From positions 1 to 58,249 of IMG/VR virus record IMGVR_UViG_3300043432_000295: a stretch of DNA of 58,249 bases, one strand, 5' to 3'. A program made the position numbers and the translations under genes. Below are positions 1 through 58,249 of the stretch, one piece after another. The stretch is from a virus. Taxonomy: Duplodnaviria > Caudoviricetes. Under the pieces are notes generated by a model. The model did not search any database. It was not told the origin of the DNA and saw only the letters and a program-made list of their open reading frames with translations. How positions within the stretch are numbered: the stretch's first letter is position 1; every line of letters begins with the position of its first letter.

Positions 1-126
1 TAGAGACGCAAGTTGTCCCGCTGGATTCCAATCCGGAATCCAGCGGGACTCCGCCGGGATTCCGGCCCCTGTCTGTGTCTGTGTCTGTGTCTGAGTCTGT
101 GTCGGGGTCTGGACACGATCCGTCCC
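1..126. repeat. Terminal direct repeat, copy 1 (circular assembly overlap)
   Basis: 1-126 identical to 58087-58212; an ORF continues in frame across the junction. Confidence 0.95.
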
Positions 127-449
127 ACCCACCCCCCGACCGCTGCCCGAACCACGCCCACGACCCAGACCCGCCGCCATGCGGCCCCTGCCGGGACGCA
201 CGGCTCAACCGCGACGCCTGGACCACCGACGAGCTCAAGCGCGAACTCCGCACGACCCAGCTCCATCGCCAGCAGACCGCCCACGACCGGGCCGAAGCCG
301 CCCGGGCAGCCATCAGCCGATGCCGCCAGTGCGACGAGACCGGCTACCTACCCGGCGGCGCGGTCTGCCCACACGACCCGGCAGCCGCCCAACGGGCCCG
401 CCGCGGAGCAGCCGAAGCACGAACCGCACTGAGACGGGAGTCCGCGTGA
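1..449 (+). CDS. C-terminal part of RepA-like replication initiator (continues from 57639 across the junction)
   Basis: Frame of ORF 75..449 matches the ORF starting at 57639 once the overlap is collapsed; C-terminal CxxC motifs (CGPC, CRQCDETG). Confidence 0.75.
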   Translation, partial: ETQVVPLDSNPESSGTPPGFRPLSVSVSVSESVSGSGHDPSHPPPDRCPNHAHDPDPPPCGPCRDARLNRDAWTTDELKRELRTTQLHRQQTAHDRAEAARAAISRCRQCDETGYLPGGAVCPHDPAAAQRARRGAAEARTALRRESA

Positions 450-721
450 GCGACATTGCCTACACCGCGCAGGTCCAGTACGAGCACGGCGTTGACCCGA
501 TCGACTGGGCAATTGAACAGACCCGCATCACGATCGACGCCCGCGAGTTCGTACGGGAAGCGAGGGCCACGAACCCGGCACTTGTGCCGTGGTATGGGCC
601 TGACCTGAGCGACGAAGCGCTCGCCCGCAGAGTCGTTGGCCACCTGCTCGACGCCGGTTGGGAGCCGCCGGTCATCAAGCCGGAGCCGCCCGTCCCGAAC
701 GCCACCCGGAGGAACCCATGA
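446..721 (+). CDS. hypothetical protein
   Basis: GTGA overlap with upstream stop; MSDIAYTAQVQYEHG... Confidence 0.65.
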   Translation: MSDIAYTAQVQYEHGVDPIDWAIEQTRITIDAREFVREARATNPALVPWYGPDLSDEALARRVVGHLLDAGWEPPVIKPEPPVPNATRRNP

Positions 722-843
722 ACGCCAAGACCCGGCCGCGCTCGCAACGCCGCCGCCTACCCCGAGCCGAGGAACCTGAACTCCGCATAAGGACCTATCC
801 TTGACACAACAACAAACCCTGCTCACCTAGGAGACACGCACAC

Positions 844-1389
844 TTGGTCGCATCCCGAGGCCGCCAAGCCGCCACGGCCCAGCGCCGAGCCGCGGCCATC
901 CAACTCCGCATCGAAGGAAAATCCTTCGAACAAATCGCCACCGAACTCGGCTACGCCAGCCGAGCAGCAGCCAGCACCGACATCACCCGAGCCACCGAAG
1001 CCGCCATCCTCGAACAACGCGCCGGCATCGAAGTCCTCCGCGAGCAAGAACTGATGCGCCTCGACGCGCTCTGGCAGGAAGCCTGGCGAGTACTGCGCAC
1101 CGAGCACTACATCCTGCACCAAGGCAGCGTGGTCGAACGCGAGGCCGACGACGGGACACTGATCAAAATCCTCGACGACGGGCCGGTGCTGCAATGCATC
1201 GACCGGCTACTTCGCATCCAGGAGCGACGCGCGAAGTACCTGGGCCTGGATGCGCCGACCCGCCACGAGGTGACCATCGATGAGCTCGACGACCAGATCA
1301 GAACCCTCACCCGCGAGCTCGGACTATCTGTCACGGTTGAAGCTGGCGAAGCTCCTCGAACTGAAGAAACTGAAGAGGATCAAGGCTGA
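844..1389 (+). CDS. terS: terminase small subunit (HTH)
   Basis: HTH RRAAAIQLRIEGKSFEQIATELGY; ends RRAKYLGLDAP; directly upstream of TerL; SD AGGAG upstream. Confidence 0.75.
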   Translation: MVASRGRQAATAQRRAAAIQLRIEGKSFEQIATELGYASRAAASTDITRATEAAILEQRAGIEVLREQELMRLDALWQEAWRVLRTEHYILHQGSVVEREADDGTLIKILDDGPVLQCIDRLLRIQERRAKYLGLDAPTRHEVTIDELDDQIRTLTRELGLSVTVEAGEAPRTEETEEDQG

Positions 1390-3697
1390 TCGGGAGGCGT
1401 CGGTCGCCATCCCAGACCGGGTCCCAGATCCCGCCGATCGGCACGCGCTGCGCGACCCAGCCAGCCTGGCCGACCACCTCGACGACCGATACAAGCTCCG
1501 GGCGCACCTGCGCATCGTCGGCGACGAGATGCGCAACCTGCACGACCGCCGCTTCAGCCGACTGTCGATCAACCTGCCGCCGCAGTGCGGCAAGACCAGG
1601 ACCGCGGTCGAGTGGGGCGTGTTCTGGTGGCTGTGCCTGCGCCCTGATGCGCACGTGGTCATCGGCTCCTACAACGAGCGCCTCGCGCTGAAACGCGGCA
1701 AGGCCGTCCGCCGTCTCGTACAAGCGTACGGGCACCGGTTTGGGTTGAAGCTAGAGACCGGGTCGGCCAACATGGTCGACTGGTCGCTGACCACCGGCGG
1801 CGGCGTCCGGTCCGTCGGCGTCGGCGGCGGCATCACCGGCGACCCCGCCGACTTCCTCGTCATCGACGACCCCGTCCGGTCCCGCAAGGACGCCGACTCG
1901 CTCAACGTCCGCGAAACCGTCCGCGACTGGTACTCGGCCGACCTGTTCACCCGCCGATCCCCGGGCGCCCCGGTCCTACTGGTCTGTACCCCGTGGCATG
2001 TTGATGATCTACGGGCGACGCTGATCGCGTCCGGCGGCAAGGTCGAGGACGGCGGCCAGTGGCGGCTCGTGGTCATGCCGGCGCTGTGCACCGACCCCAA
2101 GACTGATCCGCTCGGGCGCGAGTTCGGCGACCCGCTTCCCCATCCGAAGGTCGACGAGTACGACACTGCGGCCGCGTTGACGCACTGGCAGGAGGCGAGG
2201 GCCGGCACCAACGTCCGCGACTGGACGTCCCTGTACCAGTGCGACCCGCGGCCGCAAGAAGGGGCCCTCGTCTCGTGGCAGCTGCTGCGGGAGCGCCGCT
2301 GTCATGAGACCAGCTCGTGTTCGCCGGCGCAGCGCATCGGCGTGGCCATCGACCCGTCCGGCGGCGGCCGGGACACGGCCGGCGTGATCGGCGGCTACCT
2401 CGGCGAGGACGGACGCTGCCACTTCACCCACGACCTGTCCGGCGTGATGCCGTCCGACGCGTGGGGGCGGGCGGCCTGCGAGCTGGCCGCAGACACCGGC
2501 GCGGACTTCTTCGTGGCCGAGAAGAACTACGGCGGCGACATGGTCAAGCTCATGATCCGCACGTCGTGGGATGCGCTGCGCCGCGAACAACCCGACCGGT
2601 TCGGGCCGAACGTGCCGCGCATCATCGAGGTCACCGCCCGCCGGGGCAAGATGTTGCGCGCCGAGCCGATCGCCCAGCAGTGGGTCGAGAACCGGTGCGT
2701 GACCGCAACCTACCTACCCGACCTCGAGAGCGAGTGGTGCGTGGCTGGCGGAACCCTGGTCACGACGGCACGAGGAGACCTGCCCATCGAGCAGGTTCGG
2801 GTGGGCGATCAGGTCTGGACGCGTCTGGGCTGGCGCCCAGTGTTGCGGGCGAGTCTCGTCGGAGTGAAGCCGACCGTCGAGATTCAGGCTTCGGATGGGC
2901 GGTCGCTTCGATGCACCGAGGATCATCGAATCTGGGTCGAGGATCACGGCTGGGTCTATGCCGGAGAAGTTGAACTCCGACGTAAACTCCTAACATGCCT
3001 CGACAGCCTCAGCGTCCGTACGTCACGTTTCAGGGCGATCGGTACTACGAATGCCCTGACGGCTATTACCAGTGCGCCCGGACGGTTGCGCGTCGCACCG
3101 GTCATTACCTCTTGCACCGGGCGGTGTGGGCTTCGGTTCATGGACCGATCCCCGAGAAGACTCACATCCACCACATCAACGGCAGGTCCGACAATTCGAT
3201 CGGGAATCTCGAGGCTCATCCAGCCCGAGAGCATCTGCTCATGCACAAGCGAGGGACTCCGTACACCGGAGCTGTCGCCTGGACTCGTGAGCAAAAGAGC
3301 GCATCGCGTCGCGCCGAGTGGGCGCGACGCGAGCCTCACTCCATTGAATGCGTCGTCTGCGGAGCTACGGCCATGGTCCGTAGCTACCGAGCGATCACGT
3401 GCGGTCGACGCTGCGCGAAGCGTCTCGGCTATTACCGTGCGCTCGGTCGCGAGCACGAGATCCGTCGAGTCGGTCTATGACATCACCGTGGGCGGCGGCG
3501 CGCATGAGTTCTTCGCCAACGGCGTCCTCGTGCACAACTGCACGTTCATGCCGGGTGCGACGGACTCGCCGGGCCGCATCGACGCCTCGGTGTACCTGGC
3601 CCTCGAGCTGCTGCCTATGCCGGCCAGTGGCGAGTCGTCGATGCGCGGCGCGGCGCTTCTGGCCGAGACGGACCTGTTGGGCGGCCTCTGGCGCTGA
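1280..3697 (+). CDS. terL: terminase large subunit, intein-containing
   Basis: Walker A variant INLPPQCGKT, Walker B FLVIDDP, RNase H-like GVAIDPS and EKNYGG; Hint motifs inserted in the nuclease domain. Confidence 0.93.
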   Translation: MSSTTRSEPSPASSDYLSRLKLAKLLELKKLKRIKADREASVAIPDRVPDPADRHALRDPASLADHLDDRYKLRAHLRIVGDEMRNLHDRRFSRLSINLPPQCGKTRTAVEWGVFWWLCLRPDAHVVIGSYNERLALKRGKAVRRLVQAYGHRFGLKLETGSANMVDWSLTTGGGVRSVGVGGGITGDPADFLVIDDPVRSRKDADSLNVRETVRDWYSADLFTRRSPGAPVLLVCTPWHVDDLRATLIASGGKVEDGGQWRLVVMPALCTDPKTDPLGREFGDPLPHPKVDEYDTAAALTHWQEARAGTNVRDWTSLYQCDPRPQEGALVSWQLLRERRCHETSSCSPAQRIGVAIDPSGGGRDTAGVIGGYLGEDGRCHFTHDLSGVMPSDAWGRAACELAADTGADFFVAEKNYGGDMVKLMIRTSWDALRREQPDRFGPNVPRIIEVTARRGKMLRAEPIAQQWVENRCVTATYLPDLESEWCVAGGTLVTTARGDLPIEQVRVGDQVWTRLGWRPVLRASLVGVKPTVEIQASDGRSLRCTEDHRIWVEDHGWVYAGEVELRRKLLTCLDSLSVRTSRFRAIGTTNALTAITSAPGRLRVAPVITSCTGRCGLRFMDRSPRRLTSTTSTAGPTIRSGISRLIQPESICSCTSEGLRTPELSPGLVSKRAHRVAPSGRDASLTPLNASSAELRPWSVATERSRAVDAARSVSAITVRSVASTRSVESVYDITVGGGAHEFFANGVLVHNCTFMPGATDSPGRIDASVYLALELLPMPASGESSMRGAALLAETDLLGGLWR
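2983..2997 (+). promoter_or_regulatory. Putative -10 element for a leaderless HNH transcript inside the intein
   Basis: TAAACT-6 nt-ATG(2995), the same geometry as other leaderless promoters in this genome; no SD near the ATG. Confidence 0.45.
2995..3480 (+). CDS. HNH homing endonuclease in an alternative frame nested in the intein
   Basis: LLHRAVWASVHGPIPEKTHIHHINGRSDNSIGNLE...H (HNH_3-type) plus C-terminal CVVC...CGRRC; frame differs from terL. Confidence 0.85.
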   Translation: MPRQPQRPYVTFQGDRYYECPDGYYQCARTVARRTGHYLLHRAVWASVHGPIPEKTHIHHINGRSDNSIGNLEAHPAREHLLMHKRGTPYTGAVAWTREQKSASRRAEWARREPHSIECVVCGATAMVRSYRAITCGRRCAKRLGYYRALGREHEIRRVGL

Positions 3698-3701
3698 CCA
3701 A

Positions 3702-3731
3702 TTGACGTGTCACTAGGTCGTCAGGTAGCGT
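3702..3731 (+). promoter_or_regulatory. Promoter with operator copy 1
   Basis: TTGACG-18-TAGCGT-7-ATG(3739); TTGACGTGTCACTAGG at 3702-3717. Confidence 0.75.
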
Positions 3732-3738
3732 CGTGGGC

Positions 3739-3951
3739 ATGGGAGACGAGAAGCCGGATCGGCGCAGTCGGCGAAACAACACGGTCTACGGCAGCCTCTG
3801 GGTTCAGAGTGGCGCCGATCCCCAGCCGAGCTGGAGCGTTCCACTCTGGATGATCATTGCTCCGGCGCTCATACTGCTGGTCGCGGCGGTCGGATTCTTC
3901 GGCCTGGTTTTTCTGGGCTGGGAGGCCCCGCTACCGCAGGTTGGTCCGTAG
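3739..3951 (+). CDS. small membrane protein
   Basis: One hydrophobic TM stretch; leaderless start after promoter. Confidence 0.6.
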   Translation: MGDEKPDRRSRRNNTVYGSLWVQSGADPQPSWSVPLWMIIAPALILLVAAVGFFGLVFLGWEAPLPQVGP

Positions 3952-4146
3952 ATGGCTGCCAAGGATGACGCGGAACGCCAGCGGGCGGCGCGGGAGTACG
4001 CCCAACGCGAGCAGCAACGCCGGGCAGCCCAGGAAGCCGAACGGCGCCGGCAGCAGATCCTGGCCGAGGAACGTGCCCGCAACGAACGCATCGCCGCCGA
4101 GGAACGCGCCCGCGTCGAGCGCCAACGCCGCAACAAGGGAAAGTAG
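3952..4146 (+). CDS. E/R-rich helical small protein
   Basis: 64 aa, charged helix, ends RRNKGK. Confidence 0.6.
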   Translation: MAAKDDAERQRAAREYAQREQQRRAAQEAERRRQQILAEERARNERIAAEERARVERQRRNKGK

Positions 4147-4155
4147 GGGGGAGCC

Positions 4156-4335
4156 ATGGCCAAGAACGACCGCGGCGACGATCACTGGGAACGCGACCGC
4201 ATCCGGCAGGAAGAGGCTCGCCGGCAGGCCGAGCGTGACCGGCAGGCCCGCGAGGCCGAACGGCAGCGGCGCCTCATCGAGGAAGAGGCCGCGAAGCGGC
4301 GCGAGTACGAGCAGCGCCATAGGAAGGGGAAGTGA
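4156..4335 (+). CDS. E/R-rich helical small protein (similar to previous)
   Basis: MAKNDRGDDHWERDRIRQEEARRQAE...HRKGK, SD GGGGGAG; below the ORF-track cutoff. Confidence 0.6.
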   Translation: MAKNDRGDDHWERDRIRQEEARRQAERDRQAREAERQRRLIEEEAAKRREYEQRHRKGK

Positions 4336-4544
4336 TGAACGGCTGGATGATCGCGGTCGACGGGTCGGCGGTGAACCTGGCCCACGTCACGCACGTGCTG
4401 GCCGAGAAGCGCGCCTCGCACGTCGATGACACCTGGTATGTGATGGCCCGCCCGGCTGGCGTCTGCCTGGCCACGGGGATCGAGTCACGCGAGGCGGCCG
4501 TGGCCTGGATCGAGACGCGGTTCCGCAATGCCGCTGCCTCCTGA
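4335..4544 (+). CDS. hypothetical protein
   Basis: TGATG coupling to upstream gene. Confidence 0.55.
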   Translation: MNGWMIAVDGSAVNLAHVTHVLAEKRASHVDDTWYVMARPAGVCLATGIESREAAVAWIETRFRNAAAS

Positions 4545-4860
4545 GGTCGGCGGGGTGTGCCAGCCGTACTCGATGCTGCCGCTGTTCGCCCGCACCGGCC
4601 ACGACCCGAAGTACGCTACACCGGCCATGGGGACGCTCGTGCCGCTCGACCGCAGCGAGCTGTCCATCCGCATGTGCCTGATCGCCCCGTCCTACGTGCA
4701 GCGCGCTGCCCAGGCGGCCGGCGTCAAGACCATGGTCATGATCCGGCCCAGGGGTATCGAGCTCGTAAAGAACGCGGGGGCGAACCCACTTCCACGGCTT
4801 GCTCTGGCGCGCCATCGCGGCGCGCGGACGTTCGCCGACTTCATCGAAGGGCTGGACTGA
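4528..4860 (+). CDS. hypothetical protein
   Basis: Packed in operon, phage-like codon usage. Confidence 0.5.
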   Translation: MPLPPEVGGVCQPYSMLPLFARTGHDPKYATPAMGTLVPLDRSELSIRMCLIAPSYVQRAAQAAGVKTMVMIRPRGIELVKNAGANPLPRLALARHRGARTFADFIEGLD

Positions 4861-5078
4861 TGGACGATCATCCCGAATACGGCATTCCGTGCGAAGACCT
4901 TCCGAAGTTCAGCGGCATTATCTGGCGTGAGACCGAACCGCATTCCGGGCGCTACGTTGCGGTGGTGCCTACGCCGCCGCCGCAGTCTGGCGCGACGTGG
5001 CCTCAGGTGGTCATCGTGCTCGGGTTCTTCGCCACGCTTTGCGTGTTCTTCCTGGTGCTCGGCGGAGCGTTCTCGTGA
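4860..5078 (+). CDS. small membrane protein
   Basis: TGATG coupling; C-terminal TM helix. Confidence 0.55.
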   Translation: MDDHPEYGIPCEDLPKFSGIIWRETEPHSGRYVAVVPTPPPQSGATWPQVVIVLGFFATLCVFFLVLGGAFS

Positions 5079-5485
5079 CCGCCTGGCTGATCGTCGGGAT
5101 GGCGCTGGCCATCGAGCGCATCACCCGCCTACTCGTGGTCGACACGGTCCCCGCGGTGCGCATGGTGCGCGAGTGGTTCGTGGCGACGTTCGGCGTGGTC
5201 AACGAGGACGGCGAGATCGTCGACGGCAAGGGCTACCAGTGGGCGCGCTGGCTCACCTTCTCCATCGCCTACCTGTGGACCTGCCCCTGGTGCATGTCGC
5301 CGTGGGTCGGGCTAGCGGTCTGGCAGGTCACGATGCGTGTGGCCCACCTGGACGTGCCGTATCCGTGGCTGCTGATCGCGGCGGCCAGCACGCTGTCCGG
5401 GTGGGCGGCGAACCTGCAGGGCGAGCATGATCAGCGGTGGCAGGCCCTGGACATCGAGATCAACGGAAGGAAGCGCCCGACATGA
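5075..5485 (+). CDS. DUF1360-like membrane protein
   Basis: RITRLLVVD...YLWTCPWCMSPW motif; TM segments. Confidence 0.75.
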   Translation: MTAWLIVGMALAIERITRLLVVDTVPAVRMVREWFVATFGVVNEDGEIVDGKGYQWARWLTFSIAYLWTCPWCMSPWVGLAVWQVTMRVAHLDVPYPWLLIAAASTLSGWAANLQGEHDQRWQALDIEINGRKRPT

Positions 5486-5991
5486 CCATCTACAGCAGCG
5501 CCGACGAGTGGCAGTCCGTCCACGATCTTCCAACCGGCGCCATCCTTGTCGACGACGAGGGTCACGCATACCAGGTCGAGCGTCCGAAGGATCATCACGG
5601 CGTCGATCGCTGGCCCGGCGAAACATGGATCAGCCCAGCTTCGGACGAGTACGCGTTCATCGTGCGACGAGAGGCGGACGAGAGGCACGGCCCGAAGGTG
5701 GGAAGCTACGAGCCGGATGGCAACCTGACGCTCGTATGGAAGCCATCGTGGATCACTGCGCGAGAGGTCCGCGCCGACGCGATGCGGCGCCTGGACGAGA
5801 TCGGCGATGGCCACGGCTGTGAGGCCGCGTCGGCGCGGTCCTTCGAGGAGGGGCGTCTGGCCGTGCTCGACGATCTGGGCTTCCGGGACATGAAGATCGA
5901 CTCGGAAGAGGTCATCCACCAGGAGCCCGAGGATCCCCAGACCGAGGACGTCCCAGCCACCGACGGAGAGTCGGCAGGCGACGAGGACTAG
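5482..5991 (+). CDS. hypothetical acidic protein
   Basis: ATGA overlap, SD AAGGAAG. Confidence 0.6.
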   Translation: MTIYSSADEWQSVHDLPTGAILVDDEGHAYQVERPKDHHGVDRWPGETWISPASDEYAFIVRREADERHGPKVGSYEPDGNLTLVWKPSWITAREVRADAMRRLDEIGDGHGCEAASARSFEEGRLAVLDDLGFRDMKIDSEEVIHQEPEDPQTEDVPATDGESAGDED

Positions 5992-6144
5992 GACTTTCCC
6001 CCCCGAGCGAGCCCCCGCTGCTGTCTCCCCACACGTCCCAACCAGGCGTGAGCGCGGGGGCTCGCTGCTGCGTCTGGGCGCAGATCTGGGCATGGCCAGT
6101 CTTCGCGCAGGAAGAGGAACGCGTTGACGCCCGTCAGCGACGTT

Positions 6145-6474
6145 CTACTCGTCGCGGCCGAATGCCTCGTCCCGCGCCTTGCGCAGTTCGCGGATCAGCT
6201 GGTTGATGGTGTGGCGGTCCAGATCGATCCACTGCGACTGCCAGACCTTCTGCGCTTCGTCCAACTCGGTCGAGGTGATGAAGTCGGCGGCCCAGCCGAC
6301 ATGCGGCGGCACTTCGGCTTTCGCGTCGGGGTCAACCCATCCGACGCCGAGCTGGGCATGCCGGTCCCTGGACCAGCCGATCGAGATGCGACGCGGCTGG
6401 CGGGCCGGGATCGGTTTGCCGGTCTCGAGGTCAACGCCCTCGTGCACGCGCTCGTAGATGTTGAACTTGGGCAT
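6145..6474 (-). CDS. conserved actinophage hypothetical protein
   Basis: C-terminus LDRHTINQLIRELRKARDEAFGRDE resembles a recurrent actinophage family; SD GAGGG. Confidence 0.65.
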   Translation of the reverse strand: MPKFNIYERVHEGVDLETGKPIPARQPRRISIGWSRDRHAQLGVGWVDPDAKAEVPPHVGWAADFITSTELDEAQKVWQSQWIDLDRHTINQLIRELRKARDEAFGRDE

Positions 6475-6601
6475 CACGCCCACCGTCCCTCTCATGGGAT
6501 ATTTCGCTCCGACCACCGGAGCGGTCTGAGCGCAGCATAGGTCAGGCGACGATCTCCGTCTACGATGAGCCAAGTCGACGACACGGTCACGGGGGTGATG
6601 C

Positions 6602-8143
6602 ATGCCGGACAGCCTGCGCCTCCCGGCGCGGATGCGTCCCCGGGCGCTGACCGCCGCCTCGGCCCAGATCACCCCCGATACGTGGCGCTCCGGCCAGTTC
6701 TTCGGCAACCGCCCGTGGCAGGAAGAGGCCTGGGGGTTCCGCGACACGCTCGGCGAGTTCAGCCAGGCCGTGGACTGGGAGGCCCGGGCCATGTCCCGCA
6801 TCCGTCTGGGTGCGGCCGAGGTCATCCCCGGCGGCGACGAACCCGAGATGCTCGAAGACGGGCCAGCCTCCCAGCTGATGCAGGACTTCTGCGGCGGCCC
6901 CCCGGGGCATTCGGCGTTCCTGGCCGCGATCACGCCGCAACTGGTTGTGCCCGGCGAGGGCTGGCTGATCGCCGAGCGGGACGACCCGGCGCTGCCGCTG
7001 TCGCTGGTCGAGTGGGGTGTCTACTCGACCGACTGTGTGACGGCGCTCGGGGGGAACTTCCGGGTCCGGATCGGCGAGTCGATCTGGCGCGACCTGGCTC
7101 CTGATAATCTGCCTATCCGCATCTACAATCCACATCCACGGTTTCCGTGGTTGGCCACGAGCGCGGCTCAGGCCGCGGTGCCGATCATGCGCCGGATCCA
7201 TCTGATCGACTCGCGGATCATCGCCATGATGGTGTCGCGGCTGGCCATGAATGGGTTGCTGCTGATTCCGCAGGAGGGCACGTTCAGCGTCCCGGAGCAG
7301 TATGGCGAGGGCCCGGACAACTTCGTCCGGTTCCTCATCGACATCGCGTCCAAGAACATCGCCAACCCTGGCCAGGCGTCCGCTGGCATCCCCATCCCGG
7401 TCCGCTACACCGCCGAGTTCATTGACAAGTGGAAGATTCTGAAGGCTGACGATCCGCTGGACGAGTGGCTGCTCAAGGAGCGCATCGACGAGCTCGGTCG
7501 CCTCGGCGATGCCTTGAAGATCACCCGCGAGCGGGTGACCGGCGGCATGGGCGAGCAGAACCACTGGGGCCAGTGGCAGGCATCCGAGGAAGAGGTCAAG
7601 CTGACCTTCTCCCCGACCGCGGAAAACATCTGCGGCGCCGTCACCAAGGGCTACCTGCAGCCGGCCCTGATCCGGGCCGGCCAGTCGCCGCTCGGCCCCA
7701 ACGGCGGAAAGATCATCGCCTGGTACGACGTCACCGAGCTCACCGCACGCCCGGACAAGTCCGACGCCGTGGTCAAGGCCTACGACCGCCTCGAGGCCAG
7801 CGGGACGGCGCTGCGCCGTGAGCTCGGCCTGGACGAGTCTGACGCCCCGACCCCGGACGAGCTGGGCGTCATGGTCTGGAAGAAGGTCGCCGGCTCGGAC
7901 ACCCTCGCCCCGACCGCTGAGCAGCAGCTTGACCCCGGCGGCGCGCCGGTAGCTCCGGTGCCCGGGGCCGCACCGTCTGCTGGTCCCGCGGCATCGGGGC
8001 CAGCGCCGGCGGAACCCGCGGCCCCGGTCACCGGCCCTCCGACCACGCAGGCCGCCCCGCCGCCACCGCCCGGACCTATGGCCGCGTCCGTGTTCATCGC
8101 AGACAAGCCGCGGCGCTACAACGGCGTTCACGCGAAGCGGTAA
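6602..8143 (+). CDS. portal protein
   Basis: WQEEAW...GE...MSRIRL, QLVVPGEGWL, NHWGQW motifs; position after terminase. Confidence 0.85.
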   Translation: MPDSLRLPARMRPRALTAASAQITPDTWRSGQFFGNRPWQEEAWGFRDTLGEFSQAVDWEARAMSRIRLGAAEVIPGGDEPEMLEDGPASQLMQDFCGGPPGHSAFLAAITPQLVVPGEGWLIAERDDPALPLSLVEWGVYSTDCVTALGGNFRVRIGESIWRDLAPDNLPIRIYNPHPRFPWLATSAAQAAVPIMRRIHLIDSRIIAMMVSRLAMNGLLLIPQEGTFSVPEQYGEGPDNFVRFLIDIASKNIANPGQASAGIPIPVRYTAEFIDKWKILKADDPLDEWLLKERIDELGRLGDALKITRERVTGGMGEQNHWGQWQASEEEVKLTFSPTAENICGAVTKGYLQPALIRAGQSPLGPNGGKIIAWYDVTELTARPDKSDAVVKAYDRLEASGTALRRELGLDESDAPTPDELGVMVWKKVAGSDTLAPTAEQQLDPGGAPVAPVPGAAPSAGPAASGPAPAEPAAPVTGPPTTQAAPPPPPGPMAASVFIADKPRRYNGVHAKR

Positions 8144-8149
8144 CGCGCC

Positions 8150-11100
8150 GTGCAGCGCATCACCGGGCTGCCCGACGAGCAGGTCGCCGCCTTCGAGGAC
8201 CAGATCGAGGCCGCCGTCCGGGCCGCCCTGGACCAGGTCATGGAGACAGTCGCGCGCCGCGTCGAGGCCGCCATGCCGGTCCTGGCCGGCGCCCTGGTCG
8301 CCGCGGACCCGCCGCCCGTTCCGCCCAGTGACGGGCTTCCGCCGGGGCAGCCCTACGTCTCGCCGGATGATCTGGCCTCGATCCCGCCGCTGTGGCAGAC
8401 TGCGGTCGAGCAGCAGATCCTGCCCATCGTCGCGCAGGTGTTCATGTCCTCGGTCGGCCACGTCCACACCGGAATGGTTGACGCTTCAAACATTCCGGCG
8501 CTGCCGTCGGTCGGCTCGTTCGCCGCTGAGCAGTACCTGGCTCAGGCGCAGAACACCTTCGACCAGATCGGCGACAGCCTCTGGTCCACCGCCCGCACCC
8601 AACTTTCCGAGGGCTTCGAGGCCGGCGAGTCCATCCCGCAACTGGCCACGCGACTGCGGGACAGCGCCGGCGTGACCGCCCGGACCGGTGTGCTGGTTGC
8701 TCGGACGCAGGTCATCGAGGCCAGCAACGCCGGGTCGTTCGCCACCGCGCAGGCCTCCGGGCTGGCCATGAAGAAATTCTGGATTGCTACGGATGATCTA
8801 CGGACCAGGCCCGAGCATCTGGACGCGGAGAGCAACTACAGCCCAGGGGGCACGCCTGGGCCCATCGATCTCAACGAGCCGTTCATCGTGGGCGGCTTCT
8901 CGGCCATGTTCCCGGCTGCACCATCACTGCCCCCATCGATGCGCTTCAACTGCAGGTGCACTCAGGGCTATGTCATGCCCGATCAGGCCATCACCAAGAT
9001 GCGAGAAAATCTCGCGCAACAACAGGCGCAGGAAGAGTTGCCTGGGACCGAAGGTCCACTCACACAGTTCTTTCCGAAGGCCACCGGCCCGGGATTTGAC
9101 GAGCCGGCCCGGGGCGCCTTCGTCGACCAGAGCTACGTCCGCCCGACGCTGCGCGGAGCGAAGACACCGCGAGAACTGCGGCGCGTCTGGCAGGACGAGG
9201 TCTCGGCTCTCACCGGGTTCCCGTTTCAGGTGGCGCCGATCCCGGCCGACATCTCGATGGTCACGGCACGCGAGTACGCCGAGGGCACGCTGCAGATGTT
9301 CGCACAGTTTCCTGAGGCGCGCATGGATCGGATTGTGTGGTTCAACGATCCGACGAGCAGCTCGTACGCGCAGGTGCGCCGAGGCGGCCACGCCATCGAG
9401 ATCAACATGCGGTATGCCAGCGAGAAGGGGCGCACCGCCTTCCTGGCCGCGCGTCGCCGCGACGTGGCCGGCTGGGACACCGGTGACACGTCCTGGAGTG
9501 TGCGCAACGACGTGTCCGGCCAGGGCGTCATGTACCACGAGTTCACCCACATCCTCGACCTGGAGAACACACGCGACGTCGTCGCCTCAAAGATCCTGCC
9601 GATCTTGCTGCAGCACTCCGGCACCGACACGATCGAACACACGATCGCCACCCGGATCTCCTCCTATGCGGCTAGCGACAAGTACAACGAGTTGATCGCC
9701 GAGGCCGGTACCGACGTGATGGTCAACGGGGCAGCGGCCAGCCAGCTTTCCCGCGACATCTTCGACGTGCTCCGCGCCGAGTACCGGGCTCGCGGATTTG
9801 GCCTGCGCACTGGTCCGGTGGGCGAGGTCTTTCCGAAGGTGGCCGGCCCGCGCCCGGTCTCGTCGATGACGGTCGCGGATCTGCGGGCCGAACTCAAGGC
9901 CGCCGAGGTCGCGATACCCCCGGGTGCGCGCAAGGCCGATCTGACGCGCCTGGTCGAAGACCAGCGACGCGCTGTGCCCGGAGAACGTGTCGGCGTATCG
10001 CCGCCTGCCGTCGCGCCCACCGCCACTGCGCGTCTGGCCACCATGAAGGTCGGCGAGCTGCGCGACCTGGCTCGCGCCCGCGGCGTCGAGGTGTCGGCCA
10101 AGGCGCGCAAGGTCGACCTCGTCAAGGCCCTCTCTGAGCCGACGCCTCCTATCCCGTCCGCTGCAACTGCCGTCGCGCGTCAGGCCGTCATCGACGAGCA
10201 GCGCGCCGTCGCCGATGCCCTGTCCGAGGCCCGTCAGCTTCTCGACCGGCAGGCCAGCGCCCGGGCCCTCGCTTCGCGTGCCGATGCCATCGCGGCGCGC
10301 ACGAACGGGGTGCAGCCGCTCGTCGACGCGATGCGCGACGGCGACGCGGCAGCCATCCGACGCGCGGTCGACGACCTGGCCGCCCGACGCGGCCTGGTCG
10401 AGGTCGGGTCGCCACCGGCCGGTCAGGACTGGGTGGCGTTCAACCCGCAGGTTCACGAGGTACTGCCCGGCCTGCCCCGCCCGGCGGCCGGGGCTTATGT
10501 GCGCATCACGAAGCCTGCCTACCGCGCCGACATCAACGGCGAGCAGGTTCAGCTGGGCAAGGCTGTCGTCGAGCCGCTCGACGCGGCCGAGATCAAGGCC
10601 ATCCAGCACGCCCCCGCCGAGGCCGCCCGCCGCTCCATCGCGGTGCCGGAACGCGTCGCCGCCCAGCAGGCCGAGCTACGACGTATCGTCGACACCCCCC
10701 TGGCTGGACAGCCGCACCGCATCGGCGGATCCGGGGCCATCAACAACATGGAGCGCCACGAGGGCGGCACGGTCATCACGAAGGACTACAGCCGCAACTC
10801 TGCCGCCATGGGCGTGCGCGATGCCGACGCCGAAGAGCTCGGCGCGCTGGTCATGGACGCCCTCGACGTGCCGACTCAGACGGTGCTGCGCACCGGCGAC
10901 CGCAGCATTGTCGTGTCGGTCCTCGAGGGCGAGCACCCAGAGGCCATCGGTCCTCTGGCCACGGCGGCGCAGCGCACAGCGCTCGCGCAGACCGACGGCG
11001 GGCGGCTGCTGGGGTTGGCCGACACGCTCATTGGCAATGCTGACCGTCGCCGCAACTGGGTGCGGCTGGCCGACGGTCGTCCCGCCAGCTATGACCTGGG

Positions 11101-12622
11101 TGGCGCCTTCCGCGCCCCGAAGCTTGCCGCGCCGGCCGACCCCGAGGCCATCTTTGCCCGGTTCCTGTCGGCGGACGGGAAGGCGTGGGCCAGGTCCATC
11201 GACATGAACCCGGCCGACCTGGCCGTCATCCGCACACGTCTCGAAGCGCTTCGACCCGAGTTTGAGCGTCTCGGCCGGGCTACCTGGCATCGGCAGGTCA
11301 TGGCGCGCCTCGTCGAGGTTGAGAAACGCGCCGACCCCGCCGCCCCGCTGCGCCTGGCGACCGACCGGGCCGCTCAGCGTGCCGCGGTCCGTACCCGGGC
11401 CGCGAAGGTGCAGACCCAGCGCGCCAACGCCGCGCTGACCGCCCGCGTCGAGGAGCTGCTCCAGGCCAAGGCCAGCAAGGCCGTCATCCGCCAGGAGCTG
11501 GATCCGGCGCTGCGCGAGGCGGAGCAGCTCTATGCCGGCGCCGACCCTGCCCTGGCCGGTGCGCTGCGCACCGCCCTGGACTCCGGCGACACGGCGAAGC
11601 TGCGGGCCGCCCTGTCCCGCCAGACCAAGGCGTCGGGCATCACCCCGATCGGCAAGGCCGGCGGTAAGGCCAAGTTCGACCCGGCCACCATGGAAGGCGT
11701 CGGCGGCACGCACATCCCTGACGGTGTGGATGTGGTGGTGGTTCGCCGCGGCGCGCGCATCGACGGCGTCGACACACCCGAGCGGGCCATCGTGCGCGCC
11801 ACGTCGAAGCCACTGCCACAAATCTTGCGCGATGTTTCCGTTCAGCCAGGGCGGGACATTCTGACTCAGGTTTCCCACGGTCATCAGGACTGGGTAGGCG
11901 AGGCGGTCCGAGCGGCCGACGACTTGACCAGGATCGGCAATCCGGTTCTGACGGCCGCGGTCCGTCAGCAGGCGGGCTGGTCGGATCCGGCACTAACGCT
12001 CACCGCCAGGGAATTGGATGACGCGGTAGCAGCCGGATGGACCGAAATGTGGCGTGGCGTCAGTACCTGGTCGACGGAGGAGGGTCTGACTGCTGCTCGG
12101 ATTGCTCGAAACACGCCGCGGGGCGAATGGATCCAGGGCGACGGGCTGTACGGCAACGGGTTCTACACCACACCGCGTCGAACTACGGCCGAGGGTTACC
12201 GTCAAAGCAACTATGGTTACAGCAATGAAGGGTTCGGCCCTGGTCCACTCTTCGAGTGGCAGGAAGGATTTGACGTCGTGGAGCCGGGCGGAATCCTGCG
12301 AATGGCATTGAACCCGGCAGCGAAGATCGTAGATTACGAAGAGTTGCTGTTGGAATACCAAGAGTGGCTGCGTACTCCCGCCGCTCAGGCGCTAGGGTTG
12401 GCCAGTCGGGACAGCAGCTTCTATGCCGTTCTGCGAGGCTATGATGGTATTCGGATCCGCGGCGTACATGGCATCAACGATGGATCCGAATATCCGAGCG
12501 GCGTGACCAACGATCACGAAGCTGATCAGTACATCATTTTCAACCGAACAGTCCTGGTGTTTGAGCGGCCTGGTCGGCGTTTTGACAACGACCGATACGT
12601 GAGGGGGTTGTCGCGGGCATGA
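8150..12622 (+). CDS. MuF (SPP1 gp7-like) minor head protein fused to multiple effector domains
   Basis: KFWIATDDLRTRPEH...NCRC (MuF); HEFTH; two HeH/Rho-N-like repeats; DTLIGNADR..N..YDLG; WRG...GLYGNGFY...GYDGI...QYIIFN. Confidence 0.85.
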   Translation: MQRITGLPDEQVAAFEDQIEAAVRAALDQVMETVARRVEAAMPVLAGALVAADPPPVPPSDGLPPGQPYVSPDDLASIPPLWQTAVEQQILPIVAQVFMSSVGHVHTGMVDASNIPALPSVGSFAAEQYLAQAQNTFDQIGDSLWSTARTQLSEGFEAGESIPQLATRLRDSAGVTARTGVLVARTQVIEASNAGSFATAQASGLAMKKFWIATDDLRTRPEHLDAESNYSPGGTPGPIDLNEPFIVGGFSAMFPAAPSLPPSMRFNCRCTQGYVMPDQAITKMRENLAQQQAQEELPGTEGPLTQFFPKATGPGFDEPARGAFVDQSYVRPTLRGAKTPRELRRVWQDEVSALTGFPFQVAPIPADISMVTAREYAEGTLQMFAQFPEARMDRIVWFNDPTSSSYAQVRRGGHAIEINMRYASEKGRTAFLAARRRDVAGWDTGDTSWSVRNDVSGQGVMYHEFTHILDLENTRDVVASKILPILLQHSGTDTIEHTIATRISSYAASDKYNELIAEAGTDVMVNGAAASQLSRDIFDVLRAEYRARGFGLRTGPVGEVFPKVAGPRPVSSMTVADLRAELKAAEVAIPPGARKADLTRLVEDQRRAVPGERVGVSPPAVAPTATARLATMKVGELRDLARARGVEVSAKARKVDLVKALSEPTPPIPSAATAVARQAVIDEQRAVADALSEARQLLDRQASARALASRADAIAARTNGVQPLVDAMRDGDAAAIRRAVDDLAARRGLVEVGSPPAGQDWVAFNPQVHEVLPGLPRPAAGAYVRITKPAYRADINGEQVQLGKAVVEPLDAAEIKAIQHAPAEAARRSIAVPERVAAQQAELRRIVDTPLAGQPHRIGGSGAINNMERHEGGTVITKDYSRNSAAMGVRDADAEELGALVMDALDVPTQTVLRTGDRSIVVSVLEGEHPEAIGPLATAAQRTALAQTDGGRLLGLADTLIGNADRRRNWVRLADGRPASYDLGGAFRAPKLAAPADPEAIFARFLSADGKAWARSIDMNPADLAVIRTRLEALRPEFERLGRATWHRQVMARLVEVEKRADPAAPLRLATDRAAQRAAVRTRAAKVQTQRANAALTARVEELLQAKASKAVIRQELDPALREAEQLYAGADPALAGALRTALDSGDTAKLRAALSRQTKASGITPIGKAGGKAKFDPATMEGVGGTHIPDGVDVVVVRRGARIDGVDTPERAIVRATSKPLPQILRDVSVQPGRDILTQVSHGHQDWVGEAVRAADDLTRIGNPVLTAAVRQQAGWSDPALTLTARELDDAVAAGWTEMWRGVSTWSTEEGLTAARIARNTPRGEWIQGDGLYGNGFYTTPRRTTAEGYRQSNYGYSNEGFGPGPLFEWQEGFDVVEPGGILRMALNPAAKIVDYEELLLEYQEWLRTPAAQALGLASRDSSFYAVLRGYDGIRIRGVHGINDGSEYPSGVTNDHEADQYIIFNRTVLVFERPGRRFDNDRYVRGLSRA

Positions 12623-12816
12623 CACCAACGCTGATGCGCGAACTCGCCCGCCTCACCAGTCAGTCCTTTGCCACCCCAGCTGAGCAGGGGTTTCTCCTGG
12701 CTGCGGCTCGGCGGGCGGACGTGCGATCGATCACTGACATGAGCCGGTCTGCTCAGGGGATGATCGCCATGTTGCGACAGAGAATCATCAATCGAGTAGG
12801 GGGAGCCCAGCCGTGA
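12619..12816 (+). CDS. small hypothetical protein (candidate immunity partner)
   Basis: ATGA-coupled to the MuF fusion. Confidence 0.5.
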   Translation: MTPTLMRELARLTSQSFATPAEQGFLLAAARRADVRSITDMSRSAQGMIAMLRQRIINRVGGAQP

Positions 12817-13727
12817 GTAGTCGCGCGCAGGCCCAGTGCACACCTTCGTGCATCCGCTACCGGTCGCCGTTCTCACCGGAAGGGATGGCCGCCGGGCGGA
12901 CCGGACCGTTCTGCGCCGCGTTTCCCGACGGTATCCCGGACGACATCTGGGAAGGCCGCTTCGATCACCGTCAGCCGCACGAGGGCGACCACGGCCTGCA
13001 GTGGGAGAGCAAGGGCGGCCTGGAGTTCCCGGCCTATGCTGTGTCCGCGACCGAAGATGCCGCTTCCACGCTGACCGCCGCCGCTGCCGTACTCGAAGGC
13101 GCCATGATCGCCCTGGTGCCCGGCGAGGCCGACATCCTGCGCCTAGCCGTCCACGGCGGCGAACCGCCGGAACAGCTGCACCTGACGCTGCTCTACCTGG
13201 GCGACAACGCCAACCTCGAAGACCTCGACCGCGAGCGGCTGCTGGGCTGGGCCGCCACGTTCGCCCCGGACTGGGCCCCCATCGGCGCCGAGGCGTTCGC
13301 CCCGGCATTGTTCAACCCCACCGGCCCTGAGCCGTGCGCCGTGATGCTCTGCTCCGGCGCCGATCTGGCCGAACTGTACGAGACCGTCCTGGCCGACGTG
13401 TCCGAACTCGTCGACCTCCCGCCAGATCTCCACGCCCCCTGGATCCCGCACGTGACGCTGCAGTATCTCGCGCCGGACGAGTCGCCGGGGATGGCTGAGT
13501 TCCTGACGACGCGTACCGGACCAGTGACGCTCGACCGGCTGCGGGTGGCCTTCGGCGGAGTGGTCACCGACTTTCCCCTCGGTTCGGTAGCATCGCAGAC
13601 GGTGGCACCGGAGGCCGATATCCCCGTTGAGGTCCCGGAGTCCGCGCCCGCGGCCGTTGCCGGCGTCGAGGCCCAGACAGCGGCCGCGGGCCCCATTCGC
13701 GAGGTCTGGGATGGTCCGCTGAACTAG
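12813..13727 (+). CDS. Cys-domain plus 2H phosphoesterase (2'-5' RNA ligase / Acb1-like)
   Basis: Two HxT motifs (LHLTLLYLG, PHVTLQY); N-terminal C..C...CAAFPDGIP...DH domain. Confidence 0.8.
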   Translation: MSSRAQAQCTPSCIRYRSPFSPEGMAAGRTGPFCAAFPDGIPDDIWEGRFDHRQPHEGDHGLQWESKGGLEFPAYAVSATEDAASTLTAAAAVLEGAMIALVPGEADILRLAVHGGEPPEQLHLTLLYLGDNANLEDLDRERLLGWAATFAPDWAPIGAEAFAPALFNPTGPEPCAVMLCSGADLAELYETVLADVSELVDLPPDLHAPWIPHVTLQYLAPDESPGMAEFLTTRTGPVTLDRLRVAFGGVVTDFPLGSVASQTVAPEADIPVEVPESAPAAVAGVEAQTAAAGPIREVWDGPLN

Positions 13728-13738
13728 GTTGCGCGCGT

Positions 13739-15601
13739 ATGATCCCGTTCATGCAGCCCGAGGCCGAGGTCAACACGACGACCGAGCCTGACCCGTATGC
13801 GGGGATGGCTGAGGTGCCCTGCTACGGCGTGCTCGCACCCGAGGGCATTCCCAGCGGCGACGACCCGCAGCGTGAGTTCGCTCCCGGCAGCCTGACCTGG
13901 GCGCCCCTGCCGATCCCGTTCAAATGGCAGGAGAAGGAAGACGAGGGCCACGAAGGCGCGTGTGTCACCGGGCGGGTCGACGCCATCTGGCGCGACGGGG
14001 CGCTGATCCGCTGGACCGGCGCGATCGACAACGTGAGCGAGTACGGGCGCGAGTTGGTCCGGCTGCGTCAGGGCGACTTCGTTCGCGGCGTCTCGATCAT
14101 GGCCGATGACACGGCTGAGACGGACATCGAGTACGTCTATCCGGTGCCGCCGCCCATGCCCGAGATGGTCATGCCCATGACCCCGCCGTCGGCACCGGCC
14201 GCGGTCGAGCCGCTGGACGATGATCCGAACCTGCTCCCGACCGACGAGCAGAACATGGCCGCCCCACCCATGCCGATGATGGACATGGAGGAGATGTGCG
14301 AGCCCATCAAGCTGATCTTTCACAAGGCCCGGATCCGGTCGGCCACCGTGGTCGCCGAGCCGGCCTTCGTCGAGGCGACCTTCGACCTCGGCGAGTCACC
14401 GATCCCCGTCCCGCTGCAGACCGACATGGGCGAGCAGGTCGTCATCGCCGCCGCAGTAGGAACACACTCGACCGCCACGTCCGACGGCCCCTGGGACGGG
14501 CCGGCCAACGAGAAGCAGCTGCCCTCACCCATGCCGGTCGCCACCGCCCGCGCCGCCTATGCCTACATCGACGATGGCGCCGTACAGGACGGCGAGGTCC
14601 CCAAATCCGGTGGCCGGTTCATCCACCACGAGATCGGCGCCGACGGAACGCCCGGCGCGGCCAACGTCAAGGCCTGCCAGACCGGCATCGGCGTCCTCAA
14701 CGGTGGCCGCGGCGGAACCACCATCCCCGGCGATGCCATGGCCGGTGTGCACGCGCACCTGGCCGCCCACCTGCAGGACGCTGGATTGGAGGCCCCGCCG
14801 ATGACCGCCTCCGCCGGGCAGTGCGGCACCACCGACCCCAACTGGCGCGGCGGTCCGACCGTCATCACCGCCGGCGCATCGTGGACCATCACCATCCCTG
14901 AGGTGTGGCCGGAGTCCTGGTTCGAGGAGCCGACCGAGGCTCCGCCGATCGGCGCGCTCAATATCACCGCGGCCGGGCGGATCTACGGCTACCTGGCCCC
15001 GGGTGGTGTCTCGCACCGTGGTTTCCGCGCCCAGGGCCGCGCCGTCTACGCCCCGTCCGGCATCGACTACTCGGAGTTCCAGAACAAGGGTTGCATCGTG
15101 GCCGGCGCCGACGGCCAGGTGTACCGCATCAACGCCGGCAACGTGACCTTCGACTGCGGCCACGCCAGCCCGATGGACCCGCGCCGCGCCGACCCGTCCT
15201 GGGCCGCCGCCCACTACGAAAACAGTTGCTCCATCGCGGCCCGGGTGCGGGTTGGGGAGAACCGGCACGGCACGTGGGTGGCCGGCGCCTTGCTGCACGG
15301 CATCACCGCGGACACGGTCGAGCGCATGATGGCCTGCGCCCTGTCCGGCGACTGGCAGGACGGCAAGCTCAAGGGCGCCCTGTTGGTGCCGGTCGAGGGC
15401 TTCCCCCGCGCACAGACCGCGTCGGTGCGTATCCGGGAGGACGCGATGGTGGCATCGTCCGTGCCGATCCACTTCGAGGCCCCGCCGGCCAACCCGCACC
15501 TGCGCAAGGCGCTCGAACTGCTGGCGCGCAGCGTGGGCCGCGACCGTGCGACGCTCACCGCGTCGGCGTTCCAGCAACTGCGTCAACGCGCGGGGAGGTG
15601 A
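13739..15601 (+). CDS. capsid maturation protease / scaffold-like protein
   Basis: LAPEGIPSGD..R.F, LPIPFKW, GVSI..D, PAF.EA, LSGDW motifs; lies between portal and capsid genes. Confidence 0.75.
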   Translation: MIPFMQPEAEVNTTTEPDPYAGMAEVPCYGVLAPEGIPSGDDPQREFAPGSLTWAPLPIPFKWQEKEDEGHEGACVTGRVDAIWRDGALIRWTGAIDNVSEYGRELVRLRQGDFVRGVSIMADDTAETDIEYVYPVPPPMPEMVMPMTPPSAPAAVEPLDDDPNLLPTDEQNMAAPPMPMMDMEEMCEPIKLIFHKARIRSATVVAEPAFVEATFDLGESPIPVPLQTDMGEQVVIAAAVGTHSTATSDGPWDGPANEKQLPSPMPVATARAAYAYIDDGAVQDGEVPKSGGRFIHHEIGADGTPGAANVKACQTGIGVLNGGRGGTTIPGDAMAGVHAHLAAHLQDAGLEAPPMTASAGQCGTTDPNWRGGPTVITAGASWTITIPEVWPESWFEEPTEAPPIGALNITAAGRIYGYLAPGGVSHRGFRAQGRAVYAPSGIDYSEFQNKGCIVAGADGQVYRINAGNVTFDCGHASPMDPRRADPSWAAAHYENSCSIAARVRVGENRHGTWVAGALLHGITADTVERMMACALSGDWQDGKLKGALLVPVEGFPRAQTASVRIREDAMVASSVPIHFEAPPANPHLRKALELLARSVGRDRATLTASAFQQLRQRAGR

Positions 15602-15607
15602 CCTGAC

Positions 15608-15688
15608 ATGTGTGCATGTGGAAGCGTGGCCCCACCGCCGCCCCCACCGCCCCCGCCACCGCCGACCAGCGGCCCCACCTCGCAGTGA
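15608..15688 (+). CDS. 26-aa MCACG-polyproline peptide
   Basis: Strong SD GGGGAGGTGA; MCACGSVA-P11-TSGPTSQ. Confidence 0.5.
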   Translation: MCACGSVAPPPPPPPPPPPTSGPTSQ

Positions 15689-15753
15689 CTCCGGCCGGTC
15701 GGTAGCGCTTTACGATCACGGGCGTCTACGATGACGCGCAAGTAGCTGTGCCC

Positions 15754-15801
15754 TGGATGCCGCCGGGATTCCCGCTTCAACCTCTTTCCCGGAGGCATCC
15801 A
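15754..15801 (+). promoter_or_regulatory. Hairpin sequestering the major capsid SD
   Basis: TGGATGCC-g-CCGGGA pairs with TCCCGG-a-GGCATCCA, which contains GGAGG and the A of the ATG. Confidence 0.55.
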
Positions 15802-17642
15802 TGGCCAAGGCCAACCCGGGCGCCGGCGATGGTGCCCCGTTCCAGCTGCCCGCAGACCTCTCGTCCCTGACCCTCGAGCAGCTCGCCGAGCTTGAGACGC
15901 AGGCCGGCGCCGAGTTCGACGCGATCTACGCCGCCGAGGGCGGCCCGCAGGTCGACCAGTTCGAACGCGCCAGCGCCCTGACCGACGCCCTCGAGGCGAT
16001 CACCGCCCGGCGTAGCGAGATCGAGACCGAGGCCGCCGAGACGGCGGCCAAGTTCGAGGAGCTGCGCAACCGGGCCCGCCCGCCGGCGCCGGAGACCCCG
16101 GACGCCTCGGCCGACCCCAACGCCGAGGTGGTCGAGGGCGAGGTGCAGAACGCCGACGGCACGCCGGCCCAGCCGGCCGCGCCGCAGCTGGTCACCGCCT
16201 CCGGGCGCGGCACCGGCGGCGCGCAGACCGCCTCCCGGGAGGTGGGCGGCCTTCACCCCAACCGCGGCGCGCCGCGGCTGAACCCGTCGCTGGCCGGTAT
16301 CCGCTCGGCTGCCCCGGCCCAGACCGCCCCGGGCCAGGAGCTGGCTATGACAGCTAGCGTCGGCCTGCCCGGCGCGTTCGAGACCGGCGGCAAGATCAGC
16401 GACATCGACACCCTGGGCAAGCTGTTTGAACGCCAGGCCCGCAACATGGCCGACCAGGGCGGCCGGTACAAGGCCCGCCGCAACGGCGACCCCTACGGCG
16501 GCATCCAGGTCGCCTCGATCGCCAACGACTGGGGCAAGAACGTCTTCTCGGACAAGTCGAGCCAGCAGGCGATCGACGAGTACCGTGAGCGCGTCACCGG
16601 CATGGCGTCGTCGGACAAGATGGAGACGCTCGTCGCCGCGGGCGGCTGGTGCGCCCCGTCCCAGATCCGGTACGACTTCTTCAACATCGCCTGTCAGGAC
16701 GGCATGATCGACCTGCCGACCTTCGGCGTCGAACGCGGCGGCATCCAGTTCCCGGTGAGCCCCTCGCTCGCCGACACGTTCAGCCCGGCGCTGCCCTGGT
16801 ACACGGCGTTCAGCAACGCCACCGTTCCGTGGCTGTGGACCGAAGGCGACGACATCCTGGCCGTGACCGGCTCGCCGACCAAGCCGTGCATCCGGGTGCC
16901 CTGCTCGACTATGTCCAACGTCCGCCTCGAGTGTTACGGCATCTGCCTCACCGCGGGCAACCTGGCCGACAACGCCTGGCCCGAGTCGACGCGAAACTTC
17001 CTGCGCCTGCTCATGTCGGCGCACTACCACGCCAGCAACGCCCGGTACATTTCGACGATCTCGGCCCTGGCCACCCAGATCACCGGCTGCTCCACGACGG
17101 CGACCAACGCGGTCACGGCTACCCTGCTGGACAGCGCCGAGATGGCCGGCTTCGACATCCGGTCCCGGTACGGCATGTGCGACACGGACGTCATCGAGTC
17201 CATCTACCCGACGTGGGCGCTCGGCACGATCCGGGCCGACCTGGCCAAGCGCATGGGCATCGCGCCCAACGACGCGTTCCGGGTCAGCAACGCCGACATC
17301 GCGGGTTGGTTCGACGTGCGCGGCATTCGGGCGCAGTTCGTGCACGACTACCAGGTCCGCGCGGCCGGACAGCCGGGCGCGGCGACGCCGATCACGTCCT
17401 ACCCGACGACCATGCGGAACCTCATGTACCCGGCCGGCACCGTGGCCCGGGGCAACGGCATGACCCTGGACCTCGGTGTGGTGCGTGACTCGACCCTCAA
17501 CGCGCGCAACGACTTCACCGCCGCCTGGATGGAGGAGTGCCACCTCATCGCCCGGTTCGGCCACGAGGTCCGCGAGTACACCAACGCCATCTGCCCGTCC
17601 GGCATGACCGGCGCCAACACCCTGACCAGCTGCTGCCCGTAA
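15801..17642 (+). CDS. major capsid (hexamer-type) protein
   Basis: N-terminal coiled coil; LVAAGGWCAPSQIRYDF, DLPTFGVERGG, LDLGVVRDSTLN..ND motifs of cluster-B-like actinophage capsids. Confidence 0.85.
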   Translation: MAKANPGAGDGAPFQLPADLSSLTLEQLAELETQAGAEFDAIYAAEGGPQVDQFERASALTDALEAITARRSEIETEAAETAAKFEELRNRARPPAPETPDASADPNAEVVEGEVQNADGTPAQPAAPQLVTASGRGTGGAQTASREVGGLHPNRGAPRLNPSLAGIRSAAPAQTAPGQELAMTASVGLPGAFETGGKISDIDTLGKLFERQARNMADQGGRYKARRNGDPYGGIQVASIANDWGKNVFSDKSSQQAIDEYRERVTGMASSDKMETLVAAGGWCAPSQIRYDFFNIACQDGMIDLPTFGVERGGIQFPVSPSLADTFSPALPWYTAFSNATVPWLWTEGDDILAVTGSPTKPCIRVPCSTMSNVRLECYGICLTAGNLADNAWPESTRNFLRLLMSAHYHASNARYISTISALATQITGCSTTATNAVTATLLDSAEMAGFDIRSRYGMCDTDVIESIYPTWALGTIRADLAKRMGIAPNDAFRVSNADIAGWFDVRGIRAQFVHDYQVRAAGQPGAATPITSYPTTMRNLMYPAGTVARGNGMTLDLGVVRDSTLNARNDFTAAWMEECHLIARFGHEVREYTNAICPSGMTGANTLTSCCP

Positions 17643-17720
17643 GGCGATTCGCCTTACACGGACGTAGTTACGGGCCGTAGTTACACCGGATGAACTTGCA
17701 ACGGAGGGAGGTGAGACCAG

Positions 17721-18635
17721 ATGGCCGGACCGCGCACTCTGGTCTCACCTCCCACGTTCGTCGACCGCAACTTCGGGCTCATGTCCGTCGTCCAGCCCCG
17801 GTTCGACGACCCGGACGAGCACTGGCGCAACGGCGTCACCTTCCAGGACCTGTGCGGCCTGGGCGGCACGACGTTCGACCCCTACTGTGTGTCCGGCACC
17901 GGCGCTCCGCTCAAGACCCCCAACGTGTCGATCGCCACCTACGGCGCGCTGCCGTTCAACGTGGTCGGCGAAGTCCAATGCTCACCGGTGGGCTACAGCC
18001 AACCGGAGCAGCAGGCCCGCGCCGTCGACGCCCTCACCCGCAACGAGTCGTTCCAGGTCGAACAGGCCTTCTGGACCGGCGCGGTCGCCGGCGTCGGACC
18101 CACCATCTACCAAGTCTCGCCGCACCTGGCAGCCAACACCGCAGTCGTGGACAGCCTCGGCGTCACGCTGCAGTGCGCGGCGACGACGGTCAGCGGCTCG
18201 GTCGTGCTGGATATCGTCGAGGGCATCGGCCGGCTCGAGGCCGCGATGGGCCGCTGTTACAACGGCCAGATCGTGATCCACATGCCGATGGTGCTCGGCG
18301 AGGCGCTGCTGTCGAACTACTCGGCCGAGATCTTCGGCAGCCAGATCAAGACCCGGGCCGGCAACCTGGTCGCGCTCGGCGCCGGCTACACCGGCACCGG
18401 CCCGGACGGCACGTCGATCCCCAACGCGGCCTGGGTCTACGCCACCCCGCCGATCTTCGCCTACCGCAGCGCACCGGAGAGCTTCGCCTTCCGGGAGGAG
18501 CTCAACCGGAGCACCAACACCGTGCAGACGATCGTCGAGCGAACCTACGTGCTGGGCTTTGCCTGCTGCTGCTTCTACGCCGTCCCGATCTCGGTGGGCG
18601 GGTACACCACCGGCCAGCCACTCTCGGCGTTCTAG
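17721..18635 (+). CDS. second capsid (pentamer-type) protein
   Basis: FGL.SV, HWRNGV, E..VEQAFW, GYTG, TNTV..IVERTYV; follows the major capsid gene. Confidence 0.65.
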   Translation: MAGPRTLVSPPTFVDRNFGLMSVVQPRFDDPDEHWRNGVTFQDLCGLGGTTFDPYCVSGTGAPLKTPNVSIATYGALPFNVVGEVQCSPVGYSQPEQQARAVDALTRNESFQVEQAFWTGAVAGVGPTIYQVSPHLAANTAVVDSLGVTLQCAATTVSGSVVLDIVEGIGRLEAAMGRCYNGQIVIHMPMVLGEALLSNYSAEIFGSQIKTRAGNLVALGAGYTGTGPDGTSIPNAAWVYATPPIFAYRSAPESFAFREELNRSTNTVQTIVERTYVLGFACCCFYAVPISVGGYTTGQPLSAF

Positions 18636-18644
18636 GAGTTCACC

Positions 18645-19313
18645 ATGCCGACCTCGTTGATCTGCTCGAGCCCGGTCCAGGGCCAGATCATGCGTGTGAT
18701 CAAGCTCAACTCGTGCGGCGTGCCGGTGACTGGTACCGGGTCGGCCCAGATCGTCATGGACGCCTGGACGCAGGTCCAGGCGTCACCGCAGTACAACACC
18801 GGCGACCGGAAGATCACCCGCAAGGCCAACGGGGCGCTCTGCACCAACTTCAAGATCCAGGACCAGTTCACCAACGACGAGCTGACCATCGACTTCTGCG
18901 CCTGGAACCCGGGCCTGATCGTCAACACCATCGGGGCCAGGCTGCTGACCGGCAGCTTCTCCCCGACCGGCGCCGGCTTCGCCCACGGCACTTGGGCCAA
19001 CGCCACACAGGCCCACTGGTCGCTCGAGGTCTGGGGCATCGGCGACGGCGCCCAGTGCAACGCGGCCGGCCAGACGGTCTACAACTACTGGTTCTGGCCC
19101 CACCTCACCGACGGCAAGAAAGGCGACTACACCATCGGCGCCGACCCGACCATGCTGAAGATCATCGCCAACACCCTCGACGCCTCGCCGCTGTGGACAG
19201 CCGGCGCGGCGTGGCTCAACAGTGTGCCGCTGGTCGCCGGCGACCACCAGGGCGAGATCGTGACCACGGTCGCCCCGCCCACGGCGAACTGCATGATCCT
19301 GGACTACCCGTAA
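18645..19313 (+). CDS. major tail protein
   Basis: MRVIKLNSCG...KANGALC...WSLEVW; gene position. Confidence 0.75.
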   Translation: MPTSLICSSPVQGQIMRVIKLNSCGVPVTGTGSAQIVMDAWTQVQASPQYNTGDRKITRKANGALCTNFKIQDQFTNDELTIDFCAWNPGLIVNTIGARLLTGSFSPTGAGFAHGTWANATQAHWSLEVWGIGDGAQCNAAGQTVYNYWFWPHLTDGKKGDYTIGADPTMLKIIANTLDASPLWTAGAAWLNSVPLVAGDHQGEIVTTVAPPTANCMILDYP

Positions 19314-19328
19314 GATCGCCTCATGGCT

Positions 19329-19367
19329 GCGGGCCGGCCAAGACCCACGGGGGTGGCCGGCCCGTTC
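19329..19367 (+). terminator. GC-rich hairpin after the major tail gene
   Basis: GCGGGCCGGCCA...TGGCCGGCCCGT inverted repeat; no U tract. Confidence 0.4.
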
Positions 19368-19389
19368 CGCACCAGGGAGGTGAGTCAGG

Positions 19390-20229
19390 ATGACCGCGCC
19401 GACACCGACGCAGGGCCCCTGCTCGCCCTGGGACCCGATCTGGTGTTGCGACCTGACCGCCCCAGGATCGACCGCCGTATCCGGCGTCGCGCTGCAGGCC
19501 GCGACCGAGGTCCTCTACCACCTGTCCGGGCAACGGTTCAGCATCTGCCAGTTCACGGTCCGCCCATGCCGGCGCGATTGTGGGGACAGCTGGTGGGGCG
19601 GGGGCTTTGGCGGCGTCGTCGCGTCCGGCGGCGGGTCGTGGTGGGAGTGGGGCGGCGGAGGCTGGCCGCGGCCGTTCAACTTCAACGGGGCCTGGTTCAA
19701 TCTCACCTGCGGCGGGTGCGGCGGGTCGTGCTCCTGCTCGCCGCTGAGTGAGGCCTGGTTGCCTGGGCCGGTCGCGTCGATCGTCTCGGTGAAGCTGGAC
19801 GGCCAGACCATGCCAGCCACTGCCTACCGGGTCGACGACTACCGCAAGCTAGTCCGGACCGACGGCAACTTCTGGCCCATCTGCCAGGACATGAGCAAGC
19901 CGGACACCGCCGTCGACACCTGGTCGGTCACGTTCACGGTCGGCGAGACCGTTCCGGTGCTGGGCCAGTGGGCCGTCGGAGAGCTGGCGTGCGAGTTCAT
20001 CAAGGCATGTACGGGGGCGGCCTGCGCCATTCCCCGCAACGCCACGAACATCACCCGCCAGGGCATCACCCTCGACTTCCCGCTCTGGTCCGATCTGCTC
20101 CGTAACGGTTTGTTGGGGCTGCGGTGGACGGACATGTTCGTGGCCACGTACAACCCGAGTCGCCTGCGCGCCGCCCCGATGGTGTTTGACGTCGACCAGG
20201 AGTCCAACCGCCGGACGACGTGGCCATGA
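19390..20229 (+). CDS. head-to-tail adaptor
   Basis: ATEVLYHLSGQRF..C..TVRPC, LPGPV, WP.CQD, ELACE, ITRQGIT. Confidence 0.75.
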   Translation: MTAPTPTQGPCSPWDPIWCCDLTAPGSTAVSGVALQAATEVLYHLSGQRFSICQFTVRPCRRDCGDSWWGGGFGGVVASGGGSWWEWGGGGWPRPFNFNGAWFNLTCGGCGGSCSCSPLSEAWLPGPVASIVSVKLDGQTMPATAYRVDDYRKLVRTDGNFWPICQDMSKPDTAVDTWSVTFTVGETVPVLGQWAVGELACEFIKACTGAACAIPRNATNITRQGITLDFPLWSDLLRNGLLGLRWTDMFVATYNPSRLRAAPMVFDVDQESNRRTTWP

Positions 20230-21287
20230 GCACCATCTTCGCGGGCGTCGCGCCGCCCAACGCGGCCAACTTCAACGGCGTCATCGGCAACAACTTTGTC
20301 GTCAACCATCAGGGCAACAGCACCGGCGGATGGTTCTACCGCACCGCCGGTAACCCGATCGCCCAGGTCACCATGGGCCTGTACCGGGACAACGGCCACG
20401 TCCTGCTGACCTCGCAGAACCAGGCCGGCCTGGCCGCCGGCGCCTGGAACTTCATCCCCTGGGCCGCCCCGGTCGCGCTGACCGCCGGCGAGATGTACGT
20501 CATCGCCGCCTACACCCACGACGGACAGCTCGGGTCGACGCCCGGCGCGCTCAACAACGTGGAGATCTTCAACTCTCCGTTCACCGTGCCCAACCAGTCC
20601 GGTCGCGTGCTCGGCTCTGGCGCGCTGACCTTTCCGACCGGATTCTTCGCCGACGCGTACGGCGTGGACACCGAGTTCGTGCTCACCGAGCCGGCCCCGT
20701 GCCCGCCCTGCCCGCCGACCGAGGGCTTCCTGATCAACCTCACGAGTCCGGGCTTCGTGGCGATCGTGACCGGGCTGGCCGGGTGCGTGTTCGGCGCCCT
20801 CGCCCAGACCCCGGCCGGCGCACCCTGCCGCCAGTGCGTGCTCCTGCCCACCCAGCAGATCCCCTGGGACAACTGCGGCCCGTGCGAGGAGGGCTGCGAC
20901 GGGCAGGCCGCCTTCGCCATCCGCGAGGTCTACGGCTCCGACACGTTCCCGCTGCCGGCCGCCCAGAAGACCTGGTCGAAGTGCGGGCCGCGATACACCG
21001 TGGCCCGGGTCGTGGTCTCAGTGACCCGCTGCGTGCCCGGCATGGACGAGCGCGGCGAGTCGCCTAGCTGCGCCGCCGAGTTGGCTGCCGCGATCATCCT
21101 GGAGAACGACCGGACTGCGGTCCGGCAGGGCCTGGCGTGCTGCCTGCATGTCGCCTCGACCGCCACGCCGGCCTTCCTGTCCGAGTGGCTGATCAGCCCG
21201 TCGGTCACGGTCGGCGAGCTCGGCCAGTGCGCCGGTTCGGAGACCGAATTTCTGGTCGGCGTGCGGTCCTGCATCTGCCCCGACTAG
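20226..21287 (+). CDS. DUF4082-like beta domain fused to tail terminator-like domain
   Basis: N-half IGNNF...WNFIP..PVALTAGEMYV...YGVD; C-half PWDNC..CDGQ...RCVP...G.CAG. Confidence 0.6.
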   Translation: MSTIFAGVAPPNAANFNGVIGNNFVVNHQGNSTGGWFYRTAGNPIAQVTMGLYRDNGHVLLTSQNQAGLAAGAWNFIPWAAPVALTAGEMYVIAAYTHDGQLGSTPGALNNVEIFNSPFTVPNQSGRVLGSGALTFPTGFFADAYGVDTEFVLTEPAPCPPCPPTEGFLINLTSPGFVAIVTGLAGCVFGALAQTPAGAPCRQCVLLPTQQIPWDNCGPCEEGCDGQAAFAIREVYGSDTFPLPAAQKTWSKCGPRYTVARVVVSVTRCVPGMDERGESPSCAAELAAAIILENDRTAVRQGLACCLHVASTATPAFLSEWLISPSVTVGELGQCAGSETEFLVGVRSCICPD

Positions 21288-21478
21288 GGGCATCCGCCAA
21301 AGAGGCGATAGCACGGTATAGCCGCACCTGTAACAAGCGTGTGGGTTCTTCTCGTGATCATTGCTGCAGCGCTGACAGCGCCAGCCTGCCCGAACGCATT
21401 GCCGATGCTCTGGGCCGTCTTGAAGCCCCGCCCATCGACCGTGAAGGTGTAGCGACTCCATCGTGAGATCCTCTCTGT

Positions 21479-21913
21479 ATGGCCACGGTCAGCTACAGCC
21501 AGCGCCTGGACCTCGCCGCCATCCGCGCGCTGGTCACATCACCGCGGGGCGGCGTGGTCCAGGACCTGCTACGCCGCGGCCTGCTCGTCGAGGCCCAGGC
21601 CAAACGCAACCTGGGCGGCATCGGCGGCCCGAAACGCGTCGACACCGGGCGCCTGCGCGCCTCGATCAATACCCAGCTCGTGACCCGCGACGGTCAGCCG
21701 GCGGTCCTGATCGGCACTAACGTGCGCCACGCCATGTGGGTGCACGACGGGACGGGCGTCTACGGGCCGCGTGGTCGCCGCATCACCCCGAAGAGCCACA
21801 AACGGCTCAGGTTCCGGCCGAAGGGCTCACGCAAGTACGTGTACGCCAAGAGCGTCGCCGGCATGCGCCCTAACCCGTTCATGAAGAACGCGCTCCACGC
21901 CGCACGAAACTAG
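21479..21913 (+). CDS. HK97 gp10-like neck/tail completion protein
   Basis: VDTGRLRASI, GTNV.HA.WVHDGT, G.RPNPFM. Confidence 0.8.
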   Translation: MATVSYSQRLDLAAIRALVTSPRGGVVQDLLRRGLLVEAQAKRNLGGIGGPKRVDTGRLRASINTQLVTRDGQPAVLIGTNVRHAMWVHDGTGVYGPRGRRITPKSHKRLRFRPKGSRKYVYAKSVAGMRPNPFMKNALHAARN

Positions 21914-21920
21914 GCTGCCT

Positions 21921-22043
21921 TCATCGCTTTCCGGGCGGCGGCTCGGTGGGCACCTTGCCGGGGTTCGGCCCGGGCCAGGGACGTTCGCCCGGCTTCGGAT
22001 TCGGTTTGGGATTGGGCGGCGGTGGTGGTCTGTCCTTCGGCAT
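21921..22043 (-). CDS. 40-aa Pro/Lys-rich peptide
   Basis: MPKDRPPPPPNPKPNPKPGERPWPGPNPGKVPTEPPPGKR; leaderless after TTGACA-18-TAGGGT-7. Confidence 0.5.
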   Translation of the reverse strand: MPKDRPPPPPNPKPNPKPGERPWPGPNPGKVPTEPPPGKR

Positions 22044-22050
22044 GGATGCG

Positions 22051-22098
22051 ACCCTACCCATCGACCTAGTGACGTGTCAACAGGTGTGGTGCTACGCT
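22051..22098. promoter_or_regulatory. Divergent promoter pair with operator copy 2
   Basis: Operator 22065-22080; plus GTGACG-18-TACGCT-6-ATG(22105); minus TTGACA-18-TAGGGT-7-ATG(22043). Confidence 0.7.
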
Positions 22099-22104
22099 GC
22101 CGGC

Positions 22105-22230
22105 ATGAGATTCGCGCGGCGCTGGTGGGAAGAGTTCAACTGGCTCATCGACCACACCCCGACCCTGCGCGGGCAGCTGGACTTCCTGTTCTGCCGCGGC
22201 GTCTACGACTACCGCCGGGTGACTTGGTAG
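22105..22230 (+). CDS. 41-aa hypothetical peptide
   Basis: MRFARRWWEEFNWLIDH...; leaderless start. Confidence 0.5.
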   Translation: MRFARRWWEEFNWLIDHTPTLRGQLDFLFCRGVYDYRRVTW

Positions 22231-22308
22231 TGGGTGGCGGCATCGACCCGCGGCGACCCAGATAGCCCGGTCCTATCTGTGTGGGCTGTAGAGATCTAGA
22301 CTCAGCCC

Positions 22309-22845
22309 ATGACATCACCTGATGCCGCAGGCATTCCGGTCGAGCCGGAGATCAAGGACTTCACGATCCGCCGCGAGCCGATCCGCTTCCGCGTCGACGA
22401 CGACGAGTTCGCCGCCCCGCCGCTGATCGGCGGATTCATGATGCGCAAACTCGGCGCGCTCCACGCCCAACTCGGCGACGCCGCAGATGACGCCGAGCGT
22501 CTTATGGGCATCGTGGCCGACATGTTCCGCGCGCTGATCCCCGGCCCCGGCGGCAAACGTTTCGCCGAGCGTCTCCTCTCCGACGGCAATCCCGGCGACT
22601 CTGAGGCTAGCCCGCCCATACCACCGTCCCCTCCGGTCATCGGACTCATGGATCAGGCCATCCCGATCATCTACTGGCTGCTGGAGCGCTACGGGCTGCG
22701 CCCTACACAGCCGTCCTCGCCCTCGCCAACTGGGTCGACGGACGGGCAGACGGACATCCAGAGCGATGGCACCTCTTCAACGGCTGGTGCATCAGGCACG
22801 GCATCGCCCATCGAGACCTTGACTGTGCCGACTGGCTTGATCTGA
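22309..22845 (+). CDS. tail assembly chaperone (G-like)
   Basis: Upstream of tape measure; WLLERYGLRPT followed by a Ser/Thr-rich tail. Confidence 0.75.
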   Translation: MTSPDAAGIPVEPEIKDFTIRREPIRFRVDDDEFAAPPLIGGFMMRKLGALHAQLGDAADDAERLMGIVADMFRALIPGPGGKRFAERLLSDGNPGDSEASPPIPPSPPVIGLMDQAIPIIYWLLERYGLRPTQPSSPSPTGSTDGQTDIQSDGTSSTAGASGTASPIETLTVPTGLI

Positions 22846-23039
22846 TCCACATCTACCTGATCGAGCACACCCCACCAGAGAAAGCGGAGGAGATCACCCG
22901 AGCGTTCACCGGAGAACTCGGCACCTGGCAACAGCAGACCGCGCCGACGCCACGACCCCGGCTTCCCCGCCCGCCACCATGGATGCGGGTCCGGCCGGGC
23001 GACATAGCCAGAATGGACCGGGCACTGGGACGGTCGTAA
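22701..23039 (+). CDS. tail assembly chaperone frameshift extension (T-like, -1 frame)
   Basis: Start-less open -1 frame PYTAVLALANW...FNGWCIRHGI...WLDLIHIYL ending just before the tape measure gene. Confidence 0.65.
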   Translation, partial: PYTAVLALANWVDGRADGHPERWHLFNGWCIRHGIAHRDLDCADWLDLIHIYLIEHTPPEKAEEITRAFTGELGTWQQQTAPTPRPRLPRPPPWMRVRPGDIARMDRALGRS

Positions 23040-23065
23040 CGCACAGGTCACGGGGGTGACACGGC

Positions 23066-25117
23066 GTGGGTCAGCCAATCGACACCGCGACAGTCCTGCT
23101 CGTCTCCGATGCGTCCGGCTTCGCTCGCCAGGTCAAGCTGCAGGTCGATGAAGCGCTGCGCGGCATCGCCTCCCAGGTCGACCGGGCCTTCTCCGCGATC
23201 GAACGCTCCTCCCAAGAGGCCGGAAACGAGATCGGCCAGGACTTCCAGCGCGGCGGCGAACGCGCCGAGCTGGCTTTCGGGGAACTGTCGCGGGCGGCCC
23301 GCCGCGAGTTCGCCGAGATCGATACCGCCGCGGGTGCCTCAGCCGCTGGCATGTCGTCCAAGCTCGGCGGCGCCCTGGCGGTCATCAAGACCGGGCTGAT
23401 GACGGTCGGCCTGGCTGCCGGCGCCGGCCTTGCCGCGATGACCGGGTTCGGGCTCAAGTCCGCGGCCAGCCTCGAGCAGAGCACCGTGGCGTTCACGTCC
23501 CTGCTGCACTCGGGCCAGGACGCGAAGGTCTTCCTCGACCAGCTGCAGCAGTTCGCCGCCGCGACGCCGTTCGAGTTCGCCGAGCTCGTCCCGGCCAGCC
23601 AGCGTCTACTCGTCCTGGCCCAGAGCCTCGGTCAGACCAAAGACGCCGTCGTGCCCATGCTCACGACACTGGGCGACCTCGTCAGCGTCACCGGCGGTAG
23701 CTCGGAGAACATCGACAGCGTCGTGCGTGCGCTGGGCCAGATGGCCTCGAAGGGCAAGATCTCCCAAGAGGAGATGATGCAGCTCTCCGAGGCGCTGCCC
23801 GGCTTCAACGCCAACGCGGCCATCGCCTCGAGCCTGGGCTTGTCCGTCGCAGATACGCTGACGCTGATCACCGCCGGCGGTGTCGACGCGACCACAGGAA
23901 TCAACGCCCTGCTCAAGGGCATGGCCGCCTTCCCTGGCGCGGCCGGGGCGATGGCCGCCCAGTCGCAGACCCTGACCGGCGTCTTCTCGACCTTCAAGGA
24001 CACGGTCGGGATCGCGCTGACCAATGCGTTCCAGCCGGCCATCCCCGCCATCAAGGATGCCCTGGGTCAGCTCACTCCGATCCTGGGTAACGCGATCGGC
24101 CAGCTCGCGCCAAGCCTCGGTGCCGGATTGGCTGCGATTCTGCCGTTGCTGGGCAAGCTGATCGGCGCGATTGTCCCGATCCTGTCGCCCATTCTCAACG
24201 CGCTCGGCCCGGTCCTGGACGCGCTGGGGCCGGCGCTGCAGCCACTCGGCGAGGCCCTGGGCCAGCTCGTCGTGGCGCTGGTGCCGATCCTGCCGATCGT
24301 CGCCCAGTTCATCGCCGTGCTCGCCGAGCTGGCCATCCCCATCATCAAGCTGCTCGCCGCAGTTCTGCTGCCGTTGACGCCGATCCTGAACTACATGGCC
24401 GCCGCGATCGGCGAGGTCGCCAAAGCTCTCGGGATGATCGACTGGACGGCGGTGGGGTCGGCCATCGGGGGCGCGTTCGCCAGCGCTTGGCGGGCCGTGT
24501 CCGATTTTGCCGTCAACGCGGCCAAGGCGATCTTCGAGTTCGGCGCCATGCTCGGCACGAAACTACGCGAGTTCATCGACAACATCGCCACCTTCGTGAC
24601 CAACTCGATCAGCTTCATCACGAGCCTGCCGGGCAAGATCCTCGGCGCCCTGGGCGACTTCGGGTCGCTGCTCATTCAGAAGGGCCGCGACCTTATCTCC
24701 GGTTTGTGGGCTGGCATCTCCGGCATGGGCAGCTGGCTCTGGAACAAGATCACAAGCTTTGTCAGCGACAACATCACCGGACCCATCAAGTCCGTCCTGG
24801 GCATCCACTCGCCCTCGACCGTGATGCGGGACCAGGTCGGGGCGATGATCCCGGCCGGCATCGGCGAGGGCGTCCAGGGCGGCCTGCCAGATCTGAGCAG
24901 CCTCATCCGGGGCATCGTGCCCACCGCGAGCGCGGCGTCCGGCGCAACCACCTTCGCCGGCGGGATCAACGTTACGATCAACTTCGTCGGCGGAACACCC
25001 ACCGCGGCCGAGGCCAAGACGGTGGGGCAGGCCGCCGCCGACGGCATCATGCAGGCCATCGCCCGGCGCAACGTCGCGACGGCCGTCCGGATGGGTGTGA
25101 GCGGGGTGAGCGGCTAG
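23066..25117 (+). CDS. tape measure protein
   Basis: FAAATPFE, ALGQMASKGKI..EEM.QL, SQTL.G.FST.KD, amphipathic repeats, LGIHSPS. Confidence 0.92.
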   Translation: MGQPIDTATVLLVSDASGFARQVKLQVDEALRGIASQVDRAFSAIERSSQEAGNEIGQDFQRGGERAELAFGELSRAARREFAEIDTAAGASAAGMSSKLGGALAVIKTGLMTVGLAAGAGLAAMTGFGLKSAASLEQSTVAFTSLLHSGQDAKVFLDQLQQFAAATPFEFAELVPASQRLLVLAQSLGQTKDAVVPMLTTLGDLVSVTGGSSENIDSVVRALGQMASKGKISQEEMMQLSEALPGFNANAAIASSLGLSVADTLTLITAGGVDATTGINALLKGMAAFPGAAGAMAAQSQTLTGVFSTFKDTVGIALTNAFQPAIPAIKDALGQLTPILGNAIGQLAPSLGAGLAAILPLLGKLIGAIVPILSPILNALGPVLDALGPALQPLGEALGQLVVALVPILPIVAQFIAVLAELAIPIIKLLAAVLLPLTPILNYMAAAIGEVAKALGMIDWTAVGSAIGGAFASAWRAVSDFAVNAAKAIFEFGAMLGTKLREFIDNIATFVTNSISFITSLPGKILGALGDFGSLLIQKGRDLISGLWAGISGMGSWLWNKITSFVSDNITGPIKSVLGIHSPSTVMRDQVGAMIPAGIGEGVQGGLPDLSSLIRGIVPTASAASGATTFAGGINVTINFVGGTPTAAEAKTVGQAAADGIMQAIARRNVATAVRMGVSGVSG

Positions 25118-25119
25118 CT

Positions 25120-28100
25120 ATGGGCAACTACAACCCGAGGGCGCCCATCGTGCTGGGCCAGGAGTGGGTCCCGATCCGCAACGAGAACGCCGTGTTCAGC
25201 CCGGCCGTCAACTCGGTGGAACTGGGTCACCAGTTCCAGACGCAGGCCAGCCGCACCCTGGCGACCGCCCGCTTCTACATCAACGAGCTGCAGCCGCTCT
25301 CCGACCGCGGCCAGACGTTCATGGCGGCCATCTACCCGGCCGGCACCGAGGACGAATCCGGCCCCATCCAGTCGGTTATCGTTCCGTGCAATGTCTGCAC
25401 CGTCACCAACGGCACGGTCAGCGGACCCAACGCAGTCGAGGCACTGCTCACGCGGAGCACCTCCACGGGCATCAGCCTGGACTGCTCGCAGCCCAACGCC
25501 GGCCTGGCGCTCAGCTTCGCCACCGGCAGCTATGCCGCCCCGCTGACCGGCAAGCGCATCCTGGCCATCGATCTCCTTACTGGCACCTCGGCCTCCGCCG
25601 ACATCACCGGGCCGACCAGGACCACCAGCACCTCGCTGATCAAGGTCAGTACCAACGGCGTGATCGGTGCGGTATCTGACCCGGAAGCCATCTTCGGCCG
25701 GCTCCGGGTCGAACGCGAGATTGACCGGGCCGGCTTCGGCGAGGTCAACCAGTTCTGGACCGCCAACTCGCCCAATCTCATCGCCGACCGCGTGCCGTGG
25801 ATCTTTTCGCAGATCAACCGCTTCGACAACGTCCTGGGCCAGCTGTTCACACGCATCGAGACCGGAACCAATCGCGGCACCACCGCCAACTCGTCCTGCT
25901 ACATCTTCTACGCCGCGCTGGAGATCATTTTCTGCGAGGAGAAGCGGGTCGCCGTCGGCGCCACCCAGTTCGGAACGGCCAACGCCGCGCACTCGTTCGG
26001 CGCCGAGTCTGTGCTGGGAGCCAACCAGATCCTCATGCACGACATGAGCAACGTGCTCAACCCGGCCCTCGGCGCCGGCGACTACGTGCTGATGCTGTCA
26101 TCGGCGAACGTGGGCGGCCTCAACGACAACACGGCACAGAACACCTCGGACTACCCGAACCTCAACGCGGTGCGCGAACTGTACACGATCCCGCCGCACC
26201 CCGGCGTCCAGGTCAACATTCCATTCCCGTTGACCGACCACATCGGCGACGTGTTCACCAGCGACTTCACGCACATCCTGCCCCAGCTCAGCCTGCACGC
26301 CTCCGGCACCGGCACAATCACCGAGCCACACGTCTACGGCCGGGCGATCGACGCGCACGTCTACGGCACGAACACGGCCACCCAGGAGATCTACGACGAC
26401 ATCTCCGGAGTCGCCGCCTCCTACCCCCAGGTGCGCTACTACGCGCGGCGCTTCGGCGACACCACCGTGCCGCTCACGCTCACCGGGACCGGCGTGTTCA
26501 CCGGGTCGACCGTGTCCATCACCCCGGCTGACTTCGACGAGCTGACCGAGATCCTGGACGGCTGGCGCGAGGTCACCCTGCGGTTCATCAACGCCCCGAC
26601 CCTGGGCGCCGCCACGGGCACGCCGGGGTGGACGTGGTCGGCCAACGGAGAGACCGCCGGCAACCGCTGGGAGATCCTGGGCGCCTGCGCCCCGGCCGTG
26701 TCCGGCGTCGGCGGCAACCTCTACAACCTTGTCCCGGCACCCAACCAGCTCACCGGCGCCACCTACCAGCCCCCGGCCGGTGCGACCGTCGAGCTGACCT
26801 GGATGCCGCAGGGCGTTGGCTCGCCGTTCGTGTCCAGCCCCAGCTCCGACCCAACGACTGACGCGGTCCTGATTTTCAGCCAGGACCCGCCCGCGGTCAC
26901 CGGAGTAAGCATCACCGCCCGGACCCAGGCGGTGAGCGGCGTCGGACTCGACTGCGGCTCGCTCCCGTGCTGCATCCCGACCGGCATCGCCTACCAGCAG
27001 GTCACCTGGTCGCACCAGGGCCTCACGACGCTGGTTGAGGATTCGTTCACCCGCGTGGTCGTCAACGGCTTCGGCAGCCCGGACATCGGCGGCGCCTACG
27101 CGCTGACCGATGCGGCAACGGCCTACCAGGTCAACGGGTCCGAGGGCACCATCACGCCATCGGTCGTGAGTACAGACTCGTACGCCACGATCGACGTCGG
27201 CAGCACCGACTTCGACATCACCGCAGCAGTCGGCGTCGTCGGCAACATCGTCACCAGCTCCAACGCTCGCACGATCCTGGTCGGCCGATTCACCAGCGCG
27301 ATAAGCACCTACACCGCGTTCGTGCAGCAGGTCCAGTCGACCGGCGCGCTGGTGCTCGCCATCACCGGCTCAGGCCTGACCGCCGTCACCGTCACGACAG
27401 CCATCGACGGCGGCGCCCGGATCAACATGCGGTTCATGGGTCAGGGATCCCTGCTCAAGGCGAAAGTCTGGCCTCTCAGCGACCCGGAGCCCATCACCTG
27501 GGACCTAGAGATTACAGACACCTCGATCACCACCGGAACGCGAGCCGGCGTCGGCGCGCAGTCGCGGACCAACCTCGGCAACACCATCGCCTTCGACAAC
27601 CTGCGTATCACCGTCCCGTCCTACTGGTTCGGCGGCTACGAGCTGCAGCGCTACGACAGCGTCCGCGGCGACTTCGACACGATCATGCTGGCTAGCGACA
27701 TCATGCAGACCAGCTTCAACGACTACGAGGCCCGCGTCGGGGTCAGTTCGGTGTACCGGATCCGAGCACTCAACGCGCTCAACTTCGCCGGCCCGTGGTC
27801 GGGGCAGGTCACCGGCGCGGTGCCGACCCCGGGCGTCACCGGCGGCTGCGCGGATGCGACCGGGGCGCTGATCTTCACGTCCAATGCCGACCAGACCGGC
27901 GCCAACAACGCGGCCTATGTCATGCAGTGGGACGGGGCGCCCAGCGAGGACTTCAAGCTCCCCGAGGCCGACATGGTCCAGTACCAGCCCATGTACGGCC
28001 GGGACGGGTCGGTGGCCTTCCACGGCACCGAGCGCGGGCTGGAGACGTTCGATCGGACCGTGCTGCTCAACGCGGCCGCGATCGACCCGATCCGCCTGGC

Positions 28101-28290
28101 AGATGCGAAAACGATTCGCGATCTGGCCTGGGCCAACCTGCCCTATGTCTGCGTGCGCGACGAGATCGGCGACCGCTGGCTGGCCAGCATCCAGATCCCC
28201 ACCGTCAACTCGCGGCTGAATCGGACGAAGTACTTCGCCCGCATCGAGATCACCGAGGTCACGCAGACGCCGGCGGTGATCGACCCGTGA
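25120..28290 (+). CDS. large minor tail protein
   Basis: Start MGNYNP after tape measure; beta-rich; contains a DSFTR...G.G..D.GGA module. Confidence 0.75.
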   Translation: MGNYNPRAPIVLGQEWVPIRNENAVFSPAVNSVELGHQFQTQASRTLATARFYINELQPLSDRGQTFMAAIYPAGTEDESGPIQSVIVPCNVCTVTNGTVSGPNAVEALLTRSTSTGISLDCSQPNAGLALSFATGSYAAPLTGKRILAIDLLTGTSASADITGPTRTTSTSLIKVSTNGVIGAVSDPEAIFGRLRVEREIDRAGFGEVNQFWTANSPNLIADRVPWIFSQINRFDNVLGQLFTRIETGTNRGTTANSSCYIFYAALEIIFCEEKRVAVGATQFGTANAAHSFGAESVLGANQILMHDMSNVLNPALGAGDYVLMLSSANVGGLNDNTAQNTSDYPNLNAVRELYTIPPHPGVQVNIPFPLTDHIGDVFTSDFTHILPQLSLHASGTGTITEPHVYGRAIDAHVYGTNTATQEIYDDISGVAASYPQVRYYARRFGDTTVPLTLTGTGVFTGSTVSITPADFDELTEILDGWREVTLRFINAPTLGAATGTPGWTWSANGETAGNRWEILGACAPAVSGVGGNLYNLVPAPNQLTGATYQPPAGATVELTWMPQGVGSPFVSSPSSDPTTDAVLIFSQDPPAVTGVSITARTQAVSGVGLDCGSLPCCIPTGIAYQQVTWSHQGLTTLVEDSFTRVVVNGFGSPDIGGAYALTDAATAYQVNGSEGTITPSVVSTDSYATIDVGSTDFDITAAVGVVGNIVTSSNARTILVGRFTSAISTYTAFVQQVQSTGALVLAITGSGLTAVTVTTAIDGGARINMRFMGQGSLLKAKVWPLSDPEPITWDLEITDTSITTGTRAGVGAQSRTNLGNTIAFDNLRITVPSYWFGGYELQRYDSVRGDFDTIMLASDIMQTSFNDYEARVGVSSVYRIRALNALNFAGPWSGQVTGAVPTPGVTGGCADATGALIFTSNADQTGANNAAYVMQWDGAPSEDFKLPEADMVQYQPMYGRDGSVAFHGTERGLETFDRTVLLNAAAIDPIRLADAKTIRDLAWANLPYVCVRDEIGDRWLASIQIPTVNSRLNRTKYFARIEITEVTQTPAVIDP

Positions 28291-29402
28291 CCGCGCCCGG
28301 AATCGGATCGGCATGGCCCGGTGCCAGCGCCCTGGTCACCGATACCCGGGCCGGCGCACTAAACCTTGACCAGTCGATCGGCCAGTTCCAGTACACCTAC
28401 CGCTTCGAGCTCGTCAACGCGGTCAGCGGCCTGCACCTGGGCGACATCCATCCAATCCGCAGCGCCACCATCCGTCACGACACCAGTCAGATCTCGAAAC
28501 GGACGCTGGGCCTTGCGCTGGGGAAGGCCGACACCGCGGCCATCAACGCGTTGACTGATCGCGTCGTTCCGTTCATGGTCATTCCGGGGATCCCGTGCCC
28601 GGACACGCCAAGCGGCGACTGGCCCCTGGGCCGCTACCAGTTCGTCGACAACCCGCGCAAGGTCTTCACCGGCGGCAAGCTCGGTCAACCCAGCCTGGTC
28701 GATGAGATGTTTCTGGTCGACCAGCCCATCCTGGCCGGCATCAACGGCGTCGGGAAGGTCGTGGACACGGTCATCGTCGAGGTCCTCACCGACCTGGCCA
28801 TCACGTTCGACATGGAACCCAGCAACTTCACCTCGGCCGACTCGTGGGGCATCGGCAAGCGCCGCGGCCAGATCCTCGAGGCCCTCAGCGTGGCCGGCGA
28901 CTACTGGTCGCCCTGGTTCGACAACTTCGGCGTGCTGCGGTTCCGTCGTACGTTCAACCCGGCGTTGCGCGTGCCCGATATCAACCTCGACATCGGGGCC
29001 CGCGTGTTCCGGGCCGACATCCTCGAAACCGACGACGTACTTACCGCCCCCAACACGTTTGTTGTCATATCAAACAACTCGGCGACACCGGAGGTCCCGG
29101 CGGTGGGGACGGCCACCGTGCCGATCAACGCACCCAACTCGGTGGCCAACCGCGGGTTCGCCATCACCAAGGTCGTCGACCTGCAGGTCAGCGACTCCGC
29201 CCAGGCCGCAGCCATCGCCAACGGCCTGGCCCAGCGACAGGCCATCTTCGAACAGGTGCAGCTGTCCACCGCGGCCGACCCCCGCCACGACGGCTACAAC
29301 GTGATCCGCTGGCAGGGCGCCAACTGGCTCGAGCTGTCCTGGTCGCTGACGCTCAAGCCCGGCGAGCCGATGACCCACACGATGCGCCGGAGCTACACGT
29401 GA
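28287..29402 (+). CDS. minor tail (hub-like) protein
   Basis: GTGA overlap; WPLGRY, PWFDNFG, DPRHD.Y motifs. Confidence 0.7.
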   Translation: MTAPGIGSAWPGASALVTDTRAGALNLDQSIGQFQYTYRFELVNAVSGLHLGDIHPIRSATIRHDTSQISKRTLGLALGKADTAAINALTDRVVPFMVIPGIPCPDTPSGDWPLGRYQFVDNPRKVFTGGKLGQPSLVDEMFLVDQPILAGINGVGKVVDTVIVEVLTDLAITFDMEPSNFTSADSWGIGKRRGQILEALSVAGDYWSPWFDNFGVLRFRRTFNPALRVPDINLDIGARVFRADILETDDVLTAPNTFVVISNNSATPEVPAVGTATVPINAPNSVANRGFAITKVVDLQVSDSAQAAAIANGLAQRQAIFEQVQLSTAADPRHDGYNVIRWQGANWLELSWSLTLKPGEPMTHTMRRSYT

Positions 29403-30076
29403 GCGACCCTCTCGGCGAGGCGGGCGCGATGGCGCAGGCTCAGGCCAAGGCCATGGTTCAGAACGCGCAGGCGCTCGGCCTGACGTGGACGCGGCGCCCA
29501 GCCACAGTCAGCAGCGACAGTCCGGTCATGGCCATCCAGGACGGCGACACCACCGCCATCGAGATGGCCACGCTCATCGGACCGGTCTACGTCGGGCAGC
29601 GCGTCTACGTCGACATCGTCCCCCCGTCGGGTAACTACATCGTCGGCACGGCTGCCTCAACGCAGCTCGGCGCCCGGGCCCGGGTCACCAACGCGCAGAA
29701 CGTCAACAGCGCCGCCCAGACCACCGCCATCTGGAACGTCGTCGACGAAGAGTCCGGTGCCGACTTCCTGGCCGTGGGCGGCACCGTCTTCACGGTCCCG
29801 GCCGCCGGCCTGTGGGCGATCACCTTCCAGCCAACCATGTCCGGCGGCGGCGGCACGCGCAACTTCGGGGCCATCAACGTCACCTCGACCCTGACCGGCG
29901 CCCCGAGCATCTACCGCGCGAGCTGGGACGCCGGCGAGGACCGCACCACCGTAGGCGTCACGATCCCGATGCTGGCCGGCGACACGTTCACCGCCAGCGT
30001 GTTTCAGAACAGCGGCGCCCCGCAGACGCTGGCGGCGTGGCTGGGCGTCTACAAGGTGGGAGGCTTCGTGGCATGA
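29399..30076 (+). CDS. minor tail protein with C1q-like C-terminal domain
   Basis: RPATV..DSP...GQRV N-terminus; FTVPAAGLW...AGDT...VFQNSG C-terminus. Confidence 0.65.
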   Translation: MSDPLGEAGAMAQAQAKAMVQNAQALGLTWTRRPATVSSDSPVMAIQDGDTTAIEMATLIGPVYVGQRVYVDIVPPSGNYIVGTAASTQLGARARVTNAQNVNSAAQTTAIWNVVDEESGADFLAVGGTVFTVPAAGLWAITFQPTMSGGGGTRNFGAINVTSTLTGAPSIYRASWDAGEDRTTVGVTIPMLAGDTFTASVFQNSGAPQTLAAWLGVYKVGGFVA

Positions 30077-30720
30077 GGACAGCTGCCGTGATCCTGACCC
30101 ACAACCGCCCCGAACTGCTGGCGCAGTGCGTCGCCGCCATCAAGCCGCAGGTGGACATGGTGATCGTGGTCGACAATGCCAGCGAGCCGGCCGCGCAGGT
30201 TGGGCCCGGCGTGGTCCTCATCCAGATCCCGGACCAGCCGCCCAACCTGGCCCGGTTCTGGAACGTCGGACTCAGCGTGGCCATGGCCGAGGGCGCGGAG
30301 CGGGTCGCGTTCCTGTGCGACGACGCGATCGTTCCGGATGGCTGGTTCGCCGCGGTCCTCGAGGGCATGGCGGCGACCGGCGCCGTGGTGGGTTGCAGCG
30401 ACCCGCACGGCCACCTCCCGGCCGGCCACACCCGCGTCAAGACCGCACCCGATGCCGCCATCATGGAGCGCATGCCTGGCCACGCCTGGGTCCTCGACCC
30501 AGCCAGCCCGGTCCGCCCGGACGAGTCGATGCTGCTCTGGTACTGCGACACGGACGTGGACTGGCAGGCCCGCCACGCCAGCGGGATGGTCATGGTCGGC
30601 GGCTACCCCGTCCCGAACATCCACCCAAGCGGGTTCATGCTCACCCACCCGGAGCTCATCGACCAGACTGGCCAGGACGGGCTCACCTTCTCGGCGAAGT
30701 GGTCCTGGCGACCCTGGTGA
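30073..30720 (+). CDS. glycosyltransferase, GT-A (family 2-like)
   Basis: AVILTHNRPELLAQC, VIVVDNAS, FLCDD, WYCDTD. Confidence 0.85.
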   Translation: MRTAAVILTHNRPELLAQCVAAIKPQVDMVIVVDNASEPAAQVGPGVVLIQIPDQPPNLARFWNVGLSVAMAEGAERVAFLCDDAIVPDGWFAAVLEGMAATGAVVGCSDPHGHLPAGHTRVKTAPDAAIMERMPGHAWVLDPASPVRPDESMLLWYCDTDVDWQARHASGMVMVGGYPVPNIHPSGFMLTHPELIDQTGQDGLTFSAKWSWRPW

Positions 30721-30778
30721 CAATGGAGCCGGCGCAGGCGGAGTTACTCGCTCCGGAGTTTCCCGCGCCGGCCTCGTC

Positions 30779-30825
30779 AGTCTAGGTCTACGGGCTAGTG
30801 ACGTGTCAAGTGGTTCTGATACCGT
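30779..30825. promoter_or_regulatory. Promoter(s) with operator copy 3
   Basis: Operator 30795-30809; plus GTGACG-16-TACCGT-6-ATG(30832); possible minus TTGACA-19-TAGACT. Confidence 0.65.
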
Positions 30826-30831
30826 CTGCTC

Positions 30832-31458
30832 ATGCCATCGGTCGCCTACGGGTGCTGCGTCGGATCGTGGGAACGCTTCAACCGCTACGTCGTGCCGCCA
30901 GCCAGCGGTGCCCCGGTGCTCGGACTGAGCGGTCAGACCTCGATCGCCAACGCGTACAACGCCATTCTCGACGCGTACCGCGGGCAGGACTTCGACCTGG
31001 TCATCCTGCAGCATGACGATCTTGAAATCACGGATCCCGACCATGTAGCCAAGTTCGCTGCGATCTTCGCTGAAGACGAGTACACCATGCTCGCCGGCGT
31101 TGCTGGCGGCTCGGCGCGAAGCGGTTTGGGCTGGTGGAACTGCGAGCCAATCGGCCACCAGCAGACCGACGCGGGCATGATCGATTTCGGGCCGCGGACC
31201 GGTATCGTCGACCTGCTTGAAGGCAGCATTCTGGCGTTTTCCCGTGGTGGACTTGAGAGGCTGGGCTTCGAGTCACGGCCGGGATTCCACGGCTATGACG
31301 AAGTTGCCATGGTCGTTGCTCGGCAGCCAGGCTGGCGCTCCGTCGTGGTCGATATCGACACCCACCACCACACCCCGCTGGGGTTCGACAACGACGCGAG
31401 CCACGAGGACTGGCTGGCCGCTGACCGCTGGTTCCGACAGAAATGGAGCATCGGGTGA
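30832..31458 (+). CDS. glycosyltransferase-like (GT-A)
   Basis: SIANAYN, ILQHDDL, GVAG, GFHGYD. Confidence 0.75.
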   Translation: MPSVAYGCCVGSWERFNRYVVPPASGAPVLGLSGQTSIANAYNAILDAYRGQDFDLVILQHDDLEITDPDHVAKFAAIFAEDEYTMLAGVAGGSARSGLGWWNCEPIGHQQTDAGMIDFGPRTGIVDLLEGSILAFSRGGLERLGFESRPGFHGYDEVAMVVARQPGWRSVVVDIDTHHHTPLGFDNDASHEDWLAADRWFRQKWSIG

Positions 31459-32654
31459 AGCGCACGACCTGCTCGGCCTGCGGCGCGGGCGACCTCGAGA
31501 TGTTCCTGGATCTCGGACCCTCGCCCATCGCCGACGCCTACACCGAGAACTTCGGCCTGGACGCGCCGACCTATCCCCTGCAGGTCGCGGCCTGCCCGAA
31601 GTGCCGCCTCGTGCAGCTGCTTGAAGTGCTCGACGCCGACGTGCTCTTCGGAACGGGCTACAGCTTCTACTCCTCGGCCAGCCCGCCCCTGAGCGCCTAT
31701 CACGCCGCCTACGCCCAGGACCTCCTGGTGACCCATGGCGAGCAGGCCGCCATGGGCGTGCTGGAGATCGGCTGCAACGACGGCGACATGCTGCGCCACT
31801 TCGCCCACCTGCCGCACCTCGGCGTCGATCCGGCGCAGGGGCCGGCCAGCGTTGCTCGTGGGCGCGAACTGAACGTCCTCGGCGAGGCGTTCTCACGCGG
31901 GCTACCTGTGATCGAGGCGATGCGCGAGAAGTTCGGGCTGGTGATCGCCAACCACGTCCTGGCCCACGTCGCCGATGTGTCCGACGTGCTGGCCGGCATC
32001 GCCCACGGGCTCCGACCGGACGGCATCGCCTTCATCGAGGTCCAGTACCTGCCCGACCTGCTGATCAACAACAGCTTCGACCTCGTCTATCACGAGCACC
32101 GCAACTTCTTCTCCCTGTCCACGCTCGAATACGCCCTCTGGCGCCACGGCCTGCGCGTCATCGACGCCCAGCTCACGGACCGCCAGGGCGGTTCGCTGCG
32201 CGTGGCCGCTGTGCATCGCGACGGGATCGTCGCTGACGATCTGACCGACCGCAGGGTCAGCAACCTGCGTGACAGCGAGGCGTGGCTGCAGTCGTTCGGC
32301 GCGTACGAGGGTATGCAGGGCCGCGCCGAGCGCATCCGCGACCGTCTGGTCCAGATGCTCGACGAGGCCAACGACAGGGGCGTCGTGGCGCTGTACGGGG
32401 CGCCGGCCAAGGCCACCACGCTGCTCAACTTCTGCGGCCTGACCTACGTCGACCTGCCCTACTGCTGGGACACGACGCCGGCCAAGCAGGGTCGCCACAT
32501 CCCCGGCACGGGCATCGAGATCCGCGAGCCGTGGCGCGGCGACCGACCGCACACGTTCCTGCTCGCCTCGTGGAATTACGCCCGGCAGATCGTCAAGGGC
32601 CATCCCGGCTTCGACTGGATCATCCCGTTCCCCGCGCCCTGGCTGCTGCCATGA
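31455..32654 (+). CDS. NDP-sugar C-methyltransferase-like SAM-dependent methyltransferase
   Basis: CSAC...LDLG.SP...C..C.LVQL; LEIGCNDG; NHVLAHV; YHEH; YGAPAKATTLLN; KQGRHIPG. Confidence 0.9.
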   Translation: MKRTTCSACGAGDLEMFLDLGPSPIADAYTENFGLDAPTYPLQVAACPKCRLVQLLEVLDADVLFGTGYSFYSSASPPLSAYHAAYAQDLLVTHGEQAAMGVLEIGCNDGDMLRHFAHLPHLGVDPAQGPASVARGRELNVLGEAFSRGLPVIEAMREKFGLVIANHVLAHVADVSDVLAGIAHGLRPDGIAFIEVQYLPDLLINNSFDLVYHEHRNFFSLSTLEYALWRHGLRVIDAQLTDRQGGSLRVAAVHRDGIVADDLTDRRVSNLRDSEAWLQSFGAYEGMQGRAERIRDRLVQMLDEANDRGVVALYGAPAKATTLLNFCGLTYVDLPYCWDTTPAKQGRHIPGTGIEIREPWRGDRPHTFLLASWNYARQIVKGHPGFDWIIPFPAPWLLP

Positions 32655-33148
32655 AGCTCAATCTCGGCTGCGGAGATCGGTACGCCGATGGGTGGTGGAA
32701 TGTTGATTTCGCCGGGTCGCCGCACCGCAAGGACGAAGAGGTCGACCTGCGCACCAGTCTGTTGCCATGGGTGGGGATCGAGCTTGCATACGCCGGTCAC
32801 GTCCTCGAGCACCTCTATGTCGATGAGGTGCTGGTGCTGCTGCGAGCCCTGCGTGGCGCTATGGCGTCAGATGGCGAGTTGATGGTGGTCGGCCCGGACG
32901 TCATCGTGGCCCAGGGCATGGCCGTGGCCGGCACGCTGGACGTGACCATGGATTCGCTGACCAACGGCGGGCACCGCTGGCATGGCGACGAGCACCGCTG
33001 GCACTGCACGACCTGGGCTGTCGAGGCGCTGCTGCGGGCGGCCAGCTGGCATCGCGTTACGCGCTTGTCCATCAACGACGTCGACCCGCTCTGGCCGGTG
33101 GCCGACCGCCGGCCGCAGTGGCAGTGCGCAGTCAGCGCCCGCCCATGA
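32651..33148 (+). CDS. class I SAM-dependent methyltransferase
   Basis: MKLNLGCG, WWNVD, HVLEHL. Confidence 0.85.
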   Translation: MKLNLGCGDRYADGWWNVDFAGSPHRKDEEVDLRTSLLPWVGIELAYAGHVLEHLYVDEVLVLLRALRGAMASDGELMVVGPDVIVAQGMAVAGTLDVTMDSLTNGGHRWHGDEHRWHCTTWAVEALLRAASWHRVTRLSINDVDPLWPVADRRPQWQCAVSARP

Positions 33149-33756
33149 GTATCGGGGTGATCATTCCGACGATTCCGCCGCGGAAGGCCCTGCTCCTGCG
33201 GGCGCTGACCAGCGTCGGCCGCCAGACCATGATGCCCGCGGCGGTGAGCGTGGCCGTCGACCTCGAGCAGCGCGGCGCGCCGGTCACGCGCCAGCGGGCG
33301 CTGGACGGCCTCGAAGCCGGCGTCGAGTGGGTCGCGCCACTGGACGATGACGACGAGTTCAAGCCATTCCACCTGCAGGCACTGTGGGAGCACGCCCAGG
33401 AGACCGGAGCGGACTACGTCTACTCGTGGTTCGAGCTCGTCGCCCCGGACGGCATGTCCTACGGCGACTATGACCCGGTCTTCCCGCCGACGCACTTCAC
33501 GAACCCGTTCGACCCGGCCGACCCGATCGAGACCACCATCACGATCCTGATCCGGCGCGAACTGCTGCTCGCTGTCGGCGGCTACGAGGCGCTGCACCGG
33601 CCGGAGGAGTACGCGAAGGGCGCCTCGACCGGAGAGGACCGCAACCTGACGTTGCGCTGCATCGAGGCTGGCGCCACTATCAGCCACCTGGTTCGCCGGA
33701 CCTGGCGCTGGCACCACCATGGGCGCAACACGAGCGGAAGGCCGGACCGATGGTGA
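33145..33756 (+). CDS. glycosyltransferase family 2
   Basis: VIIPTIPPR, APLDDDD, GED, WHHHGRNTSG. Confidence 0.85.
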   Translation: MSIGVIIPTIPPRKALLLRALTSVGRQTMMPAAVSVAVDLEQRGAPVTRQRALDGLEAGVEWVAPLDDDDEFKPFHLQALWEHAQETGADYVYSWFELVAPDGMSYGDYDPVFPPTHFTNPFDPADPIETTITILIRRELLLAVGGYEALHRPEEYAKGASTGEDRNLTLRCIEAGATISHLVRRTWRWHHHGRNTSGRPDRW

Positions 33757-34349
33757 CCATGGTGATGCCGGTGCATCCGGCCCGGTGGAGGACCACGATG
33801 CGCCGGGCGCTGCGCTCCGTCCTGGCCCAGACCATGCCGGTGGCCGCCATGAGTATCGTGAGCGACCTGGCCGGCGCCGGCGCCGGCCCGACCCGCGATC
33901 GGGCCCTGGCTGCGGTGCGCACGCCCTGGGTGGCCTTCCTGGACTCCGATGACGAGTGGTGGCCCAACCACGTCGAACAGTTGCTCGCCTGCGCCGACGA
34001 GACCGGCGCCGACGTGGTCTATTCCGCTTGTCGCGTCATCCACACCCAACTCGGCGAGATTCCGGCGACCCACCCGGGGTTTGAGGAGTGGGGCCGGCCG
34101 GGCCGCCGGTTCGATCCTGACCTGCTGCGCCAGAAGTCCTATCTGCCGGTGACCAGCCTGGTCCGCACCGAGTTGGCCCAGCAGTGCAGCTTCGTCCCGC
34201 CCGGCGGCAGCCACTACGACGACTGGGGCTTCTACCTGGGCCTGCTCGACCTGGGCGCCACGTTCACGCACCTGCCACGGATCACCTGGGTGTGGCACCA
34301 CGGGCCGCACAACACGTCCGGAAAGCCGACGAAGGGGGACGCAGCATGA
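33750..34349 (+). CDS. glycosyltransferase family 2 (paralog of previous)
   Basis: ALRSVLAQT, VAFLDSDD, DDW, WHHGPHNTSG. Confidence 0.88.
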   Translation: MVTMVMPVHPARWRTTMRRALRSVLAQTMPVAAMSIVSDLAGAGAGPTRDRALAAVRTPWVAFLDSDDEWWPNHVEQLLACADETGADVVYSACRVIHTQLGEIPATHPGFEEWGRPGRRFDPDLLRQKSYLPVTSLVRTELAQQCSFVPPGGSHYDDWGFYLGLLDLGATFTHLPRITWVWHHGPHNTSGKPTKGDAA

Positions 34350-34642
34350 GCGAGCATGAGCACCGCTGGGGTCGCGAGAATCGCCAAGGTCAGTGCGATT
34401 GCGGCCTGTGCAGGCTTCCCGATCCGCGTGGCCTCGACTGCGCTGGTTGCTCGGCGTACCTGAGCCCCGGCGACGCTGACTTCGACGAGCTCTACGAGGC
34501 CGCTCCATGGTGGTACGACGTCGAGGACGACGAGGAGCAGACCGCGGCTGGTCCGTTCGATATCGATGCGGCGCTCGAGATTCCGGTGATCAGCGTGCGA
34601 CGGGGCGGGATTCGGTTCCCATCGAAGGGCGATGCAGCATGA
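34346..34642 (+). CDS. small Cys-rich hypothetical protein
   Basis: ATGA-coupled; CDCGLC...CAGC. Confidence 0.55.
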   Translation: MSEHEHRWGRENRQGQCDCGLCRLPDPRGLDCAGCSAYLSPGDADFDELYEAAPWWYDVEDDEEQTAAGPFDIDAALEIPVISVRRGGIRFPSKGDAA

Positions 34643-34764
34643 TCTGGTTTCTGCTCGGCGTTTTCGTCGGCGCGCTGGCGGTCTGGTGCCGGTCGTGCAT
34701 CAACGGCGAGCAGCTTGGCCACACCCGCGAATGCCAACTCAGGCACATGGACTCATTCCTGTGA
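34639..34764 (+). CDS. small membrane peptide
   Basis: ATGA-coupled; hydrophobic N-terminus. Confidence 0.45.
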   Translation: MIWFLLGVFVGALAVWCRSCINGEQLGHTRECQLRHMDSFL

Positions 34765-35870
34765 TCGTCTACGTCTACCCGGCCGATACGACCGCCTGTG
34801 GTTCGGTGCGGCTCATCTGGCCGGCCGCCGCCCTGCGAGCCGCCGGTCATGACGTGCGGGTGGTGTTGCCGCAGCAGCGGGCCGGCATCGGTGGCGACAT
34901 CGACACGAAGACCAACCAGCTCAAGAACGTGATCATCCCGCCCGACGCGGATGTCATCGTGCTGCAGCGGGTGGCCTTCGCGCACATGGCGCAGGCCGTG
35001 CCGATGATCCGGGCTCGTGGCGTGGCCGTCGTGGTCGACATGGACGACGACCTCACCAAGATCGACCCCAGTAACCCGGCGTTCTGGGCGCTGCGCACCG
35101 ATGGCGTAGGGCGGATGGCCCACCACAACTACCGCAACGCCCACGCCGCCTGCCTCACCGCCACTCTGGTCACCTTGTCCACACCGGCCCTACTCAAGGT
35201 CTACGCCCCGCACGGACGCGGCGTCGTGATCGAGAACCGGATCCCCGCCGGCTACCTCGACATCGAGCACGTCGACTCGGCAACACTGGGCTGGCCCGGC
35301 TCGGTACACTCGCACCCAGCGGACCTGCACCAGCTCGGCCCCGCCGTGCAGCGCCTCGTCCACGAAGGTGCGACCTACCGCGGCGTGGGCCCGGACTACG
35401 CCGACGTGCCCGGCGACGGAGCACTGCGCCGGGCACTGGGGCTGGCACAGGATCCGCCGGTGACCGGAGCGGTCGACATGAGCGAGTACCCGCGCCGCGT
35501 CGCCGAGATCGGGGTGGGCCTGGCACCACTGGCGCAAACCGCGTTCAACTCGGCCAAGAGCTGGCTCAAGCCGCTGGAGATGATGGCGTGCGGGGTGCCG
35601 TTCGTGGCCCAGAACTTCGAGGAGTACCGACGCCTGATGCTCTACGCCGGCCTGATAGGGCACGGCGTGGCCAACACCCCTAAGGACTGGTACCGCAAGC
35701 TCAAGGCGCTGGTGCTCAGCCAGCCGCTGCGCGAAGAGATCAGCGAAACTGGGCGCGACTTCGCCTCACGCATGACCATCGAAGGCAACGCCTGGCACTG
35801 GTGGGAGGCCTGGGCCGCAGCGTTTGACCTGCAGAAAGGCCGCGCCGTGACCGGCCTGGGCGTACCATAG
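34761..35870 (+). CDS. glycosyltransferase, GT-B fold
   Basis: VIVLQR, VVDMDDDL, LGWPGS..SH..DL, GLAPL..FN.AKSWLK.LE..ACGVP. Confidence 0.85.
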   Translation: MIVYVYPADTTACGSVRLIWPAAALRAAGHDVRVVLPQQRAGIGGDIDTKTNQLKNVIIPPDADVIVLQRVAFAHMAQAVPMIRARGVAVVVDMDDDLTKIDPSNPAFWALRTDGVGRMAHHNYRNAHAACLTATLVTLSTPALLKVYAPHGRGVVIENRIPAGYLDIEHVDSATLGWPGSVHSHPADLHQLGPAVQRLVHEGATYRGVGPDYADVPGDGALRRALGLAQDPPVTGAVDMSEYPRRVAEIGVGLAPLAQTAFNSAKSWLKPLEMMACGVPFVAQNFEEYRRLMLYAGLIGHGVANTPKDWYRKLKALVLSQPLREEISETGRDFASRMTIEGNAWHWWEAWAAAFDLQKGRAVTGLGVP

Positions 35871-35875
35871 CGATC

Positions 35876-36922
35876 ATGACGTTGTTCGGCTGGGACGCGA
35901 GCGACTTCGACTGGGCCCGCGGCCCGATGGACCTGGTCGCGGCCAAGGCCGACGGCATCACCTGGTTCACGCACAAGGCCACCGAGGCCACCAACGTCAA
36001 GCACATACACCTGGCCGGCGCCCTCGACCGGGCCCGGGACGCCGGCATCGAGTTCCTCGGCGCCTACCACGTCGTGCGCTCGTCGCCGTCGGTGCCGGCC
36101 CAGGTCAACTACTTCCTCGGCTACCTCGACGCCGTGGTGCCGTGGTGGCGGGCCTTCCCGGGCTTCATGCTGCAGGTCGACCTGGAGCTGTGGTCATACG
36201 ACCAGGTGTCGGCCGCGACTGGTGCCGCCTTCGCGGCCGCGCTGCAGGCCGCCCAGCCCAAGCGGGTCCTGACGTACGCCTCGCGCGGCATGTACGGCGA
36301 CAGCCTGACCGGGCTGGACACTCCGCTGTGGAACGCCAACTACGGCAAGGGCGATCCGGCCGGCCACTATGTCGATGTCTACCCGGGCGATCAGGGGGCG
36401 GGCTGGGCCGCCTACTCCGGGCAGACGCCGGTCATGTGGCAGTACGGGTCCCGGTGCACCATCGGCTCCCAGCCCGGCTGCGACGCCAACGCGTTCCGCG
36501 GCACGTTGGCCGACCTGCGCGAGCTCATCACCGGCGACGCGAACCCCTCGACCAGCCTGCCCGGCTGGCCAGTCCGACGAAAGGCGCCCGACATGATCGG
36601 CATTCGCGACCCCGAGGGTGGGGAGTTCACGATCGCGATGGACTCACTGTCGCCCACCGGCTACGTCTATACACCGGTCGTCTCCGCCGACCGGTCGATC
36701 GCCCTGCAGGTCGGTGGCGTGGTGATGGTCGACAACGGCACCCGGCCCGGCGCGTTCGGCCCATCGGGGACCGAGGTCCGCGACCGGCTAGTGGCCGACG
36801 TGGTGGCCGCGGTCGTGGCCAGGCTGCCGGTCGGCGGAGGCGATGGAGCGGGGCTGACCGCCGAGCAGGTCGCGGTAGCGGTCCGGACGGAGCTGGACCG
36901 GACCAAGCTCGGCCGAGCCTGA
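35876..36922 (+). CDS. endolysin, GH25 muramidase
   Basis: GWDAS, HKATE, GAYH, VDLE, LWNANY, WQY, DANAFRG. Confidence 0.9.
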   Translation: MTLFGWDASDFDWARGPMDLVAAKADGITWFTHKATEATNVKHIHLAGALDRARDAGIEFLGAYHVVRSSPSVPAQVNYFLGYLDAVVPWWRAFPGFMLQVDLELWSYDQVSAATGAAFAAALQAAQPKRVLTYASRGMYGDSLTGLDTPLWNANYGKGDPAGHYVDVYPGDQGAGWAAYSGQTPVMWQYGSRCTIGSQPGCDANAFRGTLADLRELITGDANPSTSLPGWPVRRKAPDMIGIRDPEGGEFTIAMDSLSPTGYVYTPVVSADRSIALQVGGVVMVDNGTRPGAFGPSGTEVRDRLVADVVAAVVARLPVGGGDGAGLTAEQVAVAVRTELDRTKLGRA

Positions 36923-36927
36923 CCTGC

Positions 36928-37104
36928 ATGGAGATCGCCGCCATCATCACGGCGGTCTCTGTGCTGCTCACGGCCATGGTCACCGGCTTCATCCAGATCC
37001 GCCACGAGGTCCGCAGCGTGCACAGGATCGTCAATCAGCAACGTACGGACATGATCGAGGAAATCAAGACGCTCCGGGCCATCATGCGACAGGACATCTC
37101 GTGA
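36928..37104 (+). CDS. small membrane protein (lysis cassette)
   Basis: N-terminal TM, VH.IVNQQRTD. Confidence 0.6.
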   Translation: MEIAAIITAVSVLLTAMVTGFIQIRHEVRSVHRIVNQQRTDMIEEIKTLRAIMRQDIS

Positions 37105-37376
37105 GCATCGAAGAGTGGCAGGCTATCGGCATCGTCTGTGGGGCGATTCTCGCGCTGGCCGGCGTGATGCTGCTCATCGGGAAGGGGCTGAGCGTGCTCT
37201 GGCAGTGGAAATTTGGCAATGAGCTCAAGGCGGCTATGGCGCGGATAGAGGCCAAGCTCGACGCGCACCTCGACTCGCACGCAGATCCTGGCGAGCAGCC
37301 AGCTAAGCCGCCCACACCGCGTCCCAGCCCCAACGGAAGGCTGCCGACCACCGGGCGTCGAGTCAGAAGGGCATGA
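37101..37376 (+). CDS. membrane protein (lysis cassette)
   Basis: TM followed by RIEAKLDAHL. Confidence 0.6.
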   Translation: MSIEEWQAIGIVCGAILALAGVMLLIGKGLSVLWQWKFGNELKAAMARIEAKLDAHLDSHADPGEQPAKPPTPRPSPNGRLPTTGRRVRRA

Positions 37377-37618
37377 TCATGTGGACCAGGACATTCTGGA
37401 AAGCGCTCGCGGAGCGCTCGCTCAGCACCGGAGCCCAGGCGGCGCTGCTGGCCTGGGGCGGCGGGGCGCTGCCGTCGGTCTCGCTGCCGTGGTGGACCGT
37501 ACCGGCCGCTTTCGTAGGCGGGGTGGCGCTGGGCCTGCTCAAGGGCATCGCGGTCAACCAGGCCACTGGCGACGGTCCGGGCATCATCCACGCCGAGCAG
37601 GTCATCGATGTCCACTGA
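37373..37618 (+). CDS. holin (r1t-like)
   Basis: WTRTFWKALAERSLSTGAQA plus two TM segments. Confidence 0.8.
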   Translation: MIMWTRTFWKALAERSLSTGAQAALLAWGGGALPSVSLPWWTVPAAFVGGVALGLLKGIAVNQATGDGPGIIHAEQVIDVH

Positions 37619-37805
37619 GCTGGGCTGGATCACCACGCCGTGCGAGAGCGCGAACAGCTGCATCGAGGTGCTACCGCCACAGATCCACGTCAACACGGTG
37701 GCCATCCGCAGCGCGCTGGCGCCCCACGATGTCCTGCGTGTCACCCGCGAGGAGTGGGTGGCCTTCGTCTCCGCCGTCAAGGACGGCGTGTTCAACGAGG
37801 TCTAG
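37608..37805 (+). CDS. DUF397 family protein
   Basis: SCIEV...VAIRS..P..VL..TREEWVAFVSAVKDGVF. Confidence 0.75.
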   Translation: MSTELGWITTPCESANSCIEVLPPQIHVNTVAIRSALAPHDVLRVTREEWVAFVSAVKDGVFNEV

Positions 37806-37969
37806 CGCCCGGCCGCCCGGGCCATGGCAGTAGCGATGCTGGCCTGGTTCGGCCATGGGGTCGGCGTGGGCAGGACCGGAGCGAGAGCTGGCGGCCAGGT
37901 CGAGACCGGAGCTTGGCGAGCACTGGCCGAGGCGAGCGCGGCGAGAATGGACTGCAGTGTGGGCCACAT
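37802..37969 (-). CDS. 55-aa hypothetical peptide
   Basis: TACGCT-6-ATG leaderless geometry next to operator copy 4. Confidence 0.35.
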   Translation of the reverse strand: MWPTLQSILAALASASARQAPVSTWPPALAPVLPTPTPWPNQASIATAMARAAGR

Positions 37970-37975
37970 GGCCCC

Positions 37976-38015
37976 AGCGTAGCCAATTTGACATGTCACT
38001 AGGTGGGCGTACCGT
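37976..38015. promoter_or_regulatory. Promoter(s) with operator copy 4
   Basis: Plus TTGACA-16-TACCGT-6-ATG(38022); operator 37988-38003; minus -10 TACGCT. Confidence 0.7.
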
Positions 38016-38021
38016 CAGGAA

Positions 38022-39158
38022 ATGACGATCACACGTGAGACGAAACGCCGTGCCGGGCTCGCACTAGCTGGTGTGGCGTTCGTAGCCCTGCTCACCGCGG
38101 CGCTCATGCCCCCCGCCGGCGCAGACTCCGGCCTGTCGCCGCTCGAACTGGCGCAGGTACAGCGCGCCAACTGCCAGGTCTTGCTCGCCCATGCCACCAG
38201 CTCGGCGCAGCGGACGCGGGCCAACCAGTGCATCGCCGACCAGACGGCCATCATCGCGGCGCTGTCCAGCAGCCCGTCGCCGTCCCCCAGCGGCACGCAG
38301 AGCCCGTCGCCGTTGCCGAGTCCCACCGTGCAGCCGAGCCCGTCTGTCTCGCCTACGGCCACCACGCCGCCCGCGACGACGCCTCCGCCGAGCCCCACGC
38401 CCACCGGGACGCTGACCAACTGCGTCGCCGACCCGGGCCGCTGTGGCTTCCCTGACGCGTCGTCGACCGGACCGTCCGGGCCGCTGACCGTGTCGACGCG
38501 GACCTCGTACGCTACGGCCGGCGAGACGATCGCCAACGTGCAGATCAACGGATGCACGGTCGTGCGTGCGGCCGGGGTGACGTTCCGGAACGTGCTGTTC
38601 AACGCGACCGGCTGCTTCTGGGGCGTGCAGTCACTGTCGTCGGGGCTGTCCATCGTGGACTCCGAGATCACGTGCAGCGGCAACAACGGGACCGGCATCG
38701 GGTCGGCCGGGTTCAGCTTGCTGCGGGTCGACATCCACAACTGCGAGAACGGCCTCGACGTCGGTTCGAATGCGTCCCTTGTGGACAGCTGGATCCACGA
38801 CATGGAGACCGACAACGGGGCGCACACGGATGGGGTGCAGATCGGGCAGGGGTCGAGCAACCTCGTCTTCCGTCACAACACCATCGCCATGGCCGCGCCG
38901 GGTGCCACCTCGGCGATCATCAGCTGGGACGAGCAGGCCGGGCCGCAGCAGCAGGGGGTCGTGATCGACGCTAACCTGCTCTCCGGCGGCACGTACACCC
39001 TGTACTGCCCGCGGTACGACACGTCCGACACCCGGGTGACCAACAACCGGTTCGGGCCCTACGAGTACGGCTCGTCGAATGCCTGCACCGGCTCGCACGT
39101 CTCGGCATGGTCGGGCAACGTGATCGACGCCACGGGCGCACCGCTGGCGGCCGGGTGA
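38022..39158 (+). CDS. secreted right-handed beta-helix (pectin lyase-like) protein
   Basis: Signal peptide, Ser/Pro/Thr linker, CG(F)PD.SSTG, DIHNCENG, SWIHD, AHTDGVQ. Confidence 0.75.
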   Translation: MTITRETKRRAGLALAGVAFVALLTAALMPPAGADSGLSPLELAQVQRANCQVLLAHATSSAQRTRANQCIADQTAIIAALSSSPSPSPSGTQSPSPLPSPTVQPSPSVSPTATTPPATTPPPSPTPTGTLTNCVADPGRCGFPDASSTGPSGPLTVSTRTSYATAGETIANVQINGCTVVRAAGVTFRNVLFNATGCFWGVQSLSSGLSIVDSEITCSGNNGTGIGSAGFSLLRVDIHNCENGLDVGSNASLVDSWIHDMETDNGAHTDGVQIGQGSSNLVFRHNTIAMAAPGATSAIISWDEQAGPQQQGVVIDANLLSGGTYTLYCPRYDTSDTRVTNNRFGPYEYGSSNACTGSHVSAWSGNVIDATGAPLAAG

Positions 39159-40705
39159 CCCAGCCCATCACCCCGCAGCGGATCTTCGACAGCCGCGTCA
39201 GTAAGGGCGGCACCGGCCCGTTCGCGGCCGGCGACACCCGCACCATCCAGGTCCTCGGCAGGGGCGCCGTGCCCCTGTCGGGGGTGGCCGGTATCGTCGG
39301 CAACCTGGCCGTCATCCCCGGCACGGCCGGCGGGTACCTGACGATCTGGCCGGCCGGGCGCAAGATGCCCACCGCGTCGAACATCAACTTCGGGGTCGGC
39401 GGCCCGGCCATCTCGAACACGTTCACCGTCGAACTCGGCCCGACCGGCGCGATCTCCGTCTACGACGGCTACGGCACCGGCGCCGAGGTGTTCATCGACG
39501 TGCAGGCCTGGATCCCGGCCCCCGAACTCGCCCCGGTCGGCCCGTCCGTTTTGCCCACATCGACGAGCGCGCCGTCAGGCACCGACAGCGTCAAGGCCGC
39601 CCAGGTCCTCACCACCGCCCTGCGCTACGGCATGGACACGTGGTGGCCCGGGCCGGCCCAGACGCTGCTCGCCGCCGACCTCGGCTACGACTACCTGGGC
39701 AAGCCCACCAACCACGACGCCGTACGCCGCCTGGGCATGGCCGCGCTGGGCATGTCCACCGCGCTCGCGACAGGCCTGTCCACCGACCCGGTCATGCTGG
39801 CCCGCACGGTCGCGCTCGTCACCCGCGTGGCCGGCGCGCACGTCACCAACGCCGTGGGCGGCTGGGGTGAGGGCTGGCAGACGTCCATGTGGTCGTCGCT
39901 GTGCGGCCGGGCGGCGTGGTTGCTGTGGCCGTCGATGCCGGAGGAGACTCGGGCTGCGGTGGCGCGGATGGTGGCCCACGAGGCCGACTACGCCGCCCGC
40001 TACCAGATCCACTACTTGCGCGACGCGGCCGGCACGGTCCTGTCGCCGGGCGACTCGGGCGCCGAGGAGGTGGCCTGGCAGGGCACCGCCATGCAGATCG
40101 CCGCCGTCATGCTGCCGACCCATCCGAACGCCGGCATCTGGCAGACGGAGATGCAGCGGTTCGCGCTCGCCGCGTGGGCCCGGCCGGCCGACGTGGCCGG
40201 CTCGCCGCTGACCATCACCGGCTCCAACGTCGAGCCCAACGGGCAGGTCATCAACCATTCGCGGATCGCCCCGGACTACAGCACGTGCATCCAGTTCAAC
40301 CTCGAGGCGTGGCCGCTGTTCGCGCTCGCCGGCAAGGCGACCCCTCAGGCCATGCGCCAGTTCCTGGGGCCGGTCTACGCGGCGCTCAACGCGCTGTACG
40401 TGCCCGGCACGGCCACGATCACCTACCCGCAGGGCTGCGACTGGGGCACCGGGCAGCAGGCGCCCTACGCCCTCGCCGACGCCCTCGCCGTCTGCTGCGG
40501 GTTCGACACGACCGGGACTGCGGCCGGCTACCTCGATCTGCACCTGGACGAGTGGCTGGCCCAGCAGGCCCGGCACGCCGATGGGCACACGTACGAGCCC
40601 GGGGAGTATGTGTACGAGGGTTGCGAGGAACACGCCATGATGCTGGCCGCGGCGGTGTGGGTGGCGCTGTGGATGCGGGACCAGGGGCTCGGGTCGTTCG
40701 CCTGA
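39155..40705 (+). CDS. protein with N-terminal PxRIxDxR beta-module and helical (lyase/toroid-like) domain
   Basis: PQRIFDSR...GYLTIWP..PTASNINF...DVQAW; WQ.SMW, GDS.AEE, NH.RI.PDY, YPQG.DWG. Confidence 0.6.
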   Translation: MTQPITPQRIFDSRVSKGGTGPFAAGDTRTIQVLGRGAVPLSGVAGIVGNLAVIPGTAGGYLTIWPAGRKMPTASNINFGVGGPAISNTFTVELGPTGAISVYDGYGTGAEVFIDVQAWIPAPELAPVGPSVLPTSTSAPSGTDSVKAAQVLTTALRYGMDTWWPGPAQTLLAADLGYDYLGKPTNHDAVRRLGMAALGMSTALATGLSTDPVMLARTVALVTRVAGAHVTNAVGGWGEGWQTSMWSSLCGRAAWLLWPSMPEETRAAVARMVAHEADYAARYQIHYLRDAAGTVLSPGDSGAEEVAWQGTAMQIAAVMLPTHPNAGIWQTEMQRFALAAWARPADVAGSPLTITGSNVEPNGQVINHSRIAPDYSTCIQFNLEAWPLFALAGKATPQAMRQFLGPVYAALNALYVPGTATITYPQGCDWGTGQQAPYALADALAVCCGFDTTGTAAGYLDLHLDEWLAQQARHADGHTYEPGEYVYEGCEEHAMMLAAAVWVALWMRDQGLGSFA

Positions 40706-40862
40706 GGTATCGTGACGGTGCCCCACTTTCCTCGGGTAGCCAGTCAAGCGGGCGTTACCGCACAGGTGGATCGGCTCGGGTGCAGGGAGACCGAGGCTCT
40801 GCTGCACGACACAGTGCCGGACGTACGGGCCGGCGGAGGGGTGGGCCACGCACCTCCCGTAG

Positions 40863-40918
40863 AAAAACAAAAAAAGGCCCCCTCTGCTGACGCCGGCTGG
40901 ACGTCAGCAGAGGGGGCC
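40863..40918 (-). terminator. Rho-independent terminator of the minus-strand block
   Basis: 17-bp perfect stem GGCCCCCTCTGCTGACG/CGTCAGCAGAGGGGGCC followed on minus by TTTTTTTGTTTTT. Confidence 0.9.
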
Positions 40919-40971
40919 CTCTTCGTCACCGTACTAGCGGCCAGCCGGACCGTTAGTCCGACCGATTACCT

Positions 40972-41541
40972 TCAACGTCCCGCAGGTGCCGGAGAAACCG
41001 GCGCCGCTCCTGCGGCCTCGAGCATCTTGTTCGCCTCGGCAACAGTGGCCGGCAGCTTCGGCGCGCGCGGCTTGCGAGCAGGAGTCGTCTTCCGGGCGGC
41101 CGTGCCACGGGTCCGCGCCGCCTTCTTGCCAGCCGCCACCCGCACCGGGTCCTTCGCCCGGACACGAGCCTTGACCGCCGCCGTCACAAACTCCGACAGG
41201 AGGTAGGCGATGACAGTCCACAGGTTCGCGCACTTCGCTCCGAGCGTCCCGCCGGCGATGAAGTTCGCCGTCCCGGACACCGCGACCGCCAGCACCAGGA
41301 CCACAAGCGAGGTCCAGAAGCCGCGGCGGGCCACATCAGGAATGTGCAGAGCGATGTTGCAGGTGATGGCAAGCAGGTCGACGGTGAGCGGCACCGCAAG
41401 CTGGGCCATCTGGTCAACGCCCCACGTCGCCAGCAGTTCGCGCTGGTGGCCGTAGGACACCGCCGCCGCGACGATCATGATGGCCGTCGTCGAGAAGCGG
41501 GTTCGTTGGAACGCAGTCAGGCTGCGCAGGTACTGGAACAT
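40972..41541 (-). CDS. DUF2637-like membrane protein with basic C-terminal tail
   Basis: AVSY.H..EL...PLTVDLL, S.TAN; several TM segments; SD GGAGG. Confidence 0.75.
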   Translation of the reverse strand: MFQYLRSLTAFQRTRFSTTAIMIVAAAVSYGHQRELLATWGVDQMAQLAVPLTVDLLAITCNIALHIPDVARRGFWTSLVVLVLAVAVSGTANFIAGGTLGAKCANLWTVIAYLLSEFVTAAVKARVRAKDPVRVAAGKKAARTRGTAARKTTPARKPRAPKLPATVAEANKMLEAAGAAPVSPAPAGR

Positions 41542-41922
41542 GGTGGTCTCCCTCCACCAGGCCACCCCGGTTGGGTGGCGGGAGTGCGAGCGCCGGGTGT
41601 GAACCCGTCTGGGGAGATGCCTGCTCGCTGCGCGCGGACGGAGCCGGGCTCGACGTCGCTGCGCTGGTCTTAGGTGCCGGGGATGCCGCCCCGGCGCGCG
41701 ACCTACGTTGGCCCTACGCCCGCCGTGTCACGCTCCGGCAGCCCCACGTCCAGCCCTACTCACATGGCGGCTGGATCTCCCCTGGCCAGTTGTCGTACGG
41801 CCCTGGTAACGCCCGTCGTTACGACTCGGGTGCCGCGCTGATCAAGGCTCAGCGGCTAGGCCTTGGCCTGACGGCCACGGCGTGGGCGTAAAGGCGAATG
41901 GTCTTACGCCCCACCGGAGGTG
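41542..41922 (-). ncRNA. ~380-nt structured intergenic RNA / leader
   Basis: No credible ORF; nested helices, long-range GGGGAGAT/ATCTCCCC, T-loop-like GGGTTCACACCC, ends in the SD-hairpin module. Confidence 0.55.
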
Positions 41923-42150
41923 TCAGGACGTGCGGGCGTGCTTCTCGGCGATCTTCCAGAACTTCTCCTCGTCCACGATCTGCTCGAAGCCGGCCGTGTT
42001 GAGTAGCTCGTTCCCGTTGGCGTCGTGGTCGACCCGGTACTCGAACGCCGCGGCGAAGATCGCATCGACGTCGTAGTCCGGCTCGGTGATGTCCTCGGGG
42101 AACTGCTGGGCGATCGCGTCGTCCTTCGTGGTGTACCTCTTCGTGCTCAT
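41923..42150 (-). CDS. small acidic actinophage protein
   Basis: YTTKDDAI...DYDVDAI...FWKIAEKH; SD GGGAG. Confidence 0.75.
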   Translation of the reverse strand: MSTKRYTTKDDAIAQQFPEDITEPDYDVDAIFAAAFEYRVDHDANGNELLNTAGFEQIVDEEKFWKIAEKHARTS

Positions 42151-42340
42151 GGCGACTCCCATCGCTATGGCAGCGGTGTTGCTGCGTGCGCGGCGGCCGA
42201 TCTGTGAGCGCGCCGCCGCGCTGGGGTTCGAGCACCACGCCCGATGACGCTGGTCGTGGCCTGTCGCGCTTTCACCCCGAAGTGATCCAGAGGTGGGCGC
42301 CGGGGCCTCGAACCCCGGTGGCTGCCAGCCACCCGTCCGG

Positions 42341-42580
42341 TTAGTTGATGCAGCACCGGTAGTCACCGCATGGCGCCAGCGGGCACGGACCACTGTCGTG
42401 GAAGTGTCCGCACAGGCAGCAGATGTCCGCTCCGTGCTCGTCGCCGCAACAGCACCGCATGGTCCCGAGGACCACGCCGTGCTGCTCGCCGCAACGCGGG
42501 CAGGTCACCACGTCGATGAGCTCGCCCTCGATGACCTCGATCACATCAGGCAGGTTCTTGCGAACCACCAAGTCGCTCAT
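42341..42580 (-). CDS. Cys/His-rich small protein
   Basis: CPRC, CCC, CCLC, CP..PC...CC; SD GGAGG. Confidence 0.7.
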   Translation of the reverse strand: MSDLVVRKNLPDVIEVIEGELIDVVTCPRCGEQHGVVLGTMRCCCGDEHGADICCLCGHFHDSGPCPLAPCGDYRCCIN

Positions 42581-42676
42581 GTCGGTCTCCCTCCGACCTG
42601 GCCGAGTTCCGCTCGGCGCGGTTCTGGCCTGACGGCCACGGCTCCGACCGGTACGAGACCGGCCGGACCGGAGTCC

Positions 42677-42850
42677 TCAGGATTCCACGACCTCCGCACG
42701 TTCCTTCGTCAGGAAGGTCTGGCCGTCCACCGGGTCGATCCTGCCGAGGAACTCGAAGATGTCCTTCGCGGCCTCCTCGACCGTCACGCCGGTGGTCCTG
42801 GCCCAGCCCTCGACGTCCGCGTCGATCTCGAACATGACCTGGATCTTCAT
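42677..42850 (-). CDS. 57-aa acidic hypothetical protein
   Basis: MKIQVMFEIDADVEGWARTTG...VVES; SD GGAGG; below the ORF-track cutoff. Confidence 0.7.
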   Translation of the reverse strand: MKIQVMFEIDADVEGWARTTGVTVEEAAKDIFEFLGRIDPVDGQTFLTKERAEVVES

Positions 42851-42928
42851 GTCGGTCTCCCTCCGACGTGCCGTCCCTTGTGGACGGATGAGCGAGCGGC
42901 AGGGGTTCGACCCCCTGCCGCCCTTCGA

Positions 42929-43219
42929 TCACCGGACCATCCGTACCTCGTACGTGGTCTCGCCGAAGCACGACTGGAGCTTGCACTCCCGGTCGCATCC
43001 CAGCCAGACATCCCAGCCCTGAACCGGGCTCTCCGATACCCACAGCAGCTTCCCCCACGCGTCGGTGTCACCCATGCTGTTGTGGCAGTGGGCGACCTCG
43101 ACCTCGTTCAGGTACAGCCACAGCTGGTCAGTCGGGATCTGGCCTTCCCAGGTACCGTTCTGTGGCACCCGGCGCGGCGAGCTGAACAGCGGCGGATAGG
43201 TCTTGGCGGTGTCGTTCAT
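42929..43219 (-). CDS. hypothetical protein
   Basis: SD GGAGG; first gene after the long leader. Confidence 0.7.
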   Translation of the reverse strand: MNDTAKTYPPLFSSPRRVPQNGTWEGQIPTDQLWLYLNEVEVAHCHNSMGDTDAWGKLLWVSESPVQGWDVWLGCDRECKLQSCFGETTYEVRMVR

Positions 43220-43717
43220 GTGGGTCTCCCTCCCACAGGACCGTCCGGTGTGGACGGTCGGAGTGGACCCGAAGGGGATCGAACCCTTCTGCGGTGGGCG
43301 TTACGCCTCGGTGGTCGTCCAGGCTCCCCATCCGGCATCCCGGCAGAGCCGGGCCTTGCAGTCCAGGGCCCCGAGGGTGCGGTCGCGGGAGTGCGGTGTC
43401 GCGCTCGCCCCGGGGCGGGATGTTGCGGCCGGCCGCGCGCTGACGCGCTGCGTGCCCGGCTCCGTGCTCGGCCTGTCCGCGGCGTTCGTCCGTACCGGCT
43501 AGAGGCGCTCGCGGCTCGGGGGCTATCCCCGCCTGTCCTACGCACTGCCCGGTCTCGTTCTCGTCGTCGTTTTGGCTTTCGTACCCACGCGCTGGTGGGG
43601 TGGTTCCCGACAGGGCTCCTGCTGCCGCTCGCGCGGTCCCGGTTTCTCCCTGGTGGTCTGGGCTTATGTTCGGCCGTGGGGCCGGTCTGGATTTCAAGGT
43701 CTTCGTCTTGCCCTTCT
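43220..43717 (-). ncRNA. ~500-nt structured 5' leader / ncRNA
   Basis: Lies between a promoter and the first SD; overlapping ORFs look non-coding; many inverted repeats; T-loop-like GAAGGGTTCGATCCCCTTC. Confidence 0.55.
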
Positions 43718-43723
43718 ACCTCC

Positions 43724-43751
43724 AGTGTAGCATCCCGGGATGCCTGGTCAA
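43724..43751 (-). promoter_or_regulatory. Promoter of the minus-strand block with palindromic spacer
   Basis: TTGACC-16-TACACT; spacer contains the perfect palindrome GCATCCCGGGATGC. Confidence 0.7.
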
Positions 43752-43798
43752 GTCAGAGCGAGGGGATCCAACTGTCGGATACCTGACAGACCGGGATA

Positions 43799-44002
43799 CT
43801 AGGTGCGGGTACGGCGCCAACCCTTACCCGGACGATTATCCAACCACCGCCGCGCCGTCGACTCCCACCACCACGGCCGGGCATGCCCCGCCTCCAGATC
43901 ATGACCATCCGGAGACGGCAGATTCGCCCGGCCCAGCGACCGGATCGCAATGCCGGCCAACTCGGCGATGTCAGCCCGATACAGCTTCCGGCACGACGTC
44001 AT
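43799..44002 (-). CDS. Xis/AlpA-like HTH DNA-binding protein
   Basis: LYRADIAELAGI...LPSPDG...PWWWESTARRWLDNRPGKG; TATGAT-7-ATG leaderless. Confidence 0.7.
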   Translation of the reverse strand: MTSCRKLYRADIAELAGIAIRSLGRANLPSPDGHDLEAGHARPWWWESTARRWLDNRPGKGWRRTRT

Positions 44003-44082
44003 ACCCACCATCATACATCCCAGACGGTCTCTCCCGGGGACGCGGCGTTAGGTCGCAGGCACGTCCCCGGGAGCGGTTCCTG

Positions 44083-44325
44083 TCAGTACAGCGACTCGGC
44101 CCGGATCCGCCCACTGGCCAGACCGGCCTCCAGCGCGTCCAGCCCGCTGACCGCGACCGCACGCAACACCCGCGCCTGCGAAATGCGGTACCGGCTCGCC
44201 AACGCCTTGATCCGATTCTTCGTCTCGGGTGTATCGAGCCAGACGAGTTGAGCGGTGTAGCGGGCGGCTGCTTCGGTGCCACGGTATCCGCCGCGTGCGA
44301 CGGGCTCAACGCTGCTAGATGCCAT
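44083..44325 (-). CDS. ribbon-helix-helix-like regulator
   Basis: RYTAQLVWLD-TPETKNRIKALASRY-RISQARVLRAVAVSGL (strand-helix-helix pattern). Confidence 0.6.
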   Translation of the reverse strand: MASSSVEPVARGGYRGTEAAARYTAQLVWLDTPETKNRIKALASRYRISQARVLRAVAVSGLDALEAGLASGRIRAESLY

Positions 44326-44333
44326 ACCCCAGC

Positions 44334-44370
44334 ACACTACTTGACGTGTCACTAGGTGGTCAACTAGCGT
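44334..44370. promoter_or_regulatory. Overlapping divergent promoters with operator copy 5
   Basis: Plus TTGACG-18-TAGCGT-6-ATG(44377); minus TTGACC-18-TAGTGT-8-ATG(44325); operator 44341-44356. Confidence 0.75.
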
Positions 44371-44376
44371 CGGGTC

Positions 44377-45318
44377 ATGCAGAGTAAGACGCCCTGGCTG
44401 AACCGTGCGCCCAGTACCGCCGTGCCCTACCAGCAACTCCCCGCCGTCGCGGCCACCGCCACGTCACGGGACCACTTCAGCCACTCCTACCTGCAACGCT
44501 ACGAATCATGCGCCTTGTCGGCCATGCTCGGCGACGCGTCACAGGCCAGCCTGATCGGACCCGGCCGCCCAAGCTGGTCACAGGTCGCCAGCCGCGCCTT
44601 CCACACCGCAGTCACGACGATCGAACGCGCCGCCCTCGCCGGCGTCACCATCGCCGACGACCCGGCCACACTGTGGACCGCACTGTTCGACACAGAGATC
44701 CAAGCACAGTTGACGGCGGTGGCCGGCACACCGCACGCCGACTCCAGCACCTGGCACGCGGCCAACCGCGGCAAGGAAGGCTTCGACTGGTGGCGCCTAC
44801 AAGGCCCCAACATGATCAAACTGTATGTGGCCTACCACAACCCGACCTGGCGCAGCCACAACCAAACCCTGCTGCTGCACGACAAGACCCCCGTCATCGA
44901 CGTCGACTACGACATGACAATCCGCAGCCTCGACGAGGAACGCGGCCTGCACATCCAAGGCATTGTCCCCCGGGCGGTCCTGAACGTGCGGACCTATTCG
45001 GTGACGGTCCTGGCCTGTCTGGTCGAGTCGTCGGTGGAGTCCACCTTTGAGCTCGGCGAGTACGGTCACGCGCTGCTGATGGCGATGGGGATTCCGGCCG
45101 AGCCCGCCGACCGGCCGATCCTGGGCCAGTACTGGCTGGCCCGCAAAGGCGTCTACAGCAGGCCGGTCCGCGTGTTGCAGCAGCATCCGCTGGCCGAGTT
45201 GCAGTACCGCTACGACCAGGCACTACGCGGTACCCGGGGGAGGGTGTTCGCGGCGAACGTGTCCAGTTTCTGCGCGGGTTGTGATGTGAGGGACTACTGT
45301 CCGACTCAGACCCATTGA
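44377..45318 (+). CDS. Cas4/RecB-like PD-(D/E)XK-fold protein, catalytic motifs degenerate
   Basis: HFSHSYL..YESC, AFH, C-terminal FCAGCDVRDYC; G-x-I-D and D-x-K not recognisable. Confidence 0.7.
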   Translation: MQSKTPWLNRAPSTAVPYQQLPAVAATATSRDHFSHSYLQRYESCALSAMLGDASQASLIGPGRPSWSQVASRAFHTAVTTIERAALAGVTIADDPATLWTALFDTEIQAQLTAVAGTPHADSSTWHAANRGKEGFDWWRLQGPNMIKLYVAYHNPTWRSHNQTLLLHDKTPVIDVDYDMTIRSLDEERGLHIQGIVPRAVLNVRTYSVTVLACLVESSVESTFELGEYGHALLMAMGIPAEPADRPILGQYWLARKGVYSRPVRVLQQHPLAELQYRYDQALRGTRGRVFAANVSSFCAGCDVRDYCPTQTH

Positions 45319-45344
45319 CACACCTAGTGACATGTCAATAGGAT
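45315..45344 (+). promoter_or_regulatory. Promoter of the right-arm operon with operator copy 6 in its spacer
   Basis: TTGACA-18-TAGGAT; CCTAGTGACATGTCAA at 45323-45338. Confidence 0.8.
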
Positions 45345-45466
45345 CGGGTGAGATGGGGGGCGGGTCGTTCCCCCGGCCCGCCCCACCAAGACCTGCAAGA
45401 CAAGAACCAGCGCCCCGCTTCGAAGGTTCGTGGCCCGAGCGGAGCGCCGACGAAGGGATCTTAGCA

Positions 45467-46039
45467 ATGGGAACCAGAGGCTTCATCGGCTTCGTGGTAG
45501 ACGGCGTCGAGAAGATCGCCTACAACCGCTTCGACTCATATCCTTCCGGCCTCGGGGCGAACGTCCTCGGATGGCTGCGCAAGGCGCACCTTGGCGGCGC
45601 ACGCCGTCTCGCTGGCGAGTTGCGCGTGGTCGACCCGGCCAGCACTCCCAGCACCGAGGACATCGAGCGCCTGCGTGGCTATGCGAACCTCCGGGTTGGC
45701 ACGCAACACGTTGATGACTGGTATGTCCTCCTGCGTGAGACGCAGGGCAATCCAGCCGCCATGCTCGACGCAGGCGTGATCGAGGACGCCAGCCACTTCC
45801 CGACCGATTCGCTGTTCGCGGAGTGGGGCTACGTCGTCGACTTCGACGCGAACACCTTCGAGGTCTACAGGGGCGATCAGAACCAACGGCACGAGGACGG
45901 GCGCTTCGCTGGCCGGACCGGTCCGGGTGGCTCGCAGGGCTACTACCCCGTGCGGCTCATCAAGTCGTGGACGCTTTCCGACCTTCCGAACGAAGCCGAC
46001 TTCATTGCCGCGGTGGACCCGGAAGAGGTCGAGTCATGA
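45467..46039 (+). CDS. conserved phage hypothetical protein
   Basis: MGTRG...YNRFDSYPSGLG...DSLFAEWGYVVDFD..TFEVY.G. Confidence 0.75.
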   Translation: MGTRGFIGFVVDGVEKIAYNRFDSYPSGLGANVLGWLRKAHLGGARRLAGELRVVDPASTPSTEDIERLRGYANLRVGTQHVDDWYVLLRETQGNPAAMLDAGVIEDASHFPTDSLFAEWGYVVDFDANTFEVYRGDQNQRHEDGRFAGRTGPGGSQGYYPVRLIKSWTLSDLPNEADFIAAVDPEEVES

Positions 46040-46341
46040 CCTCCACAGTGGACCACCGCACCGAGCTCATCGAAGACCTGGAGGCGTTCGCCCGCCTGCT
46101 CCGTCAGCGCCCCGACATGCTGGTCGACCAGTACTTCCGCGTCCGCGTCCAGTACACGGTGCTGCCGAGCTTTGGCGACGAGGCGGCCCGTATCGCCGAG
46201 GTGGAGCGGATGGCCGCGGTCCTCGGCGTGGATGTGGACCGCGACGAGCGCAGCGTCATGGCGATGGTGGAGGTGGGCCGGGCCGAGTACTGGGTGTACA
46301 CGGCGACCGACGCCGACCGCGAGCCGGAGATGGCCCGATGA
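46036..46341 (+). CDS. hypothetical protein
   Basis: ATGA-coupled; MTSTVDHRTELIEDL. Confidence 0.65.
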   Translation: MTSTVDHRTELIEDLEAFARLLRQRPDMLVDQYFRVRVQYTVLPSFGDEAARIAEVERMAAVLGVDVDRDERSVMAMVEVGRAEYWVYTATDADREPEMAR

Positions 46342-46718
46342 GCGCCGAGCTGCTCCGCCACGCGGCCACAGTGCTGCGCGAGCACGCCGGAGGGGCGCAG
46401 AACAAACGCCCATGGTGCCCGGACTACACATGGGCGGCAGTGCGTCATGTCCAGCGGAACTGCGGCGACGACTTCGAGTGCGGAATGCACGGCGCGGATC
46501 CGGATGCCGAGTGCTGGTCATTCGACATGTACGACGGCCGCTACGTCGCCCTGATGCACCCGCCCGTCGCGCTGGCTCTGGCCGCCCTGCTCGATGCGGC
46601 CGCCCCGGCGTGGGCCATCGACGGCAGCGAGCCGCCGCGCAACCCGAAGGACCGGGCCGTCATGTACGAACTGGTCGCGCTCGCCCGCGCCATCCTGCGG
46701 GAGGACCCCGATGCCTGA
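46338..46718 (+). CDS. hypothetical protein (Ead/Ea22-like motif)
   Basis: ELLRHAA...DGRYVALMHPPVALALA.LL. Confidence 0.6.
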   Translation: MSAELLRHAATVLREHAGGAQNKRPWCPDYTWAAVRHVQRNCGDDFECGMHGADPDAECWSFDMYDGRYVALMHPPVALALAALLDAAAPAWAIDGSEPPRNPKDRAVMYELVALARAILREDPDA

Positions 46719-47238
46719 CGTCTTCGACCTCCCCGCGCTCGATGAGGACGCGATCGACCTGGCGTGGCACCACTTCCAGACCGGCCACCTGTCCCGGTTC
46801 GAGGCCGCGCTGACGATGGCGCTGTCGGGCGTGACGTTCGTCGAGGCGCAGTCGCTGCTGTCGTGCACGTCGCTGCCCAACCCGACCCTGCCCCACGCCC
46901 GCCGCTGGGTCGAGGCCTACGACCACCACCTCGCCGTCCTCAGACCCGACGAGATCATCGTGTCCGCCGACCGGAACCTGGACCAGTACGTCACCTACCA
47001 CGTCGTCGTCGGCGCCATGGTCGTCGACCGCGACACCCGCACCGCGGCCGAGGCGCTGGCCCGGGACATCCCCGGCGCGAAGGTCGGCTACCGGGTGCAC
47101 CGCCGCGGGCCGCTGAAGTTCGGCTACTGGACGGGGGAACTCAAGACGGTTGCGATGCCGAAGTCGCCCGAGGACTGGGCGGCGTTGGCCAAGGCCAAGC
47201 CCTGTGGCTGCCACTGCATGGCGGCGGTTCAGTCATGA
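46711..47238 (+). CDS. hypothetical protein
   Basis: SD GGAGG; overlaps upstream stop. Confidence 0.6.
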   Translation: MPDVFDLPALDEDAIDLAWHHFQTGHLSRFEAALTMALSGVTFVEAQSLLSCTSLPNPTLPHARRWVEAYDHHLAVLRPDEIIVSADRNLDQYVTYHVVVGAMVVDRDTRTAAEALARDIPGAKVGYRVHRRGPLKFGYWTGELKTVAMPKSPEDWAALAKAKPCGCHCMAAVQS

Positions 47239-47711
47239 CCGCCACCTTCGCCGCCGTCGTCGTGTGGGTGACCGGCGTCGTCTGCCTCGCCGGCCAACTG
47301 CACCAACTCCGCCGCCGCCCAGCACCCGGCCGCCACCGCGCGCCTGGCCGCATGACCCGCCGGGCTGAGGCCGCACTACGGGCCGGCACCGAAGACGCCC
47401 GCCACCGCCACATCCAGCACCAGCAGCTGCGCGCCGGCGTGCCCGTGCTCGCGCCGGTGCCGATGTTCCTCGACGATGTGGCCCCGTTGTGCCCGCCCAT
47501 GTACCCGCCGCTGGTCGACGGCTACGCGCACCGGTTGGGTGCCGGCCGCTACGCCCACCTCAGCCCCGGAGAGCTGGACACCACGAACGACCGGTTGTTG
47601 CGGCGGATCGGCGTCAAGCCGGTGGTGGACCTGGCGGCGCTGCGGGTGCGGGGCGCGGTGCCGACCGTGCGCGAGGTAGACGACGAATGGTATGTGGAGG
47701 TGGCGTCATGA
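47235..47711 (+). CDS. hypothetical protein with N-terminal TM
   Basis: ATGA-coupled. Confidence 0.5.
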   Translation: MTATFAAVVVWVTGVVCLAGQLHQLRRRPAPGRHRAPGRMTRRAEAALRAGTEDARHRHIQHQQLRAGVPVLAPVPMFLDDVAPLCPPMYPPLVDGYAHRLGAGRYAHLSPGELDTTNDRLLRRIGVKPVVDLAALRVRGAVPTVREVDDEWYVEVAS

Positions 47712-48307
47712 GTGACTATCTGCTGGCGCGGTTCGAGCGTGGAGAGAATGCCGTCTGCTGGCCATGGCGTGGCCCGGTCCAGTCCAGCGGGTATGGCTTG
47801 GCGAACCTGACGACCGACGGCGTAGTGGTTCGGACCGGAGCGCATCGGGCGGTGTATGAGCATCTGGTGGGACCGATCCCGCCCGACATGTGCATCGATC
47901 ACGGATGTCACAACGCGGATACCACCTGCCCCGGCGGCAACGACTGCCCTCACCGGAGGTGTGTGAACCCGAGCCACCTGGAAGTCGTGACGCGCGGGGA
48001 AAACTCACGCAGAGGTAGAGGCTTCCCCGCAGTCAACTTGGCCCGGGACGTGTGCCCGAGGGGACACCCGTATGGACCACCGGGACCACGCGGGCGCCGA
48101 TGCGGCGTATGCGAGCGAGTTCGGCGCACAAGCTACCGGAGGGCGGCCGGGATGAAGCCCTCGGGCAAGGGTGCGAGCCACTGCGCCCGGGGCCACGAGT
48201 TCACGCCGGAGAACACCCGAATTCAGCGCACTGGTGGGCGAGGCTGTAAGGCCTGCGCACGGGCGGCTGAGCGCGCACTCCGTGCGGGCCGCCAGGCGGT
48301 GGCATGA
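47708..48307 (+). CDS. free-standing HNH endonuclease
   Basis: CWPWRG..GYG..AHRAVYE..GPIP..IDHGC..CVNPSHLE.VT..EN; two CxRGH repeats. Confidence 0.88.
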   Translation: MSDYLLARFERGENAVCWPWRGPVQSSGYGLANLTTDGVVVRTGAHRAVYEHLVGPIPPDMCIDHGCHNADTTCPGGNDCPHRRCVNPSHLEVVTRGENSRRGRGFPAVNLARDVCPRGHPYGPPGPRGRRCGVCERVRRTSYRRAAGMKPSGKGASHCARGHEFTPENTRIQRTGGRGCKACARAAERALRAGRQAVA

Positions 48308-48507
48308 TGCCGCGCACGATCGGCACGATGCTCGACCTGTCGGTGCTGTGCTTCTACGACGCCTGCCCCGAGTGCTACGACCCGGACTGCCTGTGCCACT
48401 GCCACGACCTGGACGACCTTGAGCCGCTGGAGTTGGACGAGGCGGCCGAACGTGCGGCCGAGATCGAATACGACACGCGGGCGAGGAGACGGGAGGCGAC
48501 CCGGTGA
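48304..48507 (+). CDS. small Cys-rich acidic protein
   Basis: C...CPEC...CLCHCH. Confidence 0.55.
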   Translation: MMPRTIGTMLDLSVLCFYDACPECYDPDCLCHCHDLDDLEPLELDEAAERAAEIEYDTRARRREATR

Positions 48508-49157
48508 CTGTCGAACTCATCCGTACGCCAGAGGACCGCTGCGTCCACTGTGACCGCCCGATCTACCTCCAAGGCATGTGCGCCCTGCTGGCCGACCCGG
48601 GGTTCGTCGACGAGGTGTGGGCCGAGGTCGCGACGCTGGCGCACGAGGGCATCGACATCACCCGCCACGCCGGGCGGTGGGGCGGCTGGCCGCTGCCCAA
48701 CGTCGAGGTCGGGGTGTCGGCCGAGGATCAGTACTGGGCCGGGCTGCGCCTGCCCGCCCTGGAGGCGACGCCGGCCGCGGTCCGGTTCGTCTCGTGCGAG
48801 CCGCTGCTGGGCCCGATCGACCTGTCCCGCTGGGTCGGGGCCGAGTTCGGCCTGGACGGCCGCTGGCAACCCGCCCAGACCGGGATGGTCGGGTCGGCCG
48901 GGCGGGAGCGGGCGTTGGACTGGGTGATCGTCGGCGGCGAGTCCGGCCACCACGCACGGCCGGTCGAGGAGTGGTGGATCGGGGACCTGGTCGACCAGGC
49001 CACCGCCGGCGGGGTGCCGGTGTTCGTCAAGCAGCTCGGCACCGCCTGGGCCCGCACCCACGGCCAGCCCGGGAAGGGCACCGACCCGGCCGGCTGGCCT
49101 GAGCACCTGCGCATCCGCCAGCTGCCCACCCCCGCCCGGGCGGGGGTGCGGGCGTGA
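48504..49157 (+). CDS. DUF5131 (Gp37/Gp68-like) C-terminal portion
   Basis: WPLPNV..GVSAEDQ, RFVSCEPLLGP, LDWVIVGGESG, VFVKQLG; N-terminal Cys motif missing. Confidence 0.75.
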   Translation: MTVELIRTPEDRCVHCDRPIYLQGMCALLADPGFVDEVWAEVATLAHEGIDITRHAGRWGGWPLPNVEVGVSAEDQYWAGLRLPALEATPAAVRFVSCEPLLGPIDLSRWVGAEFGLDGRWQPAQTGMVGSAGRERALDWVIVGGESGHHARPVEEWWIGDLVDQATAGGVPVFVKQLGTAWARTHGQPGKGTDPAGWPEHLRIRQLPTPARAGVRA

Positions 49158-50002
49158 CGGCCGAGGGTACGGCCGGGCGAGGGTTCTTCCTCGGGGCCCA
49201 TCAGCCGGGCTGGTTACGTGATGGCCGGGCTGCGTTGTTCGTCTCCGACCGCCAGCTGCGCGGCTACCGCCGGCTGCCGGTCGCGGGCCGGGCGTGGGCG
49301 CTGGACTCGGGGGCGTTCACCATCCACCTGCGGCGGGAGTCGTTCGACCCGCCCGCCGTGTACGCGGCCCGGGTCCGCCGCTACCAGGAGGAGATCGGCC
49401 AACTGCGGTGGGCCGCGCCGCAGGACTGGATGTGTGAACCGGCCATGCTCGCCCTGACCGGGCTGAGCGTGGCCGAGCACCAGCGCCGCACCGTGGCCAA
49501 CTACGTGGCGCTGCGCGACGTCGCGGCCGACCTGCCGATCATCCCGGTCGTGCAGGGCTGGACCATCGAGGACTACCTGCGCTGCGTCGACCTCTACGCC
49601 GCCCCGATCACCCGCGGCGGCGCCGGGGTTGACCTGACCACCATGGACCTGGTCGGTATCGGCACCGTGTGCCGCCGCCAAGCCACCGCCGAGGCCGGCC
49701 ACATCATCACCGCCCTGCACGCGGCCGGCGTCCGGCGCCTGCACGGGTTCGGCGTCAAAGTGCTCGGGCTGCGCCGCTACGGCCACCTGCTCACCTCGGC
49801 CGACTCGATGGCCTGGTCCCTGGCCGCCCGCCGCAGCCCCTCCCTGCCCGGCTGCGTCCACGCCAACTGCGCCAACTGCCGCCGCTACGCCTACCCGTGG
49901 TTCGACACCACCGCCGCCGCGTTCGCCGCTGCCCACGCCCAACCCCGCCAGGCCTACCTGTTCGGCCACCCCACCAGCACCCCCATTGGGAGGACCGCGT
50001 GA
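49154..50002 (+). CDS. TGT/DpdA-like (queuine tRNA-ribosyltransferase fold) protein
   Basis: ALDSGAFT, APQDWMCEP, PVVQGW, GTVCRRQ, LHGFGVK, SADSMAWS, H.NCANC. Confidence 0.8.
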   Translation: MTAEGTAGRGFFLGAHQPGWLRDGRAALFVSDRQLRGYRRLPVAGRAWALDSGAFTIHLRRESFDPPAVYAARVRRYQEEIGQLRWAAPQDWMCEPAMLALTGLSVAEHQRRTVANYVALRDVAADLPIIPVVQGWTIEDYLRCVDLYAAPITRGGAGVDLTTMDLVGIGTVCRRQATAEAGHIITALHAAGVRRLHGFGVKVLGLRRYGHLLTSADSMAWSLAARRSPSLPGCVHANCANCRRYAYPWFDTTAAAFAAAHAQPRQAYLFGHPTSTPIGRTA

Positions 50003-50568
50003 CCGTCTACGTCGACACCGCCCGCATCCCCGCCACGGTCGCCGGCCGGGCCGGCCGGTGGTCGCACCTGACCGCCGACAGCCGCGACGAGCTGCACCGC
50101 CTGGCCGACCGGATCGGCCTACGTCGCTCCTGGTTTCAGGACCCGACCCGCCCCCACGGCCAGCCGGGGGCGCACTGGCACTTCGATGTCACCGACCCCA
50201 AGCGGGCGGCGGCGATCGCGGCCGGCGCGCAGGTCATCAGCCGCCGCGAGCTTGGGCAGCTGCTCACCGCCCGTCGGGCCACCGCGAGCGGCGAGGCCCG
50301 CCCGCCCCGGCCGCGGCGCATCCAGCTGCGGCGCGGCAAGGGCTGGCGGCTGGGTGAGCACTGTGTGGTGGTGGCCCGGCCGACCCGGTGGGGCAACCCG
50401 TTCGCCCTCTGCGCCGGGGTTCCCGGCCAGCCCGGCCATGCCGGGATCGGTGACCGGTTCACCGCCGTGGCGGTCTACGCCGCCCATCTGTCGACGCTGC
50501 TGTCGGCGTGCGCCAACGGACGCACCAACGCCCAGCCACCACACGGATCCCGATGGAGCGCGCTATGA
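49999..50568 (+). CDS. DUF4031 fused to a partial DUF4326-like domain
   Basis: TVYVD..WSHL.AD..ELH..A..IGL.R.WFQ..HFDVT; then RIQLRR.KGWR...RPTRWGNPF. Confidence 0.75.
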   Translation: MTVYVDTARIPATVAGRAGRWSHLTADSRDELHRLADRIGLRRSWFQDPTRPHGQPGAHWHFDVTDPKRAAAIAAGAQVISRRELGQLLTARRATASGEARPPRPRRIQLRRGKGWRLGEHCVVVARPTRWGNPFALCAGVPGQPGHAGIGDRFTAVAVYAAHLSTLLSACANGRTNAQPPHGSRWSAL

Positions 50569-50975
50569 CCTGGAACGGGGACACGCATCGGGTGTTCATC
50601 GCCATCGCGAACTCGCTCATCGCCGACGACGCGGACGATGCCACCCTGCACGATGTGTTGGCCGCGCTGATGGACCACATCGGCGTGCCGATGATGCTCG
50701 CCGAGCGGTTCCGGCACATCCGGGCCATCCGGGCGCTATTCGCCGAACGTGGCGTGACGCTGCTGGATCGAGGCGTCGTCGAGGTGCAACTCGAACGGGC
50801 TGACCAGTCGAGTTGGCCCGCTCACCTTCGCGACGACGCGCCGTACCAGAAGTGCAGCTACTGCGACCGGAAGACGTGGTCGACGGAGGATTTCGGGAGC
50901 CGCTGCGGCATGACCTTGCCACACCGCGGGCCGTGCACCGGAACATTCGGACCGGAGACTCATCGTGGCGACTGA
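50565..50975 (+). CDS. hypothetical protein
   Basis: ATGA-coupled; C-terminal CSYC...C...C. Confidence 0.55.
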   Translation: MTWNGDTHRVFIAIANSLIADDADDATLHDVLAALMDHIGVPMMLAERFRHIRAIRALFAERGVTLLDRGVVEVQLERADQSSWPAHLRDDAPYQKCSYCDRKTWSTEDFGSRCGMTLPHRGPCTGTFGPETHRGD

Positions 50976-51034
50976 AATCAAGTGGTCGAACAAGCACCAG
51001 GCGTGGTGGCCGCTCTATGTCATGGCGGCCCCCG

Positions 51035-51250
51035 ATGCCTGACCCTCGCATCCTCACATGGGACTGGCGCGGCCAGCCCAACCTCGCCGAGCTGGCCCGC
51101 GTCCTGACTGACGTATCCAACGGCACCGTGCACCTGACCGAGGTGGACACGGGCGACGACCAGTACGCGATCGTCCTGTCGCCGCAGCCGGTGAACAAGC
51201 CGGACGCGTACGCCATGTACCGGCGCGACCTCATGGGCGAGACGCTGTGA
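51035..51250 (+). CDS. hypothetical protein
   Basis: ILTWDWRGQP...VDTGDDQYA. Confidence 0.6.
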   Translation: MPDPRILTWDWRGQPNLAELARVLTDVSNGTVHLTEVDTGDDQYAIVLSPQPVNKPDAYAMYRRDLMGETL

Positions 51251-52326
51251 CCGAGATCGCACAGCCAACGTGGCTGCCGCCCGGTCGCCGGGTGACACCC
51301 ACCGCCTACCGGGTGCTGGCCGCCGACGCCGACGAACGCACGTGGCTTGACGCCCGCCGCCTCGGCATCGGCTCATCCGACATCGCCGCCGTCCTCGGCG
51401 TCGCCGCCATGCGCACCTCCCTGCACGTCTGGCACGACAAGCGCGGCAGCCTGCCCGACGACGACGCAGGCGAGGCCGCCCTGTGGGGGAAACTCCACGA
51501 GGATACCGTCGCCCGCGAATGGGCCCGGCGCAACCGGTCCACCGTGCGCCGGGTCGGGCTCGTCGCCCGCATCGACGTCCACGACACCGACTCGTGGATG
51601 ATGTGCACCCTCGACCGGCAGATCGGCGTCTGCCCACTGGACCGCGACGCCGGCGCCGTGTGCGCGTTGGAGGTCAAGACCCGCAACGCGTTCGTGGCCG
51701 GCAAGTGGCGCCGCGAGGTCCCCGACGACGTGCTGGCCCAGGTGGTGTGGCAGATGGCCGTCACCGGCTACGGCCACATCCACGTCGCCTGCCTCATCGG
51801 CGGCAACGACTACCGCCAGTACGTCATCCGCCGCGACACCGCCCTGGAGACAGACGTGGTCGCCGCCGGTTCGCTGTTCTGGCACACCAACGTCCTGGGC
51901 GGCATCAGACCCGACGTCGACCTGGAGGCATACGGGGATGACCTTGTCGACCTGGACAACCGGCTCTACCCGATCCGCGGCACGGCCGCCGACGTGGACG
52001 GTGAGCGGGCGCTGCAGCTGATCCGCGACTACGAGACAGCCCGGCTGCTCGCGGCCCGGTACGAGGCCCGACAGAAGGCCGCGAAGGCGGCGCTGGTCAT
52101 GGCCTTGGACGGCAACGAGGCCGCGATCCGTGACGGCGACCACCACCGCAATCCGATGTGGACGTACCTGCCGCGCCGGCAGCGCCCGGCCATCGACCTT
52201 GCTGGTTTGGCCGAGCGGCATCCCGACGCCTACGCCGACTGCGTCACCGAGAAGACCGGGCGTGTGCTCGGCATCGCCCGAGACCTGCGACTGACGGAGG
52301 AAGACCTTGACCTCGACACTGCGTGA
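51247..52326 (+). CDS. YqaJ-like recombination exonuclease
   Basis: WL.ARR.GIGSSD, WG..HE, TLDR, LEVKT, QV.WQMAVTG. Confidence 0.9.
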   Translation: MTEIAQPTWLPPGRRVTPTAYRVLAADADERTWLDARRLGIGSSDIAAVLGVAAMRTSLHVWHDKRGSLPDDDAGEAALWGKLHEDTVAREWARRNRSTVRRVGLVARIDVHDTDSWMMCTLDRQIGVCPLDRDAGAVCALEVKTRNAFVAGKWRREVPDDVLAQVVWQMAVTGYGHIHVACLIGGNDYRQYVIRRDTALETDVVAAGSLFWHTNVLGGIRPDVDLEAYGDDLVDLDNRLYPIRGTAADVDGERALQLIRDYETARLLAARYEARQKAAKAALVMALDGNEAAIRDGDHHRNPMWTYLPRRQRPAIDLAGLAERHPDAYADCVTEKTGRVLGIARDLRLTEEDLDLDTA

Positions 52327-53107
52327 CCGGGCGCGCGCCGCGGCGACGGGCGCACCCGCCGAGCCGAAACCGGCGACGCTACCCGAACCCACCGACACCA
52401 CCACCGAACCGCTGCCGGCCATCGAGTACACCGGCCCGATCGCCGACGTCGCCCAGGTCCCCGTCTACGTCGCGTTCGCCCGGGTCATGGCCGACGTCCA
52501 GACCGTGCGCAAGGATGACCAACGCAACGACACCGGCGGCCGCTACAACTTCCGGGGCGTGGACCGGGTGGTCAATGCGGTCGGCCCGGCGCTGCGCCGA
52601 CATGGCGTGCTGGTCCTTCCGGCCGAGGTGCTGTCGGTCGAGTACCGCGAGTCGCGCACCAAGTCCGGCAGCGTCATGCAGGACTGCACGGTCCGGATCC
52701 GTTGGACGGTCGTCGGGCCGATGGGCGACGTGCTGCCGAGTCAACTGGAGTCCGCCGGCCAGGCGACCGATACCCAGGACAAGGCGACCAGCAAGGCGAC
52801 GTCGGTGGCCCAGCGGGTGCTGTTCCTGAGCGCGCTGCACATTCCGACCGAGGATCCGACGATCGACCAGGGCCACGACCGGGGCGAGGCGCCGATGCCC
52901 AAGCCGGCCGACTACCGCGATGAGGCGCTGAATTCGGGGACGCCGCTGGGTCGGCTGCGGCAGATGCGCGGCGAGGTGGGCCGGCACGGGTTGGCGCGGG
53001 TGCTGGTGACGAATGAGGTGGGCGACGAGGAGGAGCTGTTGGCGCTGATCGACCGGATCGGCCGCGAGCGCCGCGGCCCCGACCCGGCTGGCGGTGGCGG
53101 CGAGTGA
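52307..53107 (+). CDS. ERF family single-strand annealing protein
   Basis: YNFRGVD.V.NAV.PAL..HG, D..DKAT.KA.SVA. Confidence 0.88.
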   Translation: MTSTLRDRARAAATGAPAEPKPATLPEPTDTTTEPLPAIEYTGPIADVAQVPVYVAFARVMADVQTVRKDDQRNDTGGRYNFRGVDRVVNAVGPALRRHGVLVLPAEVLSVEYRESRTKSGSVMQDCTVRIRWTVVGPMGDVLPSQLESAGQATDTQDKATSKATSVAQRVLFLSALHIPTEDPTIDQGHDRGEAPMPKPADYRDEALNSGTPLGRLRQMRGEVGRHGLARVLVTNEVGDEEELLALIDRIGRERRGPDPAGGGGE

Positions 53108-53310
53108 AGACGTTCAAGCCGAACAACGTACTCAGCCCGGCCGAACTCGAAATCGACGCCCAGGTCCGCACGGTCGAGTGCCCGAACTGCGGCGCCAAGC
53201 CGGGCGTGCGGTGTGTCAGCAACGACCTGCGCGCCGACGGTCACCGGCAGGCCATGCTGTCCTCGCACCTCGGCCGGCTGCTCGCGGCCCGATGCGGCGA
53301 TGCCGAGTGA
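53104..53310 (+). CDS. small zinc-finger protein
   Basis: V.CPNCGA.PG..C...H..R. Confidence 0.65.
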   Translation: MKTFKPNNVLSPAELEIDAQVRTVECPNCGAKPGVRCVSNDLRADGHRQAMLSSHLGRLLAARCGDAE

Positions 53311-53606
53311 ACGCCAACGCGACCGAGACCGAGACGATCGGCTGGAACGACCCGCGCTGGGCCGAGGCCAGTATTACCGCCCGGCAGGCCGACTATTGGA
53401 CTCGCAACGAATACCTGCACGCCATCGACCCAGCCCCTAGTAGTGGCACCTCGCGGCAGTGGCCGGTCGAAGAGCTTGAGGTGGCGATCCGAGTCAAGCG
53501 GCTGCTGGACGTCGGGTTCCTGCTGGGAACGGCGTTCGTCATCGCCCGGTTCGGCTTCGGTGCCCATGAGATCGGCGAGGGCATCTTCATCGAGGTCGCG
53601 CCGTGA
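53307..53606 (+). CDS. MerR-type HTH protein
   Basis: ITARQADYW....L...SG.SRQW...EL.....KRLLDVGF.L. Confidence 0.7.
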   Translation: MNANATETETIGWNDPRWAEASITARQADYWTRNEYLHAIDPAPSSGTSRQWPVEELEVAIRVKRLLDVGFLLGTAFVIARFGFGAHEIGEGIFIEVAP

Positions 53607-53758
53607 CGCCCGAGGACGTCTGGATCGTCAACGGGCACGCGCCGTGGTGCTCCTACATTCGCTCGCTCGACGACCTCGACGACGAGGAGCCGTGCAACTG
53701 CGCCGGTTGGGATGACGACGACGAAGGCTTCTGGGACGAAGACGAGGACCCGTCGTGA
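53603..53758 (+). CDS. 51-aa highly acidic protein
   Basis: GTGA-coupled at both ends; H..WC...CNC, D/E-rich tail. Confidence 0.5.
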   Translation: MTPEDVWIVNGHAPWCSYIRSLDDLDDEEPCNCAGWDDDDEGFWDEDEDPS

Positions 53759-53955
53759 CCCACCGGACCGCACAGCAGAAGGCCCGTGACCGCAGGGCCA
53801 ACCCGCTCGGGGGCAGGCCGGCACAGATCGCCCCCGCGCACCCCGTCGCGCCGGTGGCGTGCGTGACGTGCGGCGACGTTCGGATCATCCACCGCGACGG
53901 CGGCCCGTGCCTGCGGGCCGGCTGCGACTGCGAGACGTACGTGGAGGAGACCTGA
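53755..53955 (+). CDS. small Cys-rich protein
   Basis: CVTCG...H...C...GC.C..Y. Confidence 0.55.
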   Translation: MTHRTAQQKARDRRANPLGGRPAQIAPAHPVAPVACVTCGDVRIIHRDGGPCLRAGCDCETYVEET

Positions 53956-54146
53956 TGTCCATCGTCCGCGAGCGCTACACCCCGCCGGCCGCGGTCGCCC
54001 CGTGCCGTGACTGCGGCGAAGACCTGGCCCACCCACACCCTCTGGGCGCGCACCTGCCGGGCTGTGGCCGGTCGGGCCGGACACAGACCCAAGAACCCCG
54101 GCCGGTGGAGACGCCACCGACCGGTCACCGAAAGGATCACACATGA
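53955..54146 (+). CDS. small hypothetical protein
   Basis: SD GGAGG; TGATG-coupled. Confidence 0.5.
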   Translation: MSIVRERYTPPAAVAPCRDCGEDLAHPHPLGAHLPGCGRSGRTQTQEPRPVETPPTGHRKDHT

Positions 54147-54400
54147 TCAGGATCGTCATCGCCCAACGCGGCTGGGTTTTCGTCGGCCGCGTCGCCGAGA
54201 CCGGAGACCAGGTCGTCATCGCCGACGCGCGCGTGGTGCGGCGTTGGGGCACCGACACGGGCCTGGGCCAACTCGCCGAGCAGGGCCCGCAGCGCAACAC
54301 GGTCCTCGACCCGGCCGGCACGGTCCGCCTTCACCAGCTGGCCGTGGTGGCACAGCTCGACGCCAAGGAGGACGTGTGGGCGCCGGCGCTGGCCTCCTGA
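54143..54400 (+). CDS. Sm-like DUF6948-type phage protein
   Basis: IVIAQRGWVFVG...ARVVRRWGT..GLGQLA..GP. Confidence 0.7.
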   Translation: MIRIVIAQRGWVFVGRVAETGDQVVIADARVVRRWGTDTGLGQLAEQGPQRNTVLDPAGTVRLHQLAVVAQLDAKEDVWAPALAS

Positions 54401-54708
54401 CCTTGGCCGGCAGCCTGACCGACGTCGGTCATCCCGTGGGCGGCGACGGCGACGGCGACGGCGGCGGCTACGGCTACGGCGACGGCGACGGCGACGGCGG
54501 CGGCTACGGCTACGGCTACGGCGACGGCGGCGGCTACGGCTACGGCGACGGCTACGGCGACGGCGACGGCGACGGCGACGGCGGCGGCGACGGCTACGGC
54601 TACGGCGGCGGCTACGGCGACGGCTACGGCGACGGCGACGGCGACGGCGACGGCTACGGCTACGGCGACGGCTACGGCGGCGGCTACGACCGGATCAACC
54701 TCAACTGA
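54376..54708 (+). CDS. Gly-Tyr-Asp repeat protein
   Basis: SD AAGGAGG, GTG start; about 80 residues of (GY/GD/GG)n. Confidence 0.65.
   Translation: MGAGAGLLTLAGSLTDVGHPVGGDGDGDGGGYGYGDGDGDGGGYGYGYGDGGGYGYGDGYGDGDGDGDGGGDGYGYGGGYGDGYGDGDGDGDGYGYGDGYGGGYDRINLN
54440..54690 (+). repeat. GGCGAC/GGCTAC hexamer tandem repeat
   Basis: Mixed 6-bp units encoding GD/GY/GG. Confidence 0.9.
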
Positions 54709-54807
54709 ATCAGCAACGCCCGGGCGGTCACGTTGGACCGCCCGGGCCAGGACATGGGAGAAGCCGATGGCCCCCGCAGTGACCAGGACGACCACTGGGA
54801 GCGGGAA

Positions 54808-55650
54808 GTGAGCGACCACGATGGCCATGAGGTGAAGTGCGGACCGGACTGCCCGGCCCGGTGCGAGTCGCTGCTCGATCTGGTGACCGACGAGCCCGAA
54901 GACCATGGCCCATGCGCCGCCAGGATCGCCGAGCTCATCGCCGAGCGGGACCGGCTGCGCGAGCAGGCCGAACGGTATCCAGTGCCCGCCGCCATCGACG
55001 ACCTCCACGACTTCGTGACCGAAGCGATTCGGCCACATCTCAACCACCTCCACGACGAGGCTGAGGAGTGCTGGGAGGTCACGGCAGAAGGGCCGTCAGG
55101 GCTTGCCGACATCATGATCGAAGCCTTGATCTCGGCGGCCCGTGTGCCCGGCATCGTGGACCAGCACATCGCCTTCGAGTACCGAGGCGCCCGGGAGCAG
55201 GTGACCCGCTTCGCCGAACATGTCGTTGCAGTCGAAGCCGAGCGCGACGCCGCCCAGGCCCGTCTCGTCGAGATGACCGAGCGGGCAACGATGGCCGAAC
55301 TCAACCTCCGGGACTCGCTTGCCCGTCGGTGCGCTGTCCGCTACGAGGAGACCGAGCAGCTGCGCGCAGAACTGGAGCGACTCACTGCCACCTGCTCGTG
55401 CGGCACGTCGTCCGTGACCTACGAGGGGCCCGAACCGGACTGTGCAGTGCACGGCGCCGTCCAGGCGTACAACCGCGCGGCCGCCGAGTTGGAGCGGTTG
55501 AGGCCGGTCGTCGAGGCGGCGCGGGCGTGGGTCAAGCGAATCGTCGATCCGCCCAACCTGTGGGCTGACGAGCAGGACTTTGCACTCATCGCCGCCGTTG
55601 ATGCCTTCGGTGCGGGCCCGGCTGGCGAGGAGGGCGGCGGCGATGGCTGA
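54808..55650 (+). CDS. coiled-coil hypothetical protein
   Basis: AERD..., C.C...YEGPEPDC.VHG module; start uncertain. Confidence 0.6.
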   Translation: MSDHDGHEVKCGPDCPARCESLLDLVTDEPEDHGPCAARIAELIAERDRLREQAERYPVPAAIDDLHDFVTEAIRPHLNHLHDEAEECWEVTAEGPSGLADIMIEALISAARVPGIVDQHIAFEYRGAREQVTRFAEHVVAVEAERDAAQARLVEMTERATMAELNLRDSLARRCAVRYEETEQLRAELERLTATCSCGTSSVTYEGPEPDCAVHGAVQAYNRAAAELERLRPVVEAARAWVKRIVDPPNLWADEQDFALIAAVDAFGAGPAGEEGGGDG

Positions 55651-55825
55651 GTCGTCATGCCCAACCGGGAAGATCCGATACCGCGACGAACTGGCGGCGC
55701 GGATCGCGCTCGCCAAACTCCAGCGCGCAGATCGCGGACAGCGCCGCGCCTACCGCTGCCCGCCGTGCCGCGGCTGGCATCTGACGTCGATGGGTGAGAA
55801 GGGCGGCGGCGATGACCCTGCATGA
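55643..55825 (+). CDS. small Zn-binding protein
   Basis: CPTGKIRY...RAYRCPPCRGWHLTS. Confidence 0.7.
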   Translation: MAESSCPTGKIRYRDELAARIALAKLQRADRGQRRAYRCPPCRGWHLTSMGEKGGGDDPA

Positions 55826-56315
55826 CCGGCTGGAGGCCGCCATCAACGAACGGCTCGCGGTGGCACAGGCGGCTGGCGGCCAATCGTGGAAGACGAGCAT
55901 GATCTCCCTCTACATGAACGGCAACGAGGACGGCGCGATTCGGCCGGTCAGCGGTGGCCCGTTCGTGATCCAGGGCCGCTTCGTCGGTGGCGTCGCGACC
56001 CATGTGGTCGCCAACGACCCGGCCCGCGTCCATCTGCATCGAGATCGCCGACCTTGCCGCCGACGCATACGCCATCACCATCGAGGAGTCCTGATGTCCA
56101 ACCTTCCCGCCTACGCCAAGACCACACGCCAGGAGATCGTCGCCGACGTCCTGGCCCAGGGCTACGACGCCCTGATGCTCACCGACCAGTACCACGCCGA
56201 CGTCGCCGAGCGGGTGGTGGCGGCCCTGGACGAGGACGACGCGTTCGGCCGGCCGCCGGCGCTGGACCCGGCCCACTGCCGCGCCACCTACCTGCGCGAT
56301 GGGAAGGGCGAGTAG
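55812..56315 (+). CDS. hypothetical protein, probably a truncated gene in frame with a second gene starting at 56094
   Basis: HVVANDPARV motif then low-complexity junction; internal SD GAGGAG plus ATG 56094. Confidence 0.45.
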   Translation: MTLHDRLEAAINERLAVAQAAGGQSWKTSMISLYMNGNEDGAIRPVSGGPFVIQGRFVGGVATHVVANDPARVHLHRDRRPCRRRIRHHHRGVLMSNLPAYAKTTRQEIVADVLAQGYDALMLTDQYHADVAERVVAALDEDDAFGRPPALDPAHCRATYLRDGKGE

Positions 56316-56684
56316 ATGGGCTACGGAGAGCACCACGAGTTGGTCCGCGACTTCGGCGGGCCCCGACCGACCATCACCGTCCTGTGTGGATCGACCCGGT
56401 TCTACGAGACGTTCGCCCACCAGAACCTCATGCTGACCCTGGCCGGCCACATCGTGCTCACCATCGGCTGCGACACCAAACGCGATGAGGACCTGATGGC
56501 CGGCGGCGTGTTCGGCCCAGCGCTCAAGGAACGCCTCGACGAACTGCACAAGCGGAAGATCGATCTCGCCGACGAGGTGCTTGTGCTCAACGTCGGCGGC
56601 TACATCGGCGACTCGACCCGCAGCGAGATCGCCTACGCCGAGCAGATCGGCCGCCCGGTCCACTACCTCGAGGAGGGCGAGTAG
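56316..56684 (+). CDS. nucleoside 2-deoxyribosyltransferase-like fold protein
   Basis: VLCGSTRF...LH.RKIDLADEVLVLN.GGYIG.ST.SEI.YA. Confidence 0.7.
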   Translation: MGYGEHHELVRDFGGPRPTITVLCGSTRFYETFAHQNLMLTLAGHIVLTIGCDTKRDEDLMAGGVFGPALKERLDELHKRKIDLADEVLVLNVGGYIGDSTRSEIAYAEQIGRPVHYLEEGE

Positions 56685-56807
56685 ATGGGCGAGCCGGGGC
56701 GGCGGCCGAGCTGGCACGAGTCGCTGTTCAGCACCGAGGGTGTCGTGATCGTGCTGTGGCTGGCCTTCGACGCGATCGTGCTCGCCGCGATCCTGTGGGG
56801 GAAGTGA
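56685..56807 (+). CDS. small membrane peptide
   Basis: SD GGAGG; one TM. Confidence 0.5.
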   Translation: MGEPGRRPSWHESLFSTEGVVIVLWLAFDAIVLAAILWGK

Positions 56808-57388
56808 TGGCCGACCGGCAGATCGTCCCGACCGGCCAGCACATCCAGGTCGATCCGGTCGACCGCATCCCCGACTACGACCCGCGAGCCGGCAACCACC
56901 TGTGGTCCATGACCGGCCTGTGGCAGGTCGACCCGCAGCAGTGGTCGAGCGGTGACGCCAGCATCACGCCGTTCCTGGACCACGAGAACCTGCTCAGCAT
57001 CGCCGGCCCGGGCTGCTTCTACTGCGAGCAGGTCTACACGCCGCTGCTCGCGTCCCGCCGCCGAGGCGGGCAGCTGATGGCCGACCCGAAGCCGGCACCC
57101 CAGCCAGCACCGACACCGAGGCCGCCCACACCATCACGGCCGCCGACCGCCCCGCGCATCCGCTGCGACCCGGGGCACCACCCATCCCCAGCAACTGACA
57201 GGAGGGCACCGTGGCCACACCGGACCGGCTGGCCGAACTGGCCGCCATGCTGGCCGCCCGGGTCCGCGACGACGATCCGGCCGCCAACGCCCGATGGCTG
57301 GCCGCCGAACTGCCCGATCCGGGCGATTGGTTCCGGCTGGCGTTCGTGCTCGGGGTGGACGCTGCGCGTGTTGCAGTGCTGCGGGTGA
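56807..57388 (+). CDS. hypothetical protein (3' end uncertain, possible frameshift)
   Basis: LDHENL...GCFYCEQ; runs into a Pro-rich segment and overlaps the next gene. Confidence 0.45.
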   Translation: MADRQIVPTGQHIQVDPVDRIPDYDPRAGNHLWSMTGLWQVDPQQWSSGDASITPFLDHENLLSIAGPGCFYCEQVYTPLLASRRRGGQLMADPKPAPQPAPTPRPPTPSRPPTAPRIRCDPGHHPSPATDRRAPWPHRTGWPNWPPCWPPGSATTIRPPTPDGWPPNCPIRAIGSGWRSCSGWTLRVLQCCG

Positions 57389-57531
57389 GAGAATGTGATG
57401 GTCGCGGCGGGAGCGCTGGAACGCTCAACCGCCGGACACAAACCGTTCCGACCTGCCCGCCGGAAAGGCTCAACCCCATGGTGGCATCACCCCCCGACAT
57501 TCGTCCCGCATCGACGGGGCGTGTCTCATGA
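57211..57531 (+). CDS. hypothetical protein
   Basis: SD AGGAGG; LAARVRDDDP. Confidence 0.5.
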   Translation: MATPDRLAELAAMLAARVRDDDPAANARWLAAELPDPGDWFRLAFVLGVDAARVAVLRVRECDGRGGSAGTLNRRTQTVPTCPPERLNPMVASPPDIRPASTGRVS

Positions 57532-57638
57532 TGAGCCTGCGGCCCGAACTGGTCGAGGTGAAGGGACCCCAGGACGCGCCATTCATCGGCGGCGAGAAGG
57601 TCTACACGCTCACCGGCGCTCGGGAGGTGGTCGCCTAA

Positions 57639-58212
57639 ATGCCAATCAGGTTCCAGGTCGACGGAGACTTCTACGACCACCCAAAGACCATCGGGATGAG
57701 CGACGGCGCGACTGCGCTGTGGGTTCGGGCCGGGTCGTATTCCGCGGCGAAGCTCACTGACGGCTTCGTCGCCGATGCGGCTCTGAGTCTGCTCTCACGG
57801 TGTCCAGAAGAGGCCGCGAGCGAACTGGTGGGATGCGGGTTGTGGCGCAGGGTCAAAGGAGGCTTTCGCTTCCACCAATGGGGCGTTCGGAACCTGACCC
57901 GGGAGCGCGTTGAAGCCGAGCGGGCGCGCGATCGGGAACGCAAACGAGACGAACGCGGTCACGGCTCGGTCACACTTAGCGTCACATGTAGCCAGTGTGG
58001 TCACACTTATGTCACAGCTAGGTCCGACTCAAAATACTGCTCCCCGAGGTGCCGTAAGGCGGCAAGTAGAGTGCCAAAGCCGCAGCTAGAGACGCAAGTT
58101 GTCCCGCTGGATTCCAATCCGGAATCCAGCGGGACTCCGCCGGGATTCCGGCCCCTGTCTGTGTCTGTGTCTGTGTCTGAGTCTGTGTCGGGGTCTGGAC
58201 ACGATCCGTCCC
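57639..58212 (+). CDS. RepA-like replication initiator, N-terminal part (continues at 1..449)
   Basis: FQVDGDFYDHPK...ALWVRAGSYS...TDGFV...LV..GLW...F.FHQW...R.RDRERK; missing from the ORF track because its stop lies past the junction. Confidence 0.8.
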
Positions 58213-58249
58213 CCCCCCCCCCCCCCCCCGGCCCGAACCCCCCCCCCCC
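58087..58249. repeat. Terminal direct repeat, copy 2, with degraded poly-C tail
   Basis: 58087-58212 equals 1-126; the remainder is a C-corrupted copy of 127-163. Confidence 0.9.

What the first reader, a model, noticed from the sequence alone, without database searches (positions are those of the whole stretch)
41542..43289. Five consecutive genes each start with the same covarying RNA module: a hairpin followed by a hairpin holding the SD
Seen (mRNA sense, minus strand): GCCACCC-aaccg-GGGTGGC ct GGTGG-AGGGAGA-CCACC ATG (41541); GCCGAG-cggaa-CTCGGC cag GTCGG-AGGGAGA-CCGAC ATG (42580); CCGTCC-acaag-GGACGG cac GTCGG-AGGGAGA-CCGAC ATG (42850); ACCGTCC-acacc-GGACGGT cct GTGGG-AGGGAGA-CCCAC ATG (43219); variant GCAGC-aacacc-GCTGC cata GCGAT-GGGA-GTCGC c ATG (42150). 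Stem sequences differ while pairing, loop length and spacing are kept, which is what selection on structure produces. Inference: a shared translational control or processing signal for a set of small early genes. Options are a target for a phage or host RNA-binding protein (the AGGGA loop matches the CsrA-type ANGGA pattern), protection of processed monocistronic mRNAs, or a portable expression cassette that aids gene shuffling. I do not recognise it as a named motif.
Basis: partly seen in the sequence, partly recalled or inferred. Interest (0 to 1): 0.88.

Follow-up and report, generated by a model that had tools for sequence, protein, structure and literature searches.

The report
Two-hairpin start module of phage genes
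Each small gene of one early operon in this uncultured high-GC phage, and in its relatives, starts with the same pair of RNA hairpins that holds the ribosome-binding site in an exposed loop; this is a new structured start signal that resembles the still unexplained start-associated sequences of mycobacteriophages.

Summary
Four genes of a leftward operon (43219 to 40972, minus strand) start with an identical layout. It consists of a hairpin with a variable stem (H1), 2-3 nt, a 5-bp stem with the invariant loop AGGGAGA (H2), then ATG. The fifth gene carries a second subtype with a GGGA loop.

A covariance model built from 5 copies finds 37 copies in the window plus 17 IMG/VR loci, and 12 new ones in metagenome contigs. 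About 97% of pair cells are paired, against 74-76% in shuffles. Ten of 12 pairs show changes on both sides.

All 37 copies open complete ORFs from 25 protein families. There is no Rfam family, no copy in 50,697 phage records, and one hit in 185,579 species genomes.

The module is the 3' half of a regular intercistronic unit: stop codon, strong hairpin, linker, H1, H2, AUG. My best reading is a portable, insulated ribosome-binding cassette for a hypervariable array of small early genes.

Two other readings are not excluded. One is an operator for a trans-acting factor or a cis anti-SD RNA. The other is a role in mRNA processing.

The closest known thing is the Cluster K SAS/ESAS, but this is not a member. 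CsrA is not supported. No RNA data exist.

The parts
43724..43751 (-). sigma-70-like promoter of the leftward operon (TTGACC, 16 nt, TACACT, with TG before the second hexamer)
   Evidence: the only promoter-like site in 40600-44500, against 0.3 expected in shuffles. This is a consensus match only.
43260..43717 (-). long untranslated leader; its 3' part holds a T-loop-like hairpin (GGGUUCGAUCCCC) and a block shared with L003 and L031
   Evidence: No confident ORF was found by the GC3 screen. The structure is only an MFE prediction.
43217..43259 (-). module 1 (type A): H1 43239-43259, spacer CU, H2 43220-43236, ATG 43217-43219
   Evidence: R1 49.6 bits. The MFE shows both hairpins.
42929..43219 (-). 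gene A, 96 aa, no family
   Evidence: A 90%-identical homologue in L011 sits behind a type-B module.
42894..42923 (-). H0: 12-bp GC-rich hairpin 5 nt after the stop of gene A, followed by the linker GCUCAU
42848..42889 (-). module 2 (type A): H1 42871-42887, spacer CAC, H2 42851-42867, ATG 42848-42850
   Evidence: R1 61.2 bits.
42677..42850 (-). gene B, 57 aa, no family
42625..42673 (-). two hairpins after the stop of gene B (about 42642-42673 and 42625-42638); the second has the GUGGCCGUCAGGCCA motif, which is repeated near 41880
   Evidence: Conserved at 92% in L010.
42578..42618 (-). module 3 (type A): H1 42601-42617, spacer CAG, H2 42581-42597, ATG 42578-42580
   Evidence: R1 34.3 bits.
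42341..42580 (-). gene C, 79 aa, Cys-rich, no family
42148..42185 (-). module 4 (type B): H1 42170-42185, spacer CAUA, H2 42152-42165 (5-bp stem with one U-G pair, GGGA loop), C, ATG 42148-42150
   Evidence: Not found by R1. The same subtype occurs 4 times in L011.
41923..42150 (-). gene D, 75 aa, no family
   Evidence: The L010 homologue (75% over 71 aa) sits behind a canonical type-A module.
41586..41628 (-). class II element: helix P1 (41623-41628 with 41586-41591), internal loop with invariant UCUCCCC (41611-41617), hairpin P2 (41594-41607)
   Evidence: Found before 9 modules, with 6 different P1 arm sequences. UCUCCC is the complement of the loop's GGGAGA.
41539..41580 (-). module 5 (type A): H1 41561-41579, spacer CU, H2 41542-41558, ATG 41539-41541
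   Evidence: R1 64.6 bits.
40972..41541 (-). gene E, 189 aa, DUF2637 membrane protein; the conserved last gene of the operon
   Evidence: Pfam PF10935, 26.5 bits against a cut-off of 22.8. Its family has 11 of the 37 module-preceded genes.
40875..40919 (-). intrinsic terminator: 20-bp stem followed by a T-run

Best explanation
The two hairpins act in the mRNA. They form the 3' half of a modular intercistronic unit: stop codon, strong hairpin H0 or a more complex structure, short linker, H1, H2, AUG. The unit belongs to an early, host-polymerase-driven leftward operon of an uncultured high-GC (actinophage-like) virus.

**H2** is a structured ribosome-binding site. Its invariant purine loop AGGGAGA is the Shine-Dalgarno element, and the loop keeps it single-stranded. 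The 3' arm of the 5-bp stem serves as the SD-to-AUG spacer.

**H1**, together with H0, locks up the neighbouring C-rich sequence. That sequence cannot then pair with the G-rich SD, so the start site is insulated from whatever gene lies upstream.

Any small ORF placed behind the cassette is therefore translated in a set, context-independent way. Stems may drift as long as they pair, which produces the covariation. The identical core of about 20 nt also gives homology for recombination, so genes are exchanged exactly at the start codon.

**Shown:** structure conservation, position at real starts, restriction to one operon, predicted SD exposure, and mosaic junctions.

**Inferred:** the effect on translation, the insulation, and any role in recombination.
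For: - **Position and orientation.** All 37 model hits lie on the coding strand and open a complete ORF of 45-201 aa. Thirty-six use ATG and one uses GTG. The stem ends 0-1 nt before the start codon.
- **Structure under selection.**
- **Many gene families.** The modules precede 25 protein families. The element therefore belongs to the start site, not to one gene.
- **Distinct from other genes.** The plausible SDs I saw before + strand genes in this record are not held in such hairpins.
- **Predicted folding.** H1 and H2 both appear in the MFE of 23 of 28 48-nt windows. H2 appears in 9 of 12 full intercistronic spacers.
- **Predicted SD exposure.** The energy to open the AGGGAG hexamer averages 1.05 kcal/mol in native context. 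It averages 4.85 kcal/mol when the flanks are shuffled (30 of the 37 units, 30 shuffles each).
- **Stem strength.** The H2 stem alone is only -5.4 to -6.0 kcal/mol, which should be weak enough to open on 30S binding. This last step is an inference.
- **Regular spacing.** Intercistronic gaps are 78-133 nt.
- **Mosaic junctions.** L011 similarity spans 42848-43220, L010 spans 42576-42685, and L023 spans 43217-43268.
Against: - There are no expression, probing or reporter data, and the host is unknown (no RNA holder is listed).
- Opening the whole stretch from the SD through the AUG costs the same as in shuffles (7.20 against 7.28 kcal/mol). Only the SD is favoured, not the whole site.
- The loop and its closing pair are invariant beyond what SD pairing seems to need. 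This hints at an extra reader.
- In the type-B subtype the loop is a GNRA-type GGGA tetraloop and part of the SD lies in the stem. That looks more like sequestration than display.
- Anti-SD-like words lie upstream more often than expected. UCUCCC occurs within 100 nt in 10 of 37 modules against 2.1% of windows. CUCCC or UCUCC occurs in 16 of 37 against 13.4%.
- In 5 of 28 units the MFE pairs such a word with the SD instead of forming H2.
- The wobble test gives no strand signal: 5 G-U cells against 6 A-C cells. Sense-strand RNA is therefore inferred from position, not from pair types.
Confidence: 0.45

Rival explanations
1. Common operator of a regulon. The invariant loop on its stem is the address for a trans-acting reader that shuts off or times translation of the whole gene array. 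The reader could be a translational repressor or an SD-cutting nuclease, in the manner of T4 RegA or RegB or an RNA-phage coat protein. It could also be an anti-SD RNA such as the UCUCCCC-bearing class II element of the same operon, acting by loop-loop pairing.
For: - The 7-nt loop and its closing G-C pair are invariant in 36 distinct copies while the rest of the stem varies.
- The module is confined to one operon.
- The class II element has a covarying P1 helix (6 arm versions in 9 copies) and an invariant UCUCCCC in an internal loop, 76-81 nt before the ATG.
- L011 carries UCUCCCA in the 21-nt loop of an 11-bp hairpin before a type-B site that reads UGGGAGG, and a CCUCC word before another.
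- UCUCCC is enriched upstream.
- The unconstrained duplex of the class II loop with H2 is -12.2 kcal/mol. A recalled 16S tail motif gives -11.9 kcal/mol.
- There is precedent in T4. RegB cuts GGAG in early translation initiation regions when GGA is unpaired. RegA binds about 30 start regions (PMC3014915, passages read).
Against: - No homologue of RegB, RegA or CsrA is in this record. The RegA and RegB searches had no positive control.
- No RNA-binding family turned up among 37 ORFs scanned against Pfam.
- The class II copies are homologous, so the enrichment is not independent evidence.
- Only 10 of 37 modules have UCUCCC nearby.
- The loop is invariant, so SD/anti-SD covariation cannot be counted. 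The one L011 case is the only hint.
Confidence: 0.25
2. mRNA punctuation. The polycistronic transcript is cut in the short linker between H0 and H1. H0 then protects the 3' end of the upstream message, and H1 protects the 5' end of the downstream one. This would give monocistronic mRNAs of set stability. H2 would be merely the ribosome site.
For: - The order is very regular in the 12 folded spacers: stop, then 5-10 nt, an 11-14-bp GC-rich hairpin, a 3-8-nt linker (often CACUC followed by A or C), H1, H2.
- A perfect hairpin of 9 bp or more lies within 60 nt upstream of 12 of 37 modules, against 6.5% of 4,800 background windows.
- H0 loops recur (UGUCGUG, GUCGAA) on different stems.
- Other units have T-loop-like hairpins followed by about 7 nt and C-UCC or C-UCA.
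- One unit gives a weak match to the tRNA-like mascRNA family. That match is not significant (E 8.4, 16.7 bits against a threshold of 42.5).
Against: - No 5' or 3' ends could be mapped.
- ARAGORN finds no tRNA.
- H0 is absent from about two thirds of units under the strict criterion.
- The acceptor-like closing helix of the leader element is not in a conserved register in the 3 alignable sequences.
- This reading does not explain the invariant loop or the abutment of H2 on the AUG.
Confidence: 0.15
3. A DNA-level element. The conserved 11-bp core would be an asymmetric protein-binding site, like the stoperators of Cluster A mycobacteriophages or as proposed for ESAS. Alternatively, the hairpins would form in single-stranded or supercoiled DNA as recombination sites or promoters.
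For: - Pair types show no sense-strand bias (5 G-U against 6 A-C). The covariation alone would therefore fit either strand, or DNA.
- Mosaic junctions lie at the module.
- Two small genes lie just upstream (43799-44014 and 44088-44325, minus strand). By eye they look like DNA-binding proteins, but they match no family.
- Pope et al. favoured DNA binding for ESAS (PMC3203893, passages).
Against: - A site for a sequence-specific duplex binder should conserve sequence. It should not covary in 10 of 12 pairs.
- The element has a fixed position 0-1 nt before the start codon in 37 of 37 copies and a single orientation.
- No core copy lies at the promoters.
- No tyrosine or serine recombinase is in the record, which is 82% complete.
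- No sigma-70-like hexamers lie inside the units.
Confidence: 0.07

Closest known systems
[quoted passage not shown] 2011, PMC3203893; Yasnaya_Polyana paper, PMC12699233; passages read)
   Same: - Both are a repeated asymmetric motif that holds the SD.
- Both have G/C-symmetric ends around 7 nt: GGG-ATAGGAG-CCC there, GG-AGGGAGA-CC here.
- Both lie a few nt before start codons: 3-7 nt there; here the core ends 3-4 nt before the start.
- Both prefer ATG: 80 of 93 there, 36 of 37 here.
- Both occur in one orientation, only in non-structural genes, and with large intergenic gaps.
- Both precede genes of many families.
- Both often have an inverted repeat just upstream.
- The function of SAS/ESAS is also unknown.
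   Different: - The sequences are unrelated. The SAS consensus with up to 3 mismatches occurs 13 times in the window against 22.9 expected, and never in the operon.
- In phage Anaya the SAS has only the 3-bp GGG/CCC symmetry. The ESAS, where present, is a long sequence-conserved repeat containing TTGACA. Pope et al. state that departures in its arms do not support RNA pairing.
- Here the H2 stem is 5 bp and covaries. H1 is 6-9 bp, variable in sequence, and covaries.
- The phage lineage differs: there are no near relatives among 50,697 phage records.
T4 RegB and RegA targets in early translation initiation regions (review PMC3014915, passages read)
   Same: A shared feature of the start regions of many early phage mRNAs, centred on an unpaired GGA(G) of the SD. 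It serves coordinated post-transcriptional shut-off.
   Different: - Strong RegB sites follow GGAGRAYARAA, and RNA structure protects against the enzyme.
- RegA sites are A+U-rich and unstructured.
- No RegB or RegA homologue was found here (no positive control).
- This genome is 68% GC.
Coat-protein operator hairpins of RNA phages (recalled, not from a call)
   Same: A small hairpin at a start site whose 3' arm reaches the start codon, and which is read by a phage protein to repress translation.
   Different: In those operators the start codon lies inside the stem and the loop is not the SD. Each genome has a single copy. No coat-like protein was looked for here.
CsrA/RsmA binding sites
   Same: A GGA motif in the loop of a short hairpin that overlaps the SD.
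   Different: - No CsrA is present in the record, in 4 relatives or in an Actinomycetota MAG.
- Each start site has one GGA loop, not two or more.
- H1 loops (consensus A-N-C-M-G) carry no GGA.
Intercistronic stabiliser hairpins and REP-type palindromes in bacterial operons; intrinsic terminators (recalled)
   Same: H0 is a strong GC-rich hairpin right after a stop codon, placed where 3'-end protection or partial termination would act.
   Different: Most H0 copies have no T-run, whereas the true operon terminator at 40875-40919 has one. H0 is part of a composite unit with H1 and H2.

Membership tests
Cluster K SAS | 13-nt consensus GGGATAGGAGCCC with at most 2 departures | tested here: not met
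   no match in 40972-43800, and the genome-wide count is below chance. The core here is GGAGGGAGACC.
Cluster K SAS | lies a few nt upstream of start codons of non-structural genes, in one orientation, with a preference for ATG | tested here: met
   37 of 37 at ORF starts, 36 ATG; only in the leftward non-structural operon.
Cluster K ESAS | pair of imperfect 17-bp inverted repeats of conserved sequence, whose departures do not keep pairing | tested here: not met
   H1 arms are 6-9 bp, differ in sequence, and keep pairing: 94.5% of cells paired, and 7 of 7 pairs show changes on both sides. Anaya ESAS shown for comparison.
CsrA/RsmA site | a CsrA-family protein in the host or phage | tested here: not met
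   0 of 6 records or genomes, while controls rang in E. coli, B. subtilis and T. maritima. The true host is unknown, so this falls short of proof.
CsrA/RsmA site | GGA in a hairpin loop, usually two or more sites per target | tested here: inconclusive
   One AGGGA loop per start. No second GGA hairpin is seen in H1 or H0 loops.
T4 RegB target | GGAG followed by an A-rich tract (GGAGRAYARAA), together with a RegB nuclease | tested here: not met
   The loop is followed by the C-rich stem arm. No PF10715 match was found, but that search had no positive control.
Any Rfam 15 family | score at or above the family's gathering threshold | tested here: not met
   0 matches in the window; only sub-threshold noise in 40900-44400.
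SD-sequestering RNA thermometers (ROSE, fourU; recalled definition) | SD paired inside the stem | tested here: not met
   In type A the SD hexamer lies in the loop and is predicted open, at a cost of 1.05 kcal/mol. In type B it is partly in the stem.
tRNA or tRNA-like punctuation element | cloverleaf or acceptor/T-arm fold recognised by tRNA finders or models | tested here: not met
   ARAGORN finds none. Rfam tRNA-like models give only a mascRNA match at E 8.4. T-loop-like hairpins do exist.
Intrinsic terminator (for H1 or H0) | GC-rich hairpin followed by a T-run | tested here: not met
   One search reports only the site at 40875-40919 on the minus strand. H1 and H0 are not followed by T-runs.

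The most novel reading that the evidence does not exclude
The operon is an RNA-programmed gene-cassette array. Every cassette boundary is a three-hairpin unit that is processed into monocistronic messages. The invariant SD loop is a common address for an anti-SD RNA encoded in the same transcript. That RNA is the covarying class II structure that displays UCUCCCC, or the UCUCCCA loop in L011. By loop-loop pairing it would time or shut off translation of the whole array without any protein regulator. The identical address would also let new small genes plug in by recombination at the start codon.
Probability: 0.12. Interest if true: 0.85.

Novelty: new variant of a known kind. Interest (0 to 1): 0.64.

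Why it matters
- **Bearing on an old puzzle.** Start-associated sequences have been known in Cluster K mycobacteriophages since 2011, and the 2025 paper I read still lists their function as needing experimental verification (PMC12699233, passages). This element has the same layout but carries clear base-pair covariation. It therefore argues that at least this version works as folded RNA, and it gives precise stem-breaking and compensatory mutations to test.
- **A new intercistronic architecture.** The unit runs stop, H0, linker, H1, H2, AUG, and recurs before 25 unrelated small-gene families. This is an unusually regular architecture for a phage. It marks a hypervariable early-gene array of the kind in which host-takeover and anti-defence genes are often found, though I have no evidence here for the function of these genes.
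- **Possible practical use.** If the insulation idea holds, the 42-nt cassette would be a ready-made, context-independent ribosome-binding part for high-GC Actinobacteria.

Tried and rejected
**Alignments not in register.** MAFFT alignments of the units (A1, A2, A3) were not in structural register, because MAFFT aligned the CACUCC word instead of the stems. I therefore seeded the model from 5 ungapped copies (A4) and used the model's own alignments. These lean towards the model's structure. One search is the alignment-free control.

**Wobble-pair test for the transcribed strand.** This was inconclusive: 5 G-U against 6 A-C.

**No RNA data.** No RNA holder is listed for the operon. Read laying was not used because only DNA contig runs were offered.

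**Named relatives.**
- None by megablast or blastn of the operon.
- None by tblastn of the DUF2637 protein.
- None by blastn of a 42-nt module at E<=10 (only partial matches inside coding regions, E of 0.7 or more).

**Host genomes.** The commonest 20-mer occurs once in the GTDB species genomes, before a secreted M14-type peptidase gene of an Actinomycetota MAG. It has a short upstream hairpin (29.2 bits). One hit is about the chance expectation, so I draw nothing from it.

**Weak metagenome hits.** Of the 15 metagenome model hits, the three weakest (L110, L045, L058; 30-33 bits) lack a convincing H1. They may be chance pattern matches that happen to pair.

**tRNA-like reading.**
- The T-loop hairpins could in principle be tRNA-like. 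ARAGORN finds no tRNA.
- There is no significant Rfam match.
- The closing helix is not in a conserved register.

**attP-type tRNA fragment.** I considered this for the 45-nt element. No integrase is in the record, which is 82% complete.

**Also rejected.**
- CRISPR-like array or integron attC sites: there are no long identical direct repeats beyond about 20 nt and no recombinase.
- A promoter in each unit: no hexamer pairs were found.
- Known families for the five proteins and the two small upstream proteins: none in Pfam, PHROGs or NCBIfam apart from DUF2637.

**Literature.** Searches for a described equivalent found only the SAS papers and general works. Supplementary figures and tables of PMC3203893 and PMC12699233 could not be seen. 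They hold the full SAS/ESAS site lists and may bear on how far SAS flanks pair.

**Units left out.** It used 30 of the 37 units. The seven left out were L019 (a module identical to L007), L023:1721, L023:857, L010:2428, L016:8085, L038:8357 and L038:8088. These are near-duplicates or have non-standard spacing.


Full report
**What the record is.**
- The window is the whole held genome: one 58,249-bp contig, about 68% GC, with no tRNA.
- It is a virus record rated 82% complete. The only listed runs that hold it are freshwater metagenome DNA runs.
- Genes run rightward from about 1 to 40705. They include terminase, a glycosyltransferase, a GH25 endolysin and a holin-like protein.
- Then comes a leftward block of five small genes (43219 to 40972).
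- Next is about 1.1 kb with few genes.
- Rightward genes then run from 44377. They include a PD-(D/E)XK exonuclease, HNH, DUF5131, DpdA, YqaJ and ERF.
- The best named terminase relative is Saccharomonospora phage PIS 136 at 49% identity, followed by Gordonia phages at 41%.
- No phage record is close at the DNA level.

**The observation.**
- The five quoted sequences are there.
- The exact form is a 5-bp stem, the loop AGGGAGA and ATG abutting the stem. It occurs four times, only at the starts of four of these genes.
- The leftward block is one transcription unit by consensus scans. A TTGACC-16-TACACT site lies at 43751-43724, and a 20-bp-stem terminator with a T-run lies at 40919-40875.
- Only the last gene has a family, DUF2637.

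**Relatives.**
- I scanned IMG/VR for the H2 pattern with its two variable stem positions left free. This gave 38 loci.
- In the 22 loci of 64% GC or more, 27 of 30 matches have both free positions complementary. In the 16 other loci, 1 of 16 does, which is the chance rate.
- The high-GC matches all carry a second hairpin just upstream, with quite different stems.
- These loci share tail, glycosyltransferase, endolysin, DUF2637 and other genes with the window at 30-94% protein identity. They are therefore a family of related uncultured phages.

**Statistics.**
- Without any alignment, a perfect stem of 6 bp or more ends 0-6 nt before H2 in 24 of 28 distinct units. Two more have bulged stems. 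The rate at 17,600 random positions of the same loci is 12.9%.
- Covariance model R1 was built from five ungapped copies. It finds 37 copies at 29.6 bits or more in the window and 17 loci. The best chance pattern match scores 22.8 bits.
- On that alignment, 96.9% of pair cells are standard pairs against 73.8% when shuffled.
- Ten of 12 pairs change on both sides, and 0 of 500 shuffles reach the covariation score. Sliding the partner by 1-3 columns drops pairing to 15-69%.
- The alignment is fitted to the model, which favours it. The alignment-free count and the slide control argue that the signal is real.
It added 15 hits in 10 loci, 12 of them new sequences, with the same figures: 97.0% against 75.8%.
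- The three weakest of these may be chance.
- New H2 stems appear, such as GUCCG/CGGAC, GACGG/CCGUC and GGUCG/CGACC. All are paired and carry the same loop.

**The fifth copy.**
- The site at 42150 has a shorter loop (GGGA) and is missed by R1.
- Locus L011 has four sites of this kind. Their H2 stems are GCUACU/GGUAGC (three times) and GUGUU/GACAC. Each is followed by one nucleotide and ATG, and each is preceded by its own hairpin.
- Each opens an ORF of 49-198 aa with GC3 of 0.69-0.88.
- It is therefore a second subtype, not a decayed copy.
- In L010 the homologue of gene D sits behind a canonical type-A module. In L011 the homologue of gene A sits behind a type-B module. Modules and genes are therefore exchanged independently.

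**What the modules precede.**
- All 37 open complete ORFs of 45-201 aa. Thirty-six start with ATG and one with GTG.
- The ORFs fall into 25 families by blastp at E<1e-4.
- Eleven belong to the DUF2637-like membrane protein family. In the operons I could see, this gene is the last one. It follows a long spacer of 298-799 nt, except in L011, where its start overlaps the preceding stop.
- The other 26 are nearly all singletons.
- One contig (L023 plus L038) has 10 modules in a row.
- Consecutive modules are separated from the preceding stop by 78-133 nt.

**The wider unit.**
- I folded 12 spacers from stop codon to ATG. The order is regular: 5-10 nt, an 11-14-bp GC-rich hairpin (H0), a 3-8-nt linker, H1, 1-3 nt, H2, AUG.
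- H0 has recurring loops (UGUCGUG, GUCGAA). The linker often reads CACUC followed by A or C.
- A perfect hairpin of 9 bp or more lies within 60 nt upstream of 12 of 37 modules, against 6.5% of background windows.
- Other modules are preceded by more complex structures.
- Nine modules are preceded by what I call the class II element. It has a helix P1 with six different arm sequences, a small hairpin P2 with a UUCRNU-type loop, and an internal loop with invariant UCUCCCC. UCUCCC is the exact complement of the GGGAGA of the H2 loop, and it lies 76-81 nt before the ATG.
- In the window this element is at 41586-41628.
- L011 shows UCUCCCA in the loop of an 11-bp hairpin before a type-B site reading UGGGAGG.
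- UCUCCC lies within 100 nt upstream of 10 of 37 modules against 2.1% of windows. These copies are related to each other.

**How it most likely works.**
- The position, the orientation, the ATG preference and the purine loop point to the mRNA and to translation initiation.
- The loop can pair with the pyrimidine tail of 16S rRNA. The canonical CCUCC-type anti-SD is recalled, and the host is unknown. The 3' stem arm gives a spacer of about 6 nt.
- In a thermodynamic model, opening the AGGGAG hexamer costs 1.05 kcal/mol in native context and 4.85 kcal/mol when the flanks are shuffled. Opening the whole SD-to-AUG stretch costs the same either way, 7.20 against 7.28 (30 of 37 units).
- The two hairpins thus keep a G-rich SD free in C-rich RNA without making the site more open overall.
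- Taken with the 25 gene families and the similarity junctions at the start codon, I read the module as a portable, insulated ribosome-binding cassette for a fast-changing array of small early genes. My confidence is 0.45.
- The invariance of the loop, the tetraloop subtype and the upstream anti-SD words keep a regulon-operator reading alive (0.25).
- The H0-linker-H1 order keeps a processing reading alive (0.15).
- These three readings are not exclusive.
- A DNA-level role is unlikely but is not excluded by pair types.

**Comparison with what is known.**
- Rfam 15 has nothing.
- The closest described thing is the SAS/ESAS of Cluster K mycobacteriophages, and the layout and genomic behaviour are strikingly alike.
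- The sequence differs, however.
- In phage Anaya the SAS has only a 3-bp symmetry. The ESAS there is a long, sequence-conserved repeat, which its authors judged not to pair as RNA.
- This is therefore not a member of that family, but it may work like it.
- T4 RegB and RegA give precedents for a common reader of early start regions. No homologue is present (no positive control).
- CsrA is absent from all six records searched.

**Novelty and limits.**
- I found no description of this element in five literature searches or in Rfam.
- I rate it a new variant of a known kind, namely structured start-associated elements of phage early genes.
- Everything about function is inferred. There is no host, no RNA data and no experiment.

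Noticed in passing
window 42291-42335 (minus strand); L040 1501-1543: A 45-nt intergenic element is 93% identical to an unannotated stretch just after the stop of gp61 in 12 phage records, mostly Send513- and Papyrus-like mycobacteriophages. It can form a 5-bp closing helix, a small hairpin and a T-arm-like hairpin (CCGGGG-UUCRAGG-CCCCGG). One helix pair is U-G here and U-A in Send513. A weak mascRNA match (E 8.4) is the only Rfam hint, and ARAGORN finds no tRNA.
   Followed up: partly
window 41586-41628 (minus strand); L004, L012, L019, L021, L025 (two copies), L027, L038: The class II structured element has a covarying helix P1, a small hairpin P2, and an internal loop with invariant UCUCCCC that is complementary to the SD loop. 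It precedes 7 of the 11 DUF2637-family genes and 2 other genes.
   Followed up: partly
window 43220-43717 (minus strand): A leader of about 500 nt lies between the promoter-like site and the first gene, with no confident ORF. Its last 110 nt or so share a block (GCCUGRACGANCACCGAGGCGUAA) and a perfect T-loop hairpin with L003 and L031. The MFE closes this part into a multibranch, tRNA-like shape.
   Followed up: partly
window 44088-44376: Two overlapping, divergent promoter-like sites lie only 6-8 nt before the ATGs at 44325 (minus strand, 79 aa) and 44377 (plus strand, exonuclease-like). I read them by eye. The spacing suggests leaderless or near-leaderless mRNAs. The 79-aa protein and the 71-aa protein at 43799-44014 look like small DNA-binding proteins but match no family.
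   Followed up: no
window 48504-50002: A DUF5131 gene is followed by a DpdA gene (PF23859, 280 bits). This suggests 7-deazaguanine modification of the phage DNA.
   Followed up: no
window 42625-42641 and about 41870-41886 (minus strand): The motif GCCGUGGCCGUCAGGCCA, a small hairpin, occurs twice in the operon's spacers and again in L010, L025 and related forms. Each time it follows a longer hairpin that comes after CUCCGGU.
   Followed up: no
window 1280-3697: The terminase-like ORF is 805 aa, but phage terminases align only to residues 54-488. The C-terminal 300 aa or so are unexplained, or the ORF call is too long.
   Followed up: no
L039 1121-1157: A single module-like site (29.2 bits) lies before a 1033-aa secreted M14-type peptidase gene in an Actinomycetota MAG. 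It is the only hit of the commonest 20-mer in the GTDB species genomes, which is about the chance expectation.
   Followed up: partly
window 23040-23068: The start of the 683-aa gene at 23066 is preceded by GGUCAC-GGGGG-UGAC, another G-rich SD in a hairpin loop. It is unrelated in sequence to the module.
   Followed up: no

Follow-up and report, generated by a model that had tools for sequence, protein, structure and literature searches.

tRNA-like elements are known to serve as punctuation, or processing signals, in organelles and in a few eukaryotic long RNAs. The features recognized by RNase P, RNase Z, and the CCA-adding enzyme are the stack of acceptor stem and T-stem and the T-loop. The mascRNA and menRNA elements of MALAT1 and NEAT1, for example, are processed by RNase P and RNase Z. 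In phage HK022, the put antiterminator consists of two stem-loops and acts in cis on RNA polymerase. The phage C4 and CI RNAs act by antisense pairing to downstream start regions.

In plant mitochondria, according to the available part of PMC1920247, the t-element in the cox1 5' leader directs the RNase Z cleavage that produces the mRNA 5' end, and t-elements also mark 3' ends through RNase P. In Mycobacterium smegmatis the YrlA module is cut by RNase P and CCA is added (PMC4201824, available text). The accessible portion of PMC5499578 names P1/P7 C4 RNA, P4 CI RNA, and phi80 M3 RNA as phage substrates of RNase P, cut from phage leader transcripts by the host enzyme.

The window analyzed here is the whole 58,249-nt stretch of phage DNA. 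We read positions 43220 to ~43718 on its minus strand as a modular leader that is not translated and that heads a leftward operon of an uncultured actinobacterial phage, probably a temperate one; its tRNA-like element would direct RNase P/RNase Z-type cleavage by analogy with plant mitochondrial t-elements. The probability of this reading is roughly 0.4. Word-match searching of a limited collection found no paper on such an element in a phage leader.

Like the plant t-elements (Arabidopsis cox1), the phage element is a non-canonical tRNA-like fold with a conserved T-arm, lying within a predicted mRNA leader; the plant T-arm is given as GGTTCRANYCC and the window reads GGTTCGATCCC. The plant elements, however, belong to an organelle and their cleavage is mapped, whereas the present one belongs to a bacterial phage and its cleavage is predicted; unlike the plant elements as described in that source, it is also followed by a dedicated hairpin and a Shine-Dalgarno (SD) hairpin. 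mascRNA and menRNA are likewise small tRNA-like folds with no usable anticodon inside a long transcript. Their family, RF01684, is the only Rfam family touched by the element, scoring 15.8 bits for the window and 25.1 bits for the relative L004, both far below the gathering score of 42.5; the family is eukaryotic and nuclear and no homology is claimed. YrlA is likewise a tRNA mimic of Actinobacteria and some mycobacteriophages, but as the available text of PMC4201824 presents it, it is a separate small RNA gene adjoining Ro60 (TROVE) and has a Ro-binding stem. The C4, CI, and M3 RNAs are hairpin-like and have no T-loop equivalent in the accessible description, whereas the phage element has a canonical T-loop.

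Promoter, leader, and coding potential

The promoter, the upstream part of the leader, and the overlapping ORFs are as follows.
43751..43724, minus strand: sigma-70-like promoter, TTGACC-16-TACACT, with an extended -10 TG
43730..43743, no strand assigned: perfect 14-bp palindrome GCATCCCGGGATGC within the promoter spacer
43572..43722, minus strand: leader 5' domain, beginning GGTAGAAGGGCA, common to L020 and L004
43417..43571, minus strand: variable middle segment of ~150 nt, absent from the closest relatives L004 and L020
43128-43697 (minus), 43216-43545 (minus), 43203-43502 (plus): the three longest ORFs overlapping the leader, with 0 PHROGs families matched

A reading of the sequence alone had proposed a strong minus-strand promoter and, immediately behind it, about 500 nt with no credible ORF; both proposals are borne out. 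Exactly one sigma-70-like site is found in 42000-45000 (shuffle mean 0.3), and by eye -10-like hexamers stand 4-7 nt upstream of a common GTAGAA-like start in 8 of 8 homologous leaders. Transcription presumably starts near 43716-43719. The palindrome occurs once in the window, and since at least one match appears in 54 of 100 shuffles it is alone not beyond chance. Other palindromes occupy the same promoter position in relatives (by eye), and the one in the spacer is a candidate repressor operator.

The stretch before the first gene is non-coding. The frame of the downstream gene meets six stops within the leader. No Pfam family matches ORFs 43128-43697 (minus) and 43203-43502 (plus), and tblastn of the former against 50,697 phage records gives no match. 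No ORF is kept in extent or frame across the eight homologous leaders. This includes ORF 43128..43697, singled out in the sequence-only reading, for which protein-level conservation was not found.

Leaders of homologues range from 254 to 512 nt. The 5' domain at 43572..43722 is represented by three sequences. In a second leader type, ~75 nt of the 5' domain are nearly invariant in sequence and show no covariation (covariation term +2.08; 2/31 pairs). Covariation is seen only in the leader's 3' ~140 nt.

The nested inverted repeats pointed out earlier are present where they were located (CATCCCG at 43416-43422, CGGGATG at 43336-43342) but are no evidence of structure; CGGGATG falls within a 13-nt insertion missing from the closest relatives. 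Folding of the 503-nt leader gives a minimum free energy of -219.6 kcal/mol; shuffles average -214.4 +/- 6.7 (z -0.78), and 23 of 100 do as well or better. For the L004 leader, z is -0.08. Folding energy is ordinary in both, with no significant stability of the leader as a whole. The Infernal comparison with Rfam that had been suggested yields no match that reaches its gathering score, either across the whole window or in the leaders of relatives. At E of 10 or less, 42500-44500 gives four chance-level matches, none of them to GOLLD, ROOL, or any other large RNA. A large RNA resembling GOLLD or ROOL is therefore not supported.

The tRNA-like element and its relatives

The 3' part of the leader, together with one site farther downstream, contains these features.
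43368..43416, minus strand: hairpin P0, GCCCCG (43411-43416) / CGGGGC (43368-43373), found by eye
43263..43364, minus strand: tRNA-like element, 102 nt, from alignment A5, RNAalifold, and pair counts
43360-43364 with 43265-43269, minus strand: acceptor-like helix of the element
43339-43353, minus strand: window-specific hairpin CCCGGC-TCT-GCCGGG inside the element
43295-43330, minus strand: long anticodon-like arm of the element
43271-43289, minus strand: T-arm with loop TTCGATC, then A43264 and C43263
42301..42317, minus strand: another T-arm-like hairpin, CGGGG-TTCGAGG-CCCCG, in non-coding DNA separating the 79-aa gene from the 75-aa gene

The T-arm-like hairpin GAAGGG-TTCGATC-CCCTTC, already noticed in the sequence-only reading, is beyond chance and belongs to a real conserved RNA structure, as the alignment and covariation of relatives indicate. 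Across both strands of the 58-kb window, just two 5-bp hairpins have a TTCRANN loop (shuffle mean 0.42), both in non-coding parts of the same minus-strand operon; the second has no convincing acceptor pairing by eye. That reading overlooked the full tRNA-Arg-derived element, its recurrence in the operons of relatives, and the repeated start module of a hairpin and an SD hairpin.

In the window, a 6-bp T-stem with the TTCGATC loop forms a 12-bp acceptor/T stack with a 1-nt gap. A TTCRANY T-arm stacked on an acceptor, 12 bp in all, is a trait of genuine tRNAs. The acceptor-like helix has 5-6 bp as opposed to 7 in tRNA, the D region is swapped for variable hairpins, and the anticodon-like arm has 4+4 bp and a 12-nt loop, where a tRNA has a 5-bp stem and a 7-nt loop. 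The element is followed by A-C-U-C-C, so there is no CCA. ARAGORN finds no tRNA gene and no tmRNA in the window, and in 42500-44500 the matches up to E 10 do not include RF00005. A genuine tRNA is thus ruled out by both searches, the short acceptor, and the remodeled D and anticodon arms. A tmRNA is ruled out by the ARAGORN result and by acceptor strands lying ~95 nt apart inside the leader; the candidate tag frame, a short open run of the middle segment that terminates at TAG, is missing from relatives.

Viral, metagenome, and genome collections scanned by k-mers yielded seven homologues of the element in leaders of uncultured actinophages. In alignment A5, 147 of 147 cells are paired and 7 of 21 pairs have changed on both sides. 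The covariation score is 0.451 compared with 0.154 +/- 0.034 for shuffles, a value reached by 0 of 500 shuffles, and falls to 0.118 or less with partners slid; these statistics are generous, as the seven sequences form about two clades and the structure was taken from the same alignment. Columns around ACGANCACCGAGGCGTAACGC were set by the search pattern, and invariance there is uninformative. Structural conservation in relatives, whose absence had been named as a refutation of the structured-RNA idea, is thus present. An earlier model with a small hairpin, GGCG-TAA-CGCC, is broken by two of the seven sequences; the long arm makes those changes compensatory. The P0 stem has 5, 6, or 7 bp among relatives with both strands co-changing (GCCCG/CGGGC in L019, GCCCCCG/CGGGGGC in L018), as judged by eye and with no formal count.

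Two further leaders carry elements of different sequence and the same architecture: GGCTTCG/CGAAGCC plus CCCAG-TTCGACT-CTGGG in L057, and GGACTTT/AGAGTCC plus GCGGG/CCCGC in L073. The T-loop is TTCRANY in eight of the nine elements. Acceptor and T-stem form 11-12 contiguous bp, again in 8/9, with a 1-nt bulge in the ninth (L004). Covariance model R1 gives the window element 96.9 bits and also matches a genuine tRNA (19.9 bits).

The origin of the element is indicated by its 3' end. Over the 3' 26 nt of actinomycete tRNA-Arg(CCG), T-stem to end, L008 agrees at 25 of 26 positions and L018 and L023 at all 26 (string comparison). The tRNA-Arg 5' strand and a CCG-containing anticodon remnant are still recognizable. 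By sequence comparison, then, the element descends from tRNA-Arg(CCG) and is unusable as a tRNA.

More small tRNA-like elements are found in other non-coding parts of the relatives' operons, and two of them (L020:1705-1769 and the second element of L019) end in ACCA. In L002 the element is downstream, not upstream, of the 96-aa gene. Three leader types (L054, L072, and L074/L075) share the 5' or start modules and lack a tRNA-like element; the element is therefore dispensable in some phages.

Other searches define how far these relatives reach. Against 50,697 phage records, neither the leader (megablast and blastn) nor the 96-aa protein (tblastn) nor the L008 leader (blastn) has a match, and the exact 25-mer of T-arm and acceptor has no occurrence in viral contigs. 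The GGAGCYTGRACGANCACC pattern returned 26 loci, two of which are the known L008 and L009 and the rest chance matches; among the 35 loci searched with R1, those other 24 give no match at E of 0.1 or less. The CCCCACCAGCGCGTGGG pattern returned six loci, with only the already known contig real, and 9 of 16 k-mer-scan loci are matches within unrelated coding DNA. In 151 Micromonosporaceae genomes, with few candidates scored per genome, R1 finds the starting genome only. A DNA search of 401 actinomycete genomes with the L008 leader gives matches in 41, full-length only in G001; among six short-match loci, ARAGORN places a tRNA-Arg gene in two and no tRNA in four. Of 24 sequencing runs, two, from one sample that may be the source, contain at least half of the words, and two RNA libraries contain small shares. 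RNA-library contigs of relatives overlap 43118-43396 (one) and 43584-43698 (one). These contigs, obtained when four runs were compared with the stretch, show no ends or joints; such RNA libraries can contain DNA, and the overlaps are no evidence of transcription.

The start module and the operon

Downstream of the element the operon is laid out as follows.
43239..43259, minus strand: hairpin H1, GACCGTCC-ACACC-GGACGGTC, starting 4 nt past the tRNA-like element
43220..43236, minus strand: SD hairpin GTGGG-AGGGAGA-CCCAC, with the SD in the loop and the ATG (43219-43217) abutting the stem
42929..43219, minus strand: first gene of the operon, 96 aa, third-position GC 0.88
42851..42867, minus strand: SD hairpin copy 2, GTCGG-AGGGAGA-CCGAC, before the 57-aa gene
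42581..42597, minus strand: SD hairpin copy 3, before the 79-aa gene
41559..41922, minus strand: second long non-coding gap of the operon
41542..41558, minus strand: SD hairpin copy 4, GGTGG-AGGGAGA-CCACC, before the DUF2637 gene (40972-41541)

The SD-hairpin start module is present in four copies in the operon. In 13 aligned copies of H1, four of the six counted pairs have changed on both sides; for the SD hairpin, all 65 cells pair and 3/5 pairs have changed on both sides. Taken together, H1 and the SD hairpin have 95.8% of 142 cells paired, with two-sided changes in 7 of 11 pairs, and a covariation score of 0.492 vs 0.122 +/- 0.031. Conservation and covariation therefore characterize three structures of the leader, and the elements recur in relatives. 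The 96-aa gene has six relatives at 81-90% identity and belongs to no known family in PHROGs or Pfam. By eye, the gap at 41559..41922 contains sequence modules common to leaders or gaps of L003, L005-L007, L019, and L020.

The layout of the SD hairpin recalls the Cluster K SAS/ESAS. According to the available part of PMC3203893, these are likewise repeated, with symmetric outer parts around an SD near the ATG, and like the window motif they precede non-structural genes of different families, often with an inverted repeat upstream. The sequences differ: the 13-bp SAS consensus is 5'-GGGATAGGAGCCC, and the window motif is GNNGG-AGGGAGA-CCNNC (first arm also written G(T/G)NGG). The window stem is 0 nt from the ATG compared with 3-7 bp for SAS, and both the SD stem and the upstream repeat covary, whereas the same source, in its available part, gives little support for ESAS RNA pairing. 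With the same layout and another sequence, the window motif is not a member of SAS/ESAS.

Processing and other possible roles

In the processing reading, the leader would be transcribed from the palindrome-bearing promoter. Its 3' part is a degenerate copy of tRNA-Arg(CCG) whose D and anticodon arms have been remodeled so that it cannot decode, and in which evolution has retained the T-loop and a stack of 11-12 bp formed by acceptor and T-stem. Host tRNA-maturation nucleases would cut the primary transcript at the element and so free the mRNA of the long 5' leader. The 5' end of the mRNA would then lie a few bases upstream of a GC-rich hairpin that would shield and stabilize it, and the second small hairpin would offer the SD sequence in its loop.

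The leader or its cut pieces may instead be a stable trans-acting RNA, which we regard as unlikely. One form would be a tRNA mimic binding or titrating host tRNA-binding proteins such as modification enzymes, a synthetase, or tRNA-targeting toxins and defenses; another would be a small regulatory RNA shielded by a tRNA-like 3' end. The kept T-loop consensus and CCG anticodon remnant agree with this, as does the nearly invariant, non-covarying ~75-nt 5' domain of the second leader type, which fits sequence-specific contact; in YrlA, the tRNA fold has been suggested to be protective (PMC4201824, available text). PF05731 (Ro60/TROVE), however, is found in none of five phage records, with a control search detecting it in two reference genomes, and the Rfam comparison of the window gives no YrlA match. 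Pairing of the leader with the operon's five translation-start regions (RNAduplex z -1.4 to +2.1) is not significant or above shuffles, giving no support to the C4/CI mode, and the element is missing from some related leaders. Of the readings considered, this one is nearest to the idea put forward from the sequence alone. In a related form that we would not expect to hold, early leaders of this actinophage group would consist of degenerate tRNA-Arg copies plus a conserved 5' domain and be processed to several small mimic RNAs. If true, these tRNA-shaped mimics would be an RNA counter-measure of the phage and not mere punctuation; they could decoy tRNA-targeting defenses or toxins or bait tRNA-modifying, CCA-adding, or synthetase enzymes.

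A 26-nt identity with the 3' end of a host tRNA also resembles an attP core, so the element could be, or double as, the site of integration into the 3' end of tRNA-Arg, with the identity block as att core. Tyrosine integrases lie on the element's side in two of five records tested (G002 and G003). They are 1.6-2.4 kb off, however, with genes between, no integrase is found in the window (82% complete), and the integrase loci L081 and L082 have no T-arm-like hairpin. The 5' acceptor strand would be superfluous for attP; it is present and co-changes with the 3' strand (GCCCT/AGGGC in L008, GCCCC/GGGGC in L018, GGACT/AGTCC in L019). L019 and L020 each have two to three elements, and the L018 element is within phage DNA of a MAG contig, with phage genes on both sides. 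In 401 actinomycete genomes, T-arm plus acceptor 3' strand of the window is unmatched at one mismatch or fewer; two-mismatch matches, in 18 genomes, are other tRNAs. An attachment site is accordingly quite unlikely.

It is very unlikely that the leader acts in cis like HK022 put, modifying polymerase or controlling read-through of hairpins. Its place immediately 3' of the promoter and its conserved 5' start would suit antitermination or attenuation, as would the GC-rich hairpins found farther downstream, H1 (43239-43259) and one of 10 bp (42896-42921), which have no U tracts. Yet a terminator scan of 42000-45000 finds no minus-strand terminator, and the tRNA shape of the covarying part would be left unexplained. 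We are just as doubtful that the leader is the functionless remnant of a decaying phage tRNA cluster behind an early promoter. Descent from tRNA-Arg, several degenerate copies per operon, genuine tRNAs nearby in L005 and L020, and loss of the element in some relatives all accord with decay. Neutral decay would break stems, however, so the pairing kept in three helices through two-sided changes while the decoding parts decayed counts against it, as does the T-loop retained in 8/9. Finally, it is scarcely credible that the stretch encodes a protein, by ORF 43128-43697 or another. This 189-aa ORF is open and GC at the downstream gene's codon-position-3 phase is 0.80-0.93 throughout 43220-43570. 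But the ORF begins with TTG, runs into the 96-aa gene in a different frame, and lacks family and tblastn matches. The corresponding frame measures 69 aa in L020 and 40 aa in L004 and in the other leaders is absent or a different one, and indels between related leaders have lengths that are not multiples of three.

If the processing reading is true, tRNA punctuation would reach phages of Actinobacteria as well, and long non-coding gaps, often unannotated in such genomes, would gain a concrete, testable function. The SD hairpin, in turn, provides a way to interpret start-associated sequences at the level of RNA, a question that dates back to 2011.

The leader and its operon

The window is a viral record of 58,249 bp with an estimated completeness of 82% and a GC content of ~68%. 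Its gene set is of siphovirus type, with terminase, portal, capsid, tape measure, and lysin genes on the plus strand up to ~41 kb, followed by a short minus-strand block and then by plus-strand replication and recombination genes. The window's capsid shares only ~30% identity with capsids from cultured Microbacterium, Mycobacterium, and Gordonia phages, and this places the window in an uncultured actinophage lineage. Two other loci stand out on the plus strand. A 1490-aa ORF (8150-12622) has a MuF-like head-morphogenesis N-terminus and, in its middle, short matches to endonuclease VII/HNH-like and Arc-like families. A DpdA homolog (48504-50002; PF23859, E 1.4e-83) adjoins a DUF5131 protein, and this neighbourhood points to 7-deazaguanine-type DNA modification genes.

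The minus-strand operon, whose last gene is a DUF2637 gene, has the following features.

43751..43724, minus: promoter TTGACC-16-TACACT, with TG upstream of the -10 box
43220 to ~43718, minus: untranslated leader
43263-43364, minus: tRNA-like element
43239-43259, minus: 8-bp hairpin, beginning four bases after the tRNA-like element
43220-43236, minus: Shine-Dalgarno (SD) hairpin GTGGG-AGGGAGA-CCCAC-ATG, with a 5-bp stem ending at the start codon and the SD in the loop
43219, minus: ATG of the 96-aa gene, the first with codon-like GC periodicity downstream of the promoter
42896-42921, minus: perfect 10-bp GC hairpin GCGGCAGGGG-GTCGAA-CCCCTGCCGC, directly 3' of the 96-aa gene stop and without a U tract
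42301-42317, minus: second T-arm-like hairpin, CGGGG-TTCGAGG-CCCCG, between the 79-aa and 75-aa genes
41559-41922, minus: second non-coding gap (~360 nt), 5' of the DUF2637 gene

The promoter claimed in the sequence-only reading is the sole sigma-70-like site in a scan of 42000-45000. A perfect 14-bp palindrome lies inside its spacer. Homologous promoters in four relatives (L008, L018, L020, and L004) each have a palindrome of their own across the spacer or the -10 box (e.g., GATACCCCGGGGTATC, CGCTAGCG); different palindromes at a conserved position suggest phage-specific operators. The hairpin at 42896-42921 could be a U-less-type terminator or a processing site. The gap at 41559-41922 is made up of sequence modules also present in the leaders or gaps of L003, L005-L007, L019, and L020.

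That ~500 nt between promoter and ATG lack a credible ORF is borne out by ORF, family, and relatives' comparisons. Six stops interrupt the 96-aa gene's frame within the leader. A 189-aa ORF (43128-43697) has a TTG start and enters the 96-aa gene out of frame. Neither it nor two other long leader ORFs matched any PHROGs family, the two of the three that were compared with Pfam had no match there, and a tblastn search of 50,697 phage records gave none for the 189-aa ORF. Protein-level conservation of this ORF, which would have spoken against a non-coding RNA, was not seen: eight homologous leaders disagree on where ORFs begin, how long they run, and in which frame they lie (that of the 189-aa ORF extends over 69 aa in L020 and 40 aa in L004), and indels between leaders are not multiples of three. 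A protein-coding leader is thus highly improbable. Note that GC at the third-position phase of the 96-aa gene still stands at 0.80-0.93 across 43220-43570 (minus), ~350 nt of leader where the frame is closed.

Structure of the tRNA-like element and the start module

A tRNA-like module of 85-102 nt is common to seven leaders. RNAalifold and pair counts agree on an acceptor-like helix, a variable D-region, a long arm (4+4 bp with a 12-nt loop), and a 6-bp T-arm. The structure is conserved in the relatives: all 147 aligned pair cells are standard pairs, and 7 of the 21 pairs change on both sides. For these seven sequences from ~2 clades, whose own alignment also supplied the structure, covariation scores 0.451 vs 0.154 +/- 0.034 in shuffles (reached by 0/500) and at most 0.118 with partners slid. 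Paired changes are found in the T-stem (GAAGGG/CCCTTC, GCAGGG/CCCTGC, GGCCGG/CCGGCC), the acceptor (GGACT/GGTCC, GGACT/AGTCC, GCCCT/AGGGC, GCCCC/GGGGC), and the long arm (TGGG/CCCA, TGCG/CGCA, TCGG/CCGA). Invariance of the long-arm loop is uninformative because the search pattern fixed it. A small GGCG-TAA-CGCC hairpin in the first model was rejected, being contradicted by the pair data of the seven sequences.

Elements of other sequence but the same build are found in L057 (7+5 bp, loop TTCGACT) and L073 (7+5 bp, non-T loop). The T-loop is TTCRANY in eight of nine elements, and acceptor and T-stem stack as 11-12 contiguous bp in eight of nine, L004 having a one-base bulge. The window has just two T-arm-like hairpins, the one pointed out in the sequence-only reading and the one at 42301-42317, each in a non-coding part of the operon; no clear acceptor pairing was seen for the latter.

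Taken whole, the leader is no more structured than chance (z -0.78 in the window, -0.08 in L004). The inverted repeat CATCCCG/CGGGATG described earlier is present, with its 3' half inside an insertion that the nearest relatives are without. The large structured RNA that had been proposed finds no Rfam family at threshold in the window or relatives' leaders; only the tRNA-like mascRNA family is touched, with a score far below threshold.

The two hairpins 3' of the element form a start module, found 5' of four of the five genes in the window's operon and in nine more copies in six relatives. Over the 13 copies, pairing holds in 95.8% of 142 pair cells, two-sided changes occur in 7 of 11 pairs, and the covariation score is 0.492 vs 0.122 +/- 0.031 in shuffles. 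The layout is like that of SAS/ESAS in Cluster K mycobacteriophages (PMC3203893), but the sequence differs and RNA pairing is supported here.

Distribution and origin

The 96-aa protein has six IMG/VR relatives with 81-90% identity. Only one of them (L004) has a leader of the window's type; four have another long leader and one a short leader. Further leaders were collected by scans with short conserved words, in which many remaining matches are chance matches in coding DNA. Leaders of the window's kind are found in L008 (a viral record with estimated completeness 100%), L018 (a contig binned with a Micromonosporaceae MAG), and the metagenome contigs L019, L020, and L023; those of L054, L057, L072, L073, and L074/L075 were reached through other modules. 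Cultured phage records gave no match to the leader. The gene 3' of the leader varies between phages, so the leader travels with the promoter and not with a particular gene. Some related leaders are without the tRNA-like element, which is therefore not indispensable. In L054, L072, and L074/L075 its place is taken by a hairpin module containing CATCTCCCC; this sequence complements a portion of the GGGAGA Shine-Dalgarno sequence, and it may be an anti-SD element.

When the L008 leader was compared at the DNA level with 401 actinomycete genomes, matches outside the L018 genome itself were all short, the best of them within tRNA-Arg(CCG) genes. The last 26 nt of one such tRNA, from T-stem to end, are 25/26 identical to L008 and, by string comparison, fully identical to L018 and L023. 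The tRNA's 5' strand and its anticodon region (CCGGAGGCGT vs ACCGAGGCGT) can likewise be made out. These resemblances identify the element as a tRNA-Arg copy that has been remodelled. In the window the copy has diverged further, and its T-arm and acceptor strand have no match at <=1 mismatch in the 401 genomes.

Smaller tRNA-like elements (52-110 nt) are found elsewhere in the non-coding DNA of relatives' operons. Folded as single sequences, those of L006/L007, L002, L020:1705-1769, and a second L019 element show acceptor, one hairpin, and T-arm, the latter two ending in ACCA. The L003 and L006 acceptors show paired changes (GGAGCG/CGCTCC vs GCGGCG/CGCCGC). In L002 the element follows the 96-aa gene instead of preceding it. 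A 90-nt tRNA gene, L005:1783-1873 (plus; Rfam tRNA, 53.5 bits), lies ~2 kb upstream of the L005 leader, with a four-base anticodon (ggga) according to ARAGORN.

Possible function

The leader is real, conserved, tRNA-derived, and structured, and we hold its description as non-coding, conserved, tRNA-derived, and covarying with high confidence. The element belongs to neither tRNA, tmRNA, YrlA, nor any Rfam family, and no Ro60 gene was found in five phage records. Contigs of relatives in two RNA libraries cover 43118-43396 and 43584-43698, showing no ends and with DNA carry-over possible.

The element might be a trans-acting mimic or stable RNA, which we consider doubtful; C4/CI-like antisense pairing between the leader and the operon's start regions was tested with negative result. 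Slightly less credible is an attP core. In its favour is the 26-nt match to a tRNA 3' end, and a tyrosine integrase is found in two of five records, 1.6-2.4 kb upstream of the element, but this distance, the covarying 5' strand, and the several elements per genome speak against it. In L004, small DNA-binding-type genes lie in between. Together with the promoter palindromes, this arrangement may be that of a regulated promoter beside a lysogeny module. An antitermination leader is unlikely, and a functionless tRNA relic equally so.

The element has kept the tRNA-length acceptor/T-stem stack and the T-loop and has lost the decoding parts. RNase P, RNase Z, and the CCA-adding enzyme recognise tRNAs by this stack and T-loop; the 7-bp acceptor point in that recognition comes from PMC4201824. 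Since the recognised parts are kept and decoding is lost, the element may be a processing signal of the t-element kind described in PMC1920247 (probability roughly 0.4). PMC5499578 names phage RNase P substrates that are without a T-loop, in contrast to the window's element. A literature search of main texts found no description of tRNA-like elements in phage operon leaders.

As a processing signal, the element would act in a way similar to a t-element or mascRNA, here with SAS-like start modules adjoining it. It would direct a cut that removes the leader from the transcript, and the mRNA left would start just 5' of a protective hairpin.
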